A DNA stretch of 64,000 nt from an uncultured Actinomycetota bacterium (lineage in GTDB: Bacteria; Actinomycetota; Actinomycetes; Propionibacteriales; Nocardioidaceae). Shown here piece after piece: positions 1-64,000 of this stretch (the stretch's first letter is position 1; each line of letters starts with the position of its first letter). The DNA is taken from contig CAVQXF010000009.1 of the NCBI GenBank assembly GCA_963717855.1, positions 371,426 to 435,425 on the forward strand, given 5' to 3'. A program made the translations under genes and the position numbers. The notes beneath the pieces were generated by a model. The model worked only from the letters and a program-made list of their open reading frames with translations. It ran no database searches and was not told the origin of the DNA.

Positions 1-1598
1 GCCACGACGTACAGACCCGGCACCAGCACCAGCGCGAGGAGCTCGAGGGTGGCCAGCCAGCGGAAGGTCTTCTCGTCGGCCGGTCGGGCGGCGGCCAGCT
101 CGGTCGGATCGGCGTAGATCTCGTCGTTCGCGGTCGTCGTCGTGCCAGCCGCGCTCACGGCGCCGGTCTCAGGGTCCACCACCGGAGGCGGCGCCGCGCC
201 CCCTGCCGGGGCGGTGCCCGGATCCGTGGCGCCACCGGCCGTCGCGGGAGCGGTCCCGGCCGCGGCCTTGCCGTCGGCGGCCGGTGCCGCGTCGTCGGTG
301 CTCGGCTTGTTGGTGCCGGTCTCCGTCCCGCACGGGCCGGCGCCGGACTTGTCGCAGGCGGCGGGCTGCGGGGCCTTGTCGGCGAGCACGTTGCGGTTGA
401 GGTTCTTGCCGTCGAAGGTCGGGTTGTTGCACGAGCGGACGTCGCGGTTGGTCAGGTTGACCTTCGGGTCGGCCTTCTTGAGCTTGGCGAGCTGCTGGAA
501 GCCGGCCTGCACCAGGTTGAGCGGTAGCGGCGAGTAGCCGTAGGGACCGGCCTTGCTCTGCCCGGAGCACAGCGAGTAGTACATGAAGTCGGCCAGGGTC
601 TGCCGCTTGGCCGTAGACATCCGCGGGTCCTGGGCGCCGGTCGGGACGATCATGTAGGAGTACGACGAGATCGGGTAGGCCCGCGGATCGGCATTCGTGT
701 AGACGCCGTCGAGGATCTGGGTCAGGTAGAGCTGGCTGGACTTGTCCTGGTTGATCTTGGCCTTGGTGAGCGCGACCGCGGTGTTGTACTGCGTCGGCTC
801 GACGAAGTAGCCCGCCTTGTTCTCGACCTTGACGACCGGGTAGTCCGCGTTGATCGGGTAGGAGTACTCGACGTACCCGATCATCCCGTTGCCCGCGAAC
901 CCCTTGATGGTGTTCATGACCTGGTCCGACCCCGCCTGGCTGACCATCCGGTCACCCTTCTTGGGGTAGTAGGACGTGAGCCCGGACTGGCCGTAGTAGG
1001 GCCTCCAGATGTTCGGGTACTGGTGGTCCATCCAGGTCGTGAACTGCGCCGTCGTGCCCGACCCGTCGGAGCGGACGACCGGGATGATCGGCAGCGACGG
1101 GAACTTGCGCCCGTTGTTGTCCTTCGCGATCGTCGGGTCGTTCCAGTTGGTGATCTTGTTGGTGAAGATCTTCGCCACGGTCTCGCCCGAGAGCCGCAGG
1201 TTGCGGACCAGCTTGTTGCCGATCTTGAGCTGGTAGGTGAAGGCGGTACCGCCCGCGACGATCGGGAGGTAGGCGAACTCGCGACCGTTGCTGGTGTCGG
1301 CCTGGCCACGCTCGTCGGTGCCCTGGTAGGGGATCTCGGAGATCGCGAAGTCGGTGCTGTCCTGCGAGAAGTCCTTGCGGCCCTTGGTCGAGCCACCGCC
1401 GGTGTAGACGACCTTCATGCCGTTGGCGTCGACGTCGGCGATCCACTGCTGGACGATCAGCTCGGACCAGGTGGACCCGGTGCCCTCGATCTGGGCGTAG
1501 ACGGTGGCGTTGGCCGAGGTCGACGTGCCGGCCAGGAAGCTCATCGCCAGGGCGATGGCGACCAGGCTGCGGGCGACGGCTCGGACGGGGCGGTTCAC
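1..1598 (-). CDS. pstS: PstS-family phosphate-binding protein, non-lipoprotein, with C-terminal linker and transmembrane anchor (runs off window edge)
   Basis: Read manually; not in the ORF track because the stop lies outside the window. GTG at 1598 overlaps the pstA stop. Signal peptide, then YAQIEGTGSTWS, GGSTKGRKDF, DFAISE, PVVRSDGSGTTAQF, GYSPLP; ends in hydrophobic WLATLELLALVLVPGLYVVA. Confidence 0.85.
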   Translation of the reverse strand, partial: MNRPVRAVARSLVAIALAMSFLAGTSTSANATVYAQIEGTGSTWSELIVQQWIADVDANGMKVVYTGGGSTKGRKDFSQDSTDFAISEIPYQGTDERGQADTSNGREFAYLPIVAGGTAFTYQLKIGNKLVRNLRLSGETVAKIFTNKITNWNDPTIAKDNNGRKFPSLPIIPVVRSDGSGTTAQFTTWMDHQYPNIWRPYYGQSGLTSYYPKKGDRMVSQAGSDQVMNTIKGFAGNGMIGYVEYSYPINADYPVVKVENKAGYFVEPTQYNTAVALTKAKINQDKSSQLYLTQILDGVYTNADPRAYPISSYSYMIVPTGAQDPRMSTAKRQTLADFMYYSLCSGQSKAGPYGYSPLPLNLVQAGFQQLAKLKKADPKVNLTNRDVRSCNNPTFDGKNLNRNVLADKAPQPAACDKSGAGPCGTETGTNKPSTDDAAPAADGKAAAGTAPATAGGATDPGTAPAGGAAPPPVVDPETGAVSAAGTTTTANDEIYADPTELAAARPADEKTFRWLATLELLALVLVPGLYVV

Positions 1599-2842
1599 GG
1601 GTTCTCCTCGGGTCGTGCAGGCGGGTTGACCGGGCCCATCTCGACGAGCGGGTCGGCCATGACGAGGTCCACTGCGGGGCGTCCTCGGCGGGTGTTGGAC
1701 CTCGTGCGCTGGCTCTTCGTGCGCTTGGGTCGGGCGATCAGCCGCGCGATCACGAAGAGGATCATGACGAGGGCGAGCAGCACGCTGGCGCCGGCGAAGG
1801 CGCGGGCGACCGCGTTCGGCTCGCCGGTGCGCACCAGCGAGTAGACGAAGAGCGGCAGGGAGTTCATCACGCCGTCGGTCGGGTTGACGACGACGAACTG
1901 CGCGTTGCCGGAGGTCAGCAGCACCGGGCTGGTCTCGCCGATGCCGCGAGCGACGCCGAGGATGCAGGCGGTCGCGAGCCCGGGCCGCGCGGTCGGCAGC
2001 ACGACGTGCCAGACCGTGCGCCAGCGGCTCGCGCCGAGCGCGAGGCTCGCCTCGCGCAGCCCGCCGGGGATCACCCGGAGCACGACGTCGGCGGCGCGGG
2101 CGATGATCGGCAGCATCATCACCGAGATCGCCAGGCCGGCGGCGAGGCCGGAGCGCGGGTAGCCCAGCGCGACGATGAACACCGTGTAGATGAAGAGCCC
2201 GGCCACGATGGAGGGCAGCGCGGTCATCGCCTCGACCACGGTGCGCACGACCTTGGCGAACTTCCCGCCGACCTCCGACATGAAGATCGCGGTGCCGATA
2301 CCCAGTGGCAGCGTGATGGCGACCGCGATCCCGATCTGGATCAGCGACCCGACGATCGCGTGCAGCACGCCACCCTTGTCGAAGTCGTCCTTCGGGCCGA
2401 CCCCCGACATGTCCTGGGTGAAGAAGTTGAGGTGCTTGAGGGCGGGCCAGCCCTTCACCACCACGAAGACCACGGCGCTGACCAGCACGGCACCCACGAG
2501 CGCGGCGCCGATGACCATGATCGTCGAGGCGAGGCGGTCGCGGGCCTCGACGGCACCGCCGCTCATCGCACCCGTGACCGCGGTGACCGCCAGGGTCCCG
2601 GCCAGCCAGATCACCAGGAACCACGGCAGCCCGTCGAGCGGGAGCAGGCGCTGGGTGATCACCCAGGCGAGGCCCAGGCCCGAGGCCACGCTGCCGATCC
2701 GGACGAACTTCTCGTCGACGGTCAGCCGGCCCAGGGACGCGCGGGGTACGGCGGGCGCCGCGTCGTCGTCGTACCGGGGCAGGAACGTCTGGCCGACGGT
2801 GCCCTGGGTGGTGGGGACGTCGGTCTCGGGGGCGAGCGTCAT
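1595..2842 (-). CDS. pstA: phosphate ABC transporter permease PstA with N-terminal extra TM segments
   Basis: Motifs GGVLHAIVGS, LPSIVAGLF, LREASLALGASRWRTV, ARGIGETSP; lies between pstC and pstS. Confidence 0.92.
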   Translation of the reverse strand: MTLAPETDVPTTQGTVGQTFLPRYDDDAAPAVPRASLGRLTVDEKFVRIGSVASGLGLAWVITQRLLPLDGLPWFLVIWLAGTLAVTAVTGAMSGGAVEARDRLASTIMVIGAALVGAVLVSAVVFVVVKGWPALKHLNFFTQDMSGVGPKDDFDKGGVLHAIVGSLIQIGIAVAITLPLGIGTAIFMSEVGGKFAKVVRTVVEAMTALPSIVAGLFIYTVFIVALGYPRSGLAAGLAISVMMLPIIARAADVVLRVIPGGLREASLALGASRWRTVWHVVLPTARPGLATACILGVARGIGETSPVLLTSGNAQFVVVNPTDGVMNSLPLFVYSLVRTGEPNAVARAFAGASVLLALVMILFVIARLIARPKRTKSQRTRSNTRRGRPAVDLVMADPLVEMGPVNPPARPEENP

Positions 2843-3856
2843 CTAGGCGTCCGTCCCGGCGCCCGAGCGGCTTCTGTTGACGATCGTCGCGGCGATCGTG
2901 TTGATGACGAGGGTGATGAGGAAGAGGACGAAGCCGGCCGCGAGCAGCGCGGAGAGCTGGCTCGAGCTGGCGTCACCGAAGCGGCCCGCGATCAGCGCGG
3001 AGACGGTGTTGCCGCCGATCTCGAGGATCCGTGGCTTCACCTCGAAGGACGGCGAGAGGATGAGCAGCACGGCGATGGTCTCGCCGAGCGCCCGACCGAG
3101 GCCGAGCATCGCGCCGCCGATGATGCCGCCGCGGCCGAACGGGATCACGACCGAGCGGACCATGCCCCAGCGGGTGGCGCCGAGCGCGAGCGCGGCCTCC
3201 TTCTCGCCCTGCGGGGTCTGGGAGAACACCTGCCGCATCACGGCGCACGCCATCGGCAGCACCATCATCGCGACCGCGATGCCGGCCACGAACATGCTGA
3301 AGCTGTAGCGCGAGAGCATCGGGACGGCGGCGTTCGGATCGGCGTCCTTGACCTGGAAGAAGGGGATGAAGCCGAGGTTGCGGTCCAGCCACATCGCCAG
3401 GCCGGCCGCGTGCTCCATGATCAGGTAGGAGCCCCACAGGCCCCAGATGATCGAGGGCACCGCGGCCATCAGGTCGATGAGGGAGACCAGGGTGGCTCGG
3501 ATCCCCGCCGGCGCGTACTCACTGATGTAGAGCGCGGTGATCAGCGCCAGCGGGAAGGCGATGGACATCGCGATCAGGGCGACCAGAACGGTCCCGCTGA
3601 GCACGGCGGCGATCCCGAGGACGTCGGCCTCCGGCTGCCACGCCGACTCGGTGAAGAAGCTCCACCCGTAGTGCCGCAAGGTCGGCAGCGCCTGCCAGCC
3701 CAGGAAGATCCCGACGCCACCGGTGATGACGAGGACCACCGATCCGACCACGCGGATCGAGAACACGAAGACCTTGTCCGCACCGGTGGCCTTGCGCGAG
3801 ATGGCGCGAGGGGTGGCCTCGGCGGCAGACGCGTCCTGGAGCGGGAGGGTCGTCAC
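2843..3856 (-). CDS. pstC: phosphate ABC transporter permease PstC
   Basis: Motifs AAVPSIIWGLWG, KEAALALGATRW, LGRALGETIAV; probable GTG start at 3856. Confidence 0.92.
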   Translation of the reverse strand: MTTLPLQDASAAEATPRAISRKATGADKVFVFSIRVVGSVVLVITGGVGIFLGWQALPTLRHYGWSFFTESAWQPEADVLGIAAVLSGTVLVALIAMSIAFPLALITALYISEYAPAGIRATLVSLIDLMAAVPSIIWGLWGSYLIMEHAAGLAMWLDRNLGFIPFFQVKDADPNAAVPMLSRYSFSMFVAGIAVAMMVLPMACAVMRQVFSQTPQGEKEAALALGATRWGMVRSVVIPFGRGGIIGGAMLGLGRALGETIAVLLILSPSFEVKPRILEIGGNTVSALIAGRFGDASSSQLSALLAAGFVLFLITLVINTIAATIVNRSRSGAGTDA

Positions 3857-3917
3857 CTGGTTCTTTCTGGCGAAGCGCTCGGTCGAGCGCGCGGGCAAAC
3901 GCCAGAAGTGTCAGGAG

Positions 3918-3961
3918 ATCACCGGAACGAACGGCCCTCCGCCGGTGAACGACGAGCGAAC
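3918..3961 (-). promoter_or_regulatory. putative PHO box (PhoP 11-bp direct repeat units) upstream of pstC
   Basis: Minus strand reads GTTCGCTCGTC GTTCACCGGCG GAGGGCCGTTC GTTCCGGTGAT, with GTTC starts at 3961, 3950 and 3928 (11-bp phase). Resembles the Streptomyces GTTCACC repeat unit. Confidence 0.65.
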
Positions 3962-4073
3962 AGCAACGCCTGCTTTCGCCAACTTCGTCGCCGGCGCGTT
4001 TTCGGGTAGTCCGAACGGGCCATGCTCGGCCGCCCCGCTGATCCGAACGGGTCAGGGGCAGGCGCGGGTCGAC

Positions 4074-4095
4074 GTTCAACGTCCGTTCAGCAGCT
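4074..4095 (+). promoter_or_regulatory. putative PHO box facing the divergent hypothetical-MFS-TolB-like genes
   Basis: GTTCAACGTCC GTTCAGCAGCT; GTTCA at 4074 and 4085, exactly 11 bp apart. Confidence 0.55.
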
Positions 4096-4246
4096 CGTCG
4101 AGACGCCTTGCAGACAGCGGATTCGCCCCGTCCCCACTCTTGGGTATGTGTCCGCGGTTGACCCAGGGATCAGCTGTCCGAGCGCCGACGCTCGAGGTGC
4201 AAGTGGGGGACCAGTGGGGTCCTTCCTCTGTGCCTGGAGCTCGCTG

Positions 4247-4981
4247 ATGTCGCACCGTCGCAGCCTCGTCCTCGCGATCGCCGTAGCGGTCGTGATCGCG
4301 GTCGCGGTCGGAGGCGCGCTCGGTCTCGGCCTCGGAGGGGACCAGGACACGGAACCCACGGCCACGTCCGGCTCCTCAGGGGCCGACGACCCGAACGCCC
4401 CGGCCGGTTCGCCGAGCGCAAGCCCGGCGAGCCGGCCGGGGACCAGCTCCGGCGCCGGAGCCCGGGCGCCGACCTCCGGGCATCGCCGTCGCGCACCAGG
4501 TCGGCGCAGCACCGGCGGGACAAGGCGGCGTCGAGGTCTGCCGGAGGTGCCGGGCGTGACCCCGAGCGGTCTCCCTGGACTGCCGGATCCGGCCGCCTCG
4601 CAGAAGACGCGCCGCTGCCGACCTGGGAGGCTACCCGACCAAGTCCGTGTCGGCTCAGGGACGCCTCGTCGCCGGCTACCCGACCGCGCCTGCTTCCCGC
4701 CGCGCCCCGCGCCCCGTGGTCACCAGCAGCGTGTCGCCGCGCGAGCGACCGGGTCCAGGTCGCACTGGTCGCGCGGCGCGGACAGCGACCGCGACGGCGT
4801 ACTGCGGTTCTACCGGGCCGGCTCGCCCGAGCCGGGTTCGAGGAGCATCCGGTCACGGCCGTCGGCGGCGCGACGGCCGCCGCCTTCACCCGCGGTGACA
4901 GCCGGGTGGTCGTCACCGTCGACCCCGGTCGCTGCCCGGACCTACTCCGTCTTCGCGACACTCGGCGCCGACAAGGCCTGA
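4247..4981 (+). CDS. hypothetical N-terminally anchored exported protein (frameshifted)
   Basis: MSHRRSLVLAIAVAVVIAVAVGG TM segment, P/S/G-rich linker; the C-terminal part is spread over several frames. Confidence 0.6.
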   Translation: MSHRRSLVLAIAVAVVIAVAVGGALGLGLGGDQDTEPTATSGSSGADDPNAPAGSPSASPASRPGTSSGAGARAPTSGHRRRAPGRRSTGGTRRRRGLPEVPGVTPSGLPGLPDPAASQKTRRCRPGRLPDQVRVGSGTPRRRLPDRACFPPRPAPRGHQQRVAARATGSRSHWSRGADSDRDGVLRFYRAGSPEPGSRSIRSRPSAARRPPPSPAVTAGWSSPSTPVAARTYSVFATLGADKA

Positions 4982-4985
4982 GCCC

Positions 4986-6240
4986 GTGTACATCACCCTC
5001 AACGACCGGCCCGCGGCCACCGCCAAGAGCCCGGACGGGCGACGCCGCAGGGTCGCGCCCGTCGTGGTCACCCTCGGGTGTCGTCAGCCTGCTCACCGAC
5101 ATCTCCTCGGAGTCGGTCGCCGCGATCCTGCCGCTCTACCTGACCGCGGTCGTCGGGCTCTCCTCGATCTCGCTACGGCTTCATCGACGCGCTCTACCAG
5201 GGCGTCAGCGCCCTGGTCCGGATCGGCGGCGGCTGGGCGGCCGACCGCGGCGGACATCCCAAGTGGGTGGCCCTGCTCGGGTACGGCGTGTCCGCGGTCG
5301 CCCGGTTCTTCCTGCTCTTCAGCACCGGGCTGGCCGCGATCTCGGCCGTGATCGCCGCGGACCGGATCGGCAAGGGCGTGCGCACCGCGCCGCGCGACGC
5401 GATGATCTCGGCCGCGACGCCGCAGGAGCACCTCGGCTACGCCTTCGGCGTGCACCGCGCCCTCGACACCATCGGCGCGGCGATCGGGCCGCTGATCGCG
5501 TTCGGCGATCCTGTGGTGGATCCCCGACGGCTACCTCACGGTCATGGTCGTCTCGTTCGGCTTCGCCGTCCTCGGGGTCGCGCTCCTCGGGCTGCTCGTG
5601 CCCGACCGTCCGTCCGCCGAGCCCCGGGCCGAGCGGGCCCCGGTGCGCTGGCGCGACGTCGCGCAGCCCGGGATGGTGCGGCTGCTCGTGGTCGCCGGCG
5701 TGCTCGGCCTGCTGACGGTCGGCGACGGCTTCGTCTACCTCGCGCTGCTCGACCGCGGCGGCTTCGCCGCGCACTGGTTCCCGCTGCTCTACGTCGGCAC
5801 CAACGTCGTCTACCTGCTCGCTCGCCATCCCGATCGGGCCGGCTCGCCGACCGGGTCGGCAAGGCGAAGGTGCTGATCGCCGGCCACGTGCGCGCTCCTG
5901 GCCGCGTACGTCGCGGCGGCGCTGCTCGTGGGACGCGACGGTCTCGACCCTGCTGGCGCTGCTGCTGCTCGGGACCTTCTACGCCGCCACCGACGGGGTG
6001 ATCGCGGCCCTCGCCGGGCGACTGGTCCCGCCGGAGGTGCGCGCCAGCGGCATCGCCTCGGCGCAGACCGTCGTCGCGCGTCGCCCGGATGGCGTCGTCG
6101 GCGGTGTTCGGGATGCTGTGGTTCTCGCTCGGCCCGCAGCTGCGCGCTGGTCGTCGGTCGGGACCGGCCTGCTCGTCGCGATCCCGGTGGCGCTTCGGCG
6201 CCGTCCGCCGGCTCGATCTCGCGCCGCGGCGGCGCGATGA
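4986..6240 (+). CDS. MFS transporter (frameshifted)
   Basis: Fragments VVSLLTDISSESVAAILPLYL, DRIGKGVRTAPRDAMIS, AFGVHRALDTIGAAIGP, GRLADRVGK across frames. Confidence 0.85.
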
Positions 6241-7287
6241 GCCGCGTGCCCGCATCGCCGCCTTCGTCGGCCGCTGGTGTTCGTGCGTCGTGACCGGCGC
6301 GACGGCGTACGCCGTGCACGGCCGCCAGCAGCTACCGCGCAGCGGCACGACGCGGCCGCCGACCGTGCCGACGTCGCGGACGCGCCGCGACGGCTGCCTG
6401 GCCACCGGGCCGCGCATCGTCTTCCGCCACACCGGGATCGACCGCAGCTACGGGCTGGTGGCCGGCGGTGCCGCTCGACGACCCGGGCGGTCCGCGCGCG
6501 TTCACCGACGTCGCCTGCGACCGGGTCGACGCGACGTCGGACGGGACGTCTCGTGCCTGCACACCGAGCGCGGCGTGGTGACCAGGTACTCCGCTGCCGA
6601 GCTCGACGCCGACCTGGCACGAGGTCAGCACCGCGCGTCGCTGCCCGGGATCCCGAGCCGCACCCGGCTCTCCCCCGACGGCACGCCTGGTGGCCACCAC
6701 GACGTTCGTCAGCGGGCACTCCTACATGCAGATGGGGTTCTCCACCGCGACCGAGATCCGCGACGTCGGCGGCGACGAGCCACGGCAACCTCGAGCAGTT
6801 CACGCTGGTGCTCGACGGCGAGGAGCGTGCGCGCCCACCGACCGCAACCTGTGGGGCGTGACCTTCGCTCGACGACGACGACACCTTCTACGCCACGGTC
6901 GGCGACCGGCGGCGAGACCTACCTGGTCACGCGGCGACCTGCGCGACGCGCACGCTCACCGCCGCTCGCCGACCACGTCGAGTGCCCCTCGCTCTCCCCC
7001 GACGGCACCCGGATCGCCTTCAAGCAGGCCGACGAGCGCGACGGGCACGCACTGGTGGCCCTCGCGGTGCTCGACCTGGCCACCGGCAAGCGCGACGCGT
7101 GCTCGCCGGCGAGACGCCACAGCGTCGACGACCAGTCGAGTGGCTCGACGACGACACGATGCTCTACGGCCTGCCCCGCGACCGAGCGAGCCCGGCGTCA
7201 CCGACGTGTGGGCGCTGGACACCACGGCCGACGGCCGCGCCCCGGCTGCTGATCGAGCAGGCCTGGTCGCCCGCCGTGGTCCGCTGA
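6237..7287 (+). CDS. TolB-like / PD40 beta-propeller exported protein (frameshifted)
   Basis: ATGA overlap with the MFS gene; GIPSRTRLSPDG, TFVSGHSY, DRNLWGVTF, VECPSLSPDGTRIAFK, AWSPAVVR. Confidence 0.75.
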
Positions 7288-7327
7288 GCGTCGCGGTCCG
7301 CACCGACTCGGCGTCCCGCCTGGACTG

Positions 7328-8668
7328 TCACGCAGGTCGGGTGTCGCTCATCGGACGCCCGAGGGCGCGGTAGGTCCAGCCCGCGGCCTCGCCAGCGATC
7401 GGGGTCCAGGGCGTTGCGCCCGTCGAGCACCCGCCGGGTGCGGACCAGCGTCGCCGAGCTCGACGGGGTCGAGGTCGACGTACTCGCGCCACTCGGTGAG
7501 CAGCAGCACCAGGTCGGCGCCGGTGACGGCCTCCTCGGCGGTGAAGGCGTACTTCAGGTCCGGCCAGCGGCGGCCGGGCGTTGTCGATCGCCTGCGGGTC
7601 GGTGACCACCACCTCGGCGCCCTGCAGGGACATCTGGGCGGCGACGCTGAGGGCCGGGCGAGTCGCGGACGTCGTCGCTGTCGGGCTTGAACGCACGCGC
7701 CGAGGACCGCGATCCGGCGCCCGACGATCGAGCCCTGGCACTCCTCGCGGGCCAGGTCGACCATCCGCACCCGGCGGCGCAGGTTGATCGCGTCGACCTC
7801 GCGGAGGAAGGCCAGCGCCTGGTCGGCGCCGAGCTCGCCGGCGCGGGCCATGAACGCCCGGATGTCCTTGGGCAGGCAGCCACCGCCGAAGCCGAGCCCG
7901 GCGCTGCAGGAACTGCGGCCCGATCCGGGTGTCGTGACCGATCGCGTCGGCGAGGCCGTACGACGTCGCCGCCGGCGGCCTCGCAGACCTCGGCCATCGC
8001 GTTGATGAAGGAGATCTTGGTGGCCAGGAAGGAGTTGGCGGCGACCTTGACCAGCTGCGCGGTGGCCAGGTCGGTCTCGATGAGCGGGGACGCCCTCGGC
8101 GAGGGGCGGGCGTAGACCTCGCGCAGCACCGCCCGGGCGTGGTCGCGCGGCGTCGTCCTCGGCCAGCCCGATCACCAGCCGGTCGGGGTGCAGGGTGTCG
8201 TGGACCGCGTGGCCCTCGCGCAGGAACTCCGGGTTCCACACCAGCGTGGCGCCCGGGCAGGCCGCGCGGCACCTCGGCGAGCAGGCCGCTCAGCGGTGCC
8301 GACCGGCACCGTGGACTTGCCGACGACCACGTCGCCGGGGCGCAGGTGGGGCAGCAGCGTCTCGACCGCGGCCTCGACGTGGCTGACGTCCGCGGCGTTC
8401 TCGCCGCGGCCGCTGCGGCGTGCCGACGCAGACGAAGTGCACCGTGCAGCCCTCGGCGGCCGCCAGGTCGGTGGTGAAGCGCAGCGAGCCCCGCGCCGAC
8501 GGCGAGCAGCTCGCGCAGGCCGGGCTCGTAGAACGGCGCCTCGCCCGGCCGACGAGCGCGCGACCTTGTCGCGTCGACGTCGATGCCGACGACGTCGTGG
8601 CCCAGCGCGGCCAGGCCGGCCGCGTGGACCGCACCGAGGTAGCCGCATCCGATCACCGAGATCCGCAC
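7328..8668 (-). CDS. ugd: UDP-glucose/GDP-mannose dehydrogenase (frameshifted)
   Basis: VIGCGYLG Rossmann motif, CVGTP, KSTVPVG, WNPEFLREG, KVAANSFLATKISFIN, GFGGGCLPKD, FKPDSDDVRDS. Confidence 0.92.
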   Translation of the reverse strand: MRISVIGCGYLGAVHAAGLAALGHDVVGIDVDATRSRARRPGEAPFYEPGLRELLAVGAGLAALHHRPGGRRGLHGALRLRRHAAAAAARTPRTSATSRPRSRRCCPTCAPATWSSASPRCRSAPLSGLLAEVPRGLPGRHAGVEPGVPARGPRGPRHPAPRPAGDRAGRGRRRATTPGRCCARSTPAPRRGRPRSSRPTWPPRSWSRSPPTPSWPPRSPSSTRWPRSARPPAATSYGLADAIGHDTRIGPQFLQRRARLRRWLPAQGHPGVHGPRRRARRRPGAGLPPRGRRDQPAPPGADGRPGPRGVPGLDRRAPDRGPRRVRSSPTATTSATRPALSVAAQMSLQGAEVVVTDPQAIDNARPPLAGPEVRLHRRGGRHRRRPGAAAHRVARVRRPRPRRARRRWSAPGGCSTGATPWTPIAGEAAGWTYRALGRPMSDTRPA

Positions 8669-8682
8669 GATCGTCCGCCTCC

Positions 8683-10044
8683 TCAGGCGCCCGAGGCGGC
8701 TGGTGCCGCACGGTCGCGGGCGGCGGGCCACGGGCTGCGGACGAGCACGAAGCCCGGCAGCCTCCGGGCGTGTCCAGGCGACGTACGCCGGGCGCGGTCG
8801 AGGCCGCGCGGGCCGGCGGGTCCCGCCCGACCAGCCGGTCGAAGACCGCCGACGTACGCCTCGCGACTGCGGCCGCCAGTCGAGCGACGTCGCGGACCCG
8901 CTCGCGGGCCCGCAGCGACATCGCCTCGCGGCGCAGCGGGGTCGTCGAGCAGCCGCTCGACGGCGTCGGCGAACGCCTGCACGTCACCGGAGGGCACGTA
9001 GAGGCAGGAGTCCTGCCCCCGACACCCGGGTCTCGACCAGGTCGAAGGAGACCGACGGCAGCGCGTAGGCCATGTACTCCATGGTCTTGTTCATCGTGGA
9101 GACGTCGTTGAGCGGCGTCTTGCAGGTCGGGGCAGAGGCCGACGTCGGCCGCGCTGAGGTGCTCGGCGATCATCGTCCGGTCCGGCCCGGCCGGTGAAGG
9201 TGACGACGTCGTCGAGGCCGAGCTCGTGCGACTGCGCCGCTGCAGGTCGTCGTAGGCAGTCGCCGAAGCCGAGCAGCGTCGCGTGCGACGTCGTGGCGAC
9301 CGCGCGCGTGCACCAGCTCGTCCATGACGTCGAGGACCAGGTCGACGCCGTCCTGCGGGCCCATGATCCCGAGGTAGACCAGCGAGTGGCGCCGCGCGGG
9401 CGCACGTCCGGCGGCCGGGCTAGATCGGGCGCATCGCCGCGGTGTCCGGGCCGCTGCGGACGACGGTGACGTCGTCGGGCGCCGAGGCCGCCCGCGCTCG
9501 ATGGCGATCTCGCTGGTACGACTCGTTGGTGGAGATGACGTGGTCGGCCGTCGCGGTAGGTCATCCGCTCGAGCCAGCGCAGCGCGCCCAGCTGCGCCCG
9601 GCCCGCGCGAGCCGTGCGGCTCGCCGAACCGGGACAGGAAGAGCTCGGGGTTCAGGTCGTGCTGGTCGAAGACGAAGCGCACGCCGCGCCGCTTCCAGCA
9701 GCCGGGCGAGCGCCCAGTAGGTGTCCGGCGGGTTGCACGCCTGGATCACCTGGAACGGCTCGCGCGCGCCAGACCCGGACGGACAGCCAGCGCCGTGCGC
9801 ACCCAGGAGTAGACGAACTCCAGCAGGTAGCCGAGCACTCCCTTGGCCTGCCGGCGCCGGCCGGTACTTGTGGATGCGGACGCCGTCGATGATCTCGCGA
9901 GGCGGGTCGCCCGGACCCTTGGGGCAGATCACGCTGACGTCGTAGCCGGCCGCGACGCAGGGCCTGGCACTCCAGCCACACCCGGCGGTCCAGCGGCACC
10001 GGCAGGTTCTGCACGATGACGAGGACGTGCGTGCCGGCGGGCAT
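8683..10044 (-). CDS. glycosyltransferase family 4 (frameshifted)
   Basis: VQNLPVPLDRRVWLEC, QACNPPDTYW, FDQHDLNPE, YLGIMGPQDGVD, STMNKTMEYMA. Confidence 0.88.
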
Positions 10045-10160
10045 GTCGCCAGATCTCGACGAGCCTCCCGGGGCCCTCCGACGCCGAAGTGCCACTTCAC
10101 CGAAGTGGTGAGCACCCTTGGGGGGCCTGACCGGCCCTTCCGAAGCGCTCACTTCACCGG

Positions 10161-11789
10161 TCAGGGATTCACGGACCGCACCGTCCTCCCAGGTGTTGCC
10201 CGCGCCAGACGTTGCCCGGCGCCGATCGGTCGAAGTCCATGATCGGCGCCCAGACGCCGCAGTTCCCGGTGATCGGCCGCGCTGGAAGACGTTGTCGAGG
10301 AACCGGATGTTGTTGACGCCTGCCGGAGTAGCGGCTTGCCGCCGGAGGACCCGCCGTAGGCGCAGGTGCCGCCGGTCGAGGCGAGGAAGAGGTTGCCCTG
10401 CACGAGCACGTCGCGCACCACGGTCGCGAAGTCGCCGTACCCGGTGAGCCCGGCCGAGCAGCCCGCGTCCGGCGGCACGTCCGGGGCGTCGCAGGTGATC
10501 GTGTTGTGCGACGATCGTGTTGTCGGCGCCCATCCGGATCCCGGACTCGTGGTAGCGTCCCGGTCTCGTCGCGTGAACTGGCCGTGGACGTAGGAGTCGC
10601 GGACCTGCAGTCCAGCCAGCAGTTGATCGACCGGTTGCCGCCCGGTCACCTCGACGCGGGTAGCGACGAACCCGACGCTGCCGATGCCGGTGCCCGCTCG
10701 GTCGCCGACGCGCACCTCGCTGTCCTGGATGACGAAATCGATACCTGTCGATGTTCTCGTCGTTCGCGACCGTGCCGTTGACGATGGAGTCGCGGATCAC
10801 GACGCCGGCCGCCGCGATGTTCAGGTCGCAGTCCACGGTCTTGCCCGGCGATGACGGTGCCGCGGTCGTGATCGACACGGGCCGTTGTACGGCGTGAGCG
10901 TGGTCCCGGCGGGTACGCCTGTGTTCGCGGCGTCGGGAAAGCCTCCGGCAGGAGGAGTCGTCGGCGAAGGTGTCGGAGTGGGAGTAGGAGTAGCGGTTTC
11001 CGTCGGCGGCTCAGTCGGTGTCGCGCTCGGCGAGGTCGACGGAGACTGCGTCGGCGGGGTCGACGGGGAATCGGTGGGCGTCGACGTAGGCGTGTCAGTC
11101 GGCGACCCTGTGGGCGACGACGTAGGGGACTCGGACGGTGAGGTTGACGGGGACTCCGACGGCGACGGCGACTCGGACTCGCCCGACTCGTCGTCCGGCA
11201 GGAAGACGGGGTCGACGTAGTAGTTCGACCAGCGCCAGGTCTGGGTCGGGACTCCCTCGCCGTACGTGTGAACGCCCCGCCATGCCGTGAGGTCTCGGGT
11301 GACGACGGGCCGACGGGGCGTGATGCCCCACTGGTCGTCGGCGTACCGCCCGTGGGGAGCGGTGTAGGACACGACGTACCTGCGTCCCGGCTCGAGCCTG
11401 AGCGGCTCGTCGAACACGGCCGACACCCAACCGGCTCCACCGGAGCTGCTGAAGGACACGGTCCCCAGTCGCGCACCCGAGCGTGACCAGAGCTGACCTT
11501 CGTGCGGACCGGAGTTCTCCGCCGACCGGTAGAACTTCACGCCGGTCAGCTGACCGGGAACGGCCGCCGAGAACTCCACCCCGACCGTGACCGAGCTTCG
11601 GTCCGGGTCGGCAGGTACTTCGGGGACGACATCGTCAGCCCAGATGCTGTAGCCGGTCGGCACGGGGTCCGCTGCCTGGTGGACGGGACCGACGGCAACC
11701 GCCACTCCAGCGAGCAGGACGACTCCCGTGCTCACTGTCGCGACAAGTCGTCCTCGTTTGCCCAGCGTCCTACGGCGATGGCGTTTCAT
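10161..11789 (-). CDS. exported DUF4082-domain protein with S/P/T linker and C-terminal beta-helix-like domain (frameshifted)
   Basis: Signal anchor; TVGVEF..GVKFYRS..GQLWS..YVVSYTAP..NYYVDPVF; SPT-rich linker; FPDAANTGVPAGT, then repetitive beta-strand domain with CAYGGSSGGKP. Confidence 0.75.
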
Positions 11790-11874
11790 GGGGGTCACGC
11801 GATGGCTCCGATCGTGCTCGTCTCGGTAGCGACGGGCTGAGAGGGACAACATTGATCTGCGAGAGACAACCAGG

Positions 11875-13277
11875 TCATGGGCTCACGGAAGCTCCGGAGA
11901 GCCAGGCGTTGCCGACCCAGACGTTTCCGGGCGCCGAACGGTCGAAGTCCATGATCGGCGCCCAGTACCCGCAGTTGCCGGACGGGCCGCGCGAGAAGAC
12001 ATTGTCGACGAATCGGATGCCGGCCGCGGCCCCGGAGTAGGGCTTCCCACCCGACGAGCCCCCGTAGGCGCAGGTTCCGCCTGAGGACGGAGGGAAGTAG
12101 TTGCCGCTGATCACGTTGCTACGCACGGGTCCGAAGTCACCGTATCCGGTGAGTGCAGCCGAGCAGCCCGCGTCCGGAGGAACGTCGGGCGCATCGCAGG
12201 CAATGGTGTTATCGACGATGGTGGTGCGCTGGCCCATCCTGATTCCCGACTCGTGCGCGACGCCAGCGACATCGGTGTCCTGGCCATGCACCCACGAGCG
12301 TCGGATGACGCAGTCGTTGTCGCAGTTGATGCCGCGGTTGCCGCCCCGAATCTCCGAGTCGATAACGCGGAAGTGCGCGTCACCCACACCGGTGTCGAGT
12401 CGTACGCCGTTCGGCGATACGTCCAGCGTCGACCTGATCAGCGAGAAGCTGGACCGGCCTTCACCGTGAATCGTTCCGTGAACGATGGATCGCTGGATGA
12501 CCACCCCCGAGGCCCGGATCCGCAGGTCGCAACTGACCAGCTTGCGGTCGATGACGGTCTTGTTCCGGGTGATCGTGCACGGCCCGCGGTAGCGGGAGAG
12601 AGCTGTCACCGGCGGACCCCGGTCGTCGCTGATGTGGGGAACGGGCCGACGCGGGGTCGATAGACGACGTCGACGAGCGGAACTCCCAGGGTGGGCCGCC
12701 TCGGCAGAGAGATTGACTTTGAAGCCACGCCGCGAGACGTGACCAGTGATCCCCTTGACACGCGTCTTCTGGTCGGCGACGAGCATCGAACCTCGCGAGG
12801 AGGACGCGACGACGTACGCACGGCCGGGAACCACCCGCACAGCGCGAGCGAGGCGCACCGAGCGCCAACCGGTCCCGCTTGGACCGAGTGTCGTGGCCGC
12901 GGCGAGCTTCGGCCCGATTTCGTATAGGCTCAGCCTGTATCGCATGCGCTCCGCTGTCTGCGTCATAGACCCGCAATCCCTGGACTACACCGGTCCGCCG
13001 TACCCGGAACACGCTCCCGAGGGTGCGGGCCGTCGAGCGGTCCGGATGAGCGGACGGCGTCCGCGCCCACATCGAGTACGCAGCGCCGATCGCCGCCTTC
13101 GATGCGGATCGTGCAACGGGGGCAGAGCCGGCACCCGGAGCCGGAGACGGCCGTGGCGGAGCCTGGAGCACGAGACGAGCACGACTGTGACGCAGCCGAG
13201 AGCGAGGGCGGCCGAGGCCGCGCGGGGGACGAGGGGTGACAAGTGGTCTCCTGAGAGCGCCGCGGGGGAACGGCATG
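11875..13277 (-). CDS. paralogous exported beta-helix-like protein with degenerate DUF4082-like N-terminus (frameshifted; start uncertain)
   Basis: C-terminal about 250 aa closely match the neighbour (HESGIRMG, CDAPDVPPDAGCSA, GYGDF, GGTCAYGGSSGGKPY); LGSVFRVRRTGVVQGLRVY upstream. Confidence 0.65.
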
Positions 13278-13292
13278 ACGAACGTTGCGTCG

Positions 13293-15140
13293 TCAGTCTG
13301 CGTGGTCGGAGACCGATCTGAACCGGTCACAATTGGGTATATTTCGCCCCAGATCGTCCGTTTGGCCCAATTTCGTGGTTTTGGCGTCCGCCCTTGTTGC
13401 CTTGGCCACGGCACCGAGATTGACGATCAGAGCGGCCGTTCCAGGAGTCAGGGCCGTCACGCCCGAGGTGACATCGTCAAGCCACTCTGACCGAAAAATC
13501 CCTGCTTCGGCGGCGTCGCGCAGCATGGAGTCGTCCTCGCGTAGGTGTCGGGCGAGCAGACCCGAGAGCACGTCGCCGCCGGCCGGTGGCCGCCGCTCGC
13601 CGCCGAGCCGCTGCGCCGCCTTGCGGACGATCTTGCCGGCGGTGGTCCGCGTGTGCGCCGCGGCGCCGATCCACCGCGGCGAGGCATAGGTCCGCGGCGC
13701 GGGTCGTCCGTCGAGGGGGAGGGACGCCAGCTCCTCGTCCAACGAGATCTGGAGCTGTGCCAAGAACCGCGCTCCCCGTTTGTCCTCCGGGCGCAGGGCA
13801 CAGGCCGTGGAGATGAAGCGGTCGTCGAGCATCGGGTTCACGACGCGTCGCCCCCCGACGACCGCCGTCTCGGTCGCACCTGCCCACCGCTGCATCCGGT
13901 GGTCCAGATAGAGCGAGTCGGTCGCGTCGAACCAGGTCCGATGGGTCGAGGCCAAGGCACGGTGCACCTCCCGGATGGCGAGCTCGCGCGACCACGTCGC
14001 GAACTCGGGTCCAGTGCATCCGGGTCGACGGCGTCGTTGACCACCATGCGCCAGTTGGCGAGCCGCCGGGACCGCGCGAGACTGACAGGAGCATGAACAC
14101 GTGGACCGAAGTAGTAGAAACCGCGAGCGACCTCGCCCCCGAGGCCGGATATCCGCGGACCCGACGATGACATCGACTCTCGGCATAGTCGAGACCGGCT
14201 CGGCGATGGGATCCGCGGACGCCTCCAACCGACAGGCTGCGTCAGCGACCATGACGACGGCGACCTCCGGCGAGATCGCGCCCAGACCGTTGAGATCGAT
14301 GACCTCGTGCTCCATCGAGTATCGGCGCGCGAGGCCCGCCGCAATCTGGACGTCGGGGCTCTCGGGTGTACCCAACGTCATGACGCGCAGCCCCCGGCGG
14401 CGTCCGGGCTCGATCGCCGAGAGCAGCAGCCTCGAGTCTTGACCGCCGGTCAGCTGGAGGACCGCGTCCGGGTGATCGTCGAGGTAGGCAGCCAGGTAAC
14501 CGCGAAGCATGTCTCGCATGGCCGGCACGGCGAGCTCGGGCTGGACCGACTCCCGCCCGCGTTCGCTCGCGTACCGGTGGGTGCGCATGCCCCGGTCAGA
14601 CATGGTGACGGCACTTCCTGCCCCCAGCTTCGTCACGTCGCGGAAGAGAGTTCGGTCGCCGAGCTGCCAGCCGAGCAGGCTCTGGACCGCGACACCCTCC
14701 AGGTCGAAGCCGCTGTCCCCCAGCGCCCCGAGCACGCGAGCAGATGTGGAGACGGCTGCCCAGCCGATTCCGACCCGCGTGTAGAGGTGGTGGAAGCCGA
14801 GTGCGTCGGTGCACGCGACCACCGTCCCGTCGCCGCGTCGGACCACCGCCCCGAAGGTGGGCAGCATCTCCGAGAGCCCTGGGGCCGGTTGGTCGGAGAG
14901 CATCGACCCCACGTCCGTAGCCGTGACGGCACGGTCCCTCCGTCGGGACTCCTGACTGAGCAGGATCGTGGTCCCCGGTGCCAGCACCGGTCCGCCCCAC
15001 GACGACACCTGCAGCAGACCGCTTCGATCCTGGTGGGAGGCGTCGTAGAACCGCCCCACGGTCGGCGCCAGGCTCGGTCCGCGGGCGCCGTGCTCGATCC
15101 AGACGGCCGCGAAGCCAGGACCGATGGCAGCGCCGCGCAT
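13293..15140 (-). CDS. asparagine synthetase-related ATP-dependent amide ligase (frameshifted)
   Basis: TDALGFHHLY, TLFRDVTKL, PP-loop QLTGGQDSRLL, ISGLGGEVARGFYY, NPMLDDRF. Confidence 0.8.
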   Translation of the reverse strand: MRGAAIGPGFAAVWIEHGARGPSLAPTVGRFYDASHQDRSGLLQVSSWGGPVLAPGTTILLSQESRRRDRAVTATDVGSMLSDQPAPGLSEMLPTFGAVVRRGDGTVVACTDALGFHHLYTRVGIGWAAVSTSARVLGALGDSGFDLEGVAVQSLLGWQLGDRTLFRDVTKLGAGSAVTMSDRGMRTHRYASERGRESVQPELAVPAMRDMLRGYLAAYLDDHPDAVLQLTGGQDSRLLLSAIEPGRRRGLRVMTLGTPESPDVQIAAGLARRYSMEHEVIDLNGLGAISPEVAVVMVADAACRLEASADPIAEPVSTMPRVDVIVGSADIRPRGRGRSRFLLLRSTCSCSCQSRAVPAARQLAHGGQRRRRPGCTGPEFATWSRELAIREVHRALASTHRTWFDATDSLYLDHRMQRWAGATETAVVGGRRVVNPMLDDRFISTACALRPEDKRGARFLAQLQISLDEELASLPLDGRPAPRTYASPRWIGAAAHTRTTAGKIVRKAAQRLGGERRPPAGGDVLSGLLARHLREDDSMLRDAAEAGIFRSEWLDDVTSGVTALTPGTAALIVNLGAVAKATRADAKTTKLGQTDDLGRNIPNCDRFRSVSDHAD

Positions 15141-15142
15141 GG

Positions 15143-15404
15143 TCAGATGCGCTTGCTGTCGACGAACGTGGTCAAGGTGCCGACCGAGTCGAACACCTCG
15201 CCGGTGAAGTCCTCGTCATCGATGGTGATGTCGAACCTCTCCTCCAGCGCGGCCGCCAGCTCCACCACCGACAGGGAGTCGAGCTCGGGCAGCTCCCCGA
15301 GCAGCCCGGTCTGCCGCGGTGATGCTGTCGGCGCGGTCCTCGATCCCGAGGATCGTGACCAGGACGTCTCTCACATCAGCGAACGATGTCTGCGTCGTCT
15401 CCAT
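15143..15404 (-). CDS. acyl carrier protein (frameshifted)
   Basis: METTQTSFADVRDVLVTILG...LLGELPELDSLSVVELAAALEERFDITIDDEDFTGEVFDSVGTLTTFV; DSL phosphopantetheine serine. Confidence 0.88.
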
Positions 15405-15432
15405 GTGCGTGCTTCCTTTCGTTGGTGCGTCG

Positions 15433-16664
15433 TCAGACGAGGAGCTCAGCCGGTTCCGCATGACCGAGGAATCGAGTCGGGCTGGCGGTGAGCCCGTAGG
15501 CCCCCGCTTGGAACACGACGACGAGGTCGCCGGGTGCAACGGAAGGCAGTCCGATGCGGTCGGCCGAGCAGGTCGAGCGGTGTACACAGGTTGCCGACGA
15601 CAGACGCGGTGCCGATGTCGGGGTCGTCGAGTCGGTCACCGATCGCCACCGGGTAGTTACGCCGAACCACCTGGCCGAAGTTGCCGGACGCCGCGAGCTG
15701 GTGATGCATGCCACCGTCGACGACGACGTAGCGTCTGTCCTCGGGAGGTCTTCACATCGACGACGCGAGTCACGTAGACCCCAGCCTCCCCGACCAGGAA
15801 ACGCCCGAGCTCGACGACCACCGAGCGTCGGGATGAGCCGGCCGCAACGAGCTCGCTGACCAGCTCGCGCAGGTTGTCACCCACGCGTTCGAGGTCCAGT
15901 GGTTCGTCCTTGGGGAAGTACGGGATCCCGAACCCGCCACCGAGGTTGAGGTAGCGGCACCTGGGACTGGCACTTGTCGGCGAGCGCCAGCAGGAGCGTG
16001 ACGGTGCGAGCCTGAGCCTCGGCGAGGATCTCGGCCTGCAGGTTCTGCGATCCGGCGAAGAGGTGGAAGCCCTCGAACCCCAGGTCACGGTCGTCGATCA
16101 TCTCGAGCAGCGTGGGACGACCTCGACGTCGACGCCGAACTGCTGAGGCCCGCCACCCATGCGCATGCCTGAGCCACGGACGGCGAAGTCCGGGTTGACC
16201 CGTACGGCGACCCGGGGCCGGATTCCCAGCTCCGACCCAGGCCGGCCAGTCGATCGACCTCACCGCCTCGACTCCGCCTCTACGCAGCACGCCCGACGCC
16301 ACTGCCTGACGCAGCTCGCTGTCGGTCTTGCCAGGGCCGGCGAACGCCGTACGACGTGCCGGACTGCCCGCGTCCAGCGCGACCTTCATCTCGCCAGCGG
16401 ACGCCACGTCGATCCAGTCGACCTGCCCGGAGAGGTGCTGGACGACGGCCGGCATCGGGTTCGCCTTCACGGCGTAGCCGAGCTCGATGTCCGGGCCGAG
16501 CGTCCGGCGGAGGCAGCGCCGCTCGCCGAGTGATGACGTCTCGGTCGTAGGCGAAGAACGGCGTCGATCCGGCGCGCTCCGCGAGCTGCCGGATCGGCGT
16601 CCCGCCGACCAGCAGCTCACCCTCCCGGCTCCCGAAGGTCTCGACGTGGTCCTGCGACCCTCAT
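15433..16664 (-). CDS. PLP-dependent decarboxylase, diaminopimelate-decarboxylase fold (TIGR03099/BtrK-like; frameshifted)
   Basis: YAVKANP PLP lysine, DVASAGE, FAGPGKTD, GFHLFAGSQ, LNLGGGFGIPY, ELGRFLVGEAG, GGMHHQLAASGNFGQ, GNLCTPLD, GAYGLTASP. Confidence 0.88.
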
Positions 16665-18243
16665 GCCAGCGCCTCTTCCGGAGCAGCACTCGGTCGAACT
16701 TCCCGTTCGGTGAACGCGGCAGCTCCGACGAGCTGCCGGATCTCGACGGCACCATGTAGAGCGGCAGGCGTCGTCGCAGCTCCTGCTCGACCTGCTCGAC
16801 GTCGAGCCCAGCATCGTCGACAGCCGTCACCAGCAGGACGACCCGCTGACCGATTCTGGGGTCCGCGACGCCGACCGCGACGGCGTCCCGCACCAGCCCG
16901 GTCGCGTAGGCGGCCTGCTCGATCTCGGTCGGGCTGACGCGGTAACCCGGAGGTCTTGATCATGTCGTCAGTGCGGCCGACGAAGTAGAGGAAGCCGTCC
17001 TCGTCGGCGACGACCGTGTCGCCGGACCACACAGCCATCTCGGGGGCTCGCCAGGCCGGCGCGTCGACCGGGTACGGCCGAAATCGCTCCGCCGACCGCT
17101 CGGGGTCCTCCCAGTAACCAAGGGCGACCAGCGGGCCACGATGCACCAGCTCGCCCTCCTCGCCGGGGTCGCACCTGGTCCCGTCCGGCCTGAGCACCAT
17201 CACCTCGGCGTTCGGGATCGCCTTGCCGATCGAACCCGGGCCGGCGGTCGACCTCGCCGGGTCCAGGTAGGTCGAGCGGAACGCCTCCGTCAGTCCGTAC
17301 ATCAGGTAGGGGCGAGCCGCCGGGAAGATCGCGCGCAGCTCCCGCAGCGTGCCCAACGGCATTGCGCCACCGGTGTTGGCGAAGTAGCGCAGGCCAGACG
17401 CCTCCGCCGGCCACCTCTGGGCGGCAAGCTGGATCCAAAGCGGAGGGACGCAGGTCATCCCGGTCACAGCGTGCTTGACGCACAGTTCCACGACCGTCTT
17501 GGGCAACAGGTAGTTCACCAGGATGACGTGCGCACCGACCGCGAACGCCGTGGTGACCTGACTGAGCCCAGCGTCGAAGCTGAGTGGCAGAGCCGCGAGG
17601 ATCACGTCGTCGGCGGTGTTCTCGAGATAGGTGCTGACACTCTCGGCGCCGACCACGAGGTTCCGGTGACTGAGGACGACACCCTTGGGCCGACCGGTGC
17701 TTCCGGACGTGTAGAGGATCGCGGCCGGGTCCAGGTCCACCCGACCGACCTCGGCGACGGATGCGGCGAGCGAGCCGGACGCCCGGACGTCGGCGTACTC
17801 GTGGACGACCGGGCGAGTCGGAACCGCCGACTCGGACGGCGCGGCTCCGTCGACCAGTACGACATGCAGCAGGAAGGGAAGTCCTTCGACCTCCCGCGCC
17901 ACCTGCTCCCAACGGCCCCGGGTGGTGACCAGCACCCGCACGCTGGCAGTCGCCGAGCACGTACGCGACTTGGTCAGGCTTCAAGAGCGGGTTGACAGGC
18001 ACGAACACCCCGGCTGCAACCGAGGTCGCGAAGATCGTGACGACGGTCTCCGGTCGCTTGTCGAGGAGGATGCCGACGCGGTCGCCTCGGCAGACGTCCC
18101 AGCTCCAGAAAGCCCCGTGCCAGGTCGCTCGCCTCGCGACCAGCGGACGCGTACGTGCGGGTGTTGTCGCGGAAGGTGACCGCCGGCGCCGTCGGGCGGA
18201 TCGCTGCCTGCTCCGACAGCAGATGGTGCAGTTGAGTTCTCAT
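16661..18243 (-). CDS. acyl-CoA/ACP ligase (AMP-forming), TIGR03098-like (frameshifted)
   Basis: FVPVNPLLKPDQV, ILYTSGSTGRPKGV, LPLSFDAGLSQ, MYGLTEAFRSTY, GRTDDMIKTSG, PRSPNGKFDR. Confidence 0.88.
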
Positions 18244-18264
18244 TGCTTCCCCCTGAGCGCCCGT

Positions 18265-19127
18265 TCACCAGGCGACGCACGTCAGCTCGCTGTACAGGTT
18301 GTCGATCGCATCTGCGCCCAGGGTTGACTCCGGAACATCTTCGGGCGGGTGGTTCTCAGAGGCGCGATCCGGAAGGGACGGTGCCGACCACGCGCAGCTC
18401 GGCCAGGCGTGAACAGCACCCCGTGGCGCAGGAGCAGGTGGTGCGACAGGTCCGGGGCTGCCTCTGCGAAGACTTGCTGGTCGCTGACGTGCAGCAGAGA
18501 GGCAAAGATCGGTAGCCCCTTGCGGCGGTCTCGTCTGAGGATCACGTAACAGCTTCGGGTTGCGCCCTGGAGCAGGACATGCTGCGAAGCCGCCGCCCCA
18601 CGATGGTCGCGCAGGATCCGGCGCTGGTCCTCGTCGAGCTCGGACGCGATGGCGTCGAGATCGTCCACGACGCGAAATCTCGCTCGCCGCACCCGCGGAC
18701 GGTTGGGGAGGAGCGCTGTGCTCGTGTCCAGCAGCTCGAACTTCAGGCGCTGGTTGAGCGGGACCACGTTCCCGCTGGGAGAGAGGTCGGTGAAGTGGAA
18801 CCCTCGTTGAGCGAGAAGGAACCGGACCATGCGGAGGCTGTCGGCACGGTGCGCGTCAAGGACGCACCACGCGCCAAGATTGCAGAAGGACTCAGCCGTG
18901 CCCTCGATCTCGCGCCGCGAGTAGAACGCGAGATAGACGCCGACGATGCGCCCTGCCGATGTCAGCTTCACCCCGTGGTTCGGCGAGTCCACCGCCCACG
19001 GTGGCAGCATCGACCTGCTCCACTCCGCGGCGCTGAGCCGTGGGTTGAGGTGACGATGCAGGAAATGACCGACCTCGCCGACATCCTCACGCAGGATCGG
19101 CGACAGCTTGGTCGTGGAGATGCTCAC
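18265..19127 (-). CDS. GNAT-fold putative acyltransferase
   Basis: RIVGVYLAFYSRR..ESFCNLGAWCVLDAHR..TDLSPSGNVVPLNQRLKF resembles GNAT motifs A/B; sits directly upstream of the ligase. Confidence 0.55.
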
Positions 19128-19246
19128 GACCAGGAGCGTAGGAAGAGCCGGTGCGACCACGGTGTCCTTCTGCAGGGGCGTACCCAATCCTGAGGACGCT
19201 GGGTAGGACGTGAGCGGGGTGGGACTCGGACTGCGAGGGTGACGGC

Positions 19247-19907
19247 ATGACTGCTGCGCTCAACATCTGCTTCCACGGGATCGGATCGCCCGGTCGCCCG
19301 CTGGAGCCGGGTGAGGAGCGCTACTGGACTCCGACCGACGAGTTTCATCGAATCCTTGACGTCGCCGCCGACGAACCCCGCATCAGCATCAGCTTCGACG
19401 ACGGCAACGCCTCCGATGCCGAGGTCGGACTCCCCGCGCTTCTCGAGCGCAACCTGACGGCCACGTTCTTCGTGCATCGCCGGGAGGTTCGACCGGGCCG
19501 GCAGCCTCAGCTCCGACCAGGTCCGTCATCTGTCCGACCGCGGTATGCGGATCGGACTCCACGGCATGGATCACCGTCCTTGGCGCGGGCTCAGCGACTC
19601 GGAGGCGACCCGCGAGCTGGTCGACGCACGCGACCTGATCGAGGACGTGACCGCCGCACCCGTGACCGACGCCGCCCTGCCGCTCGGTCGGTACGACCGA
19701 GCCACCTTGGCCCGTCTGCGCGCTTTGGGCTACTCCGCCGTGAGCACCAGCGACCGTAGGTGGGGACGAGAAGGCGACTGGCTCCAACCCCGCTTCAGCG
19801 TGCACTGTGACGACACGGCGGAGTCGATCCGGGACTCGGTCCTGCAGCGGAACTTCTTTCGTCAAGCGCGGGCCACCGCCGTCGGAGTCGTCAAACGACT
19901 GAGGTGA
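19247..19907 (+). CDS. polysaccharide deacetylase family protein (frameshifted)
   Basis: ISFDDGNASD, ATFF, IGLHGMDHRPW, ALPLGRYD (NodB-type motifs). Confidence 0.85.
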
Positions 19908-20861
19908 CCTGACGTCGCGGCTGACGCAGCCAGCCCGGTCCGGCCTCCTCGCGGAGCTTGGCGGGGCTGAGCAGCACCGACAGTGCCGCCCTGGACGTCG
20001 GCTTCCCCAGGGCGCTCCGACTCCCCTCGCGCAGCACCAGCGCGAGCCAGAACGCGGCGGCTCGAGCCCGCCCGTGCCGGCGGCGGTAGAGGCGCAGGCG
20101 GTTGACGACCAGGAGCGGCCACAGCACGGGCGACGCCCCGGAATCGCCCTCGAGATGGGTTGCCCGGGCGGCGGGCACGAAACGCGTCGCGAATCCCGCG
20201 TCGCGAGCACGCAGATCGAAGTCCGCCTCCTCGGAGTAGAGGAAGTAGCTCTCGTCCCACGGCACCGCACTCGTCCCAGCACCGTCCGGCGATCAGCTGC
20301 GTCGATCCCTCCGCCCAGTCCGTCGTCGTCGTACGACGGTAGTGATCGTCGTCCGTGACGACCTCGCCGAGGGTCCCGATCCGCCCGGCTCGAGTGGCGC
20401 CCAGAACCGCATCAGCGAATGCCCTCAGGAGTGTGGGCTCTCGTCGCAGCGAGTCGATCCGCACGCCATGACCATCCGTCAGCCACGGAACCGCAACTCC
20501 CGTGCCCGGCTCCCCCAGGCCCGCCATCAGGGTCGGCACGCACCCTTGGTGCAGCCGGACGTCCGGGTTCAGCACCAGGACGGCAGAGTAGCTGTCTGCT
20601 GCCGCGACCGCAGCGTTGATCCCCGCGGCGTAGCCTGGCGTTGCGCCCCATGTGCACGATGCGCGCGTCGGGCGCGTGCTTCAGGATCGTCGGCACACTG
20701 TCGTCCGTGGAGGCGTTGTCGGCAACCACGAGCTGCCACGGCACATCCCCCATGCCCGCCGGCAACGAGGCGATCAGACCCGGCAGCACGTCCGCGCTGT
20801 TGTAGCTGACGACAGTGACGAGCATCGTGGCGTCATGTCGTGACGATCTATCTGCTGCCAT
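19891..20861 (-). CDS. glycosyltransferase family 2 (frameshifted)
   Basis: VTVVSYNSADVL, VADNASTDDS, LNPDV, WDESYFLYSEEADF. Confidence 0.85.
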
Positions 20862-20887
20862 CGACGGTCCACCTTCTCTCACAGCTC

Positions 20888-22330
20888 TCAGCGCTCCACG
20901 GGACGACGGCCTGTGCCAACACGCTCGCTGCCTTCTCCGGACACCGTCTGACCGGCCGCGACAGCACGCAGCTCCCGCTGCTCCTCGGCGGTCAATCGCC
21001 ACACGGCACCGCACAGGCCCGCCAGCAGGAAGGTGGCGCCGGCAGCCATCGGGAATCCCCACGCGTCGAAGGTCACGTAGCCGACGGACATGCCCAAGAT
21101 CGAGGCCGACAGGGCCAGCCCCAGGTGCCGTGACTGCTGCCAGCAGCGCGTGCTTGGCCGCACGCCGTAGCACTGAAGAAGCTGACGACGAAGAAGAGGA
21201 TGCCGGCCTCAGCCCGACGACGCCGAGCTCCACGAGAATCATCAGGTACTGGTTGTCCAGGATGCGGTAGTAGCGCGGCACGAAGGTGAAGAGACCTCGC
21301 CCGAGGATGGCGTGCTGGTCGAACAGACCCAGGACGACGGCGTAGTCACTGGTGCGACCGGAGACGCTCGGGTCGTTCTGGAGGTTGCTGAAGAGCGAGT
21401 AGAGCGTGCCGACCAGTCCTGGGATCGCCAGGCGAAGTCCGACGACCGCGACGGGCATGCGATCAGAGAGCACGGAGCCGCCATCGGGGCGGCCAGCCGC
21501 AGAGCATCACGATCATCGCCACCGCCACGACGAGGATCGCCGATCGCGAGACCGAGATGAAAGCCGCCACTCCGATGAGCGTGGCCGGCACCATCGCGAA
21601 CCGTGGCCCCACTGTGAGAGGCACGGTGCAGCGCGATCGGGAAGAGGCATCCCATCACCACCCCGAACTCGATCGGATGCACGGCCGTCGCCGAGACCCG
21701 ATTCAGGACGGACCGCGACACGACCTCACCGAAGTCGGCGTTCGCCGTCAGACCCGGGATCTGGAAGAGCGCGGCGATGTCGAAGCCGGTGAAGAACTGC
21801 ACGAGTCCGAGCGCCGCGACGAACGACCCGAGCCAGCACAGCCACTCGACCAGGAGCTCGAGGTCGCGCCAGGAGCGGAGCCCCTCGGCCGTGACCAGGA
21901 CGATCGCCCATCCAGCCGGCGAAGGAGAGCAGCCCACGGTCGGCAGCGCTGATCATCGCCGTCGTCGTCTCGTCGACCGACGGTGGGATCAGCGTCCAGA
22001 GCTCATCGGTGCGCGCGCGCATGTTGGGTGGTGCGTACCAGCCCTTCGCCATGCCGTTGACGTAGGCCGCGAGCACTGCCGCCGTCAACAGGAGCGACCA
22101 TGACCCGGGTCGGCGTCACTCCCTTGACGGGGTTCAGCCCGGCGACCGTCGCGCACACCCACCACAGGAGTGCCGGCGAGGCCCACCAGGTTGGCCGGCG
22201 TCCGGGTGCGCCGAGCGGGCCGAAGATCAGCTGCGACGGGATGCAGAGCAGCAGCACGCTGTAGGGATGACCACCGCGACCGCCGGTACCCGCCACGCGA
22301 GGCGTTCCGCGCGAGGATCCGTCTGCTCTC
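20888..22330 (-). CDS. O-antigen polymerase/ligase (Wzy-like) membrane protein (frameshifted; start approximate)
   Basis: Many TM segments; RVSATAVHPIEFGVV, DPSVSGRTSDY, LGRGLFTFVPRYYRILDNQYL. Confidence 0.75.
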
Positions 22331-22342
22331 GAGCGCCGCCGC

Positions 22343-23153
22343 CTAACGCCGACCACCACTGCCGACCTTCTTCTCACGCGACCATCCGCGTGACCGTAGG
22401 CCGTCAGCCTCGACACGTTCCACAGTGATCGCCGGCTCGGGGCTCGCCGACGTCTGGACCGGCTCACGTCGGCGGAGCGTCGCGACCCCGTTGGGCTCGT
22501 CCGACCCGCTATCGCCGTCGCCGTCCCGTTCGCGCGAGCGTCGCCGGGCGACCCGTGCGAGCCGGTCGACGAGGAAGGCGAGGAGCACCGTGAGGATGAC
22601 GCCCAGGGCGAAGACGGCCACCAGCGCCCGCAGCTTGCTACCGGGCAGCACCTCGGCGTGCTCGCCGACGTCGGACCGGCTCAGGGTGATCAGCTGCCGG
22701 CCCGGCACCGCGACGTTCTTCTGGATCGCCGCGAGCTCCTGGTCGAGGATGTCCATGACGGCGTCGCGGGTGGCCAGCGCCTCGGCCGGCACCGTGTCGG
22801 TCGTCGACACCAGCAGCATCGGACCGTTGTCGGGGACCAGGCCGACGGCGTACGACGAGGTGTAGCCCCGTTCCTTCAACGCCCGCTGGGTGTCCTTCGA
22901 CATGACGGTGCCGGCGATCAGGCTGGCCGTCGTCGTGAGCCCGGGCTGCAGGTTCAGGTAGGGGTTGGTCGGCGTCTCCACGCCGCGTTGCAGTCGGGGG
23001 CAGCAGCATCATCATCTGGCCCGACGCCTGGTACTGGGTCGACACCGTCTTAACCGTCATCACACACAGTCCCGCGACGACCATCATGCCCACCACGACG
23101 ACGTACCACCGTCGCACCAGCACCTTCAACGCGTCGACGAAGTACATGCCCAC
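22343..23153 (-). CDS. Wzz-like chain-length / polysaccharide co-polymerase protein (frameshifted)
   Basis: LKVLVRRWYVVVVG N-terminal TM, YQASGQMMMLLP, C-terminal TM followed by basic residues. Confidence 0.6.
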
Positions 23154-24517
23154 TCCCTCCCGTGACGCCTGCTGGACTCTGCTCGGCGTTCACGATCAGC
23201 TCCTTGCCTGCCGGCGCGGCGGATCGCGTCCAGTCCGCTCGGGTCCTGGTCGACCGCTTCAGCGGCGAGTCGCTCGAAGATCGAGACCACCTGGTCCTCC
23301 ACGACCGTCCAGCTCTGACCGGTCACCGACGCGGCTGCTGCCGCCGCGGTCGCGGCGCGGGTGTCCCGGTCCTGCTCGACCAGGTCGGACAACGACCGCG
23401 CCAGGTCCCACGGCGTCGGTGCCGAGTAGCGGACCTGGTCGTTGTCCAGCACGATGCGGTTGTGACGCGCGTCGTTGACGACCGGCACGCAGCCGGAGCC
23501 GAGCATCTCCAGCGGGACCAGGGAGACGTTGGTGGCCGACAGGCTGAGCCCCGCGACGCACCGGTTGTAGAGGGCCGACAGCCCGCTCGGCGGCAGCACA
23601 CCGTGCTGGGTCGCCTCGAACGGTAGGTCCGGCAGGACGGATCCGTAGGTGTGGATCGGGACCTCGGGATGCTGGCGGGCAAAGCGCTCAAGCGCGAAGA
23701 CCGCGAGCTCGTGCGCACGCCGCGGGGTGTGCGGACGGCAGTAGTACGCGATCCCGGTCCTCCGCTCGACGGCGTCAGCCGCGTCGTCGAGCCGGTAGGC
23801 GGCGCGGTCGCAGGCGAAGTCGAAGGACTCCGCCGGCATCGTCGTACTCGCTCCCGCAGCTTCTCGGCGATCCAGCGGCCCGCGGTGATGCCGTAGAAGC
23901 CGAAGCGGTACGTCGCCTCGGCGAGGAGGTACTCGCTGCCCGCCGGCGAGAACATCGGCTCGAAGTCCTGGACGAGGTAGACGCGCCGCCCTCGCGCCCG
24001 CGACCCGAGGACGGCGTACGCGGTGCCCCAGCCCGGTCGCGACGAGCGCGTCGCAGTCCGCGACGCCGTCGGCGAAGTCCCGGACCTCCGCCCGCACGTC
24101 CGGCCAGTGCTGCCGGATCGTCGCCGTGTGCTGGTCGATCGACCAACCGTGCTGGTCCTGGAGGTAGACGACGCACCGGTGGCCGGCGCGCTCGAGGCCC
24201 GACGACGAGTCGGAACATCGTGGTGTGCCCACCGGATCCCGGTGCTGGGGGCGTGCACACCCAGGCCACGGTGATGGGCTCGCCGGGTGCCCGCGGCGCC
24301 GGTGGCGGGTACTCCCAGCCGCCCTCGGCCAGCCCGGCCGCGTGCTCGAAGTCCGCGGCGTCGACCACGAGGGGTCGTGTCCCAGGCGGCGCCAGCCGCT
24401 CGGCGGCGCGCAGGCGCAGTCGCCGACCAACGCCGGCGAGTCCCTTCGGCGGTCAGCAGCCGCCGGGTCTGCCGGACGCGATCGGCGAGTCCTGCCGGAC
24501 GGCGCTGCCCAGCTCAC
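23150..24517 (-). CDS. WsaF-like glycosyltransferase (frameshifted; ends approximate)
   Basis: AWVCTPPAPGSGGHTTMFRL, YLVQDFEPMF, YCRPHTPRRAHEL, LSATNVSLVPLEMLGSGC. Confidence 0.7.
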
Positions 24518-25653
24518 GCCGACCTCAGCGCCCGAGCGAGCGAGTCGACGACGGCGACCTGCTGCTCGACGGTGATGCCGGGATACATCGGCAGCGACAG
24601 CGATCTGCGCGGCGAGCCGCTCCGCCACGGGCGCCGTACCAGTTCCGCAGCCCGAGGTGGGCGAACGCCGGAAGCAGGTGCACCGGAGTCGGGTAGTGGA
24701 CGCCAGTCCCGATGCCGTCGACGGCCATTGCAGCAGCCACGGTCGCTCGCGCGCGGCACCTGTACGACGTACAGGTGCCACACGTGCAGGTTGCCGTCAC
24801 GCACGTCGGCAGGACTACCTCGGGAAGCCCGCTCAGGAGCCCTCGTACACGGCCGCGGCAGCGCGCGCTCGGCGTTCCAGGCCTTCAGCCGCTCGAGCTT
24901 GATCGAGAGCACGGCCGCCTGGAGCGAGTCGAGCCGCGAGTTCGTGCCCACGCACAGGTGCTGGTAGCGCTCGACGCCGCCGTGGTTGCGCAAGGCGCGC
25001 ACCCGGTCAGCGATGGCGGCGTCATCGGTGGTGACGGCGCCGGCGTCACCGAAAGCACCGAGGTTCTTGCCGGGGTAGAAGCTGGTCGCTGCGACGGCAC
25101 CGAAGGACCCACCGGCGCGACCATGACGATCGGCTCCCTGCGACTGAGCAGCGTCCTCGATCAGGACGACGTCGTCGCCGACCACCTCTCGCAGCTGGTC
25201 GAAGGGGGCGATCTGCCCGTAGAGGTCGACCCCCACCACAGCCCGGGTGCGTGACGTCAGCCTGGCGCGCCACCGCCGCCGGATCGATCAGGTAGTCCTC
25301 GCGCGCAGTCGGCGATCACCAGGTCGGCTCCGACCCGGGCGACTGCCTCTGCAGTGGCGACGAACGTGTTGGCGGGCACGATGACCTCGTCACCTCGGCC
25401 CAGCGCCGCTGGCCAGCATGGCGAGCTCGAGCGCGTCGGTCCCGTTGCCGACGCCGATGCAGTGCTCGACCCCACAGAAGGAGCCGAACTCGGCCTCGAA
25501 CCTGTCCACGGCCGGACCCAGGACGAAGGCGCCGTCCCGGCAGATGTCAGCGAAGGCGCTCAGTACCTCGTCCATGACGAGGTCGTTCTGCGGGTGCAGG
25601 TCGACGAGCGGAACCCCGCCGATCGTCGTGTTCCCAGGCCTCTCCGTTGTCAT
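24514..25653 (-). CDS. DegT/DnrJ/EryC1/StrS sugar aminotransferase (frameshifted)
   Basis: VPLVDL, GVGNGTDAL, VPANTFVAT, IEDAAQSQG, SFYPGKNLGAFGDAG, NSRLDSLQAAVL. Confidence 0.92.
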
Positions 25654-25663
25654 GTGTCCCCCT

Positions 25664-27121
25664 TCAGGTGTGGTGCATCGTCGGTGTGGCCGCTGTACGC
25701 AGCTCGGTGAGAGATCGCAGGCACCATCGGCTCAATGGGAGCGCAAAGGTGACGAGAGCGGTTGTGGTCCCGGCGAGCAGCACCACAACTGGCGGACCGC
25801 TGACGGACGAGCAGACCCAGCAGCACGCGACCGCGGCCGGACCGGCGACAGCCAGTGGCAAGAGCCATTGCCGGGCCAAGAGGACGACGTCCACGCCGAC
25901 ACGGTGCAGGCACCACAGATAGAGCGGCACCACGACCACGACCGCGACCAGCACGTGGGACCAGCCAGCGCCGCGCAGCCCGAAGGCCTGGACCCCGATC
26001 GTCATCGTCGGGACCATCACGACCAGCCATGCGACCTGCACCAGGAGGACCGGCGTTGTCGCACCCACGGCAATCAGAAACGTCGCGATGAGATCGAGGA
26101 CGACTCGGACTCCGCCGAAGACCGCCAGGCCCGCGAGCGCGGCAGATGCCTCGCTCCAGCGGCTTCCGTAGAGGAGCTCGACAACGGGACCGGCTAGAGA
26201 CGCGAGAGTCAGCGCGAGGAACGCAGCGACTGCCGCGGTCGGACCCATCACGCGGACGAGAGCCAGATTGCGCCTCTCGGTCGACTCGACCTGCGCGAAG
26301 CCTGGAAGCGCCACGACCCGCAGCGCACTACCTACGACACTCATCGGCCACGACGACACGTTGAAGGCGAGCACGTAGAAACCGAGCCCCACGGGGCCTA
26401 GGGTCCGGGCGACGACCAGGTTGTCCACGCTCAGCAGGACCCACGACAGCAGGTTGGCCATGGCCAGTGGAAGGCAGAACGCAACTGATTCCAGGAAGAC
26501 TTCGTGGATGTATCCGAAGCGGGGCGAGGTTGACGTCGCGGCATAGAGGCAGACGACGATGACCGCCTGGTTCGCTACCTGTCCCCATGCGAGCGCCGAG
26601 GCCCCCGCGCCGGACGTCGCGAGCGTCCAGGTGACCAGTGCGCACGCGACCAGACCAGCGCCGTTGCAGAGCAAGAGTCCTCGTTGACGGAAGTCACGCT
26701 GCATCCGGGCTGCGGGAACGATCGAGAACCCGAAGAGCGCGATCGAGATCGCCATGACGCGAATGACCCCGTCGGACTCTGGGCTGGCGAAGGCCACCGC
26801 GATCGGCTCAGCAGCAACAACCATGCCCGCTGCCAGAATGCCGCTCGTCAGCAGACCGAGGGTCGCCACCGTCGGCGCCCGTCGCTCCAGGTCGGGCGAT
26901 CGCACGAGGTCGGTGCCGAGCCCGAACTCCGCCAAGGTGCCGAGAATGGTCCACACGGTGAGGGCCACGGCGAAGGTGCCGTACTGCTCGGGCGCGATCA
27001 GTCGCGCGATCATGACGCTCATCAGCACGTTGCCAAGGCGAAGAACCAGGTTTCCACCCAGGCTCCAGCCGAGCCCGCGACGGACCCTCCCGCTCAAGGG
27101 CGGCGAAGCAGTTGCCGTCAT
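25664..27121 (-). CDS. wzx: Wzx oligosaccharide flippase
   Basis: 485 aa, about 12 TM; ARLIAPEQYG, DNLVVARTLGPVGLGFYVLAF, LLYGSRW. Confidence 0.85.
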   Translation of the reverse strand: MTATASPPLSGRVRRGLGWSLGGNLVLRLGNVLMSVMIARLIAPEQYGTFAVALTVWTILGTLAEFGLGTDLVRSPDLERRAPTVATLGLLTSGILAAGMVVAAEPIAVAFASPESDGVIRVMAISIALFGFSIVPAARMQRDFRQRGLLLCNGAGLVACALVTWTLATSGAGASALAWGQVANQAVIVVCLYAATSTSPRFGYIHEVFLESVAFCLPLAMANLLSWVLLSVDNLVVARTLGPVGLGFYVLAFNVSSWPMSVVGSALRVVALPGFAQVESTERRNLALVRVMGPTAAVAAFLALTLASLAGPVVELLYGSRWSEASAALAGLAVFGGVRVVLDLIATFLIAVGATTPVLLVQVAWLVVMVPTMTIGVQAFGLRGAGWSHVLVAVVVVVPLYLWCLHRVGVDVVLLARQWLLPLAVAGPAAVACCWVCSSVSGPPVVVLLAGTTTALVTFALPLSRWCLRSLTELRTAATPTMHHT

Positions 27122-28161
27122 GTTCCGTACCTACGCTCTCGTCGCCAGCGCAGGTGGTGGTCGACCTTCGCCGCGAATCGCAGCGTCGAACTTGCCGGCT
27201 CACCCATGCCTCGGGCAACGACTCGGCGAGCGTGCCGGGCGCGGGCGTCCGTGGACGACCCAGGATCGACCTGCTCTGCAAACTCCAGGTAGCTGTCTGC
27301 CTGCCGGTCCCCTTCGCGCGCGGCCGTCACGGCTCGGCGTAGCGCCTCCCGCGACAGGGCACGGCGCGCGTCGGCATGCAGGTCGTCTGCGCCGGCAAGC
27401 GAGTCGCGCTGCTCCTCGAAGAACAGCTCGAAGGTCCTGCGGCGCTCGTTCAGGTCCGTGAGCCATCCGGCGTACGCGGTCAGGTGCATGTTCTGGTCGT
27501 GCACCCGGTAGTGAGCCTGAACCGGTCCGTTGACCCGGCCCACGCCGAAGTCGGCGGCCGTCTGCAGCCAGAGGGCGAAGTCGGCGGAGTGTGGGAGCCG
27601 CGCGTCGTACGGTCCCGCACTGGCGAAGGCCTCCCGACGCATGACCGCTTCCGGGCTGACGACGAAGCAGCGGCCTCGCCGAGCAGCCAGGGACAGCCAC
27701 TCCCGACCGCCGTACACGCTCCAGCTGCGGACTGCGCGGTCACGGGTGTCCGGCAGGTCCGAGAAGGAACGCGCGTAGCCGTAGACGAGGCCGACCTGGC
27801 GATGGGTCTCCATCAGGGCAACGGCGCGCGTGAGCGCGTTCTTCGCGAGAACGTCGTCAGCGGACACCAGGGTGACGTAGTCGCCGGTGGCTGCCGCCAA
27901 CCCGTCGTTGTACGTCGCGATGTGTCCCCGGTTCTGGTCGTGCCGGATCAGGTGAACCGCGCGCCCGGCCGACCAGCTGCTCCGCGACGCGCACGCTGTC
28001 GTCGGTCGATGCGTCGTCGACGATGATCACCTCGACGTCGACCTGGGCCTGGTCGAGCGCAGCACGACCGCCTGCGGCAGGTAGCGGCCGTAGTTGTAGC
28101 AGGGAATCACGACCGACACGGTCGGACGAGTCGTCAGCGCACGTGGCCGGTGGAATCGCAC
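27118..28161 (-). CDS. glycosyltransferase family 2 (frameshifted)
   Basis: VSVVIPCYNYGRYL, IVDDASTDDS, GDYVTLVSADD, YDARLPHSADF. Confidence 0.88.
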
Positions 28162-28162
28162 G

Positions 28163-28815
28163 TCACGCGCCTTGCAGGTGCCGTGCGGCAACGGGCGCCG
28201 CCGGGACGCCTGCCCACGTCTGCAGTGACGGCAGATCCTGGAGCAGGGCAGCTCCCATGCCGAGCGTTGCGCCCGAGCCGACGGAGAGGTTCTCGCGCAC
28301 CGCGGCGTTCATGCCGACGTACGCCGCCTCACCGACGTGCACGCCGCCACCGAGGCTGACGCCCGCGCAGATCGTGGCGAAGTCCTCGACGACGTCGTCG
28401 TGCGTCAGCGTCACGTTCGGCATGACGACCACGTGCCGCCCGATCTGGACCGAGGTCGTCAGCACGGTGCCCGCGAGCACGACGCTGCCCCTGCCCACCG
28501 CGCAGTCGTCCGGGACCATCACCGACGGGTCGACGAAGGTCAGGTAGCGCTCGCGGTCGACACCCAGGGCGGTCGAGCCGTTGCGACGATCGACCGGCGC
28601 GCCCTTCCGTGCCCGGCACAGACCAGGATGTCGTGGTCGTCGTACTCCTGCGCGAGCGCGAGCCCGCCGACGATCGGCTCGCCGTCGAGCTCCGTGCCCC
28701 AACGCGACTCGTCGTCGTCGAGGACGCGGACCCGCGTGAACCGCTGGAGGCGACGCTCGACCGCCAGCACCTCGCGCGCCAGGCCACTGGCAGCGATCAG
28801 GAGCAGGCGCCTCAC
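28163..28815 (-). CDS. NeuD/PglD-family hexapeptide sugar acetyltransferase (frameshifted)
   Basis: [18 protein letters not shown], hexapeptide repeats [24 protein letters not shown]. Confidence 0.85.
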
Positions 28816-29954
28816 GGTGCGCCCCGTGAGGCGCGGAGGACGTCGATGACCCGGGTCTGCTCGGACTCCGTCATCTGGTGGAAGAGCGGCAGGATCAGGG
28901 TGGTGTCCGTGAGGTGTTCCGTGACGGGCAGCGGGACGTCCCCGGTGTCGCGGCGGGCGTACGCCGGCTGCCGGTGCGACGCCATGATCCCGCGCCGTGC
29001 CGAGATGTCTGCCTCGGCGAGCTCCGACATCAGGCCGTCGCGGTCGAGCGGGAAGCCGGGCTCGACCTCGAGCCAGAAGGACTGGAAGTTGCTGGTGCCC
29101 CAGGCCGGGTCCTCGACCGCCCGCAGCCCGTCGATCTCGGCGATCGCCTTGCTGTAGCCGTCTGCCAGCTCGCGACGACGGGCGACGACCTCGGCGAGCC
29201 GGTCGAGCTGCACCAGGCCGACCGCGGCCTGCAGGTCGGTCATCCGGAAGTTGAAGCCGATCTCGGCGTACTCCTCGGGCGGGGCCAGCACGCTGGCGTG
29301 ACGTGCGGCAGCCGAGGCGCTCATCGCGTGCTCACGCAGCTGACGCGCCCGCGCCGCCCAGTCGGGTCGGCTGGTCGTGATCATCCCGCCCTCGCCCGTG
29401 GTGAGGATCTTGCGCGGGTGGAACGACCAGGCGGCGATCTCGGCCGTCGCGCCGACGGGGCGACCGCGGTAGGTCGACCCGGCCGCGCAGGCCGCGTCCT
29501 CGACGACCACGATGCCCAGCGGGTCGCACAGCTCCCGGATCGGGTCGAGGTCCACCGGCACGCCGCCCTGGTCGACGACGATGACCGCGCGGGTGCTCGG
29601 GGTGAGAGCGGCGGCGACGGTCTCGGCGGTCACGTTCCCGGTGACCGGGTCGACGTCGGCGAAGACCGGCCGCGCGCCGACGTACGTCGGGGCGTTGGCG
29701 GTGGCGATGAACGAGAACGACGGCACGACGACGTCGTCGCCCCGGCCGACGCCGGCGACGACGAGCGCGAGGTGCAGCGCCGTGGTGCAGCTGGAGGTCG
29801 CCACCGCGAACTCGATCTGCTGCGCCTGGGCGAACGCTCGCTCGAACTCAGCGACCCGGGGGCCCTGGGCCACCCAGCCGGACTCGATGACCGCCGCCAC
29901 CGCGGCGATCTCCTCCTCGCCCAGCCAGGGCTGCATCACGTTGATGCGGGTCAC
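28812..29954 (-). CDS. DegT/DnrJ/EryC1/StrS sugar aminotransferase
   Basis: [54 protein letters not shown]. Confidence 0.93.
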
Positions 29955-30952
29955 GACGCGGTCACCACCTGGCGACCGGCCGCGATCTCCGAGCGAAGCG
30001 GGCGCCACCACTCGACGAGCTCGCGAAGCCCGTCCTCCAGCCCGACGGTCGCCTCGAAGCCGAGGTCACGCCGCGCGGCGGTCGTGTCGGCGAGTCGGCG
30101 TACGACGCCGTTGACGGCACGCTCGGGTCCGTGCTCGACGCCTAGGTCCGAGCCCATCGACGCGCAGCAGTGCCTCGGCGAGCTCGAGGAGGCTGCATCT
30201 CGGTCCCGCTGGCGACGTTGTACTCGCCCTCGGCGATGTCGCTGGCGGCGGCGAGGACGTTCGCCCGCGCGATGTCGCGCGTGAAGACGAAGTCCATCGT
30301 CTGCCGGCCGTCGCCGAAGATCAGCGGCGGCTGGCCGTCGTCGATGCGCTCCATCCAGCGCACGAGGACCTCGGTGTAGAGGCCGTGCACGTCCATCCGC
30401 GGCCCGTAGACGTTGAAGTAGCGCAGCACGACGTAGTCCAGGTCGTGCATCGCCCGGAAGCTGCGGAGCATCCCCTCGTTGAACGACTTCGCGGCGCCGT
30501 AGAACGTGTCGTTGTTGTGGTGGTGGTGGCGCTCTCCCGTCGGGAACGCCTCCGCCATGCCGTAGACCGACGCCGACGAGGCTGCCACGACCTTGTCGAC
30601 CCGCGCGTTGACCGCCGCCTCCAGGACGTTGAACGTCCCGTCGACCAGGACCTCCAGAGCCAGCCGCGGCTCCTCGGCGCACTGGGTGATGCGGATCGCC
30701 GCCTGGTGGCAGACCAGGTCCTTGCCCACGCGTGAGGTCGTTGACCAGGTCGCGGTCCCGGATGTCGCCCTCGACCAGACGCACGCGGCCGGAGGCGAGC
30801 GCCGGCTCGAGGTTGCCGATCCGTCCGCGCACCAGGTTGTCGAGCACGTCGACGTGCGCGACGCCGGCGTCGAGGAGCTGGTCGACCAGGGTCGACCCGA
30901 TGGTCCCGGCGCCGCCGGTGACCAGGGCGTGGGCCCCAGCGAGTGCGGTCAT
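29951..30952 (-). CDS. NAD-dependent epimerase/dehydratase (frameshifted)
   Basis: LVTGGAGTIGS, HQAAIRI, ASSASVYG, YGAAK, LRYFNVYGP, GDGRQTMDF. Confidence 0.9.
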   Translation of the reverse strand: MTALAGAHALVTGGAGTIGSTLVDQLLDAGVAHVDVLDNLVRGRIGNLEPALASGRVRLVEGDIRDRDLVNDLTRGQGPGLPPGGDPHHPVRRGAAAGSGGPGRRDVQRPGGGGQRAGRQGRGSLVGVGLRHGGGVPDGRAPPPPQQRHVLRRREVVQRGDAPQLPGDARPGLRRAALLQRLRAADGRARPLHRGPRALDGAHRRRPAAADLRRRPADDGLRLHARHRAGERPRRRQRHRRGRVQRRQRDRDAASSSSPRHCCASMGSDLGVEHGPERAVNGVVRRLADTTAARRDLGFEATVGLEDGLRELVEWWRPLRSEIAAGRQVVTAS

Positions 30953-32020
30953 CGGACGATCTCCAGTTCGGGCTGGTCGATGGACACGACGTCGACGAGG
31001 GCACCGCGAGCCCGCAGGCTGGTGGCGGCCGCCTCGAGGACGGACAGGACGCGCAGCCCTGAGGCTCCGTCGGTCTGCGGACTGCGCTGCTCACGGATGC
31101 TGTTGGCGAACTCGTCGACCATCTGCCCGAGTGCCTCGCGCTCGGGGAGGGCCGGCGCCCAGGTGTCTCCGAGTCGGTACGAGATGGAGGCCTGGCGACG
31201 ATCCGCACTGTCGACCGTCTGCTGCACCAGGTCGACGCCGCGGTCGAAGACGCTCAGGCGCTGCTGGGGATTCAGGTCGTCCCAGACCAGCGTCCGCTCG
31301 CTGCCGCCGATGACCATCTGGCGGATCTTCGTCGGGCTGAGCCAGTTGACGTGGACGTGCGCCATGGCACCACCGGGCAGCGGCAGGGTCAGGTAGCCGA
31401 CGCATGCCTTGCCCGCACCGACCGGGTCTGCGCCCTGCGCCGCGACGCCCTCGGGCCGCAGACCGCCGGGCAGGATGTAGTCGAGGATGGACAGGTCGTG
31501 CGGAGCCAGGTCCCAGAAGACGTCGACGTCGGGCTGGATCAGCCCCAGGTTGATCCGCACCGAGTCGACGAACAGGATCTCGCCCAGGGCACCTTCGGCG
31601 ATCAGCTCGCCGATCCGTTGCACCACCGGGGTGTAGCAGTAGGTGTGGTCCGCCATCAGCACGAGGCCCTGCCGCCGAGCGAGCTCGACCATCGCCCTCC
31701 CGGCCAGGACGCTGTCGGCGAGCGGCTTCTCCACGAGCACGTGCTTGCCGGCGTGCATCGCCTGGGTCGCGATCGCCTGGTGGGTGCGTGCCGGCGTCGC
31801 GATCGCGATCGCGTCGACGTCGTCGCGAGCGAGCAGGTCGCTGAGCGAGGCCGTGACGTCGACCCCGCTGCGCTCGCCCAGCACCCGGTGCGCCCGCTCG
31901 GGGTCGAGGTCGCACACGGCCACCAGGTCCCACTGCTCGCTCGTCCGGAAGTTGCGGATCAGGTTGGGGCCCCAGTAGCCGGCCCCCACCACTGCCACGC
32001 CAAAGCGCTTCGCGACTCAT
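30949..32020 (-). CDS. Gfo/Idh/MocA oxidoreductase
   Basis: VVGAGYWGPNL, IATPARTH, HVLVEKPLA, WDLAPHDLS. Confidence 0.9.
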
Positions 32021-32134
32021 CTGTCCCCCACTGCGTCGAGCCCGGTCGGTCGACCGGCTTCGATGTCATTCCAGTCGCTGCCGCGACCGCCGCACCGCGA
32101 GAGCCAGCGGGCCAATACCCCAACTTGGGGAGGG

Positions 32135-35100
32135 TCAGTTCTGCGCGCTCCGGAACACGACGTCGACGAAGTAGTTCGTCGCGTTCCACGAGCTCCGTCG
32201 GGAACCCGCCGCCGCTCCGTAGAGGTAGCGACCGTTGTTCCCGGCCGGCGCCGTCGAGGGCGCCGCGACGTCCAGCGCGCTGCGAAGAAGCCCGCGGTCG
32301 CCGGAGTAGTGCCCGTTCGGGGCGAAGTAGGACACCACGTACGTCTGCCCGGCGCGTCAGCGGCGACCGGCGTCGACAGGGTGGCCGTCTGCCAGCCGGT
32401 CGCCGACTCGCCGGTGAAGGTCACGGTCGCCAGCCGGGCGCCCGTCGACGACCAGAGCGAGCCCGGTGTGGGTGCCGGTGTTGCCCGCGCCCTTGTAGAA
32501 CCGGATCGCCGTCACCGTGCCCGCCACCGACGGCGATGAACGCAGTGCCGAGCTCGACCGGGTCGTTGTCGTTGTCGACGCCGTCGTCGGCGGACTGCCC
32601 GGTGAACAGCGAGGTCAGCACCGTCGCGGCCGCCTCGGTGTGGAACGACCAGGTCTGCGTCGGCAGCGACGCGCCGTCGCGCGAGACCACGCCGGTGACC
32701 GTGACCGTGAGGTCGGCGTCGGCCGGCAGCGGCGCGGTCGGCGTGAAGGTCAGCGTCTGTCCGTCGGCCGACAGCGCCGCCGTGCCTGCGATCGCCGTCG
32801 CGCCCTGCTTGACGCGTCATGCGTCCAGCCGGCGTCGATCGGCGTCGAGAAGCGCGATCGACGGCTGTGACCGTGCGCGGCACGTCGGTCGCGCCGGCGG
32901 CCGGCGACCGCTCGGTGACGCGTGATCGGTCGGCGCGGTCAGGCTCGAACACGACGTCGACGAAGTAGTTCGTCGCGCCCCAGATGAACGTCGGGAACCC
33001 GCCGGCCGCACCGTAGAGGTAGCGGCCGTTGGCCGCCGCCGGCGCCGTCAGGTCACCCGCGGTGACGGCCGAGCTGAAGAAGCCCGACGTGTACGAGTAG
33101 TGACCCTGCGGCGCCAGGTAGGAGACGACGTACGTCGTGCCCGCCGTGACCGCGACCGGCGTGCGACAGCGTCGCCTGCTGCCACCCGGTGGCGGTCTCG
33201 CCGGCGAAGGTCACGGTCGCCAGCTTCGTCCCGCTCGACGTCCACAGCGAGCCCGACGTGCGTGCCGCCGTTGCCGGCGCCCTTGTAGAAGCGGATCGCC
33301 GGTGACCGTGCCGTTCTTCGACGGGCGTGAACGCCGTGCCGAGCTCGACCGGCGCGCTCGCTCGTTCGCCGCGGGCACTGCGGGACCACGTCGCCGAACA
33401 GCGTCTGGCTGGTGGTCGAGTCGGCCGACCGGGTGTGGAAGGTCCACGTCTGGGTCGCCAGCGCCGCACCGTCGGCGGACGTGACCCCGCTCAGCGTGAC
33501 CGGGATGTCGGCGTCCGCCGGGCAGCGCAGCCGACGGGCGTGAAGGTCAGCCGTCGTGCCGTCGACGCTCGAGGACGGTCGTCCCGGCGATCGCCGCCGC
33601 TCGCCTGCTTGACGGTCATCGAGTAGCCGGGCGCGACCGGCGCCGAGAACGTCGACCTTGATCGGCGCTCTGCCGCGGGACGTCGACGGCGCCCGGGCGC
33701 CGGGTCCTGGCCGTCACGGCGATCGGCCGGCGCGCCCTTCTCGAAGACCACGTCGACGAGGTAGCTGGTCGACGAGCGTCGCCGACGGGAAGCCGGTGCC
33801 GTAGGTGTAGGCACCGGCCGTCGGCCGTCACGCGCAGCGGAGCCCGCGACAGGTTCGACGCCGCGAAGGCGTTCGGCGTCGCGGAGTAGCGACCGACCGT
33901 CGGTGCGGTACGACGCGACGTACTCGGTGTTCTTGGTGACCGTCACCGGCTGGCGCGAACGTCAGCGTCTGCCACCCGGTGCGTCGACTCGCCGGCGAAG
34001 GTGCCCTGCGCGAGCATGGTGCCCGCTCGCCGACCACAGCGCGCCGGTGTGCGTGCCGGTGTTGTTGACGCCCTTGTAGAACCGGACGCCGGTGACGGTG
34101 CCCGTCGACGTCGCGGGCTGAACCGGACGCCGAGCGTGACCGGGACGGTGTCGGCGTCCTGCGAGCAGCGTCGGGACGGTGGCGTCGTCGAAGAGCGAGC
34201 ACGGGCAGACACCCGGGCGGCCGGCGGCTTCGCGGTCGTGAACGACCAGGTCTTGCCGGTCGTGACGCGTTGCCCTGCGCGTCGGTGCCGGCCAGCGGTC
34301 GCCGTGTAGCGTCACGAAGCCGGCGAGCGCGAGCGCTCGGGGTGAAGGTGACCGTCCGGGTGGTCGCGTCGTACGACGTGCGTGCCCGGCGACGCGCGGC
34401 GCCGTTGGCGTCCTTGACCGTGATGCCGCCGAGCTCGCTGGACCACCGGCTTGGAGAACTGTCGCGCTGATCGTCGTGGTCGCGCGGCACGCGAGGACGA
34501 GTCCGGCGAGCGGCCACTGGTTCGTCGCGGTCAGCGGCGAGTCGTCGGTCGAGGTGAACAGCGACGTCGACGAAGTAGTTGGTGTTCTGGTAGCTGCTGC
34601 TCGGGAAGCTGCCCGGCGTCGCCGTAGACGCCGGCCGGCGTGGCGCCGTAGCCGCCCGCGACCGTCAGCGGCGTCGGCATCGACCCCGGCCGCGCGAGAA
34701 GCCGTACGGCTCGACGGCGTAGTGGCCGTTCGGCGCGGTGTAGGACACGACGTAGGTCTGTCCGGCCGTCGACCGGGACCGCGGTGGCGAACGTCGCCGT
34801 CTGCCATCCGGTGGCGGTCTCGCTCGGCGAAGGTCACGGTGGCCAGCTCGCTGACCGCTCGTGCGTCCACAGCGACCCGACGTGGGTGCCGGTGTTGCCG
34901 GCGCCCTTGTAGAAGCGGACGCCGGTGACGAAGCCGTCGGTCGTCGGCGTGAAGCGCAGCCCGAGCTCCGACGGCGGATGCGGTCGTCGGCGCGGCTGCA
35001 GGCGTCTTCGGGACGGCGGTCGCCGAAGACGCTGCACGGGCAGGTGACGGTGAGCGCTCGGGTCACCGCCGCGCCGATGTTGGCGCTGTCGTCGACGGCC

Positions 35101-36977
35101 CGCACCCGGACGCCGCGGCGCCGCCGGCCCGTGCTGGACGTAGCGTGTAGCGACCAGGCCGTCGTCCCGGTCGCCGGGTGCCAGGTGGCGCCGCCGTCGG
35201 TCGAGACCTCGACGCCGGCGACGACACCGCCGCCGGTGTCGGCGGCGGTGCCGGTCACGGTGACCGACGCGCCGTTGGCCACGGCCGCGCCGGCCGCCGG
35301 CGCGGTGATCGCGACGGTCGGACCCGCCGTGTCGGTCGACTTGGTCGCGGCGTCAGGCCCGCCATCAGGGTCGTCGGCTGGGCGCCCATGTCGGCGAAGC
35401 AGGTTGACCTGGGCCTGCTGCATCCGCGCGTCCGCCGGCTCGGCGGCGTACGGGCGTGTCGTGCTCCTCGTCGAGGCCCCAGGTCCACTGGACGGTGCCG
35501 GCGCCGAAGACGAGCGCACCGCTGGCCGCGCGGTACATCGTGAGGTGGTGGGTCGTCGTGCCCGGCGCCGACCGTGTTGCCGAAGTCGTGCAGGTACTCC
35601 GGCGATCGGACCGGTGGTGGTCGACAGCCGGATCAGGCCCGGCGGCCGCGAGCCGTTGTCGATGGTCCTCGTCGGACTCGTAGCCGACGGTGTGCGGAGC
35701 CAGCGCGCGTGCTCGCCGCCGTCATCGATGGCCAGCGCTGGTGTTGCGCCACAGCCGCAGCTTGCCCTCGGCCGCGCTCACCGTGACCGGGAGGTCGCGT
35801 GAAGTTCGACATGTAGATCGTGCCGGTCAGCGCGTTCTCCGGCGGCCGCCGCCCTGCGCTCTTCGGCGCGAAGCGCGGGTCGCGCCAGGTGCCGGTCCAC
35901 TCGCTGCGACGGGTCGATCTTGGCGTTGGCCCAGGTCTCCTTGTAGACGACCAGGGTCCGGTACGCCGTGTGGCTGGCGTCCGCCGACGGCCTCGTAGCG
36001 GGTCCTCCAGTAGACCTCGTTGCCGCTGAGGAACTGCAGGTTGACGCCGGCGTCGCGCGCCGCCTCGACGTTGGCGCGCTGCGCGCCGCTCCAGTACTCG
36101 TCGTGCCCGACCGACAGGAACGTCTTGTGGTTCTTGAGCAGCGCGCCGTAGCGGTCGGTGTCGACGCCGGCCATGTAGCTGACGTCGTAGCCGTTGCGCT
36201 CCAGGAACCGCACCAGCGGGTACTCGTTGGCGAAGAAGAAGTCGCGGCCGCCGGTGCCGTCGCGGGTCAGCGACCGGCCGGTTGTAGCTGATCTTGTAGG
36301 CGCGGCCGTTGGCGGCGCCCTGGTAGAAGTCCGAGCCGCCGTAGTTGTTGTAGGCCTGCCACGTCGGGTCGGAGGTCTGGAAGACGACGTCGGAGTGGCT
36401 GGAGTCGTCGCGCACGATGAAGGTGATGTGGCTGGAGTCGTCGCGTGTCCGCGCGGTGGAGCAGGGCGATGTAGACGCCCGAGACCGCCGTGCTCGGCAC
36501 GTTCCAGGAGGCCGAGACCGCCCAGTTGCCGCAGTCGTAGAGCTCGGTGGTGGCGTCGGTGATGCACTGCGGCTGGCGTCTGCGGCAGCGTCGCGGACGG
36601 CGTGACCGTGGCGATCTGCCGAGCGCCGTCGCCGCCGTAGTAGCCGATGCGGTAGATCGTGATCGCAGTACGCCGAGGCGTCGGTGTCGATCTTGAAGTC
36701 GATCCGCGAGCCGACGTTGACGCTGATGTCGGTGGAGAAGCCCTGGATCGACGTCGTCGCCCGGCCCGTCGATGTCCCACACGCTCGGGGCGTGCCGGGC
36801 TTGCTGTTCTCGCACGAGATCTTGTTGCCGCTGGGACCGCACGGGTCGATCGCCGCGCGTCGCAGTGCTCGTCGTCACGACCGTCAGGCCGGCGAGGGCG
36901 AGGAGCATGACGACCCCGACCGCGATGCGGCGCGGGAAGCGCCGGCGGAGCGGATGACGGGTCGACTTCTTCGACAT
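32135..36977 (-). CDS. large exported protein: N,N-dimethylformamidase-beta-like domain, Ig-like domains and four DUF4082 repeats (heavily frameshifted)
   Basis: Signal peptide; TWQAYNNYGG, KISYNRP, RFLERNGYDVSY, SVGHDEYWS; four ELG..F..VTG/AIRFYKG..N.GTH.GSLW units, each ending in a (N/S)Y(F/L)VD motif. Confidence 0.8.
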
Positions 36978-36995
36978 GGCGTGTCTTCTTTCGTT

Positions 36996-37883
36996 TCAGT
37001 CCGTGCTCGCGGGCTGCGCCCGCGAGCTCTCGTCGCGCAACCAGGTGGTGAAGTCGCCGGTCCGCACTGCGCGGCGCGACTTCCAGCGGGCAACCAGCCC
37101 GATCCCGAGAAACAGGGGGATCCGGAGGCCGACCCGTGGGTCGTGGATCGCCATCCGGGCCAGCACCGCGGGCGTCGTGACCGACTCCCGGTGCCGGATC
37201 CCGAGATCAGTGGCCTGCGCGTTGCCGGTGACGACACGCACGCGCCGATTGAGCAGGTCTGCTGTCGTCCGCGGCGGACGTACGACGACCGTCGCCTCGT
37301 CCACGACACAGCGTTCGCGAGCCTCGAAGGCCTCCGACACCGCCAGGTCGTCGCTCATCACGTGGGGCAGCGCATCCACCCTGCGCTGACCCTCGGCCGA
37401 GAGCGCGACGGCTCCCCTGCCGAAGAGTCCGTGCCGCACCTGTGGCAGCCGCTCCCACACGCGGTAGTAGCTGCGCACCGGCCACGAGGACTGCTCGAGC
37501 GGCACCACTCGCGCCGGCGCCGCGGCATGGACGCCGCTCGCGGAGTCGAGTGGTCAAGGCGATGACATCGGCCCCCGAGATCGTCACGTCGGCGTCGAGG
37601 TGCAGCCGCGGGAACGCGCTCGCTGCTTCGTTGCCGACCTGTTGCGCCCTGGTCTTCGACGGCTCCGCGATCTCGATCACGCGTACGCCGTCGAACACGA
37701 CGGGCGATGTCGGCGGTGGCGTCCGTGCATCCGTTGCAGACGACGACCACCTCGAGGAGGCCCGGCTCGACGCCGGCCAGCAGGGCGCGCAGGTTGGACT
37801 CGATGACCTGCGCCTCGTCGTGGGCGGGGATGACGACACTCACGGCCGCCGGGTCCCCGGCCTGCCAGACTCTCGTCGTTCAT
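36996..37883 (-). CDS. glycosyltransferase family 2 (frameshifted)
   Basis: SVVIPAHDEA, VVCNGCTDATA, HLDADV, MSDDL. Confidence 0.85.
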
Positions 37884-38000
37884 CTCTCACCCCCCCGGGT
37901 CGTAGAAGTACGCAGGGTCCATCGGACCTGGACCCACTCGAGCCGAGGATCCTTCGACCGCCTCGCCGCACATGGCAGGAATCGACGCAGGTTCCCGCCT

Positions 38001-38030
38001 ATTGGGTATTCGACCGTCCACATTGGGTAT
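38001..38030. promoter_or_regulatory. direct repeat ATTGGGTAT (21-bp spacing) in a divergent promoter; putative regulator binding site
   Basis: ATTGGGTAT at 38001 and 38022; the same 8-mer occurs at 13332, 19181 (reverse) and 39157. Confidence 0.6.
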
Positions 38031-38080
38031 AGCGAGCCGGACACCGCACACCGGATCGCTCGATCCGTCGAACTCGTCGC

Positions 38081-39144
38081 ATGAGCCTGATGCAGGACCT
38101 GCTGCCCGAGCCCGACGCTGCACCAGTGCGTCGCCGCCACCCGATCCGCAACGCGATCATCGGGCTCGTGGTCTGTCTCCTGCTGCTCGCGATGATCCCC
38201 GTCGGCGCGTTCCTCTACTTCGAGCACCGACTGTCGGGCAACGTCACCCGCATCCACGGCGTCTTCGACGGCCTCGACAACCGGCCGACCAGGCCGGCGG
38301 CCGCTGCGGGCGACGCAGTCAACGTCCTGGTCGTCGGCACCGACCGACGCTCGAACGTCGCGACGACCGGCTCCGATGCCCGAGCGGACCCGGGCGCCCA
38401 GCGCAGCGACTCCCTGATGATCCTCCACATCGACGCCGACCGGCGCAGTGCGTCGATCATCTCGATCCCGCGCGACACCTGGGTCAACGTGCCCGGCACG
38501 GGATGAAGAAGATCAACGCCGCCTTCTCGTTCGCCGGGCCCTCGCTGACGATCGCAGACGGTCGAGTACCTGACGTCGGTCCGGATCGACCACCTCGCCG
38601 TCATCGACTGGTCCGGGCTTCGAGGCCCTGATCGACTCCGTCGGCGGCATCGACGTCACCGTGCCCGAGACGGTCACGACTCGGCCCGCGATCTCACCTG
38701 GACCGCCGGCGTCCACCACCTCGACGGCTCGCCAGGCCTCGGGTACGTCGGGCAGCGCTCGGCTGTCTCGGGCGACCTCGATCGCGTGGCACGGCAGCAG
38801 GTCGTGCTGCGCACCCTGATGCAGGACGCCCTGCACCAGGAGATGCGCAAGGACCCGCGGATGCTCTACGGCTTCCTCGACACCGTGACCAAGCACCTGT
38901 CGGTCGACGAGGAGTGGTCGAGCAGAACATGCTCGACCTCGGTGCTCTCGATGCGGAGACTTCAAATCGGCGAACCTGAGCTACCTGACGACGCCGGTCG
39001 CCGGGTTCGGCAGGGAGCGCGGCCAGAGCGTCGTGTACGCCGACCACGCGGCCGCTCGGTCTCTGGGGGCGGTCATCGCCGACGAGCTCGAGGACTGGAC
39101 CGCTCAGCACCCGAGCCGTCTGACGCCGTCCGTCGTCGAGCTGA
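38081..39144 (+). CDS. LCP (LytR-CpsA-Psr) glycopolymer-peptidoglycan ligase (frameshifted; end approximate)
   Basis: N-terminal TM; NVLVVGTDRR, QRSDSLMILHI, ISIPRDTWV, KINAAFSFAG, GDLDRVARQQ. Confidence 0.88.
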
Positions 39145-39216
39145 TCCGTCCCGACAATTGGGTAGCCAGACGGACAGCGTCCACATTTCGCACGATTCCG
39201 AGGCGTCATGGGTGTC

Positions 39217-39884
39217 ATGACGATCAGCCCGACTCGGATCCAGGCGACCGCCGACATCGACGACCGCGCGACCATCGGCAGCGACACCCTGGTCTGGCAC
39301 CACGCCCAGGTCCGTGAGCATGCCGTCGTCGGCGAGAGCTGCGTCATCGGCCGGGGTGCCTACATCGGGCCCGGCGTGATCATCGGCGACCGGTGCAAGA
39401 TCCAGAACTACGCCCTGGTCTACGAGCCGGCGTTCGTGGAGCGCGGTGCCTTCATCGGGCCCGCGGTCGTGTTCACGAACGACTACTTCCCGCGGGCGGT
39501 CACACCCGACGGCGAGCTGAAGAGCCCCGACGACTGGGAGCCGGTCGGGGTCCACGTCGGCGAAGGCGCGTCGATCGGTGCGCGGGCGGTGTGCGTCGCG
39601 CCCGTCAGCATCGGCCGCTGGGCGATGGTGGCCGCCGGGGCGGTCGTCACCCGCGACGTACCCGACTTCGCGCTGGTCGCCGGTGTGCCGGCACGCCGGG
39701 TCCGCTGGGTCGGTCACGCCGGCGCTCCGCTCGAGCCCGTCGGGCGCAACACGTTCGAGTGCCCGTTGACCAACCGACGCTACGTCGAGTGGAAGGGCCA
39801 GCTCGACGAGCAGGTCGCCACCGACGAAGGCCGTCCGGCACGACCCGCCGACCGTCGCGCTCCCTGCGGCACCGGGAGCCCTGA
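39217..39884 (+). CDS. WbpD/WlbB-like hexapeptide N-acetyltransferase (end approximate)
   Basis: VWHHAQVRE, CVIGRGAYIG, CKIQNYALVYE, FIGPAVVFTND, VTRDVPDFALVAGVPAR. Confidence 0.85.
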
Positions 39885-40029
39885 GCGACTCCTCCCCCAA
39901 TATGCGGTATCCGAGGTCGGATCGACTCTCGGGTCTCCGCCCTTCCCGCGACGGTGCTCGTGTGATGGGGGAGACGATCGACATCAGCGACACGACCAGG
40001 CACCAGACAGCAAGCACGACCGGCCGGGG

Positions 40030-40735
40030 ATGACCGACCCGCCGAGTCGGACCGGACGGGGACGCGTCAAGCAACGAGTGATGGTCCTCGACGACCACGC
40101 GCTGTTCGCCCAGTCGCTCGACCTCGCCCTCAGCAGGAGCGGGTACGACGTGCGCCAGGCCGAGCTGCCGGACAATCCCGGCCGGTCCGCGACGTTGCTC
40201 GCCCAGGTCTGCCGCGCGCATCCCGGCGATCGTCCTGCTCGACCTCGATCTCGGCTCCTTCGGCGACGGGGCCCGACTCATCCCGTCGCTCGTGCAGAGC
40301 GGGACGGCCGTCGTGGTGGTCACCGCCGACGAGGACAGGGCGCGCTGGGGCGAGTGCATGCTGTACGGCGCCCGCAAGGTCGTCAGGAAGTCGGGACCGC
40401 TGAACGAGATCCTCGCGACCCTGCGGCGCCTCGGCGAGAACCTCCCCGTGCTCGAGCCCGGTGAGCGCGAGGAGCTGGTGCGGACCTGGCACGAGCACCG
40501 GGTGCACCAGCAGGCCATGCGATCGCGCTTCGACCAGCTCACCAACCGTGAGGCTGAGGTGCTCGGACACCTCACCCACGGCCGCACCGTCCGTGACATC
40601 GCCCGGGTCTCGGTGGTCTCGGAGGCCACCGTGCGCACCCAGGTGAAGGCCATCCTGTCCAAGCTCGGCGTCTGCTCGCAGCTCGCGGCCGTCGGCATCG
40701 CCAACCAGCTGGACTGGCGCTCTCCCGTCGACTGA
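40030..40735 (+). CDS. NarL/LuxR-family response regulator, orphan (frameshifted)
   Basis: VMVLDDH, VLLDLDLG, VVVVTA, and HTH LTNREAEVL..VSEATVRTQVKAILSKL. Confidence 0.88.
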
Positions 40736-40850
40736 ACCGGCCCGGCCGATGTGCCCCATTTGAGGCATGTTCACCGCATGCCGCCGCACCCGGCCCCGGA
40801 CCGACCCTACGTTTGCCGCCGTCCGACACCAAGGAGCGAGCGTGACCTCG

Positions 40851-42263
40851 ATGACCACCATGACGCAGCTGACGGCAGCGGCTGGCCCGCGGCCGCGAGC
40901 CGCGCATGGGCTCGAGGGTCTCGCCTCGTCAGCCGGGCACCGGGTGCCGTGGGTGCTGGTCGCGGACGTCGTCGGCGCACTCACCGCGATGTTGGCGGTG
41001 ATGGCTCTCGGCGTCCTGCCGCCGGCGCTCGTGGCGCCGGCCACGGTGACCTGGCTCCTGGTCCTGAGCATCCAGACCTCAGGCGCGGGTGGGCAGCTGA
41101 CCCGTCACGTGCGCGGGGTGCTCTCGGCCGGCCTGGTCCTGGGCGGAGTCTGCTGGCTGGCCCCGCTGGTCGCCTCGGTGCCTGCCAGTGCCCGTCAGGT
41201 GGCCGCGGCCGCCGGCATCGTCGTCGCCAACGCGTTGTGCGCACGTGTCATCAGCGTCGCAGCCGTGGCCCACACCCAGGTCAAGCGCATCGTCGTCGTC
41301 GGATCGGGGGCTGATGTCGCCACGACGCTGGCGGAGGTCCGTCGCGCAGGCGGCAGCAGGTGGATGGTGGTCGGCGCCTGCGTCGACGACGTCTCCCACG
41401 ACCTCGGGCTCCCGGCCAACGAGGTGACCGGCCTCGACCGGGTCGCCGAGTCCGCCTTCCTGCTCGGCGCGGACGCCGTGCTGGCACTGCCCTCCGAGCG
41501 CCTCGCACCGACAACGCTTCGCCGTCTCGCCTGGCAGCTGGAGGGCACCGGCACCGAGCTGTACGTCGGCACCGGCGTCCTCGACGTCGCTCCCACCCGG
41601 ACCGCGCTCGCCCAGATCGGCGGCCTGGGTCTGCTGCAGGTGCAGGCCGCGCCCCGCAAGGGCTTCCGGCACTTCCTGAAGGACGTCACCGAGCGGGCGG
41701 CGTGCGTGCTGATGGTCATCGCCTTCCTGCCGCTGTTCGTCGGCATCGCGATCGCCGTCCGTCTGGACTCGGCAGGACCCGCGATCTTCCGGCAGCAGCG
41801 CGTCGGGCGCGACGGACGGACGTTCGTGATGTACAAGTTCCGCACCATGTCCACCGACGCGGCAGCGGTCAAGGCGACCCTCGCACCCCAGAACGACTGC
41901 GACGGTGTCCTGTTCAAGATGCGCGCCGACCCTCGCATCACCCGGCTCGGGAAGGTGCTCCGTCGCTACTCGCTCGACGAGCTTCCCCAGCTCTTCAACG
42001 TGATCCGCGGCAGCATGTCGCTGGTCGGACCCCGGCCGGCACTGCCGGACGAGGTCAGTCGCTACACCGTCGACCCGAGCCGCCGCCTGGTCGTCAAGCC
42101 CGGCGTCACCGGCCTGTGGCAGGTCTCCGGCCGCTCCGACCTCACCTGGGAGGAGTCGGTCCGGCTCGACATCCGCTACGTCGACAACTGGTCCCTGGCC
42201 CTGGACGTCTCCATCGTCCTCCGCACTCTCGGGGCGGTGCTCGGACATCGCGGCGCCTACTGA
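40851..42263 (+). CDS. polyprenyl glycosylphosphotransferase (priming sugar transferase)
   Basis: N-terminal TMs; FRQQRVGRDG, YKFRTM, DPRITRLG, SLDELPQL, MSLVGPRP, PGVTGLWQVSGRS. Confidence 0.95.
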   Translation: MTTMTQLTAAAGPRPRAAHGLEGLASSAGHRVPWVLVADVVGALTAMLAVMALGVLPPALVAPATVTWLLVLSIQTSGAGGQLTRHVRGVLSAGLVLGGVCWLAPLVASVPASARQVAAAAGIVVANALCARVISVAAVAHTQVKRIVVVGSGADVATTLAEVRRAGGSRWMVVGACVDDVSHDLGLPANEVTGLDRVAESAFLLGADAVLALPSERLAPTTLRRLAWQLEGTGTELYVGTGVLDVAPTRTALAQIGGLGLLQVQAAPRKGFRHFLKDVTERAACVLMVIAFLPLFVGIAIAVRLDSAGPAIFRQQRVGRDGRTFVMYKFRTMSTDAAAVKATLAPQNDCDGVLFKMRADPRITRLGKVLRRYSLDELPQLFNVIRGSMSLVGPRPALPDEVSRYTVDPSRRLVVKPGVTGLWQVSGRSDLTWEESVRLDIRYVDNWSLALDVSIVLRTLGAVLGHRGAY

Positions 42264-42266
42264 CCT

Positions 42267-42285
42267 CCCCGTCCTTCGGACGGGG
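42267..42285 (+). terminator. GC-rich hairpin after the priming transferase
   Basis: ccccgtcc-ttc-ggacgggg immediately after the TGA. Confidence 0.5.
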
Positions 42286-42343
42286 TCACCGAGCGGCCCG
42301 TCGGCCGCACCCACCCCACGAGAGCAGCTGGCGCGCGCATCAG

Positions 42344-42875
42344 TCACACACGTCCCCCCACGGACTGATGTCGCTCGTTGCCGCAACGGTCACTCGATGA
42401 CCGGGCTCTCCTCGGGCGGGTGCGGCCGGCGGGCTCCCACCACGGGTACGGCGCCTCGCCGCCGAGCCGGTTCAGAGGTCGGCCGGCCCCGACCTCCGCG
42501 TCCGAGCGCAGGATGCAGAACTCGTTGCCCTCCGGATCCGCCAGGACCACCCACCCGGTGCCGGGGCCGTACTTCCCTCGTTGATCGGCCACCACGGTGG
42601 CGCCGTGCACCAGCAGGGTCTCGAGCTCCTCGTCACGGGTGGCCGAGCGCGGGCGCAGGTCGAGGTGCAGCCGGTTCTTCACGGTCTTCGCGCTCCGGCA
42701 CCTCGATGAAGAGCAGCTGATGGCCGGTCTCGGGGTCCCGGATCATGCACTCGTCGTGTCCGGGGAGGTTGGGGTCGCCGTCGATGTCGACGTAGCCGAG
42801 GACGGGCTTCCACCACTCGGACAGCCCGTAGGCGTTGGCGCAGTCGACGGTCGTGTGCGAGATGAAGGCGGTCAC
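42344..42875 (-). CDS. VOC / glyoxalase-family protein (frameshifted; end approximate)
   Basis: TTVDCANAYGLSEWW, LLFIEVPE, KNRLHLDLRP, WVVLADPEGNEFCIL. Confidence 0.85.
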
Positions 42876-42922
42876 CGCGCCAGCCTGCTGCAGGCGACGG
42901 CGACACCTCAACGGGTTAAGCG

Positions 42923-42992
42923 GGGAGCGGGTCTCGCCAGGGGGTGCACCCGGCGAGACCCGCTCCCTCCGCCGGGGGGTGCACCCGGCGGG
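42923..42992 (-). terminator. double hairpin downstream of pstB
   Basis: 16-bp perfect stem gggagcgggtctcgcc (42923-42938) / ggcgagacccgctccc (42952-42967), plus a second stem-loop at about 42969-42992. Confidence 0.6.
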
Positions 42993-43013
42993 TCTGGGGG
43001 AAGGCCGTCGGCG

Positions 43014-43895
43014 TCAGCCGAAGCGGCCGTTCACGTAGTCGGAGGTGCGCTGGTCCTGGGGGTTCTCGAAGATCGCCTCGGTCGAGCCGTGCTCGACGAT
43101 CACGCCCGGCGTGCCGTGCGCTGCGAGGAAGAACGCGCACTGGTCGGAGACCCGCTGCGCCTGCTGCATGTTGTGGGTCACGATCACGATCGTCACGTCC
43201 GCGGCGATCTCCGTGATGGTCTCCTCGACCACCCGGGTGGAGGTCGGGTCGAGCGCTGAACAGGGCTCGTCCATCAGCAGCACCCGCGGACGGACCGCCA
43301 AGGACCGGGCGATGCACAACCGCTGCTGCTGGCCGCCCGACAGCGCAGACCCGGGCTGCTTGAGCCGGTCGCGGACCTCACTCCAGAGACCGGCGCGGGT
43401 GAGGGAGTCCTCGACCAGGCCGTCGCGCTCGGACTTGGGGATCTTCACACCGGTCAGGTGCAGGCCCGCCAGCACGTTGTCGCGGATCGACATCGCCGGG
43501 AACGGGTTGGGCTTCTGGAAGACCATCCCGATCGCCTTGCGCGCATCGGTCAGCCGACGCTCGGCCGCATAGATGTCCTGGCCGTCGAGCCGCACCTCGC
43601 CGGCGAGCGCTGCGCTCGGCACCAGCTCGTGCATCCGGTTCAGGATGCGCAGGAAGGTCGACTTGCCGCAGCCCGACGGACCGATCAGGGCAGTCACCTT
43701 GCCGGCGGGCATGTCGATGCTCACGCGGTCCAGCACCTTGCGCTTGCCGAACCAGGCCGAGACCCGCTCCGCCTCCAGACCCGCCGCCGTCGACGGTCGA
43801 ACGACCGGGATCGTCGTGGTCTCGTCGGACACCGCTGCGGCGACCGCCGGCAGCACCTCGGTCATCTCACTCATCGCACCCTGCACCCCTGTCAC
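43014..43895 (-). CDS. pstB: phosphate ABC transporter ATPase PstB
   Basis: GPSGCGKST, MVFQKPNPFP, LSGGQQQRLCIAR, LLMDEPCSALDP, VTHNMQQA, DYVNGRFG. Confidence 0.95.
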   Translation of the reverse strand: MTGVQGAMSEMTEVLPAVAAAVSDETTTIPVVRPSTAAGLEAERVSAWFGKRKVLDRVSIDMPAGKVTALIGPSGCGKSTFLRILNRMHELVPSAALAGEVRLDGQDIYAAERRLTDARKAIGMVFQKPNPFPAMSIRDNVLAGLHLTGVKIPKSERDGLVEDSLTRAGLWSEVRDRLKQPGSALSGGQQQRLCIARSLAVRPRVLLMDEPCSALDPTSTRVVEETITEIAADVTIVIVTHNMQQAQRVSDQCAFFLAAHGTPGVIVEHGSTEAIFENPQDQRTSDYVNGRFG

Positions 43896-43978
43896 TACTC
43901 GTCCCTCAGCCGATCCGGTGCTCCCGTGTGGTGCCGGCGGCAGAACGCCGGCACCACACGGTCGCGTCGATCACGACG

Positions 43979-45206
43979 TCACTTGGCCTTGACCTTGAGC
44001 TTGACGGCCTTCGAGGTCGCCCCCGTGTAGTGCGCATCGCCCGCGTAGACGACGGTGGCCGTCCAGGTGCCCTTGGCCAGCTTGGGCAGCTTGACCTTCG
44101 CGCTGCCCGACCTGATCGTCAGGTTCACCTTCTTCGTCACCCGGCCCTTCTTGAGGACCACCTGGCCCTTGCCACCGGCCTTGGCCAGACCGCTGGCGGT
44201 CGGGACCGTGACGGTGGCAGTGCCGCCCTTCCTGGCGGTCGGCACCTTGGTCACCTTGAGGGCCGGCCTGCCCGACACCGCCTTGGCGACGGCGAAGGTC
44301 TTCGCAGCCGACTGCGACGGGCTGAAGGCCTTGGCGACACCGGCGTAGACGACCTTCAGGGCCCGGCTCACCCGGCTGGAGCGCGACCTTCGGGACCGTG
44401 AGCGTCGCCGTGCCCGTCGACGTCAGCGTCGCCGTGCTCAGCGTCGTCGACCCCGTCACCAGTCGCACGCTGCCCGACGGCTTGGCGGTGCCGGAGGCGG
44501 CCTTCACCGTCGCCCTCACCGTGGCGGCCGTGCCGTAGGTGATCTTCGCCGGCCAGGTCACCGTCACCGACGTGGCGACCGGAGTCGGGTCCGGCGGCAC
44601 CTCGTCACCCAGGATCGGCGCGGTGGTGGTCGTCCAGGTGGAGCCGGAGACCTTGACGTACGCCGCGGCGTACGCGTTGCTCACCCCGGCGGTCGCCGAG
44701 CTGGTGCGCAGCCGCAGCTCGTAGACGCCGGCGAAGCTCGCTCCGGCCTCGTTGTTGGGCAGTGCGGCCACGACGTCGGCCAGGGTGTATCCATCGGCCG
44801 TCGTCGCGACGTACGGCTTGCCCGTCAGCGCCGCGGGGGCGCTCACAGCCCCGGCGCCGCTGAACCTGTCCGTACCCGTCACCTGGACGCCGGGCCAGGC
44901 GCCCGGCGCGGTGCTCGACTGCGGCAGGTGGACGAAGAGGGAGGCGTACGCGTCCCCCGCCCGGACCGCGTCCCCGGCTGCGGCGAAGGCCGCGATCGGG
45001 GTCGTCGTGCTTCCGGAGGTGATCTCCGTGCCAGCGGCGTTGTAGAGCTTCAGGGGGACGGTGGTCTTGTCGTGGTCGGCCACCGTGGCGTTGCCGCCGG
45101 TGTACCAGTCGTCGGCGCCTGCGCCGACGGCGATGCCGCCGACCGTGGTCACCGCGAGGGCAAGGCCCACCGCGGCGACCCACGTCTTCTTCACTGGGAT
45201 CCTCAT
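43979..45206 (-). CDS. secreted protein: unknown N-terminal domain plus Ig-like (Big_3-type) domains with K-rich C-terminus (one frameshift near 44371)
   Basis: Signal peptide MRIPVKKTWVAAVGLAL; Ig-like VTYG..ATV..PSGSVRL..TLTSTGTATLTV and VVYAGDAHY. Confidence 0.75.
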
Positions 45207-45256
45207 GCTGTTCTCCTTGGAAAGTCTGGGGTGGCCACCGGGCCGGCCGATCGGGG

Positions 45257-45865
45257 TCATGGGACGAGTGCGGACTGAGCATCGGCGCAGGAGGCGGTGC
45301 CGCCCCGGACGAGCTCCCAGTCGTCACCGTCGACCCGGAGGTCGGCCGTGTCGTAGGGCTCGTCCGAGAGGGTGCCCGCCGCTGGGGTGCCGAGGTAGAG
45401 CCGCAGCTGCACGTAGCCGTCGTAGTCCGCCGGGAAGGCGGTGACGAAGTCACCGATCGACCAGGCGTTCTCCTCGACCAGCGCCGCCGGACGCTTCGGG
45501 TCTGCGAACTCGCTGGCCGCCGTGATGGCAGTGCCGCTGAACTCGCTGGTCGCCACACCCTCGCGCGGTTGGTACGCGTAGAGGGTGGCGACCGCCCCGG
45601 TCGGCTCCTGGTTCGACGGCAGTGCCGTCTCCCCCAGCGCGACGTCGGCGAACGGCTGGTCGTCGACCTTGCCCCCGGTGACGGCCTTGCCGTCAGCCGA
45701 GCACAGGGTGATCGAGCCGGCCGAGCGCGCGTCGTCGTACGGCGCCGTGGCGTCCTCGCTGGTGACCCGCCAGAAGACGAGCACGGCCGCGACCACGACG
45801 ACGACGCCCACGACAGCCAGCACGGCTGGCCGTCGGGATCGGGTGCGGGTGGTGGTCGTGGTCAT
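45257..45865 (-). CDS. hypothetical membrane-anchored exported protein
   Basis: N-terminal TM; its domain is paralogous to the N-terminal domain of 43979-45206. Confidence 0.75.
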   Translation of the reverse strand: MTTTTTRTRSRRPAVLAVVGVVVVVAAVLVFWRVTSEDATAPYDDARSAGSITLCSADGKAVTGGKVDDQPFADVALGETALPSNQEPTGAVATLYAYQPREGVATSEFSGTAITAASEFADPKRPAALVEENAWSIGDFVTAFPADYDGYVQLRLYLGTPAAGTLSDEPYDTADLRVDGDDWELVRGGTASCADAQSALVP

Positions 45866-45899
45866 GGTGTGCCTGTCTCCTGTCGGCCGGATGCCCGGC

Positions 45900-47202
45900 T
45901 CAGTCCAGCGCGATCTCGGCGTTGTCCGTGCCGAACACGTGGTAGCTGGGCGTGACACCGGCAGCGATCAGCAGCGCCTCACCGGCCGGGGTGCGCACGA
46001 ACGGCTCGGGACCGTCCGGGTTGTAGAACAGCGCCTGCACCCAGTTCAGGGTGCTGCCCGGCTGCCACGGCGTGGTGCTCGTCAGGTCGCTCTCGCGCAC
46101 GATCGCGTTGTAGGCGAAGTTGCCGCCGTACGGCGCCGTGCTCTGCGCGACGTCGGTGTTGCTGTCACCGTCGAGGAGCTTGACACCCGCAGCGCTGGCC
46201 GGCGTGCGGTGGTTGGTCTCGGTGTTGTAGTTGTTGGTCTTCAGGCCGTCCGAGGTCGTCGTGTAGTAGCCGGTGTTCAGCGTCCGGTAGCGACCGCGCG
46301 GGAACGGCACGATGGCGTTCTTCTTCAGCGCGTCGGTGGCGAGGCCGGTGATCGCCGTCGGGTCGTTCTGCTGCACCCCGATGCTGTTGGGGTTCGCGCG
46401 CAGGTAGGCCGCATCGACGGTGACGCTGGGGTTCTGCTTCTTGACGTTGGCGAGGAAGGTGTTCCACATGCCGGCGTCGGTCGGAAGCAGCAGCGGGATG
46501 ATCGTGTCGTCCGGGGCCGGTCCGGTGTAGCCCGGGAGGTCGCCCCACTTCTTGTAGTCGCCGTGGTAGATCTTCAGGATCTGCTCGGCGGTGATCGTGG
46601 CCGGCGCGTTCGTGTCGGTCGCGGTGGCGATCAGCTGGCGGTCGGTCGCGATCTGCACGCGGTAGAGGTTCGTGCCGAGCTTGGACTTCGCCAGCGTCTG
46701 GTTGTCCGCGTTCAGCGGGTCGGGGCTGCGGCCGACGTCGATCCAGCCCTGGTCGTCGTTGATGATGGCGTCGCGGCCACCCCCGCCGCCGCCGGAGGGG
46801 CGAACGACGAGGTCCTGGCCTGCGCGCAGCGAGATGGTCGGGTTGAGCAGCTTGATGTCGGTCTGCTTGACGTACTTCGTGCCGCTCTCACCGACCGTGC
46901 CGTTGCCGGTGACGGTCGGGAGCAGGCGCGGGTCGGTGAAGGCGCTCCGACCCTGCGCGTCGCCGGAGGAGTCGAAGTTCACGAACCGCCAGCGGTTGCC
47001 GGCCGTGTTGTAGCCCGGGCAGCTGGTGGTAGCCGTCGGCCAGGAAGTTGAAGGAGTTCTGGATGATGTCCGACCCGGTCGAGACGACATCGTTCGGCTG
47101 GGGCGAGAAGTCGGCCTCGGCGGGGTTCAGCGACAGGGCGAGCGCGCTGGCGGTCGTGAGCGCGACGAACGCCGCACCCGCGGTCTTGCGACGGTCAAGC
47201 AT
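45900..47202 (-). CDS. secreted PstS-like (PBP type 2 fold) protein with degenerate ligand site (one frameshift near 47015)
   Basis: Signal peptide ending AEA; TGSDIIQ, VRPSGGGGG, IDVGRSP, ITAEQILKIYHGDYKKWGDL, TIIPLLLPTDAGMW follow the order of PstS-type motifs. Confidence 0.65.
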
Positions 47203-47327
47203 GAAGATGCCTTTCTTTAGTAACTCACCCGAGATAATGATTAAGAGGAACCTAGGGGTCTCACCGCCCCGCCGCAGCGGATTCCGGAAAGTGAGACTGT
47301 GCGCCGGCCGACTGATGCCTCCCCCTC

Positions 47328-48242
47328 TCAGATCAGGCCCGGCAGCAGCCGGGATCCGATGGAGGAGACCAGCCACAGCGAGGCCAGTACGACGGGTCCG
47401 CCGGCGATCCAGGCGGCCGACCGCGACCAGCGCAGCCACGCCCAGACGAAGCCGACGAGCGCCAGCACCAGCAGCTGCAGCGCCAGCGCGAGCAACGCCA
47501 GCGTCGTGGTGTCCGCACCTCCGGACATCAGCGGGACGCCCACGTCCTTGGTCGCGACCGGCCCGGCCGCGACCGCCCCGTCGGTGAGTGTGGCGTCGAC
47601 GTACACCGTCTCAGAGGCCTGGAGGCCACCGAGCCCGCCGCCGCGGGCTGCGGTCTGGAGCGTGAGCCGAGAGCCGTCGGCAGGAGGCGCGGCCGGGATC
47701 GGGTCGCCCTTCGTCCGCACGCTGACCACCTCGTAGACGAACGCACCCTGGCCCGTCGTCACGGTGATCGGCGCACCGAACGGGAGGTCTGCGATCTCGT
47801 CGAACGGGGCCCCGAAGCTCAGGGAGCGCCCGGCGATCACGCTGACGCCGCGCTGGCCCGGCAGCACGCTGCCGAGCACGTGCCCCGGACCGTCCTGGAG
47901 CTGGACCGGTCGGCTGCCCTCGACGACCACGAGGTCGTCGACCCCGGCGCCGGGGATCGACAGCAGCGCGACCGGGCTGCCGGCGGCGATCGGAGCACCG
48001 GTGGGCGCCGTGCCACCGGCGAGCTCGGTGCGGAGCTCCTGGTAGAGCTCGCCCTGGGCGTGGCCCTGCTCCAGCCCGCTGAGCACGAACAGGTAGAGCA
48101 GGAACCAGGTGATCAGCAGCGAGACGCCCATCAGGATCTGCGATGACCCGATCCGGACCGGTTCCCGGTCACCGCTTCCTGGTGGCGGAGAGGCGTCGAC
48201 CGGCCCCTCGTGCAGGACCGTGGGCGCGAGGACGGAGCTCAC
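47328..48242 (-). CDS. sortase-fold (class E-like) protein lacking catalytic residues
   Basis: N-terminal TM; VALLSIP, VVVEG, LQDGPGHVLGSVLPGQRGVSVIAGR, ITVTTGQGAFVYEV, RLTLQTA; two extra C-terminal TMs; GTGA overlap with the upstream gene. Confidence 0.85.
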   Translation of the reverse strand: MSSVLAPTVLHEGPVDASPPPGSGDREPVRIGSSQILMGVSLLITWFLLYLFVLSGLEQGHAQGELYQELRTELAGGTAPTGAPIAAGSPVALLSIPGAGVDDLVVVEGSRPVQLQDGPGHVLGSVLPGQRGVSVIAGRSLSFGAPFDEIADLPFGAPITVTTGQGAFVYEVVSVRTKGDPIPAAPPADGSRLTLQTAARGGGLGGLQASETVYVDATLTDGAVAAGPVATKDVGVPLMSGGADTTTLALLALALQLLVLALVGFVWAWLRWSRSAAWIAGGPVVLASLWLVSSIGSRLLPGLI

Positions 48243-51091
48243 GTCCTCCTCCGACCACGGGAGAGCCTGCGCGCCTTCGGCCCCGTACCGGCGACGGCCG
48301 CCGCGATCGGGTCGTACCACCGCATCAGGACCCCGGCGATCGCGCAGGCCAGGGCGAACATCAGCAGACCGGGCACGCCGACCCGCCCGAACATCGACTC
48401 CTGCCCGGCGGTGAGCACGGTCTGAGCCTCCGTGACCGGCGGCGTCGACGGAACCTTCGGTGCGGCGGCTGCGGACGGGGCCGCGGCCGTAGGCACCGTG
48501 ACCGCGGGGACCACCGGTGCGTTGCCGGGCGTCGACCCGGCCGGGGTGGACCCTGTCGGGCTCGACGGGGTCGACGAGGTCGGCTGCGACGAGGAGGTCG
48601 AGGGCGACGGCTTCGGCGTGCTGAAGTCACAGACGTCGTCGCGCGCCGGAGGCGTCATGTCCAGCGCAGGCACGTCACCGGCCTGCTTGCGCACGGCGGC
48701 CGCGGCCGTGAGCAGGTAGTCCCGCTCGGCCCCCAGGCCGTTCGAAGCGGTGATCGGCAGATAGCCGGGCGGCAGCTGTCCGTTTGCCTTGCCCGGGACC
48801 TGCCCCTGATCGTCGGCGTAGCAGAGCAGCTTGGCGAGCCGCGTGGAGCTCCGCTCGTCCAGGCCGCTGGTCGGCACGACCGCGTACACAGGGAGTGCGC
48901 CGGGGTAGGCACTTCTCCCCGACGGGGTCGCCAGGGCGGCGTAGTCGAGGCTCCAGGTGCCGGCGGACTTGTCGGCCTTCAGCAGCCCGGCCGCTGCCTG
49001 CAGGCCGGCGTCGTCAGGTGCGACGAACGTGCGACCTGCGGTCGTGGAGGTCTGCCCCGTCTCCGGCGCCGCCGTCGTCTGCAGTGCCGCGGTCCGCAGG
49101 TTGTAGCGGCGCGCGGCGGAGAGCGAGACGACGCCGAGGACGAACCGGTAGCCCACGCTCTGACGCCCCTGCTGCTTGAGCGGGAGAGTGGTGGGGTCGT
49201 AGCCGTCGTACCGGCACACGGTGGCGACGGCCGAGTTGGAGAACTGCATGTTGAGCACGACCGAGCTCAGGTTGTTGGGCGGGTTGGCGATGAGCTGCAT
49301 GAACGGCGTCGGGCTGCGGTCGTAGCAGGAGTTCTGGTCCCGGTACCACTGCGGGGCCACGTAGGTGTCGCGCAGCGGCCAGTTGTCGACCGGCAGCTCG
49401 AGACGCTCGTATGACGCGTTGACCTTCATGCCCCACGGGTCGGGCGTGCCGTTGAGCCAGGTCCGGGCTTCGGGGTCGTTGGCGATCCAGGAGGTCAGCG
49501 CCCAGAGCAGGTCGGAGGTGGACGAGAAGACCTGGAGGGCGGCGGCCGCCTCGAGGTTCGAGGTCACCGGAAGGCCCGGGTTGAGTGCCTGGAACTCGGG
49601 GTCCAGTGTGATGTTCATCGGGTTGCCGCCGATGCTGGGGTGGCTGTCTCGCACGACGGGTGCCGCCGGGTAGGACGAGGTGAGCAGCTTGGCCACCAGC
49701 CGTGCGTTGAGGTTCAGGCTCTCGCGCCGCTGCTTGTTGGTGTCGTCGATCGCGAAGGCGATCGCGAAGCCGCCGAAGGCGATCGGCGCCTGCACGACCG
49801 GTCTGGCATACCCACCGGCGACCGGCGCCGAGCTGAAGGCGGCCTTGATCTGCCCGGAGTTGACCAGGATCCGCGCCAACGCGTCGGACTGCTGCACGTG
49901 GGTGAAGGTGAAGAGGCTCTTGGTGGTGCAGAACGTGGGACGCCACGACGCGGTGAGCTCGTTGAGCACCACCGATCCCATCACCTCGAGCGGCGCCTCC
50001 TTGCTGACCGCGTCGCAGACCGCACCCGTGGCTGCGAAGGTCAGCGGGACGGCGATCCGGTTGCGCCAGTTCGACGCCGACCACCACAGGTTGCCGCGCA
50101 CCGCCTGGTCGCTGGTCTGGCTCGACTTGGCCTCCCCGGGCAGGTAGGCGCCGGTGCGCCGGCAGGTGGCGTCAGCCGTGGTCTTCTGCGCCGCGGTCAG
50201 CGGCACTCCGGCCTTCGTGGTCTGCTCGGCGCCCGCAGGCAGCTTGGTGCCCCAGGCGTCGCAGCTGACCCCGACGATCGGCACGGCGACGAGCGAGCAG
50301 GCGACCTCGACGGAGCAGCCGAGGGACGCATTCTCCGCTGCGGTCCAGACGGCGAAGTCGGTCTCACCCTTGCCGTCCGTGCCGGTGATGCCGTACGTCG
50401 TGTTGCTCGGCAGGCCACCGGCCTCCGCGTTGTCGGACTCCGGCGCTGTGGGGGTGCACCCCGCATCGGGGTTGGGCCCCCCGTAGTAGGTCTGGCCCCC
50501 GGCTGCCCGGAAGGGCAGCCAGCGTGCGGTGAGCGGCGCGGCCAGGCCCTCGCACTCCTCCGGGAGCGGGTCCGGGGCTCCGACCACCGCGCCACGGTCC
50601 TCAGCGGACGCGTAGGCGTCGGCGCGCCAGGCCGGGGTGTGGGAGGCCGCGGCCAGGTAGCGCTCGGGGGACGTCTGGGTCCAGCACGTCTCAGGTGAGA
50701 CCTTGACCTGGCCCTTCGGGGCCGCGCCGGCGGTGTCGACCCCCCGGCACTGCAGCAGGACGAACGGGTACTCCTCGTTGCGGCCGTCGGAGGTGTTCGG
50801 GTCGGCCACGACACCGCCTGTGGGGACGGCGCCCTGCCAGGAGACATGGACCTCCTGGCGTCCGCGGAGGTCCACGGTCTGGGAGACGGTGAGCTTGACC
50901 TGGTTGGTGCTGGCCAGCGTCTCGTTGCCGTTCTCGTCGACGAACGTCCGGGTGGCCTTCACGGACTTGGTCACCGAGCCGTCGGTGACCTGCGCCGACG
51001 TCGGGGACGCCGGCAGCAGCACCGCCACCCCTGCGAAGAGGAACGCAGCAGCGAACAGCACGTGGGCGAACTGCTTGCGGCGGCCGCTCAT
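48239..51091 (-). CDS. 950-aa exported, C-terminally anchored protein with Cys-rich N-terminal domain and degenerate PstS-like C-terminal domain
   Basis: Signal peptide; PstS-like APIAFGGFAIAF, LNLNARLVAKLLT, DPEFQALNP, AYPGALPVYAVVP, GQ..GYLPI; P/S/T linker, TM and basic tail. Confidence 0.75.
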   Translation of the reverse strand: MSGRRKQFAHVLFAAAFLFAGVAVLLPASPTSAQVTDGSVTKSVKATRTFVDENGNETLASTNQVKLTVSQTVDLRGRQEVHVSWQGAVPTGGVVADPNTSDGRNEEYPFVLLQCRGVDTAGAAPKGQVKVSPETCWTQTSPERYLAAASHTPAWRADAYASAEDRGAVVGAPDPLPEECEGLAAPLTARWLPFRAAGGQTYYGGPNPDAGCTPTAPESDNAEAGGLPSNTTYGITGTDGKGETDFAVWTAAENASLGCSVEVACSLVAVPIVGVSCDAWGTKLPAGAEQTTKAGVPLTAAQKTTADATCRRTGAYLPGEAKSSQTSDQAVRGNLWWSASNWRNRIAVPLTFAATGAVCDAVSKEAPLEVMGSVVLNELTASWRPTFCTTKSLFTFTHVQQSDALARILVNSGQIKAAFSSAPVAGGYARPVVQAPIAFGGFAIAFAIDDTNKQRRESLNLNARLVAKLLTSSYPAAPVVRDSHPSIGGNPMNITLDPEFQALNPGLPVTSNLEAAAALQVFSSTSDLLWALTSWIANDPEARTWLNGTPDPWGMKVNASYERLELPVDNWPLRDTYVAPQWYRDQNSCYDRSPTPFMQLIANPPNNLSSVVLNMQFSNSAVATVCRYDGYDPTTLPLKQQGRQSVGYRFVLGVVSLSAARRYNLRTAALQTTAAPETGQTSTTAGRTFVAPDDAGLQAAAGLLKADKSAGTWSLDYAALATPSGRSAYPGALPVYAVVPTSGLDERSSTRLAKLLCYADDQGQVPGKANGQLPPGYLPITASNGLGAERDYLLTAAAAVRKQAGDVPALDMTPPARDDVCDFSTPKPSPSTSSSQPTSSTPSSPTGSTPAGSTPGNAPVVPAVTVPTAAAPSAAAAPKVPSTPPVTEAQTVLTAGQESMFGRVGVPGLLMFALACAIAGVLMRWYDPIAAAVAGTGPKARRLSRGRRRT

Positions 51092-52827
51092 CGGCCACCC
51101 CGACGCCGCGCGACGGTCTGACTGACGATCGTCGGCACCACGAGCGTGGCGACGAACAGGCCGACAACGAGAGCCGTCAGCGCTCCCGGCGGGCCGGACG
51201 AGCCGTCGGAGTTCAGGGTCGTCGCGACCACCGGAGCGGCGTCGCCGCCGTCGGTCGTCGTCGTGCCGAGACCGAGGTCGTCGACCGCGGCCGGGTCGCC
51301 ACCCCCCGGCGCTGCGTCCGGCACGCCGTCACCATCGGTGTCGGTGGCGCCGGCGCCCGCTGCGGCCGTCGTGCCCGTGCCCGTGCCCGCGCCAGCGCCG
51401 GCACCCTTGCCCGAGGTACCGTCCCCGCCGGTGTCGCCGCTCGACGTGCCGCCCTGGGAGCTGCCGGCGTCCTGCGGGACCTTGCCGTCGTCGTCCGGGT
51501 TCGCGTTGAAGACGCCGACCCCGTCGGCACACGGGCCCTTGCCCGGGCGGTCGCAGTCGGCCGGGAAGGGCGCGATCTTGGCCAGGTAGTTCTCCCCCGG
51601 CTTGCCGGGGATGAAGGTCGGGTTGTGGCAGTTCTTGACGTCCTTGATGATCGAGGCGTCGAAGTCGACCTTGCTGTCGGCGAGCTTGAGCTTGTTGATC
51701 TGGGTGAAGCCCGCCTGCACCAGATTGACCGGCAGCGGCGAGTAGCCGATCGGTCCGACCTCGGACTGGCCCTCGCAGATCGACTGCTTGAGGAAGTCCA
51801 CGATCGTCTGCCGCTTGGCGGTCGTCATCCGGGAGTCGTTCGCGGCGGTCGGGATGATCGCGTACACGTACGACGACAGCGGGTAGGTGCGCTTGTCCGG
51901 GTTGACGTAGACGTTGTCGAGCTTCTGGGTCAGGTAGTTGGGGTCCTTGGGATCGTTGTTGATCTGGGCCTGGGTGAGTGCGACCGCGACGTTGTACTGC
52001 GTCGGCAGGGTGTAGTAGCCGGCCCGGTTGAGGACCTTGAGCACCGGGAAGTTCGACATCAGCGGGTAGGAGTACTCCTCCATCGCGATCGCGCCGTTGG
52101 ACCCGGCACTCTTGACGTAGTTCATGACCCCGTCGGAGCCCGACTGCGCCTTCTGCGGACCGCGGGTCTCGCCACAGTTGAGGGGGAAGTAGTCGGACGG
52201 CGCGGCCTTGCCGCCGTTGCAGTCGCGCCACAGGCTCGGGTACTGGCTGACCAGCCAGGTCGTGAACTGGTTGGTGATGCCGGCACCGTCCGCGCGCACG
52301 ACCGGGATGATCGGGATCGAGGGCAACGCCTTGTTGTTGTTGTCCTTGGTGATCGCCGGGTCGTTCCAGTTGGTGATCTTGTTGGTGAAGATCTTCGCGA
52401 TCGTCTCGCCCGACAGCCGGATGTTGCGCACCATCTTGCCGCCGACCTCGACGTGGTAGGGGAAGGACGTGCCGCCGGAGACGATGGGCAGGTAGGCGAA
52501 CGAGCGGCCCAGCGGCGAGTCCGTCGCCCCGGTCGTCGGGTCCTTGCCGCGGTACGGCGAGTCCGTGACGCCGAAGTCGGTCGACTTGTTGGCATAGTCC
52601 TTGCGGCCCTGCGCGGCACCGTTGGCGGTGTAGACGACCCGCATGCCCTTGGCGTCGACGTCGGCGACCCACTGGTTGACCGCGTTGGCCGCCCAGGACG
52701 AGCCCGATCCCTGGATCAGGGCGTACGACGGGGCCGCGCTCGCGGCGCCCGGCCCGGCGAGGACCGCGAAGTGCAGCGCGAGGAGCATCGCGACGACCCG
52801 GAGCACCCGGGTCCTGGTGGCGGTCAT
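51088..52827 (-). CDS. pstS: PstS-family binding protein, non-lipoprotein, with C-terminal TM anchor
   Basis: ATG at 52827 overlaps the pstA stop; GSGSSW, DFGVTD, ITNWNDPAI, PVVRADGAGIT, YPLSSYVY, GYSPLP; G/T/A linker, TM and RRRGGR tail. Confidence 0.85.
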   Translation of the reverse strand: MTATRTRVLRVVAMLLALHFAVLAGPGAASAAPSYALIQGSGSSWAANAVNQWVADVDAKGMRVVYTANGAAQGRKDYANKSTDFGVTDSPYRGKDPTTGATDSPLGRSFAYLPIVSGGTSFPYHVEVGGKMVRNIRLSGETIAKIFTNKITNWNDPAITKDNNNKALPSIPIIPVVRADGAGITNQFTTWLVSQYPSLWRDCNGGKAAPSDYFPLNCGETRGPQKAQSGSDGVMNYVKSAGSNGAIAMEEYSYPLMSNFPVLKVLNRAGYYTLPTQYNVAVALTQAQINNDPKDPNYLTQKLDNVYVNPDKRTYPLSSYVYAIIPTAANDSRMTTAKRQTIVDFLKQSICEGQSEVGPIGYSPLPVNLVQAGFTQINKLKLADSKVDFDASIIKDVKNCHNPTFIPGKPGENYLAKIAPFPADCDRPGKGPCADGVGVFNANPDDDGKVPQDAGSSQGGTSSGDTGGDGTSGKGAGAGAGTGTGTTAAAGAGATDTDGDGVPDAAPGGGDPAAVDDLGLGTTTTDGGDAAPVVATTLNSDGSSGPPGALTALVVGLFVATLVVPTIVSQTVARRRGGR

Positions 52828-53960
52828 CGAGACTTCCTTCCGCCGGCGACCAGCCGGGCGATCAAGAACAGGGTCAGCACGAGGACGAGCAGCACCGCGG
52901 CGGCGGCGTACGCCCGCTCCTCCATCTGGGGGCTGCCCGACTGGATCGAGGCATAGATGAAGAGCGGCAGCGAGTTCATCGGATCCTGGGTGGGGTTGGT
53001 GTTGAGGAAGGTCGAGGCACCCGAGGTGAGCAGGACCGGTGCGGTCTCGCCGACGGCGCGGGCGATGCCGAGGATGAGTGCGGTCGCCAGGCCGGGCCGG
53101 GCGGTCGGCAGGACCACCTTCCAGACCGTCTGCCACTTGCCGGCACCCATCGCGTAGGACGCCTCGCGCAGGCCGCCGGGCACGACGCCGAGTACGACGT
53201 AGCTCGCCCGCGCCATGATCGGCAGCGCCATCACGGCCAGCGCCAGCGCGGCCGCCAGACCGCTGGCCGGCATGCCGAACCGGACGATGAAGACCGAGTA
53301 GATGAAGAGCCCGGCCACGATCGAGGGAAGCGCCGTCATGGCCTCGACGACGGTGCGCACCAGCCGGGCACCGCGACCACCGACCTCCGACATGTAGACC
53401 GCGGCCGCCACCCCGAGCGGCATCGCGATCGCGACGGCGATCGCAACCTCGATCAGGGTGCCGACGATGGCGTGCAGGATGCCGCCCTTGGTGAACGGGT
53501 CGCTGGCCCGGACGCCGGACATGTCGTCGGTGAAGAAGTTGAGGTGGACCAGCGCGGGCAGGCCCTTGACCAGGGTCATCAGCACGACGGCGGCCAGCGC
53601 CGTCGCCACCAGGATGGGCGCGGCGATCACGACCGTCGAGACGATCCGGTCGATCACCACCTGCCCGGGCTGGGTCAGCGTCGTGAGGCCGGCGTAGAAC
53701 GCGATGAAGACGAGGTACCACGCCACGACGAAGCCGATCGACCCGTCGAAGGGCAGGATCTGCGTGTACAGCAGCCAGGTGGTCGCGAGCGAGCCGGCCG
53801 CGGCACCGACCAGCGCGAGCACGTCCTCGCGGGTGCGCGCACTGGTCCGGCGCAGGACCTCGGGCGGCGGCGCGTCGACCGGCGCATCCGGGGCCGGGCC
53901 CGCGTCGACCGGTCCGTCGTCGTCCGGCAGGTCGACCGGGCGCTCGAGCGTCTGCGTCAC
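52824..53960 (-). CDS. pstA: phosphate ABC transporter permease PstA
   Basis: GGILHAIVGT, LPSIVAGLF, LREASYAMGA, ARAVGETAP; GTG start overlaps the pstC stop. Confidence 0.92.
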   Translation of the reverse strand: MTQTLERPVDLPDDDGPVDAGPAPDAPVDAPPPEVLRRTSARTREDVLALVGAAAGSLATTWLLYTQILPFDGSIGFVVAWYLVFIAFYAGLTTLTQPGQVVIDRIVSTVVIAAPILVATALAAVVLMTLVKGLPALVHLNFFTDDMSGVRASDPFTKGGILHAIVGTLIEVAIAVAIAMPLGVAAAVYMSEVGGRGARLVRTVVEAMTALPSIVAGLFIYSVFIVRFGMPASGLAAALALAVMALPIMARASYVVLGVVPGGLREASYAMGAGKWQTVWKVVLPTARPGLATALILGIARAVGETAPVLLTSGASTFLNTNPTQDPMNSLPLFIYASIQSGSPQMEERAYAAAAVLLVLVLTLFLIARLVAGGRKSR

Positions 53961-55003
53961 AGCTCGGTCACCTGGCTCCCCCGCGAGCGCGAGACGATGA
54001 CCGCCGCCAGGCTGTTGACGACCAGGGTCATGCAGAAGAGCAGGAACCCTGCGGTGAGGAGCGCCGAGAGCTGCGACGGCGTCGCCTCCTTGAAGGACGA
54101 CGCGATCAGCGAGGAGATGGTCGAGGTCCCCGACTCCAGCACGTACGGCTTGATCTCGAACGCCTGCGAGATGACCAGCACCACCGAGATCGTCTCGCCG
54201 AGCGCGCGGCCCAGGGCGAGCATGCTGCCGCCGATGATGCCGCTGCGGCCGAAGGGCAGCACGACCGTGCGTACGACGGCCCAGCGCGTCGCCCCCAGTG
54301 CGAGCGCGGCCTCCTTCTCGCCCACCGGCGCCTGGGAGAAGACCTCGCGCATCACCGAGGTCGCCATCGGGAAGATCATCATCGTCACGGCGATCGCAGC
54401 GATGAACGCGGACCCGGCGTACGACGGGTAGCCGGGCGCCTGGTTCCAGATCGGGTAGTCGACGTCGGTGCGCACGTGGAACAACGGGAACCAGCCGAAG
54501 TACTTGCTCAGCCAGTGCGCGACCTCGGTGGCGTGCGGCTGCATCACGAAGAGCACCCACAGCCCGAAGACGATGCCGGGGACGGCCGCCATCAGGTCGA
54601 CGACCCGGATCAGCGTGCCGCGCAGGCCCGGCGGCGCCCAGTCGGTGATGAAGAGAGCGGTGAGGATCGACAGCGGTACGGCGATGACCAGGGCGATGGC
54701 CGCCACCTGGATGGTGCCGACGACGACGGCCGAGATGCCGATGACGTCCTGGCTCGGCAGCCAGCGGAACTCGGTGAAGAACGACAGTCCGTAGTGGTCG
54801 AGCGTCGGCACCGACTGGATGCCCAGGAAGACGCCGATGCACAAGACGATGATGAGGACGAGCATCCCGACGCCGCGCACGCTGTGGACGAAGAACCTGT
54901 CCTGGAACGAGTGCCGTGCGACCACGCGTCGCGGGACGTCCTCGACCTCCCCCGGCGGTCCTGCCGGTCCCGGCGCGGGTGGCGCCAGCACATCACCTGA
55001 CAT
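53957..55003 (-). CDS. pstC: phosphate ABC transporter permease PstC
   Basis: AAVPGIVFGLW, KEAALALGATRW, LGRALGETISV. Confidence 0.92.
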   Translation of the reverse strand: MSGDVLAPPAPGPAGPPGEVEDVPRRVVARHSFQDRFFVHSVRGVGMLVLIIVLCIGVFLGIQSVPTLDHYGLSFFTEFRWLPSQDVIGISAVVVGTIQVAAIALVIAVPLSILTALFITDWAPPGLRGTLIRVVDLMAAVPGIVFGLWVLFVMQPHATEVAHWLSKYFGWFPLFHVRTDVDYPIWNQAPGYPSYAGSAFIAAIAVTMMIFPMATSVMREVFSQAPVGEKEAALALGATRWAVVRTVVLPFGRSGIIGGSMLALGRALGETISVVLVISQAFEIKPYVLESGTSTISSLIASSFKEATPSQLSALLTAGFLLFCMTLVVNSLAAVIVSRSRGSQVTEL

Positions 55004-55167
55004 GCGTATTCCTTCTCAAGACGAAGCAACACCTGCGCCGTCCGTAGGGACGATGCAGTTTCAGGCGACGGTTGCACCCATAGCCATCAATCCCGAGAAG
55101 ATTACGTGACTATAGACGAATAGGTGCCACATTCCGGGAACCGGACGGAGGTCCCGCACGCAGTGGT

Positions 55168-55776
55168 CTAGACGTGTACGCCGTGGTCGGCCAGCAGCTC
55201 GACGAGCCTCGGCAGGCCGGACTCGAGGTCCCACTGCTCGGCTCGCAGTCCGGCGGCCCGGGCCCCCGCCACGTTGCCGGCGAGGTCATCGACGAAGAGC
55301 ACCGACGCGGGGTCGCCGCCGATGCGAGCGGCAGCTCGTCGGAAGTAGGCCACCTCCGGCTTCGCCGCGCCCAGGTCGCAGGAGTAGCAGCTGACGTCGA
55401 AGAGGTCGTCGTAGCCCAGCGTCTCGCGCATGTACGCCGCGCGCTGGCGGTGCTGGTTGGTGCCCAGGTGCACGCCGTACCCGGCGGCCCGCGCCCGGCG
55501 GACCAGGTCGACCATCGCGGGAACCGTCCGGATCGAGAGCCACAGCTCGGCGTAGAGCTCATCGGGATCGACCTCGATCCCGTGCCGGTCGAGGATCCCG
55601 CGCAGGGCCAGCTCCATGTCGCCGTCACCACGGAGCGCCGGCTGCTCCGCGGCCCAGAGCTGGTCCACCAGCTCGGCGGACCTCGCACCGAGGTAGGGCC
55701 CGGCTCGGCCCACCTGTCCGCCGCCCGGGATCGTCTGCAGGACGCCGTCGGCGTCGAGCAGCAGGTGTCGGATCAC
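55168..55776 (-). CDS. HAD-superfamily phosphatase
   Basis: LLDADGVL, GTNQ, AAKPE, LFVDD, GARAAGL. Confidence 0.9.
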   Translation of the reverse strand: MIRHLLLDADGVLQTIPGGGQVGRAGPYLGARSAELVDQLWAAEQPALRGDGDMELALRGILDRHGIEVDPDELYAELWLSIRTVPAMVDLVRRARAAGYGVHLGTNQHRQRAAYMRETLGYDDLFDVSCYSCDLGAAKPEVAYFRRAAARIGGDPASVLFVDDLAGNVAGARAAGLRAEQWDLESGLPRLVELLADHGVHV

Positions 55777-55786
55777 GGTGCCGGGG

Positions 55787-56575
55787 TCAGCCGGCCGAGG
55801 TGACGCCGTGCCGGCGCACGAAGTCCACGATCCGCTCGGCCAGCTCGGGGCGGCACACGATCAGGTCGGGGAGGTAGACGTCGTCCTGGTTGTACTCGAG
55901 CGGCGTGCCGTCGATGCGCGAGGTGAACAGGCCGGCCGCCCGGGCCACCGCGACCGGGGCGGCCGAGTCCCACTCGTACTGGCCGCCGGCGTGGACGTAG
56001 GCGTCGGTCAGGTCGCGCACCACGGAGATGACCTTGACCCCGGCGGAGCCCATCGGCACCAGCTCGGCGTCGATCTCCTCGGCCAGCGCGTGCACGAACT
56101 CCGGCGGTCGACTGCGCGAGACCGCGATCCGCGGCCGCTCCGACGTGCTCGGAGGTACGACGGCCGGCCGGCCGGTGTCGAAGGTCTCGCCCAGGGCGGG
56201 CAGCGCGACGGCACCGGCGACCAGGTCGCCCTGCTGCCACAGTGCGACGTGGACGGCCCAGTCGTCGCGCGGCACCTCGGAGAACTCGCGCGTGCCGTCG
56301 AGCGGGTCGACGATCCAGACGCGTGCGTTGTCGAGCCGGGCCTTGTCGTCCTTGCCCTCCTCGGACAGCACGGCGTCGCCCGGCCGGTGCTCGGCCAGCA
56401 GGTCCATCAGCAGCAGGTGGGCCGCCCGGTCGCCGGCGTCCTTCAGCTCGCGGCCCTCGAGCCCCTCGCCCCGCACCTGGAGGAGTCGCTCGCCCGCGAC
56501 GGTGGCCAGCCAGGAGGCGAGCACGTGGTCGTCGGTCGAGGCAGCGGCGGGCGGGGTTCCGGGTTCGAAGCTCAC
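55787..56575 (-). CDS. cysQ: 3'(2'),5'-bisphosphate nucleotidase CysQ
   Basis: VLSEEG, VWIVDPLDGTREF, VSRSR, MGSAGVK, YEWDSAAP. Confidence 0.92.
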   Translation of the reverse strand: MSFEPGTPPAAASTDDHVLASWLATVAGERLLQVRGEGLEGRELKDAGDRAAHLLLMDLLAEHRPGDAVLSEEGKDDKARLDNARVWIVDPLDGTREFSEVPRDDWAVHVALWQQGDLVAGAVALPALGETFDTGRPAVVPPSTSERPRIAVSRSRPPEFVHALAEEIDAELVPMGSAGVKVISVVRDLTDAYVHAGGQYEWDSAAPVAVARAAGLFTSRIDGTPLEYNQDDVYLPDLIVCRPELAERIVDFVRRHGVTSAG

Positions 56576-56615
56576 GCGAGCCACCCTAACGAGCGACCGT
56601 CCGTAGTGTCGGAGC

Positions 56616-59021
56616 GTGTCCCTCACCCTCACCGAGGCGCGCGTCCGCGCGGCCCAGCTCTCCGACGTGTCGTACGACCTCGCACTCGAGCTGGTCGACC
56701 GGGGCTCCCCCACCTTCGGCTCGCGGACGACGGTCCGGTTCCGGTCGGCGGGTGAGGCGACGTTCCTCGAGCTCGCAGCAGCCCGGGAGCTGACGGTCCG
56801 GGTCAACGGCGCGACCGCGGACCCGGCGTACGACGGCGCCCGGATCAGCCTCACCGGCCTCCGCACCGACGACGTCAACGAGGTCGTCGTCGACGCCCGG
56901 CTCCCCTACGTCACCGACGGCGACGGCATGCACCGGACCGTCGACCCCGCCGACGGCGAGACCTACGTGGCCGCCTACCTGGGCATGGACGTGGCACAGA
57001 AGGTCTTCGCCTGCTTCGACCAGTACGACCTCAAGGCGCCGATCGTCGCCTCCGTGGCCGCCGACCCGGCCTGGACGGTACTGGCCAACGGCCGGACCGT
57101 CGAGGAGCGCGACGGCCACTGGCGGTTCGCCGCCACCCCGCCGATCCCTCCCTCGCTGGTCGTGGTCGCTGCGGGCCCCTGGGCCTCACGGCGCTGGGAG
57201 CACGCCGGCCTGCCGTTCGGCTGGCACGCCCGGGCATCCCTGGCCGGGGAGCTCGAGCGGGACTTCGAGGAGCTGCGGCGCATCACCGAGGCCTGCTACG
57301 ACCACTTCGCGGTGCTGTTCGACGAGCCCTACGCCTTCGACTCCTACGACCAGGTCTTCGTGCCGGGCCTCAACTGGGGCGCGCAGGAGATGCCGGGCTG
57401 CGTCACCTACCGCGACGAGATGCTCCCCCGCGGCGCCGTCCCTGGAGACGTCCGAGACCTCCGGGCCTCGGTGATCGCGCACGAGATGTCGCACATGTGG
57501 TTCGGCGACCTGATGACGATGACGTGGTGGGAGGACACCTGGCTGCAGGAGTCGTTCGCCGACTACATGGGCTACCGCGTCGCCGGTGACGCCGCGGGCT
57601 TCCCCGGGGCGCTCATCGGGCACGAGGTCGGCCGCAAGCCGTCGGCGTACGACGCGGACGAGCGGCGCTCCACGCACCCCATCGCGCCGGCTCCCGAGGA
57701 CATCCCCGACGTCGACACCGCGGCGACGATCTTCGACGCCATCTCCTACAGCAAGGGCAACTCGGTGCTCCGCCAGCTGGCGACCTGGCTCGGCGACGAG
57801 GTGTTCCTGCGCGGGGTCAACCTGCACCTCAACCGGCACCGCTTCGGCAACGCCACCCTCGCCGACTTCGTGGACGCCCTCGACGAGGCCTCTGACCGCG
57901 ACGTCCGCACCTGGATCGACCTCTGGCTCCGCAGCACCGGCTTCGACACCCTGCGGGTCGAGCGCGACGGGGAGGTCCCGGTGCTGCACCGGGACGGCAC
58001 CCGCCCGCACCGGGTCCGGGTCACGGCGTACGACGACGCCTGGACCGCCGTCGGCTCCGAGCTCGTCGACGTCGCCGACGAGCCGGTCCGTCTGACGGCG
58101 TACGCCGGCCGCGTCGTCGTGCCCAACTCGCACGGCGAGACCTTCGCCCGGATCGTGCTCGACGACAGCTCATGGGCCGCTGTCGGGGTCGGGCTGTGCC
58201 GCATCGAGGACGACCTCGTGCGAGCGGTGCTCTGGACGATGCTCCTCGACCGGGTCCAGACGCGGGCCCTGGACGCCGCAGACCTCGTCGATCTCGTCGA
58301 GCGGCACCTGCCCGGCGAGCGCAGCGCGGTGATGGTGACCGCAGTCCTGAACCGCACACTGACCCAGGTGCTGCCGTCCAGGGCTCCGGCCGCCACGGCA
58401 CCCGACCTGCTCGATCACCTCGCGGCGGCCTGTGTCGCCGGGCTGATGCATGCGACGTCGCCCGAGCTGGCGCTGGCCTTCGCCGGCGGGGTCGCCGCCG
58501 GCTCGCACGACATCGAGATGCTCCGGGGTTGGCTGGCGGTCGGCGCCGTGGGCGACCTCGCGCTGCCGCCGACCCTGCGCTGGCGGGTGATCCAGCGACT
58601 CACCGAGCTCGGGTCGCTGGACGCGGCGGCCATCGAACGGGAGCGGACCCGCGAGCCCGGCACCGAGGCCGAGGCGGGAGCGGCCACCGCTCTGGCGGCC
58701 CGCCCGACCAGGGAGGCCAAGGAGGCGGCCTGGTCGGTGGCGGCCGATCCGGCCGTCGACAACCGGGTCTTCGGCGCCGTGATGCGCGGCCTGTGGTCCT
58801 CGGAACACCCCGACCTGGTCGCGCCGTACGTCGAGCGCTACCTGCGCGAGTCCCCGATCTGGGCCGCACGCGGGCAGGCCTTCGCGCTCGTCGTAGGCCG
58901 CTCGCAGCCGCGGCTGGCCCTGACCGGGGACCAGGTGCGCCTTCTCGACGAGGCGCTCGCGGGCGACCTGCCGACCGTGCTGCGCCGGCAGTGGGAGGAC
59001 TGGCGAGACGACCTGGGGTGA
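56616..59021 (+). CDS. pepN: aminopeptidase N (M1 family)
   Basis: GAQEMPG (GAMEN-like), IAHEMSHMWFG..WLQES zinc motif, SYSKG. Confidence 0.92.
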   Translation: MSLTLTEARVRAAQLSDVSYDLALELVDRGSPTFGSRTTVRFRSAGEATFLELAAARELTVRVNGATADPAYDGARISLTGLRTDDVNEVVVDARLPYVTDGDGMHRTVDPADGETYVAAYLGMDVAQKVFACFDQYDLKAPIVASVAADPAWTVLANGRTVEERDGHWRFAATPPIPPSLVVVAAGPWASRRWEHAGLPFGWHARASLAGELERDFEELRRITEACYDHFAVLFDEPYAFDSYDQVFVPGLNWGAQEMPGCVTYRDEMLPRGAVPGDVRDLRASVIAHEMSHMWFGDLMTMTWWEDTWLQESFADYMGYRVAGDAAGFPGALIGHEVGRKPSAYDADERRSTHPIAPAPEDIPDVDTAATIFDAISYSKGNSVLRQLATWLGDEVFLRGVNLHLNRHRFGNATLADFVDALDEASDRDVRTWIDLWLRSTGFDTLRVERDGEVPVLHRDGTRPHRVRVTAYDDAWTAVGSELVDVADEPVRLTAYAGRVVVPNSHGETFARIVLDDSSWAAVGVGLCRIEDDLVRAVLWTMLLDRVQTRALDAADLVDLVERHLPGERSAVMVTAVLNRTLTQVLPSRAPAATAPDLLDHLAAACVAGLMHATSPELALAFAGGVAAGSHDIEMLRGWLAVGAVGDLALPPTLRWRVIQRLTELGSLDAAAIERERTREPGTEAEAGAATALAARPTREAKEAAWSVAADPAVDNRVFGAVMRGLWSSEHPDLVAPYVERYLRESPIWAARGQAFALVVGRSQPRLALTGDQVRLLDEALAGDLPTVLRRQWEDWRDDLG

Positions 59022-59028
59022 GTCGGCG

Positions 59029-59628
59029 TCAGGAGTTGAACTTCTGCTGCGTGCGCTCGAGGCCCTCGGCGACCAGCGTCTCGACAGCATCCGCGGCGGT
59101 GTCGACCTGGAACGGCAGGATCTTCTTCTCGGCCGTCGAGTAGTTCGACAGCACGAAGTCGGCCACGTCCTGCCGACCCGGCGGACGGCCGATCCCGACC
59201 CGTACGCGGTGGAAGTCGCCGGTCGCGAGCGAGGAGCGCATCGAGCGCAGCCCGTTGTGGCCGTTGTCGCCGCCGCCGAGCTTGACCCGCATCGTGTCGA
59301 ACGCGATGTCGAGCTCGTCGTGGATCGCGATGACCCGCTCGGGCGGCACCTTGTAGAACGCCGCGAGCTGCTTGACCGGTCCCCCGAGCTCGTTCATGTA
59401 GCAGCGCGCCTTCATCAGCACGACGCGCGGCGCGTCGGCGCCGGGAGCCCCGAACCGCCCCTCGACGACGTCGGCCCGGCCCGACTTGTGAGCGCGGAAA
59501 GCCGAGCCCATCCGCGAGGCCAGCTCGTCGACGACGAGGTAGCCGATGTTGTGGCGGTGACCGGCATAGGAAGGGCCGGGATTCCCGAGCCCGACCACCA
59601 ACCACACGGGGGTGGTGGAGTCGGTCAT
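59029..59628 (-). CDS. pth: peptidyl-tRNA hydrolase
   Basis: [45 protein letters not shown]. Confidence 0.96.
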
Positions 59629-59666
59629 GGAATCCCGGCCCTTTCTGTTGAACAGGAGACGGAGGA

Positions 59667-60329
59667 TCACTCCGCGGCAGGGGCCTCGGTGCTCTCGGCG
59701 CCGACCTCGTCGACGTCCTTGTCCGACTCGTCGCGCTCGATGCCGGCCTCGGCCTCGGCCTCCTCGAGCTCGGCCTCCAGCGACGCCTGCGACTGCATCT
59801 CGGTGACGTTGACGATCAGCGTCTCCGGGTCCAGGAGCAGCGTGCTGCCCGACGGGAGCTTGAGGTCGGAGGCGTGGATCTGGGTGCCGGCGACGGCGCC
59901 CTCGATGTCGACCTCGACGTACTCGGGGATGTGGGTCGCCTCGGCCTCGAGCTGGATGGTCGCGGTCTCGGTGACGACCAGGGTCTCGCGGTCGGCCTCG
60001 CCGTTGAGGTGCACGGGCACCTCGACGGTGACCTTCTCGCCCTTGACGACCGCGACGAAGTCGATGTGCTCGAGGATCCGCTTGATCGGGTCGACCTGGA
60101 CCTGCTTGGTCAGTGCCAGCTGGACCTTGCCGTCGAGGTCGAGCTCGAGCAGCGCGTTGGCGCCACCGTGCTTGAGGGCCATCATCGTGGCGTGCCCCGG
60201 GAGGGTCACGTGGATCGGGTCGTTGCCGTGGCCGTAGATGACCGCGGGGACCTTGTCCTCGCGACGGATGCGGCGGGCGGCACCCTTGCCGAACTCGGTG
60301 CGGGTCTCGGCCTGGATCTTCTCGCTCAT
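59667..60329 (-). CDS. rplY: 50S ribosomal protein L25 / Ctc
   Basis: [27 protein letters not shown]; conserved prs-rplY-pth neighbourhood. Confidence 0.96.
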
Positions 60330-60429
60330 GGGCTGCTCTCCTCGTACGTGCTGGCTGTTGCTGAGTCGGGGGCCTCGGCTCGACGCTCACAGATCGTCGG
60401 CGGCGCATCCGGACGGATAGCCAGCCCTG

Positions 60430-60488
60430 TCGATCACGGAGCGACACCACCCCTGCTACTGGGTCGGTGCTCCCTCGCCGAGGCAACC
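60430..60488 (-). promoter_or_regulatory. putative structured 5' leader of rplY
   Basis: Minus strand CTCGGCGAGGGAGC-ACCGACCC...GGGGTGGTGTCGCTCCGTGATCGA forms an interrupted hairpin about 100 nt upstream of the start. Confidence 0.4.
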
Positions 60489-60548
60489 TGAGAAGACTAC
60501 CGGCGCCGCGGCCCACGGGCGAATCCACGCGCGGTGGGAGCGGCTCGC

Positions 60549-61270
60549 TCAGCCTCGTGCGTGGCGGCCCTCCCGCGGGAAGTCCCGGTCCTGCGACAGC
60601 ACGGCCGCCACCGCAGCGAGCTGTGAGTTCACGCCCAGCTTGCGCAGGATGGCGCGCACGTAGCTGCGCACCGTGGACTCGGAGAGTCCCAGCAGCTCCG
60701 CGACATCGCGGGTCGACTGACCGGCACGCAGCAGCTCGAGCGTCTGCCGCTCGCGAGGCGAGAGGCTGTCGATCCGTCCCTGCATCGTCTGGCGACGCGC
60801 CTCGACGGTGCGCCAGGTCTCGATCATCTGGTCCCGGTCGGCCTCAGAGACGGGCGACTCCCCCGCCGCCAGCGCGATCAGCAGCGCCTCCACCTCCGCC
60901 AGACCGGACTGCTTCGGCCACGTCACCGCGGCGCCGGCGGCGAGCAGCCCACCCACCATCTCGTCGCCACCGGTGCCGGCGAGCACGAGCCACGGCCCAT
61001 CCCACGAGCGGATCAGGGTCGTCGCCGCCGACATCCGGAGCGCGGAGTCGATCTCGAAGTCCAGGAGCGCGACGTCCGGCTGCAGGTCGACGAGCGCCTG
61101 CTGCAGGCCTCGTCGGGGTCGTCAGGCCAGGGCAGTCGGCGTACGTAGAAGTCACGGCTGGCCAGCGCTGCGACGACGGCCTCGGCGATCAGCTCGTGAT
61201 CGCTGGCGAGCGCCACCCGGATCGGGGTCCGGGCTTGCACCAGATGCCCACGACCCGCGGTGGCGGCCAT
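60549..61270 (-). CDS. LuxR/NarL-type regulator with atypical receiver (frameshifted)
   Basis: [19 protein letters not shown], and [29 protein letters not shown]. Confidence 0.8.
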
Positions 61271-61653
61271 GCTCGGAACGGACGACATCACAGACATTTC
61301 TGCCCATCGTGGGCCGGTCCGGGCCGGGTGAGGGTCAGATCGCGCCCGGGATCACCTACTTTCGGGATCTGGGCGTCCCCAACCGTCCGGTCCAGACCGG
61401 TCTAGGCCGCAGAATTCGTGCCGCCCCGCGCTGCGAGCCGTCGTGCAGCGTTCCCCAAAATCTGGTATCTACCGCCGATTGTCCGAGTGCGGTACTTTGC
61501 GAATCCAGTTCCATTGGCGTGCTATCGCTGATGGCGGCGTGCGAATCGATGACTTCGGGGGAGTCGGTCCGACCAACGCACAAGAGGGAGTCGGCTGCGC
61601 ACGGTCGGACCGGGGGGTCTTGCCGCAGTGGCCGGAGGGGGACCAAGCCACCA

Positions 61654-63096
61654 ATGTCCAGTCGATGGAACGCACCGCACGCGGTGCACGAGTTTCGAAC
61701 ATTCGCCGTCATGGTGATCCTGCTCGCCCTGCCCGTGCTGCGCTTCGCAGCCACGGACGGCGAGCCGGACCTGACCGTCATCGCGGGAGGCTGCGCCGCC
61801 GTGGCGTCGGTCGCCACGCTGTGCGCCGGAGTCAGCTTCTACATCCGCTGGCGACTCACGGCCGAGCACCGCGTCGCGTGGCTGGCCACCGCGCTCATCG
61901 CCATCTCGATACCGCACTTCTACTGGTTCGCGCTGATGGCCGGGGTGACGTCCTCGGACTCCGACCAGTTCTTCGCGTTCGCCACGACGATCGCGCTCAC
62001 CGCCCTGGCGCTCGCCGGCACGCTCTTCGTCGACCGCCTGCCGGCCAACCCGGCACCGCTCGCGGCCGGCGCCTTCCTGGGCGTCGTGATCCTCGCCGTA
62101 CGCGCCCTGGTCGTCGCCGCCCACCCGGCGTCCCATCTCCAGGACCTGGACACCGCATCGGTTCTCACCATCGCGGTCGCCAACCTGGCCGTCCTGGTCA
62201 TCATCGTCCGCCTCGCGCCGAGGCAGCCATGGATCCGGCTCCGACTGATGGTCGCGCTCGGGCTGATGGCCGTCGCGCAGGTAGCCACCCAGCTGGTGGT
62301 CGACCAGGTCTGGCTGCTCGTCATCGCCGTGGTCTCCGGGACCATCGGCGCGGCCATCCTCGTCTGCCTGGCCTTCGCGCTCGCCCGGCTGGCGATCGAG
62401 GGCGAGATCGACGCCGTCTTCCTGCTGCACCGTCAGCTCGAGGACGTCGAGGCCGGACTGCGGACCGACCGGTCCCGGTTGCACGAGATCCGGGCCACGC
62501 TGGCCGGCATCAGCGCGGCGTCCCGGCTGCTCCACGAGACGTCGCACATCGGACCGGTCCGGCGCAACCAGATCGAGACGATGATGGACTCCGAGCTCGG
62601 TCGCCTCGAGCGACTCCTCCAGCGCCGGACGGTTGCCGTCCCCGACGCCGTCGACGTCGACGGCGTGCTCGAGCCGCTGGTGCTGCGGCAGCAGGCCCGG
62701 GGCAACCCCGTCCGCTGGGAGCGCAGCCGGACCTTCGGGTTCGGTCGCCCTGACGACCTCGCCGAGGCCGTGAACATCCTCCTGGAGAACGCGTTCCGGC
62801 ACGGGGCCGGCGGCGAGACCTGGATCGACGTCCACGAGACACCCGACTGCGTGGAGATCGTGGTCAGCGACTCCGGGCCGGGGGTCGACGCCGCCGTCCG
62901 CGAGCACATCTTCGAGTGGGGCCGACGCGGATCGACGTCGTCGGGCGAGGGCATCGGCCTCAGTGCCGCACGCCGACTGGCCACCGACATGGGCGGCTAT
63001 CTCCAGCTCGTCGACTCATCTGCACCCGGCGCGACCTTCGTGCTCGGCCTGCCGACCTTCAGCGCGTGCGCTCGTGACCGGGCCCACAGCGCGTAG
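61654..63096 (+). CDS. membrane sensor histidine kinase
   Basis: RBS ggagggg; about 7-8 TMs; H-box RLHEIRATL, N-box LLENAFRHG, DSGPG, GEGIGL. Confidence 0.9.
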   Translation: MSSRWNAPHAVHEFRTFAVMVILLALPVLRFAATDGEPDLTVIAGGCAAVASVATLCAGVSFYIRWRLTAEHRVAWLATALIAISIPHFYWFALMAGVTSSDSDQFFAFATTIALTALALAGTLFVDRLPANPAPLAAGAFLGVVILAVRALVVAAHPASHLQDLDTASVLTIAVANLAVLVIIVRLAPRQPWIRLRLMVALGLMAVAQVATQLVVDQVWLLVIAVVSGTIGAAILVCLAFALARLAIEGEIDAVFLLHRQLEDVEAGLRTDRSRLHEIRATLAGISAASRLLHETSHIGPVRRNQIETMMDSELGRLERLLQRRTVAVPDAVDVDGVLEPLVLRQQARGNPVRWERSRTFGFGRPDDLAEAVNILLENAFRHGAGGETWIDVHETPDCVEIVVSDSGPGVDAAVREHIFEWGRRGSTSSGEGIGLSAARRLATDMGGYLQLVDSSAPGATFVLGLPTFSACARDRAHSA

Positions 63097-63766
63097 CAAG
63101 GTACGGGTTCTGCTCATCGAGGATCACGTGCTGTTCGCCGAGTCGCTTGAGCTGGCGCTCAACGTCGAGGGGTACAGCGTCAGCCGGTTCTCGGCTCCCG
63201 ATGAGGCCCGTACCCCCCAGACGATCCTCACTGCCGTCAGCCGTTTCCAGCCGCAGATCGTGCTCCTCGACCTCGACCTGGGCCGGTTCGGCGACGGGAC
63301 CGCGCTGATCAACCCGATGGCCAAGGCCGGCATCAACGTCGTCGTCGTGACGGCGTCGACCGACCAGGCCCGCTGGGGACAGTGCATGCGGTACGGCGCT
63401 CGCAAGGTCGTCGCCAAGTCACGACCGCTCAACGAGATCCTGTCGACCGTACGACGTCTCAGCCAGGGCCTGCCCGTCACCACCCGCGAGGATCGCGACC
63501 GCTTGATCGCGACCTGGCAGCGTGAAGGGCAGGAGCGCGCCGCGATCCTCGCGAAGCTCGAGCAGCTCACGCCCCGTGAGGAGGCCGTGCTCGGCCTGCT
63601 GATGCGCGGACAGAGCGTGCGCGACATCGCTCACGACAGCGTCGTGTCAGAAGCCACGGTGCGGACGCAGGTGAAGTCGATCCTCGCCAAGCTCGAGGTC
63701 TCCTCCCAGCTCGCGGCCGTGGGCCTCGCCGTCCACGCGTCCTGGCGACCGCGATCGGACCACTGA
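63074..63766 (+). CDS. NarL/LuxR-family response regulator
   Basis: LLIEDH, VLLDLDLG, VVVVTA, LTPREEAVL..VSEATVRTQVKSILAKL. Confidence 0.92.
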   Translation: MTGPTARSKVRVLLIEDHVLFAESLELALNVEGYSVSRFSAPDEARTPQTILTAVSRFQPQIVLLDLDLGRFGDGTALINPMAKAGINVVVVTASTDQARWGQCMRYGARKVVAKSRPLNEILSTVRRLSQGLPVTTREDRDRLIATWQREGQERAAILAKLEQLTPREEAVLGLLMRGQSVRDIAHDSVVSEATVRTQVKSILAKLEVSSQLAAVGLAVHASWRPRSDH

Positions 63767-63769
63767 CGC

Positions 63770-64000
63770 TCAGGTGTGACCGTCGAACATCGAGGTGACC
63801 GAGCCGTCCTCGAACACCTCGCGGATCGCGCGGGCGACCAACGGCGCGATCGACAGGCTGGTGAGCTTGTCGAAGTGCCGGTCCGAGGCCACCGGGAGAG
63901 TGTTGGTGACCACGACCTCGACCGCCGGGCAGTTCTTGAGCCGGTCGACCGCCGGGTCGGAGAGGATCGCGTGGGTCGCCGCGATGACGACGCCCCCTGC
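63770..64000 (-). CDS. prs: ribose-phosphate pyrophosphokinase, C-terminal part
   Basis: AATHAILSDPAVDRLKNC..VVVTNTLP..LSIAPLVARAIREVFEDGSVTSMFDGHT-stop. Confidence 0.93.
   Translation of the reverse strand, partial: AGGVVIAATHAILSDPAVDRLKNCPAVEVVVTNTLPVASDRHFDKLTSLSIAPLVARAIREVFEDGSVTSMFDGHT

Follow-up and report, generated by a model that had tools for sequence, protein, structure and literature searches.

A gene within a pst-type operon of an uncultured member of the Nocardioidaceae encodes a protein with the predicted fold of a sortase and none of the three sortase catalytic residues. Sequence comparisons show that the loss of the triad is family-wide and support the view that this pseudo-sortase is a conserved pseudoenzyme. 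We propose that it acts as a membrane-retained, non-catalytic scaffold that holds tail-anchored PstS-like proteins beside PstCAB, a reading to which we give a probability of about 0.45. The window referred to below is the whole stretch of 64,000 nucleotides that was analysed.

A predicted sortase fold without its catalytic residues

The ORF at 47328-48242 of the minus strand is intact and codes for 304 residues. The predicted order of its elements is a cytoplasmic N terminus, TM1 and a stalk helix, the barrel, a linker, TM2, TM3 and a terminal LPxxx-COOH sequence, with the following features.

47328..48242 (-): pseudo-sortase gene, 304 aa, from the PF04203 match and the predicted model
48075..48143 (-): TM1, about residues 34-56, from the model and covariation
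47577..47990 (-): sortase beta-barrel, about residues 85-222, from structure comparison
47826..47828 (-): Arg139 (CGC, in IAGRSL) at the catalytic His site; Arg or Lys in 147 of 150 representatives
47649..47651 (-): Ala198 (GCA, in TLQTA) in place of the catalytic Cys; 0 of 150 representatives have Cys there
47607..47609 (-): Thr212 in the catalytic Arg column, from alignment with active relatives
47430..47510 (-): TM2 (residues 245-271), which in the inferred topology would bring the chain back to the cytoplasm, from the model
47331..47423 (-): TM3 and RLLPGLI-COOH, a probable fused SafA-like element, from covariation, a conserved Pro and profiles

Alignment to PF04203 and superposition on a class E enzyme, two of the checks put forward in the initial annotation, both agreed with a sortase assignment. 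The protein scored 41.9 bits against the Pfam cut-off of 26.6, and its AlphaFold model, built from 150 sequences with a pLDDT of 94.7, matched 4d70 (Z 18.7, rmsd 2.6 Å, 151 residues aligned) and SrtE1 5cuw (Z 15.2, rmsd 2.1 Å, 129 residues), with Z scores of 15.2-15.4 for 5cuw, 5go5 and 5go6. The aligned ranges stop near residue 224; the model has one N-terminal helix and two C-terminal ones (245-271 and 274-299). By its predicted barrel fold, the protein is a member of the sortase superfamily (PF04203). Database labels on family members read “class E sortase” or “sortase A”.

Sortase transpeptidation requires His, Cys and Arg, according to an excerpt of PMC11231552. In active sortases the His follows strand 4, the Cys lies in TLxTC and the Arg opens strand 8. 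The initial annotation had placed an Arg codon at the His site and an Ala codon at the Cys site, and had noted that no Arg stands at the usual position; the two codons are CGC and GCA as described, and the third residue is Thr212, as against Arg in 120 of 120 active relatives. It had further held that the changes are substitutions in an intact frame. This is borne out by the ORF and by the alignment of AGHRxxxGxPF in solved class E sortases with AGRSxxxGAPF in the pseudo-sortase, where the equal spacing to the downstream GAPF shows that His was replaced by Arg and not deleted.

The same losses run through the family. Among the query and the 120 closest of 374 matches, the His site is occupied by Arg (108), Lys (12) or His (1), and the Cys site by Ala (82), Ser (33), Thr (5) or Met (1). 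The best 150 representatives of 50%-identity clusters have Arg (136), Lys (11), His (2) or Thr (1) at the former, and Ala (86), Ser (43), Gly (7), Val (5), Thr (5), Leu (2), Glu (1) or a gap (1) at the latter. Residues 85-220 contain no Cys in any of 47 genome loci, and 6 of the best 150 representatives have a Cys elsewhere in the barrel. Where His does occur at its site (1/121, 2/150 and 1/47 in the three sets), the Cys is lacking all the same. Arg occupies its catalytic column in 10 of 150 dead representatives versus 120 of 120 active relatives with three helices. The family comprises 519 clusters at 50% identity with E<=1e-30, a count that may include some active relatives.

The dN/dS ratio of the gene is 0.09-0.39 (NG86, 10 pairs), similar to those of pstS and the gene for the 950-aa protein, which indicates that it is under purifying selection. 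The pseudoenzyme reading of the initial annotation is thus supported by the family-wide loss of His and Cys, a dN/dS well under 1 and linkage to pst genes, which it had predicted, in 47 of 47 loci; the role that it suggested, a scaffold or peptide-binding module, is a putative one. Strain-specific decay or a base-call error, for which the one-base insertions in two neighbouring genes of this assembly might speak, is refuted by the family data: the identical substitutions occur in hundreds of relatives and in a paralogue of the same genome, dN/dS is far below 1, and the neighbouring insertions do not lie at catalytic codons. It is also highly improbable that the protein is still an enzyme that catalyses a new reaction through a Ser at the Cys site or the upstream His of GPGH. 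Ser is found at the Cys site in 43 of 150 representatives and in basal members, and His121 in 144 of 150, but the site is Ala here and in most relatives (86/150), and no barrel Cys is present in the 47 loci. We rejected His121 as an alternative catalyst; it is conserved in 120 of 120 active sortases, and being equally conserved there, it is a residue of the fold.

Active three-helix relatives and the C-terminal module

The two additional C-terminal helices noted in the initial annotation are predicted, but they are not particular to the dead protein. A phylum search found four sortases that have His, Cys and Arg together with the same two helices, and the 120 best homologues of those four have both the triad and the helices in 120 of 120 cases. 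The extra helices were therefore inherited and did not come from the repurposing. The four active three-helix sortases that we mapped (L086-L089, in genomes G032, G105, G293 and G182) adjoin cytochrome c maturation genes, not pst. In L089 ccmA, B, C, E and F were identified, and a septum-formation-type protein comes after two of the four sortases.

A tree of 37 rows was computed with the catalytic columns and the C-terminal helices excluded; near-duplicate active sequences, most of the derived members, the long-branch class E sortase of the source genome and L070 were left out. The 14 dead rows formed a single clade (98/95), outside the separate clade of Actinomycetia class E sortases (96/95). 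A weakly supported branch (65/16) set the dead and the active three-helix rows together apart from the rest. In basal dead members the His site is Arg and the Cys site Ser, and two of them (L058 and L059) still have the catalytic Arg. Genome G105 has an active three-helix copy as well as a dead one, the latter about 10 kb from a pst-type cluster. We infer that the dead family originated by duplication and stepwise loss of the triad.

TM3 (residues 274-299), which follows TM2, is predicted to be a single N-in helix with an outward C terminus, the topology being deduced. Excerpts of PMC9282373 describe SafA as an N-in helix of 52 residues that is encoded after the housekeeping sortases of actinobacteria, that binds the sortase TM and keeps the signal peptidase LepB2 from cutting, and that is fused to class E sortases in Bifidobacterium. 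TM3 together with LPxxx-COOH is probably a fused, SafA-like antagonist of signal peptidase. Of 317 full-length dead members, 311 have Pro fourth from the C terminus, as do 120 of 120 active three-helix relatives, and W46-S293, which links TM1 to TM3, is among the top five covarying pairs. SafA-like ORFs were recovered in 25 of 29 class E loci. An LPxxx-COOH end was found in 5 of 30 free SafA-like ORFs from the phylum search versus 2 of 675 control proteins; three of these five ORFs directly follow a single-helix sortase and two lie about 1.2 kb away. With a profile of the five SafA-like sequences, C-terminal matches were obtained for 28 of the 120 active three-helix sortases, for 1 of 138 dead members and for 0 of 675 controls. 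In favour of a fused element, too, a search for free SafA in four genomes that encode an active three-helix sortase found no significant match in any of them (best E 0.8).

Profile comparison was less favourable. With hhalign, the SafA profile matched the dead C terminus no better than it matched membrane-helix controls or shuffles, a TM1 control scored almost as high as the active C terminus, and tests with profiles of 5 and of 25 SafA sequences were both non-significant. The exoplasmic FPW motif is absent from both dead and active fused forms, which have only the second LP motif in common with SafA, and no Pfam family matches SafA or the pseudo-sortase C terminus. Two Actinomycetia SafA sequences that were scanned likewise had no Pfam family. 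In many Actinomycetota families that do not belong to the class of the source genome, sortases are followed by small, divergent SafA-like genes (L138-L157).

The conserved tail could also be read as a plug. The LPxxx-COOH end would then fill the old groove of its own barrel as a substrate mimic, making the protein a rigid membrane subunit of the ABC complex. The Pro conserved in 311 of 317 members would fit, as would basal tails that read LPSTL or LPATL, a tail that is non-helical with a pLDDT of 94 in the deep-alignment prediction versus helical with 64 in another, and weak covariation of pairs 209-302, 205-303 and 187-304. Those pairs rank 52 or lower, however, and are perhaps phylogenetic, and the same tail ends 120 of 120 active enzymes as well as free SafA-like peptides, so that it predates the loss of catalysis. 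We regard self-plugging as quite improbable; a fused SafA-like element accounts for the strictly conserved tail without it.

The pst-type operon and its relatives

The genes of the window's operon are ordered pstC-pstA-pstS-(950 aa)-pseudo-sortase-(secreted PBP)-(202 aa)-(Ig protein)-pstB. Together with a second operon of the same type, its features are as follows.

53957..55003 (-): pstC-type permease, Arg/Glu phosphate-site motif GRALGET retained
52824..53933 (-): pstA-type permease, ARAVGET retained
51088..52821 (-): PstS-like protein with a non-lipoprotein signal peptide, low-complexity stalk, VVATTL and C-terminal TM
48239..51091 (-): 950-aa surface protein, stalk with invariant Thr894, C-terminal TM
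45900..47202 (-): secreted PBP-fold protein, frame split
45257..45865 (-): 202-aa protein, N-terminally anchored, paralogue of the N-terminal domain of the next gene's product
43979..45206 (-): secreted protein with C-terminal Big_3_5 Ig domains, frame split
43014..43895 (-): pstB-type ATPase, last gene of the operon
1-3898 (-): second operon of the same type, G000:C9:365288-375324 (L091)
4074-4091: perfect PHO-type repeat upstream of the second operon

The stop of the 950-aa gene overlaps the start of the pseudo-sortase gene, and a gene of the 950-aa type also adjoins the pseudo-sortase gene in several rearranged clusters. Relative to locus L002, one surplus base lies near 47016 in the PBP gene and one near 44370 in the Ig gene; both are probably long-read assembly errors. 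Upstream of the operon, on the same strand, 55168-56878 carries genes for a HAD hydrolase and an inositol-monophosphatase/CysQ-like protein.

The PstS-like and the 950-aa proteins share a common build: a signal peptide, a folded domain, a low-complexity stalk, a short motif, a membrane helix and a basic end. These tail-anchored partners resemble sortase substrates in build but have no cleavable motif. In the 950-aa protein, Thr894 does not vary in 35 of 35 rows, down to about 25% identity, and the PstS-like tail has a [PAT][TV][TE]L motif and Pro563, the Pro being present in 41 of 41. The 950-aa protein has no Pfam match and shows weak similarity to PstS near its C-terminal half. In NCBIfam, PstC and PstA scored above their cut-offs, PstB reached 337 bits versus 343, and PstS fell below its cut-off.

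In PstS of the window's operon type, Ala, Ala and Ile or Val replace the Ser, Ser and Thr of solved PstS in 19 of 19 rows (Ile in the window), at three positions that we take to be phosphate contacts in E. coli PstS. All three are intact in 4 of 4 rows of the paralogous operon type. PstC and PstA keep the Arg220/Arg237 phosphate site and its Glu; an excerpt of PMC12976172 states that this Arg/Glu site of the permease sets phosphate specificity in E. coli.

The PHO box is a GTTCA-N6-GTTCA repeat, as given in an excerpt of PMC6988585. The 2.63 Mb assembly contains four perfect repeats (10 of 10), among them one upstream of an ordinary pstS and one upstream of the second, paralogous operon, where another repeat (9 of 10) lies nearer the operon's start and is conserved in related loci. 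Upstream of the window's operon the best score was 7 of 10. Five of six other promoters of the second type score 9 of 10 at one position; 1 of 17 upstream regions of the window's type reaches 9, inside a called gene start. The first scan was run without L001, L004 and L016. Most of the distant loci have no PHO box beside pstC either, but their operons may begin further upstream. Given the changed PstS residues and the missing PHO box, the window's operon is probably no longer under PhoP control, and its ligand may be a different one. In the second operon the PstS phosphate site is intact, and one gene is a PBP-Ig fusion; its dead sortase, encoded just beyond the window, is 42% identical to the window's copy.

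A pst-type cluster, defined as pstB within about 5 kb or an upstream pstC-pstA-pstS-950 block, surrounds the dead sortase in all 47 fetched loci as far as the contigs reach, across Nocardioidaceae, Streptomyces and Acidimicrobiia. Accessory genes vary between clusters. Five divergent members, examined over 19 kb each, keep PstS-like partners in a rearranged gene order, with pstC/pstA inside the stretch in four and on another contig in the fifth. A full-length member was found in 10 of 300 evenly sampled Actinomycetota genomes (>=156 bits, the next score being 117); the sample includes nine unpublished genomes, none among the ten holders. This is a lower bound, since the divergent member in G105 scored far lower. 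Within the family of the source genome, 20 of 150 genomes hold a full-length member and eight of these hold more than one. Besides the second such cluster, the source genome, 60% complete, contains an ordinary pst operon and encodes an active class E sortase (G000:C3:214073-214771, L048). L048 has Phe at the class E Tyr position, and no SafA-like gene follows it. A metagenome scan with a basal member returned one short, distant locus, and a search of sequencing runs listed no RNA holder.

Other arrangements were seen in single genomes or groups. A pst operon of G182 (L096, G182:C12:20000-39900) encodes a PstB that falls between those of the two types (62%), and no dead sortase lies within 20 kb of it; it is a possible sister system. 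Long open frames in G311, G392 and G349 were checked as possible pseudo-sortase fusions and none proved to be one; the G213 frame looks like a frameshift read-through, and a search of longer proteins gave one match, a frameshift-like record. P0179 is a singleton case of fusion to the 950-aa protein. An unannotated secreted two-Cys domain without a Pfam match recurs in Acidimicrobiia clusters (L021:6809-8520, L024:8688-9758, L035:18657-20849 and others) in TM-anchored, LAXTG/LPXTG-tailed, FN3-linked and WxL-like forms, the last so called from its presumed resemblance to WxL. A gene resembling WxL-interacting proteins (PF06030, 26.3 bits, just below the cut-off; L084:1259-3478) lies beside a basal dead sortase, and a WxL-like gene adjoins the same sortase.

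Proposed function and comparison with known systems

In the scaffold model, a three-helix active sortase would have duplicated, a state of which G105 may retain a trace in its active and dead copies. The copy in the pst cluster would have lost His and Cys first, to Arg and Ser, and the catalytic Arg afterwards. TM3 and LPxxx-COOH would pack against TM1 as a SafA-like block of release by signal peptidase, keeping the barrel membrane-bound. The clients would be the 950-aa protein or PstS, which have the build of sortase substrates without a cleavable motif; the remodelled barrel, its helices or both would bind their stalk and anchor and keep them within reach of the permease. In favour of the model are the loss of the triad throughout the family, purifying selection, the constant pst-type neighbourhood, the single dead clade, active relatives of the same three-helix build, and the conserved motifs that directly precede the membrane anchor in each PstS-like partner.

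The pocket is a point against the model. An excerpt of PMC5148588 names Tyr229 and Ala249, the small Ala of subsite S3, as pocket residues. The position of class E Tyr229, in the beta3/beta4 loop, is Val122 here and mostly Arg (73) or Leu (41) in the best 150 representatives, and that of Ala249 is Tyr, Met, Phe or Leu in 126 of 150. Binding in the classical groove is doubtful, because the pocket is remodelled and the Arg that binds the signal backbone is gone. Further points against the model are the weak support for grouping dead with active three-helix sortases, the single occurrence of a fusion to the 950-aa protein and the G182 operon, near which no dead sortase lies. A complex prediction of pseudo-sortase residues 28-304 with the 950-aa tail (880-930) gave a score of 0.06 and a mark of 0.32, controls not having been folded, and so speaks neither for nor against the model.

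The new Arg at the old His site might instead serve anion binding. Arg139, together with Arg71 and Arg176, would form a pocket for phosphate, lipid-linked pyrophosphate or a peptidoglycan carboxylate. The protein would then anchor the complex to the wall or pass ligand on, without binding peptides. The His site has indeed not drifted, with Arg or Lys in 147 of 150 representatives and Arg in basal members; the dead family, unlike the active three-helix family, conserves R71, R139, G144, R176 and D216, and the permeases retain their phosphate-site arginines. On the other hand, the covariation of R176 with D216 points to a structural salt bridge, and Arg139 is retained even where the operon's PstS has lost its phosphate contacts. 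We consider this reading rather unlikely.

A guard or holdase that shields tail-anchored partners in trans from signal peptidase, a rhomboid or the housekeeping sortase, without organising a transporter, is unlikely as well. The probable SafA-like module, the Thr motif that precedes the partners' membrane tail and the separate active class E sortase of the genome would suit such a role, and LPXTG/LAXTG-type proteins are encoded in or beside 15 of 47 clusters. Yet the module also occurs in active enzymes and most simply acts on the protein's own TM1, and an LPXTG/LAXTG protein is found in none of 20 Nocardioidaceae-type loci and not in the window's operon.

The scaffold model can be extended, although we hold the extension to be doubtful: a sortase-SafA fusion would have become a non-catalytic receptor for uncleavable stalks that resemble sorting signals, building a multi-receptor complex on a Pst-type ABC core, and the Nocardioidaceae duplicate would have left phosphate control for another ligand or for signalling.

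Sortases are described as enzymes, and a full-text literature search found neither a conserved, catalytically dead branch nor such an operon in any paper searched; survey supplements could list such proteins. The family is annotated as active sortase, which misleads genome-based inference, and it offers a traceable path from enzyme to pseudoenzyme with living intermediates. SafA-type membrane retention would reach a new setting. The Pst-type system with tail-anchored receptors that the family marks is unstudied; it occurs in cultured Nocardioides and Streptomyces strains, Nocardioides lianchengensis among them, where it is directly testable.

Reportedly, the role of SipA in pilus assembly is non-catalytic, and the protein thus offers a precedent for an envelope-enzyme fold used as an assembly factor, although its fold and pathway differ from those of the pseudo-sortase. 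S. pyogenes SipA is signal-peptidase-like and is needed for pilus assembly, according to an excerpt of PMC4049620.

Among solved structures, the best sequence matches of the pseudo-sortase are class E sortases (SrtE1 5cuw; S. avermitilis 5go5/5go6; SrtF 5uus). Like those of S. coelicolor, S. avermitilis and C. diphtheriae, it has the barrel, an N-terminal TM with a stalk helix and the EGT...GxGH...PG motifs. Unlike them, it lacks His, Cys, Arg and an equivalent of Tyr229 and has two extra helices, and it scores 62.7 bits against the cut-off of 160 for NF033747 (class E sortase). With SafA of A. oris, fused in Bifidobacterium, its C-terminal module shares a single N-in helix, an outward Pro-containing end and a place on the C-terminal side of a class E-like sortase; its terminal LPxxx-COOH is common to a subset of free SafA-like ORFs. 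It differs in that it contains no FPW or PGP, is fused via an extra helix, sits on a dead enzyme and has a profile similarity that is not significant by itself. Compared with the PstSCAB importer of E. coli (9k3s/9k3x; excerpt of PMC12976172), the window's operon retains the phosphate-site Arg and Glu of PstC and PstA, whereas its PstS is a non-lipoprotein, tail-anchored on a stalk, and the operon adds the 950-aa surface protein, a secreted PBP, Ig-domain proteins and the pseudo-sortase.
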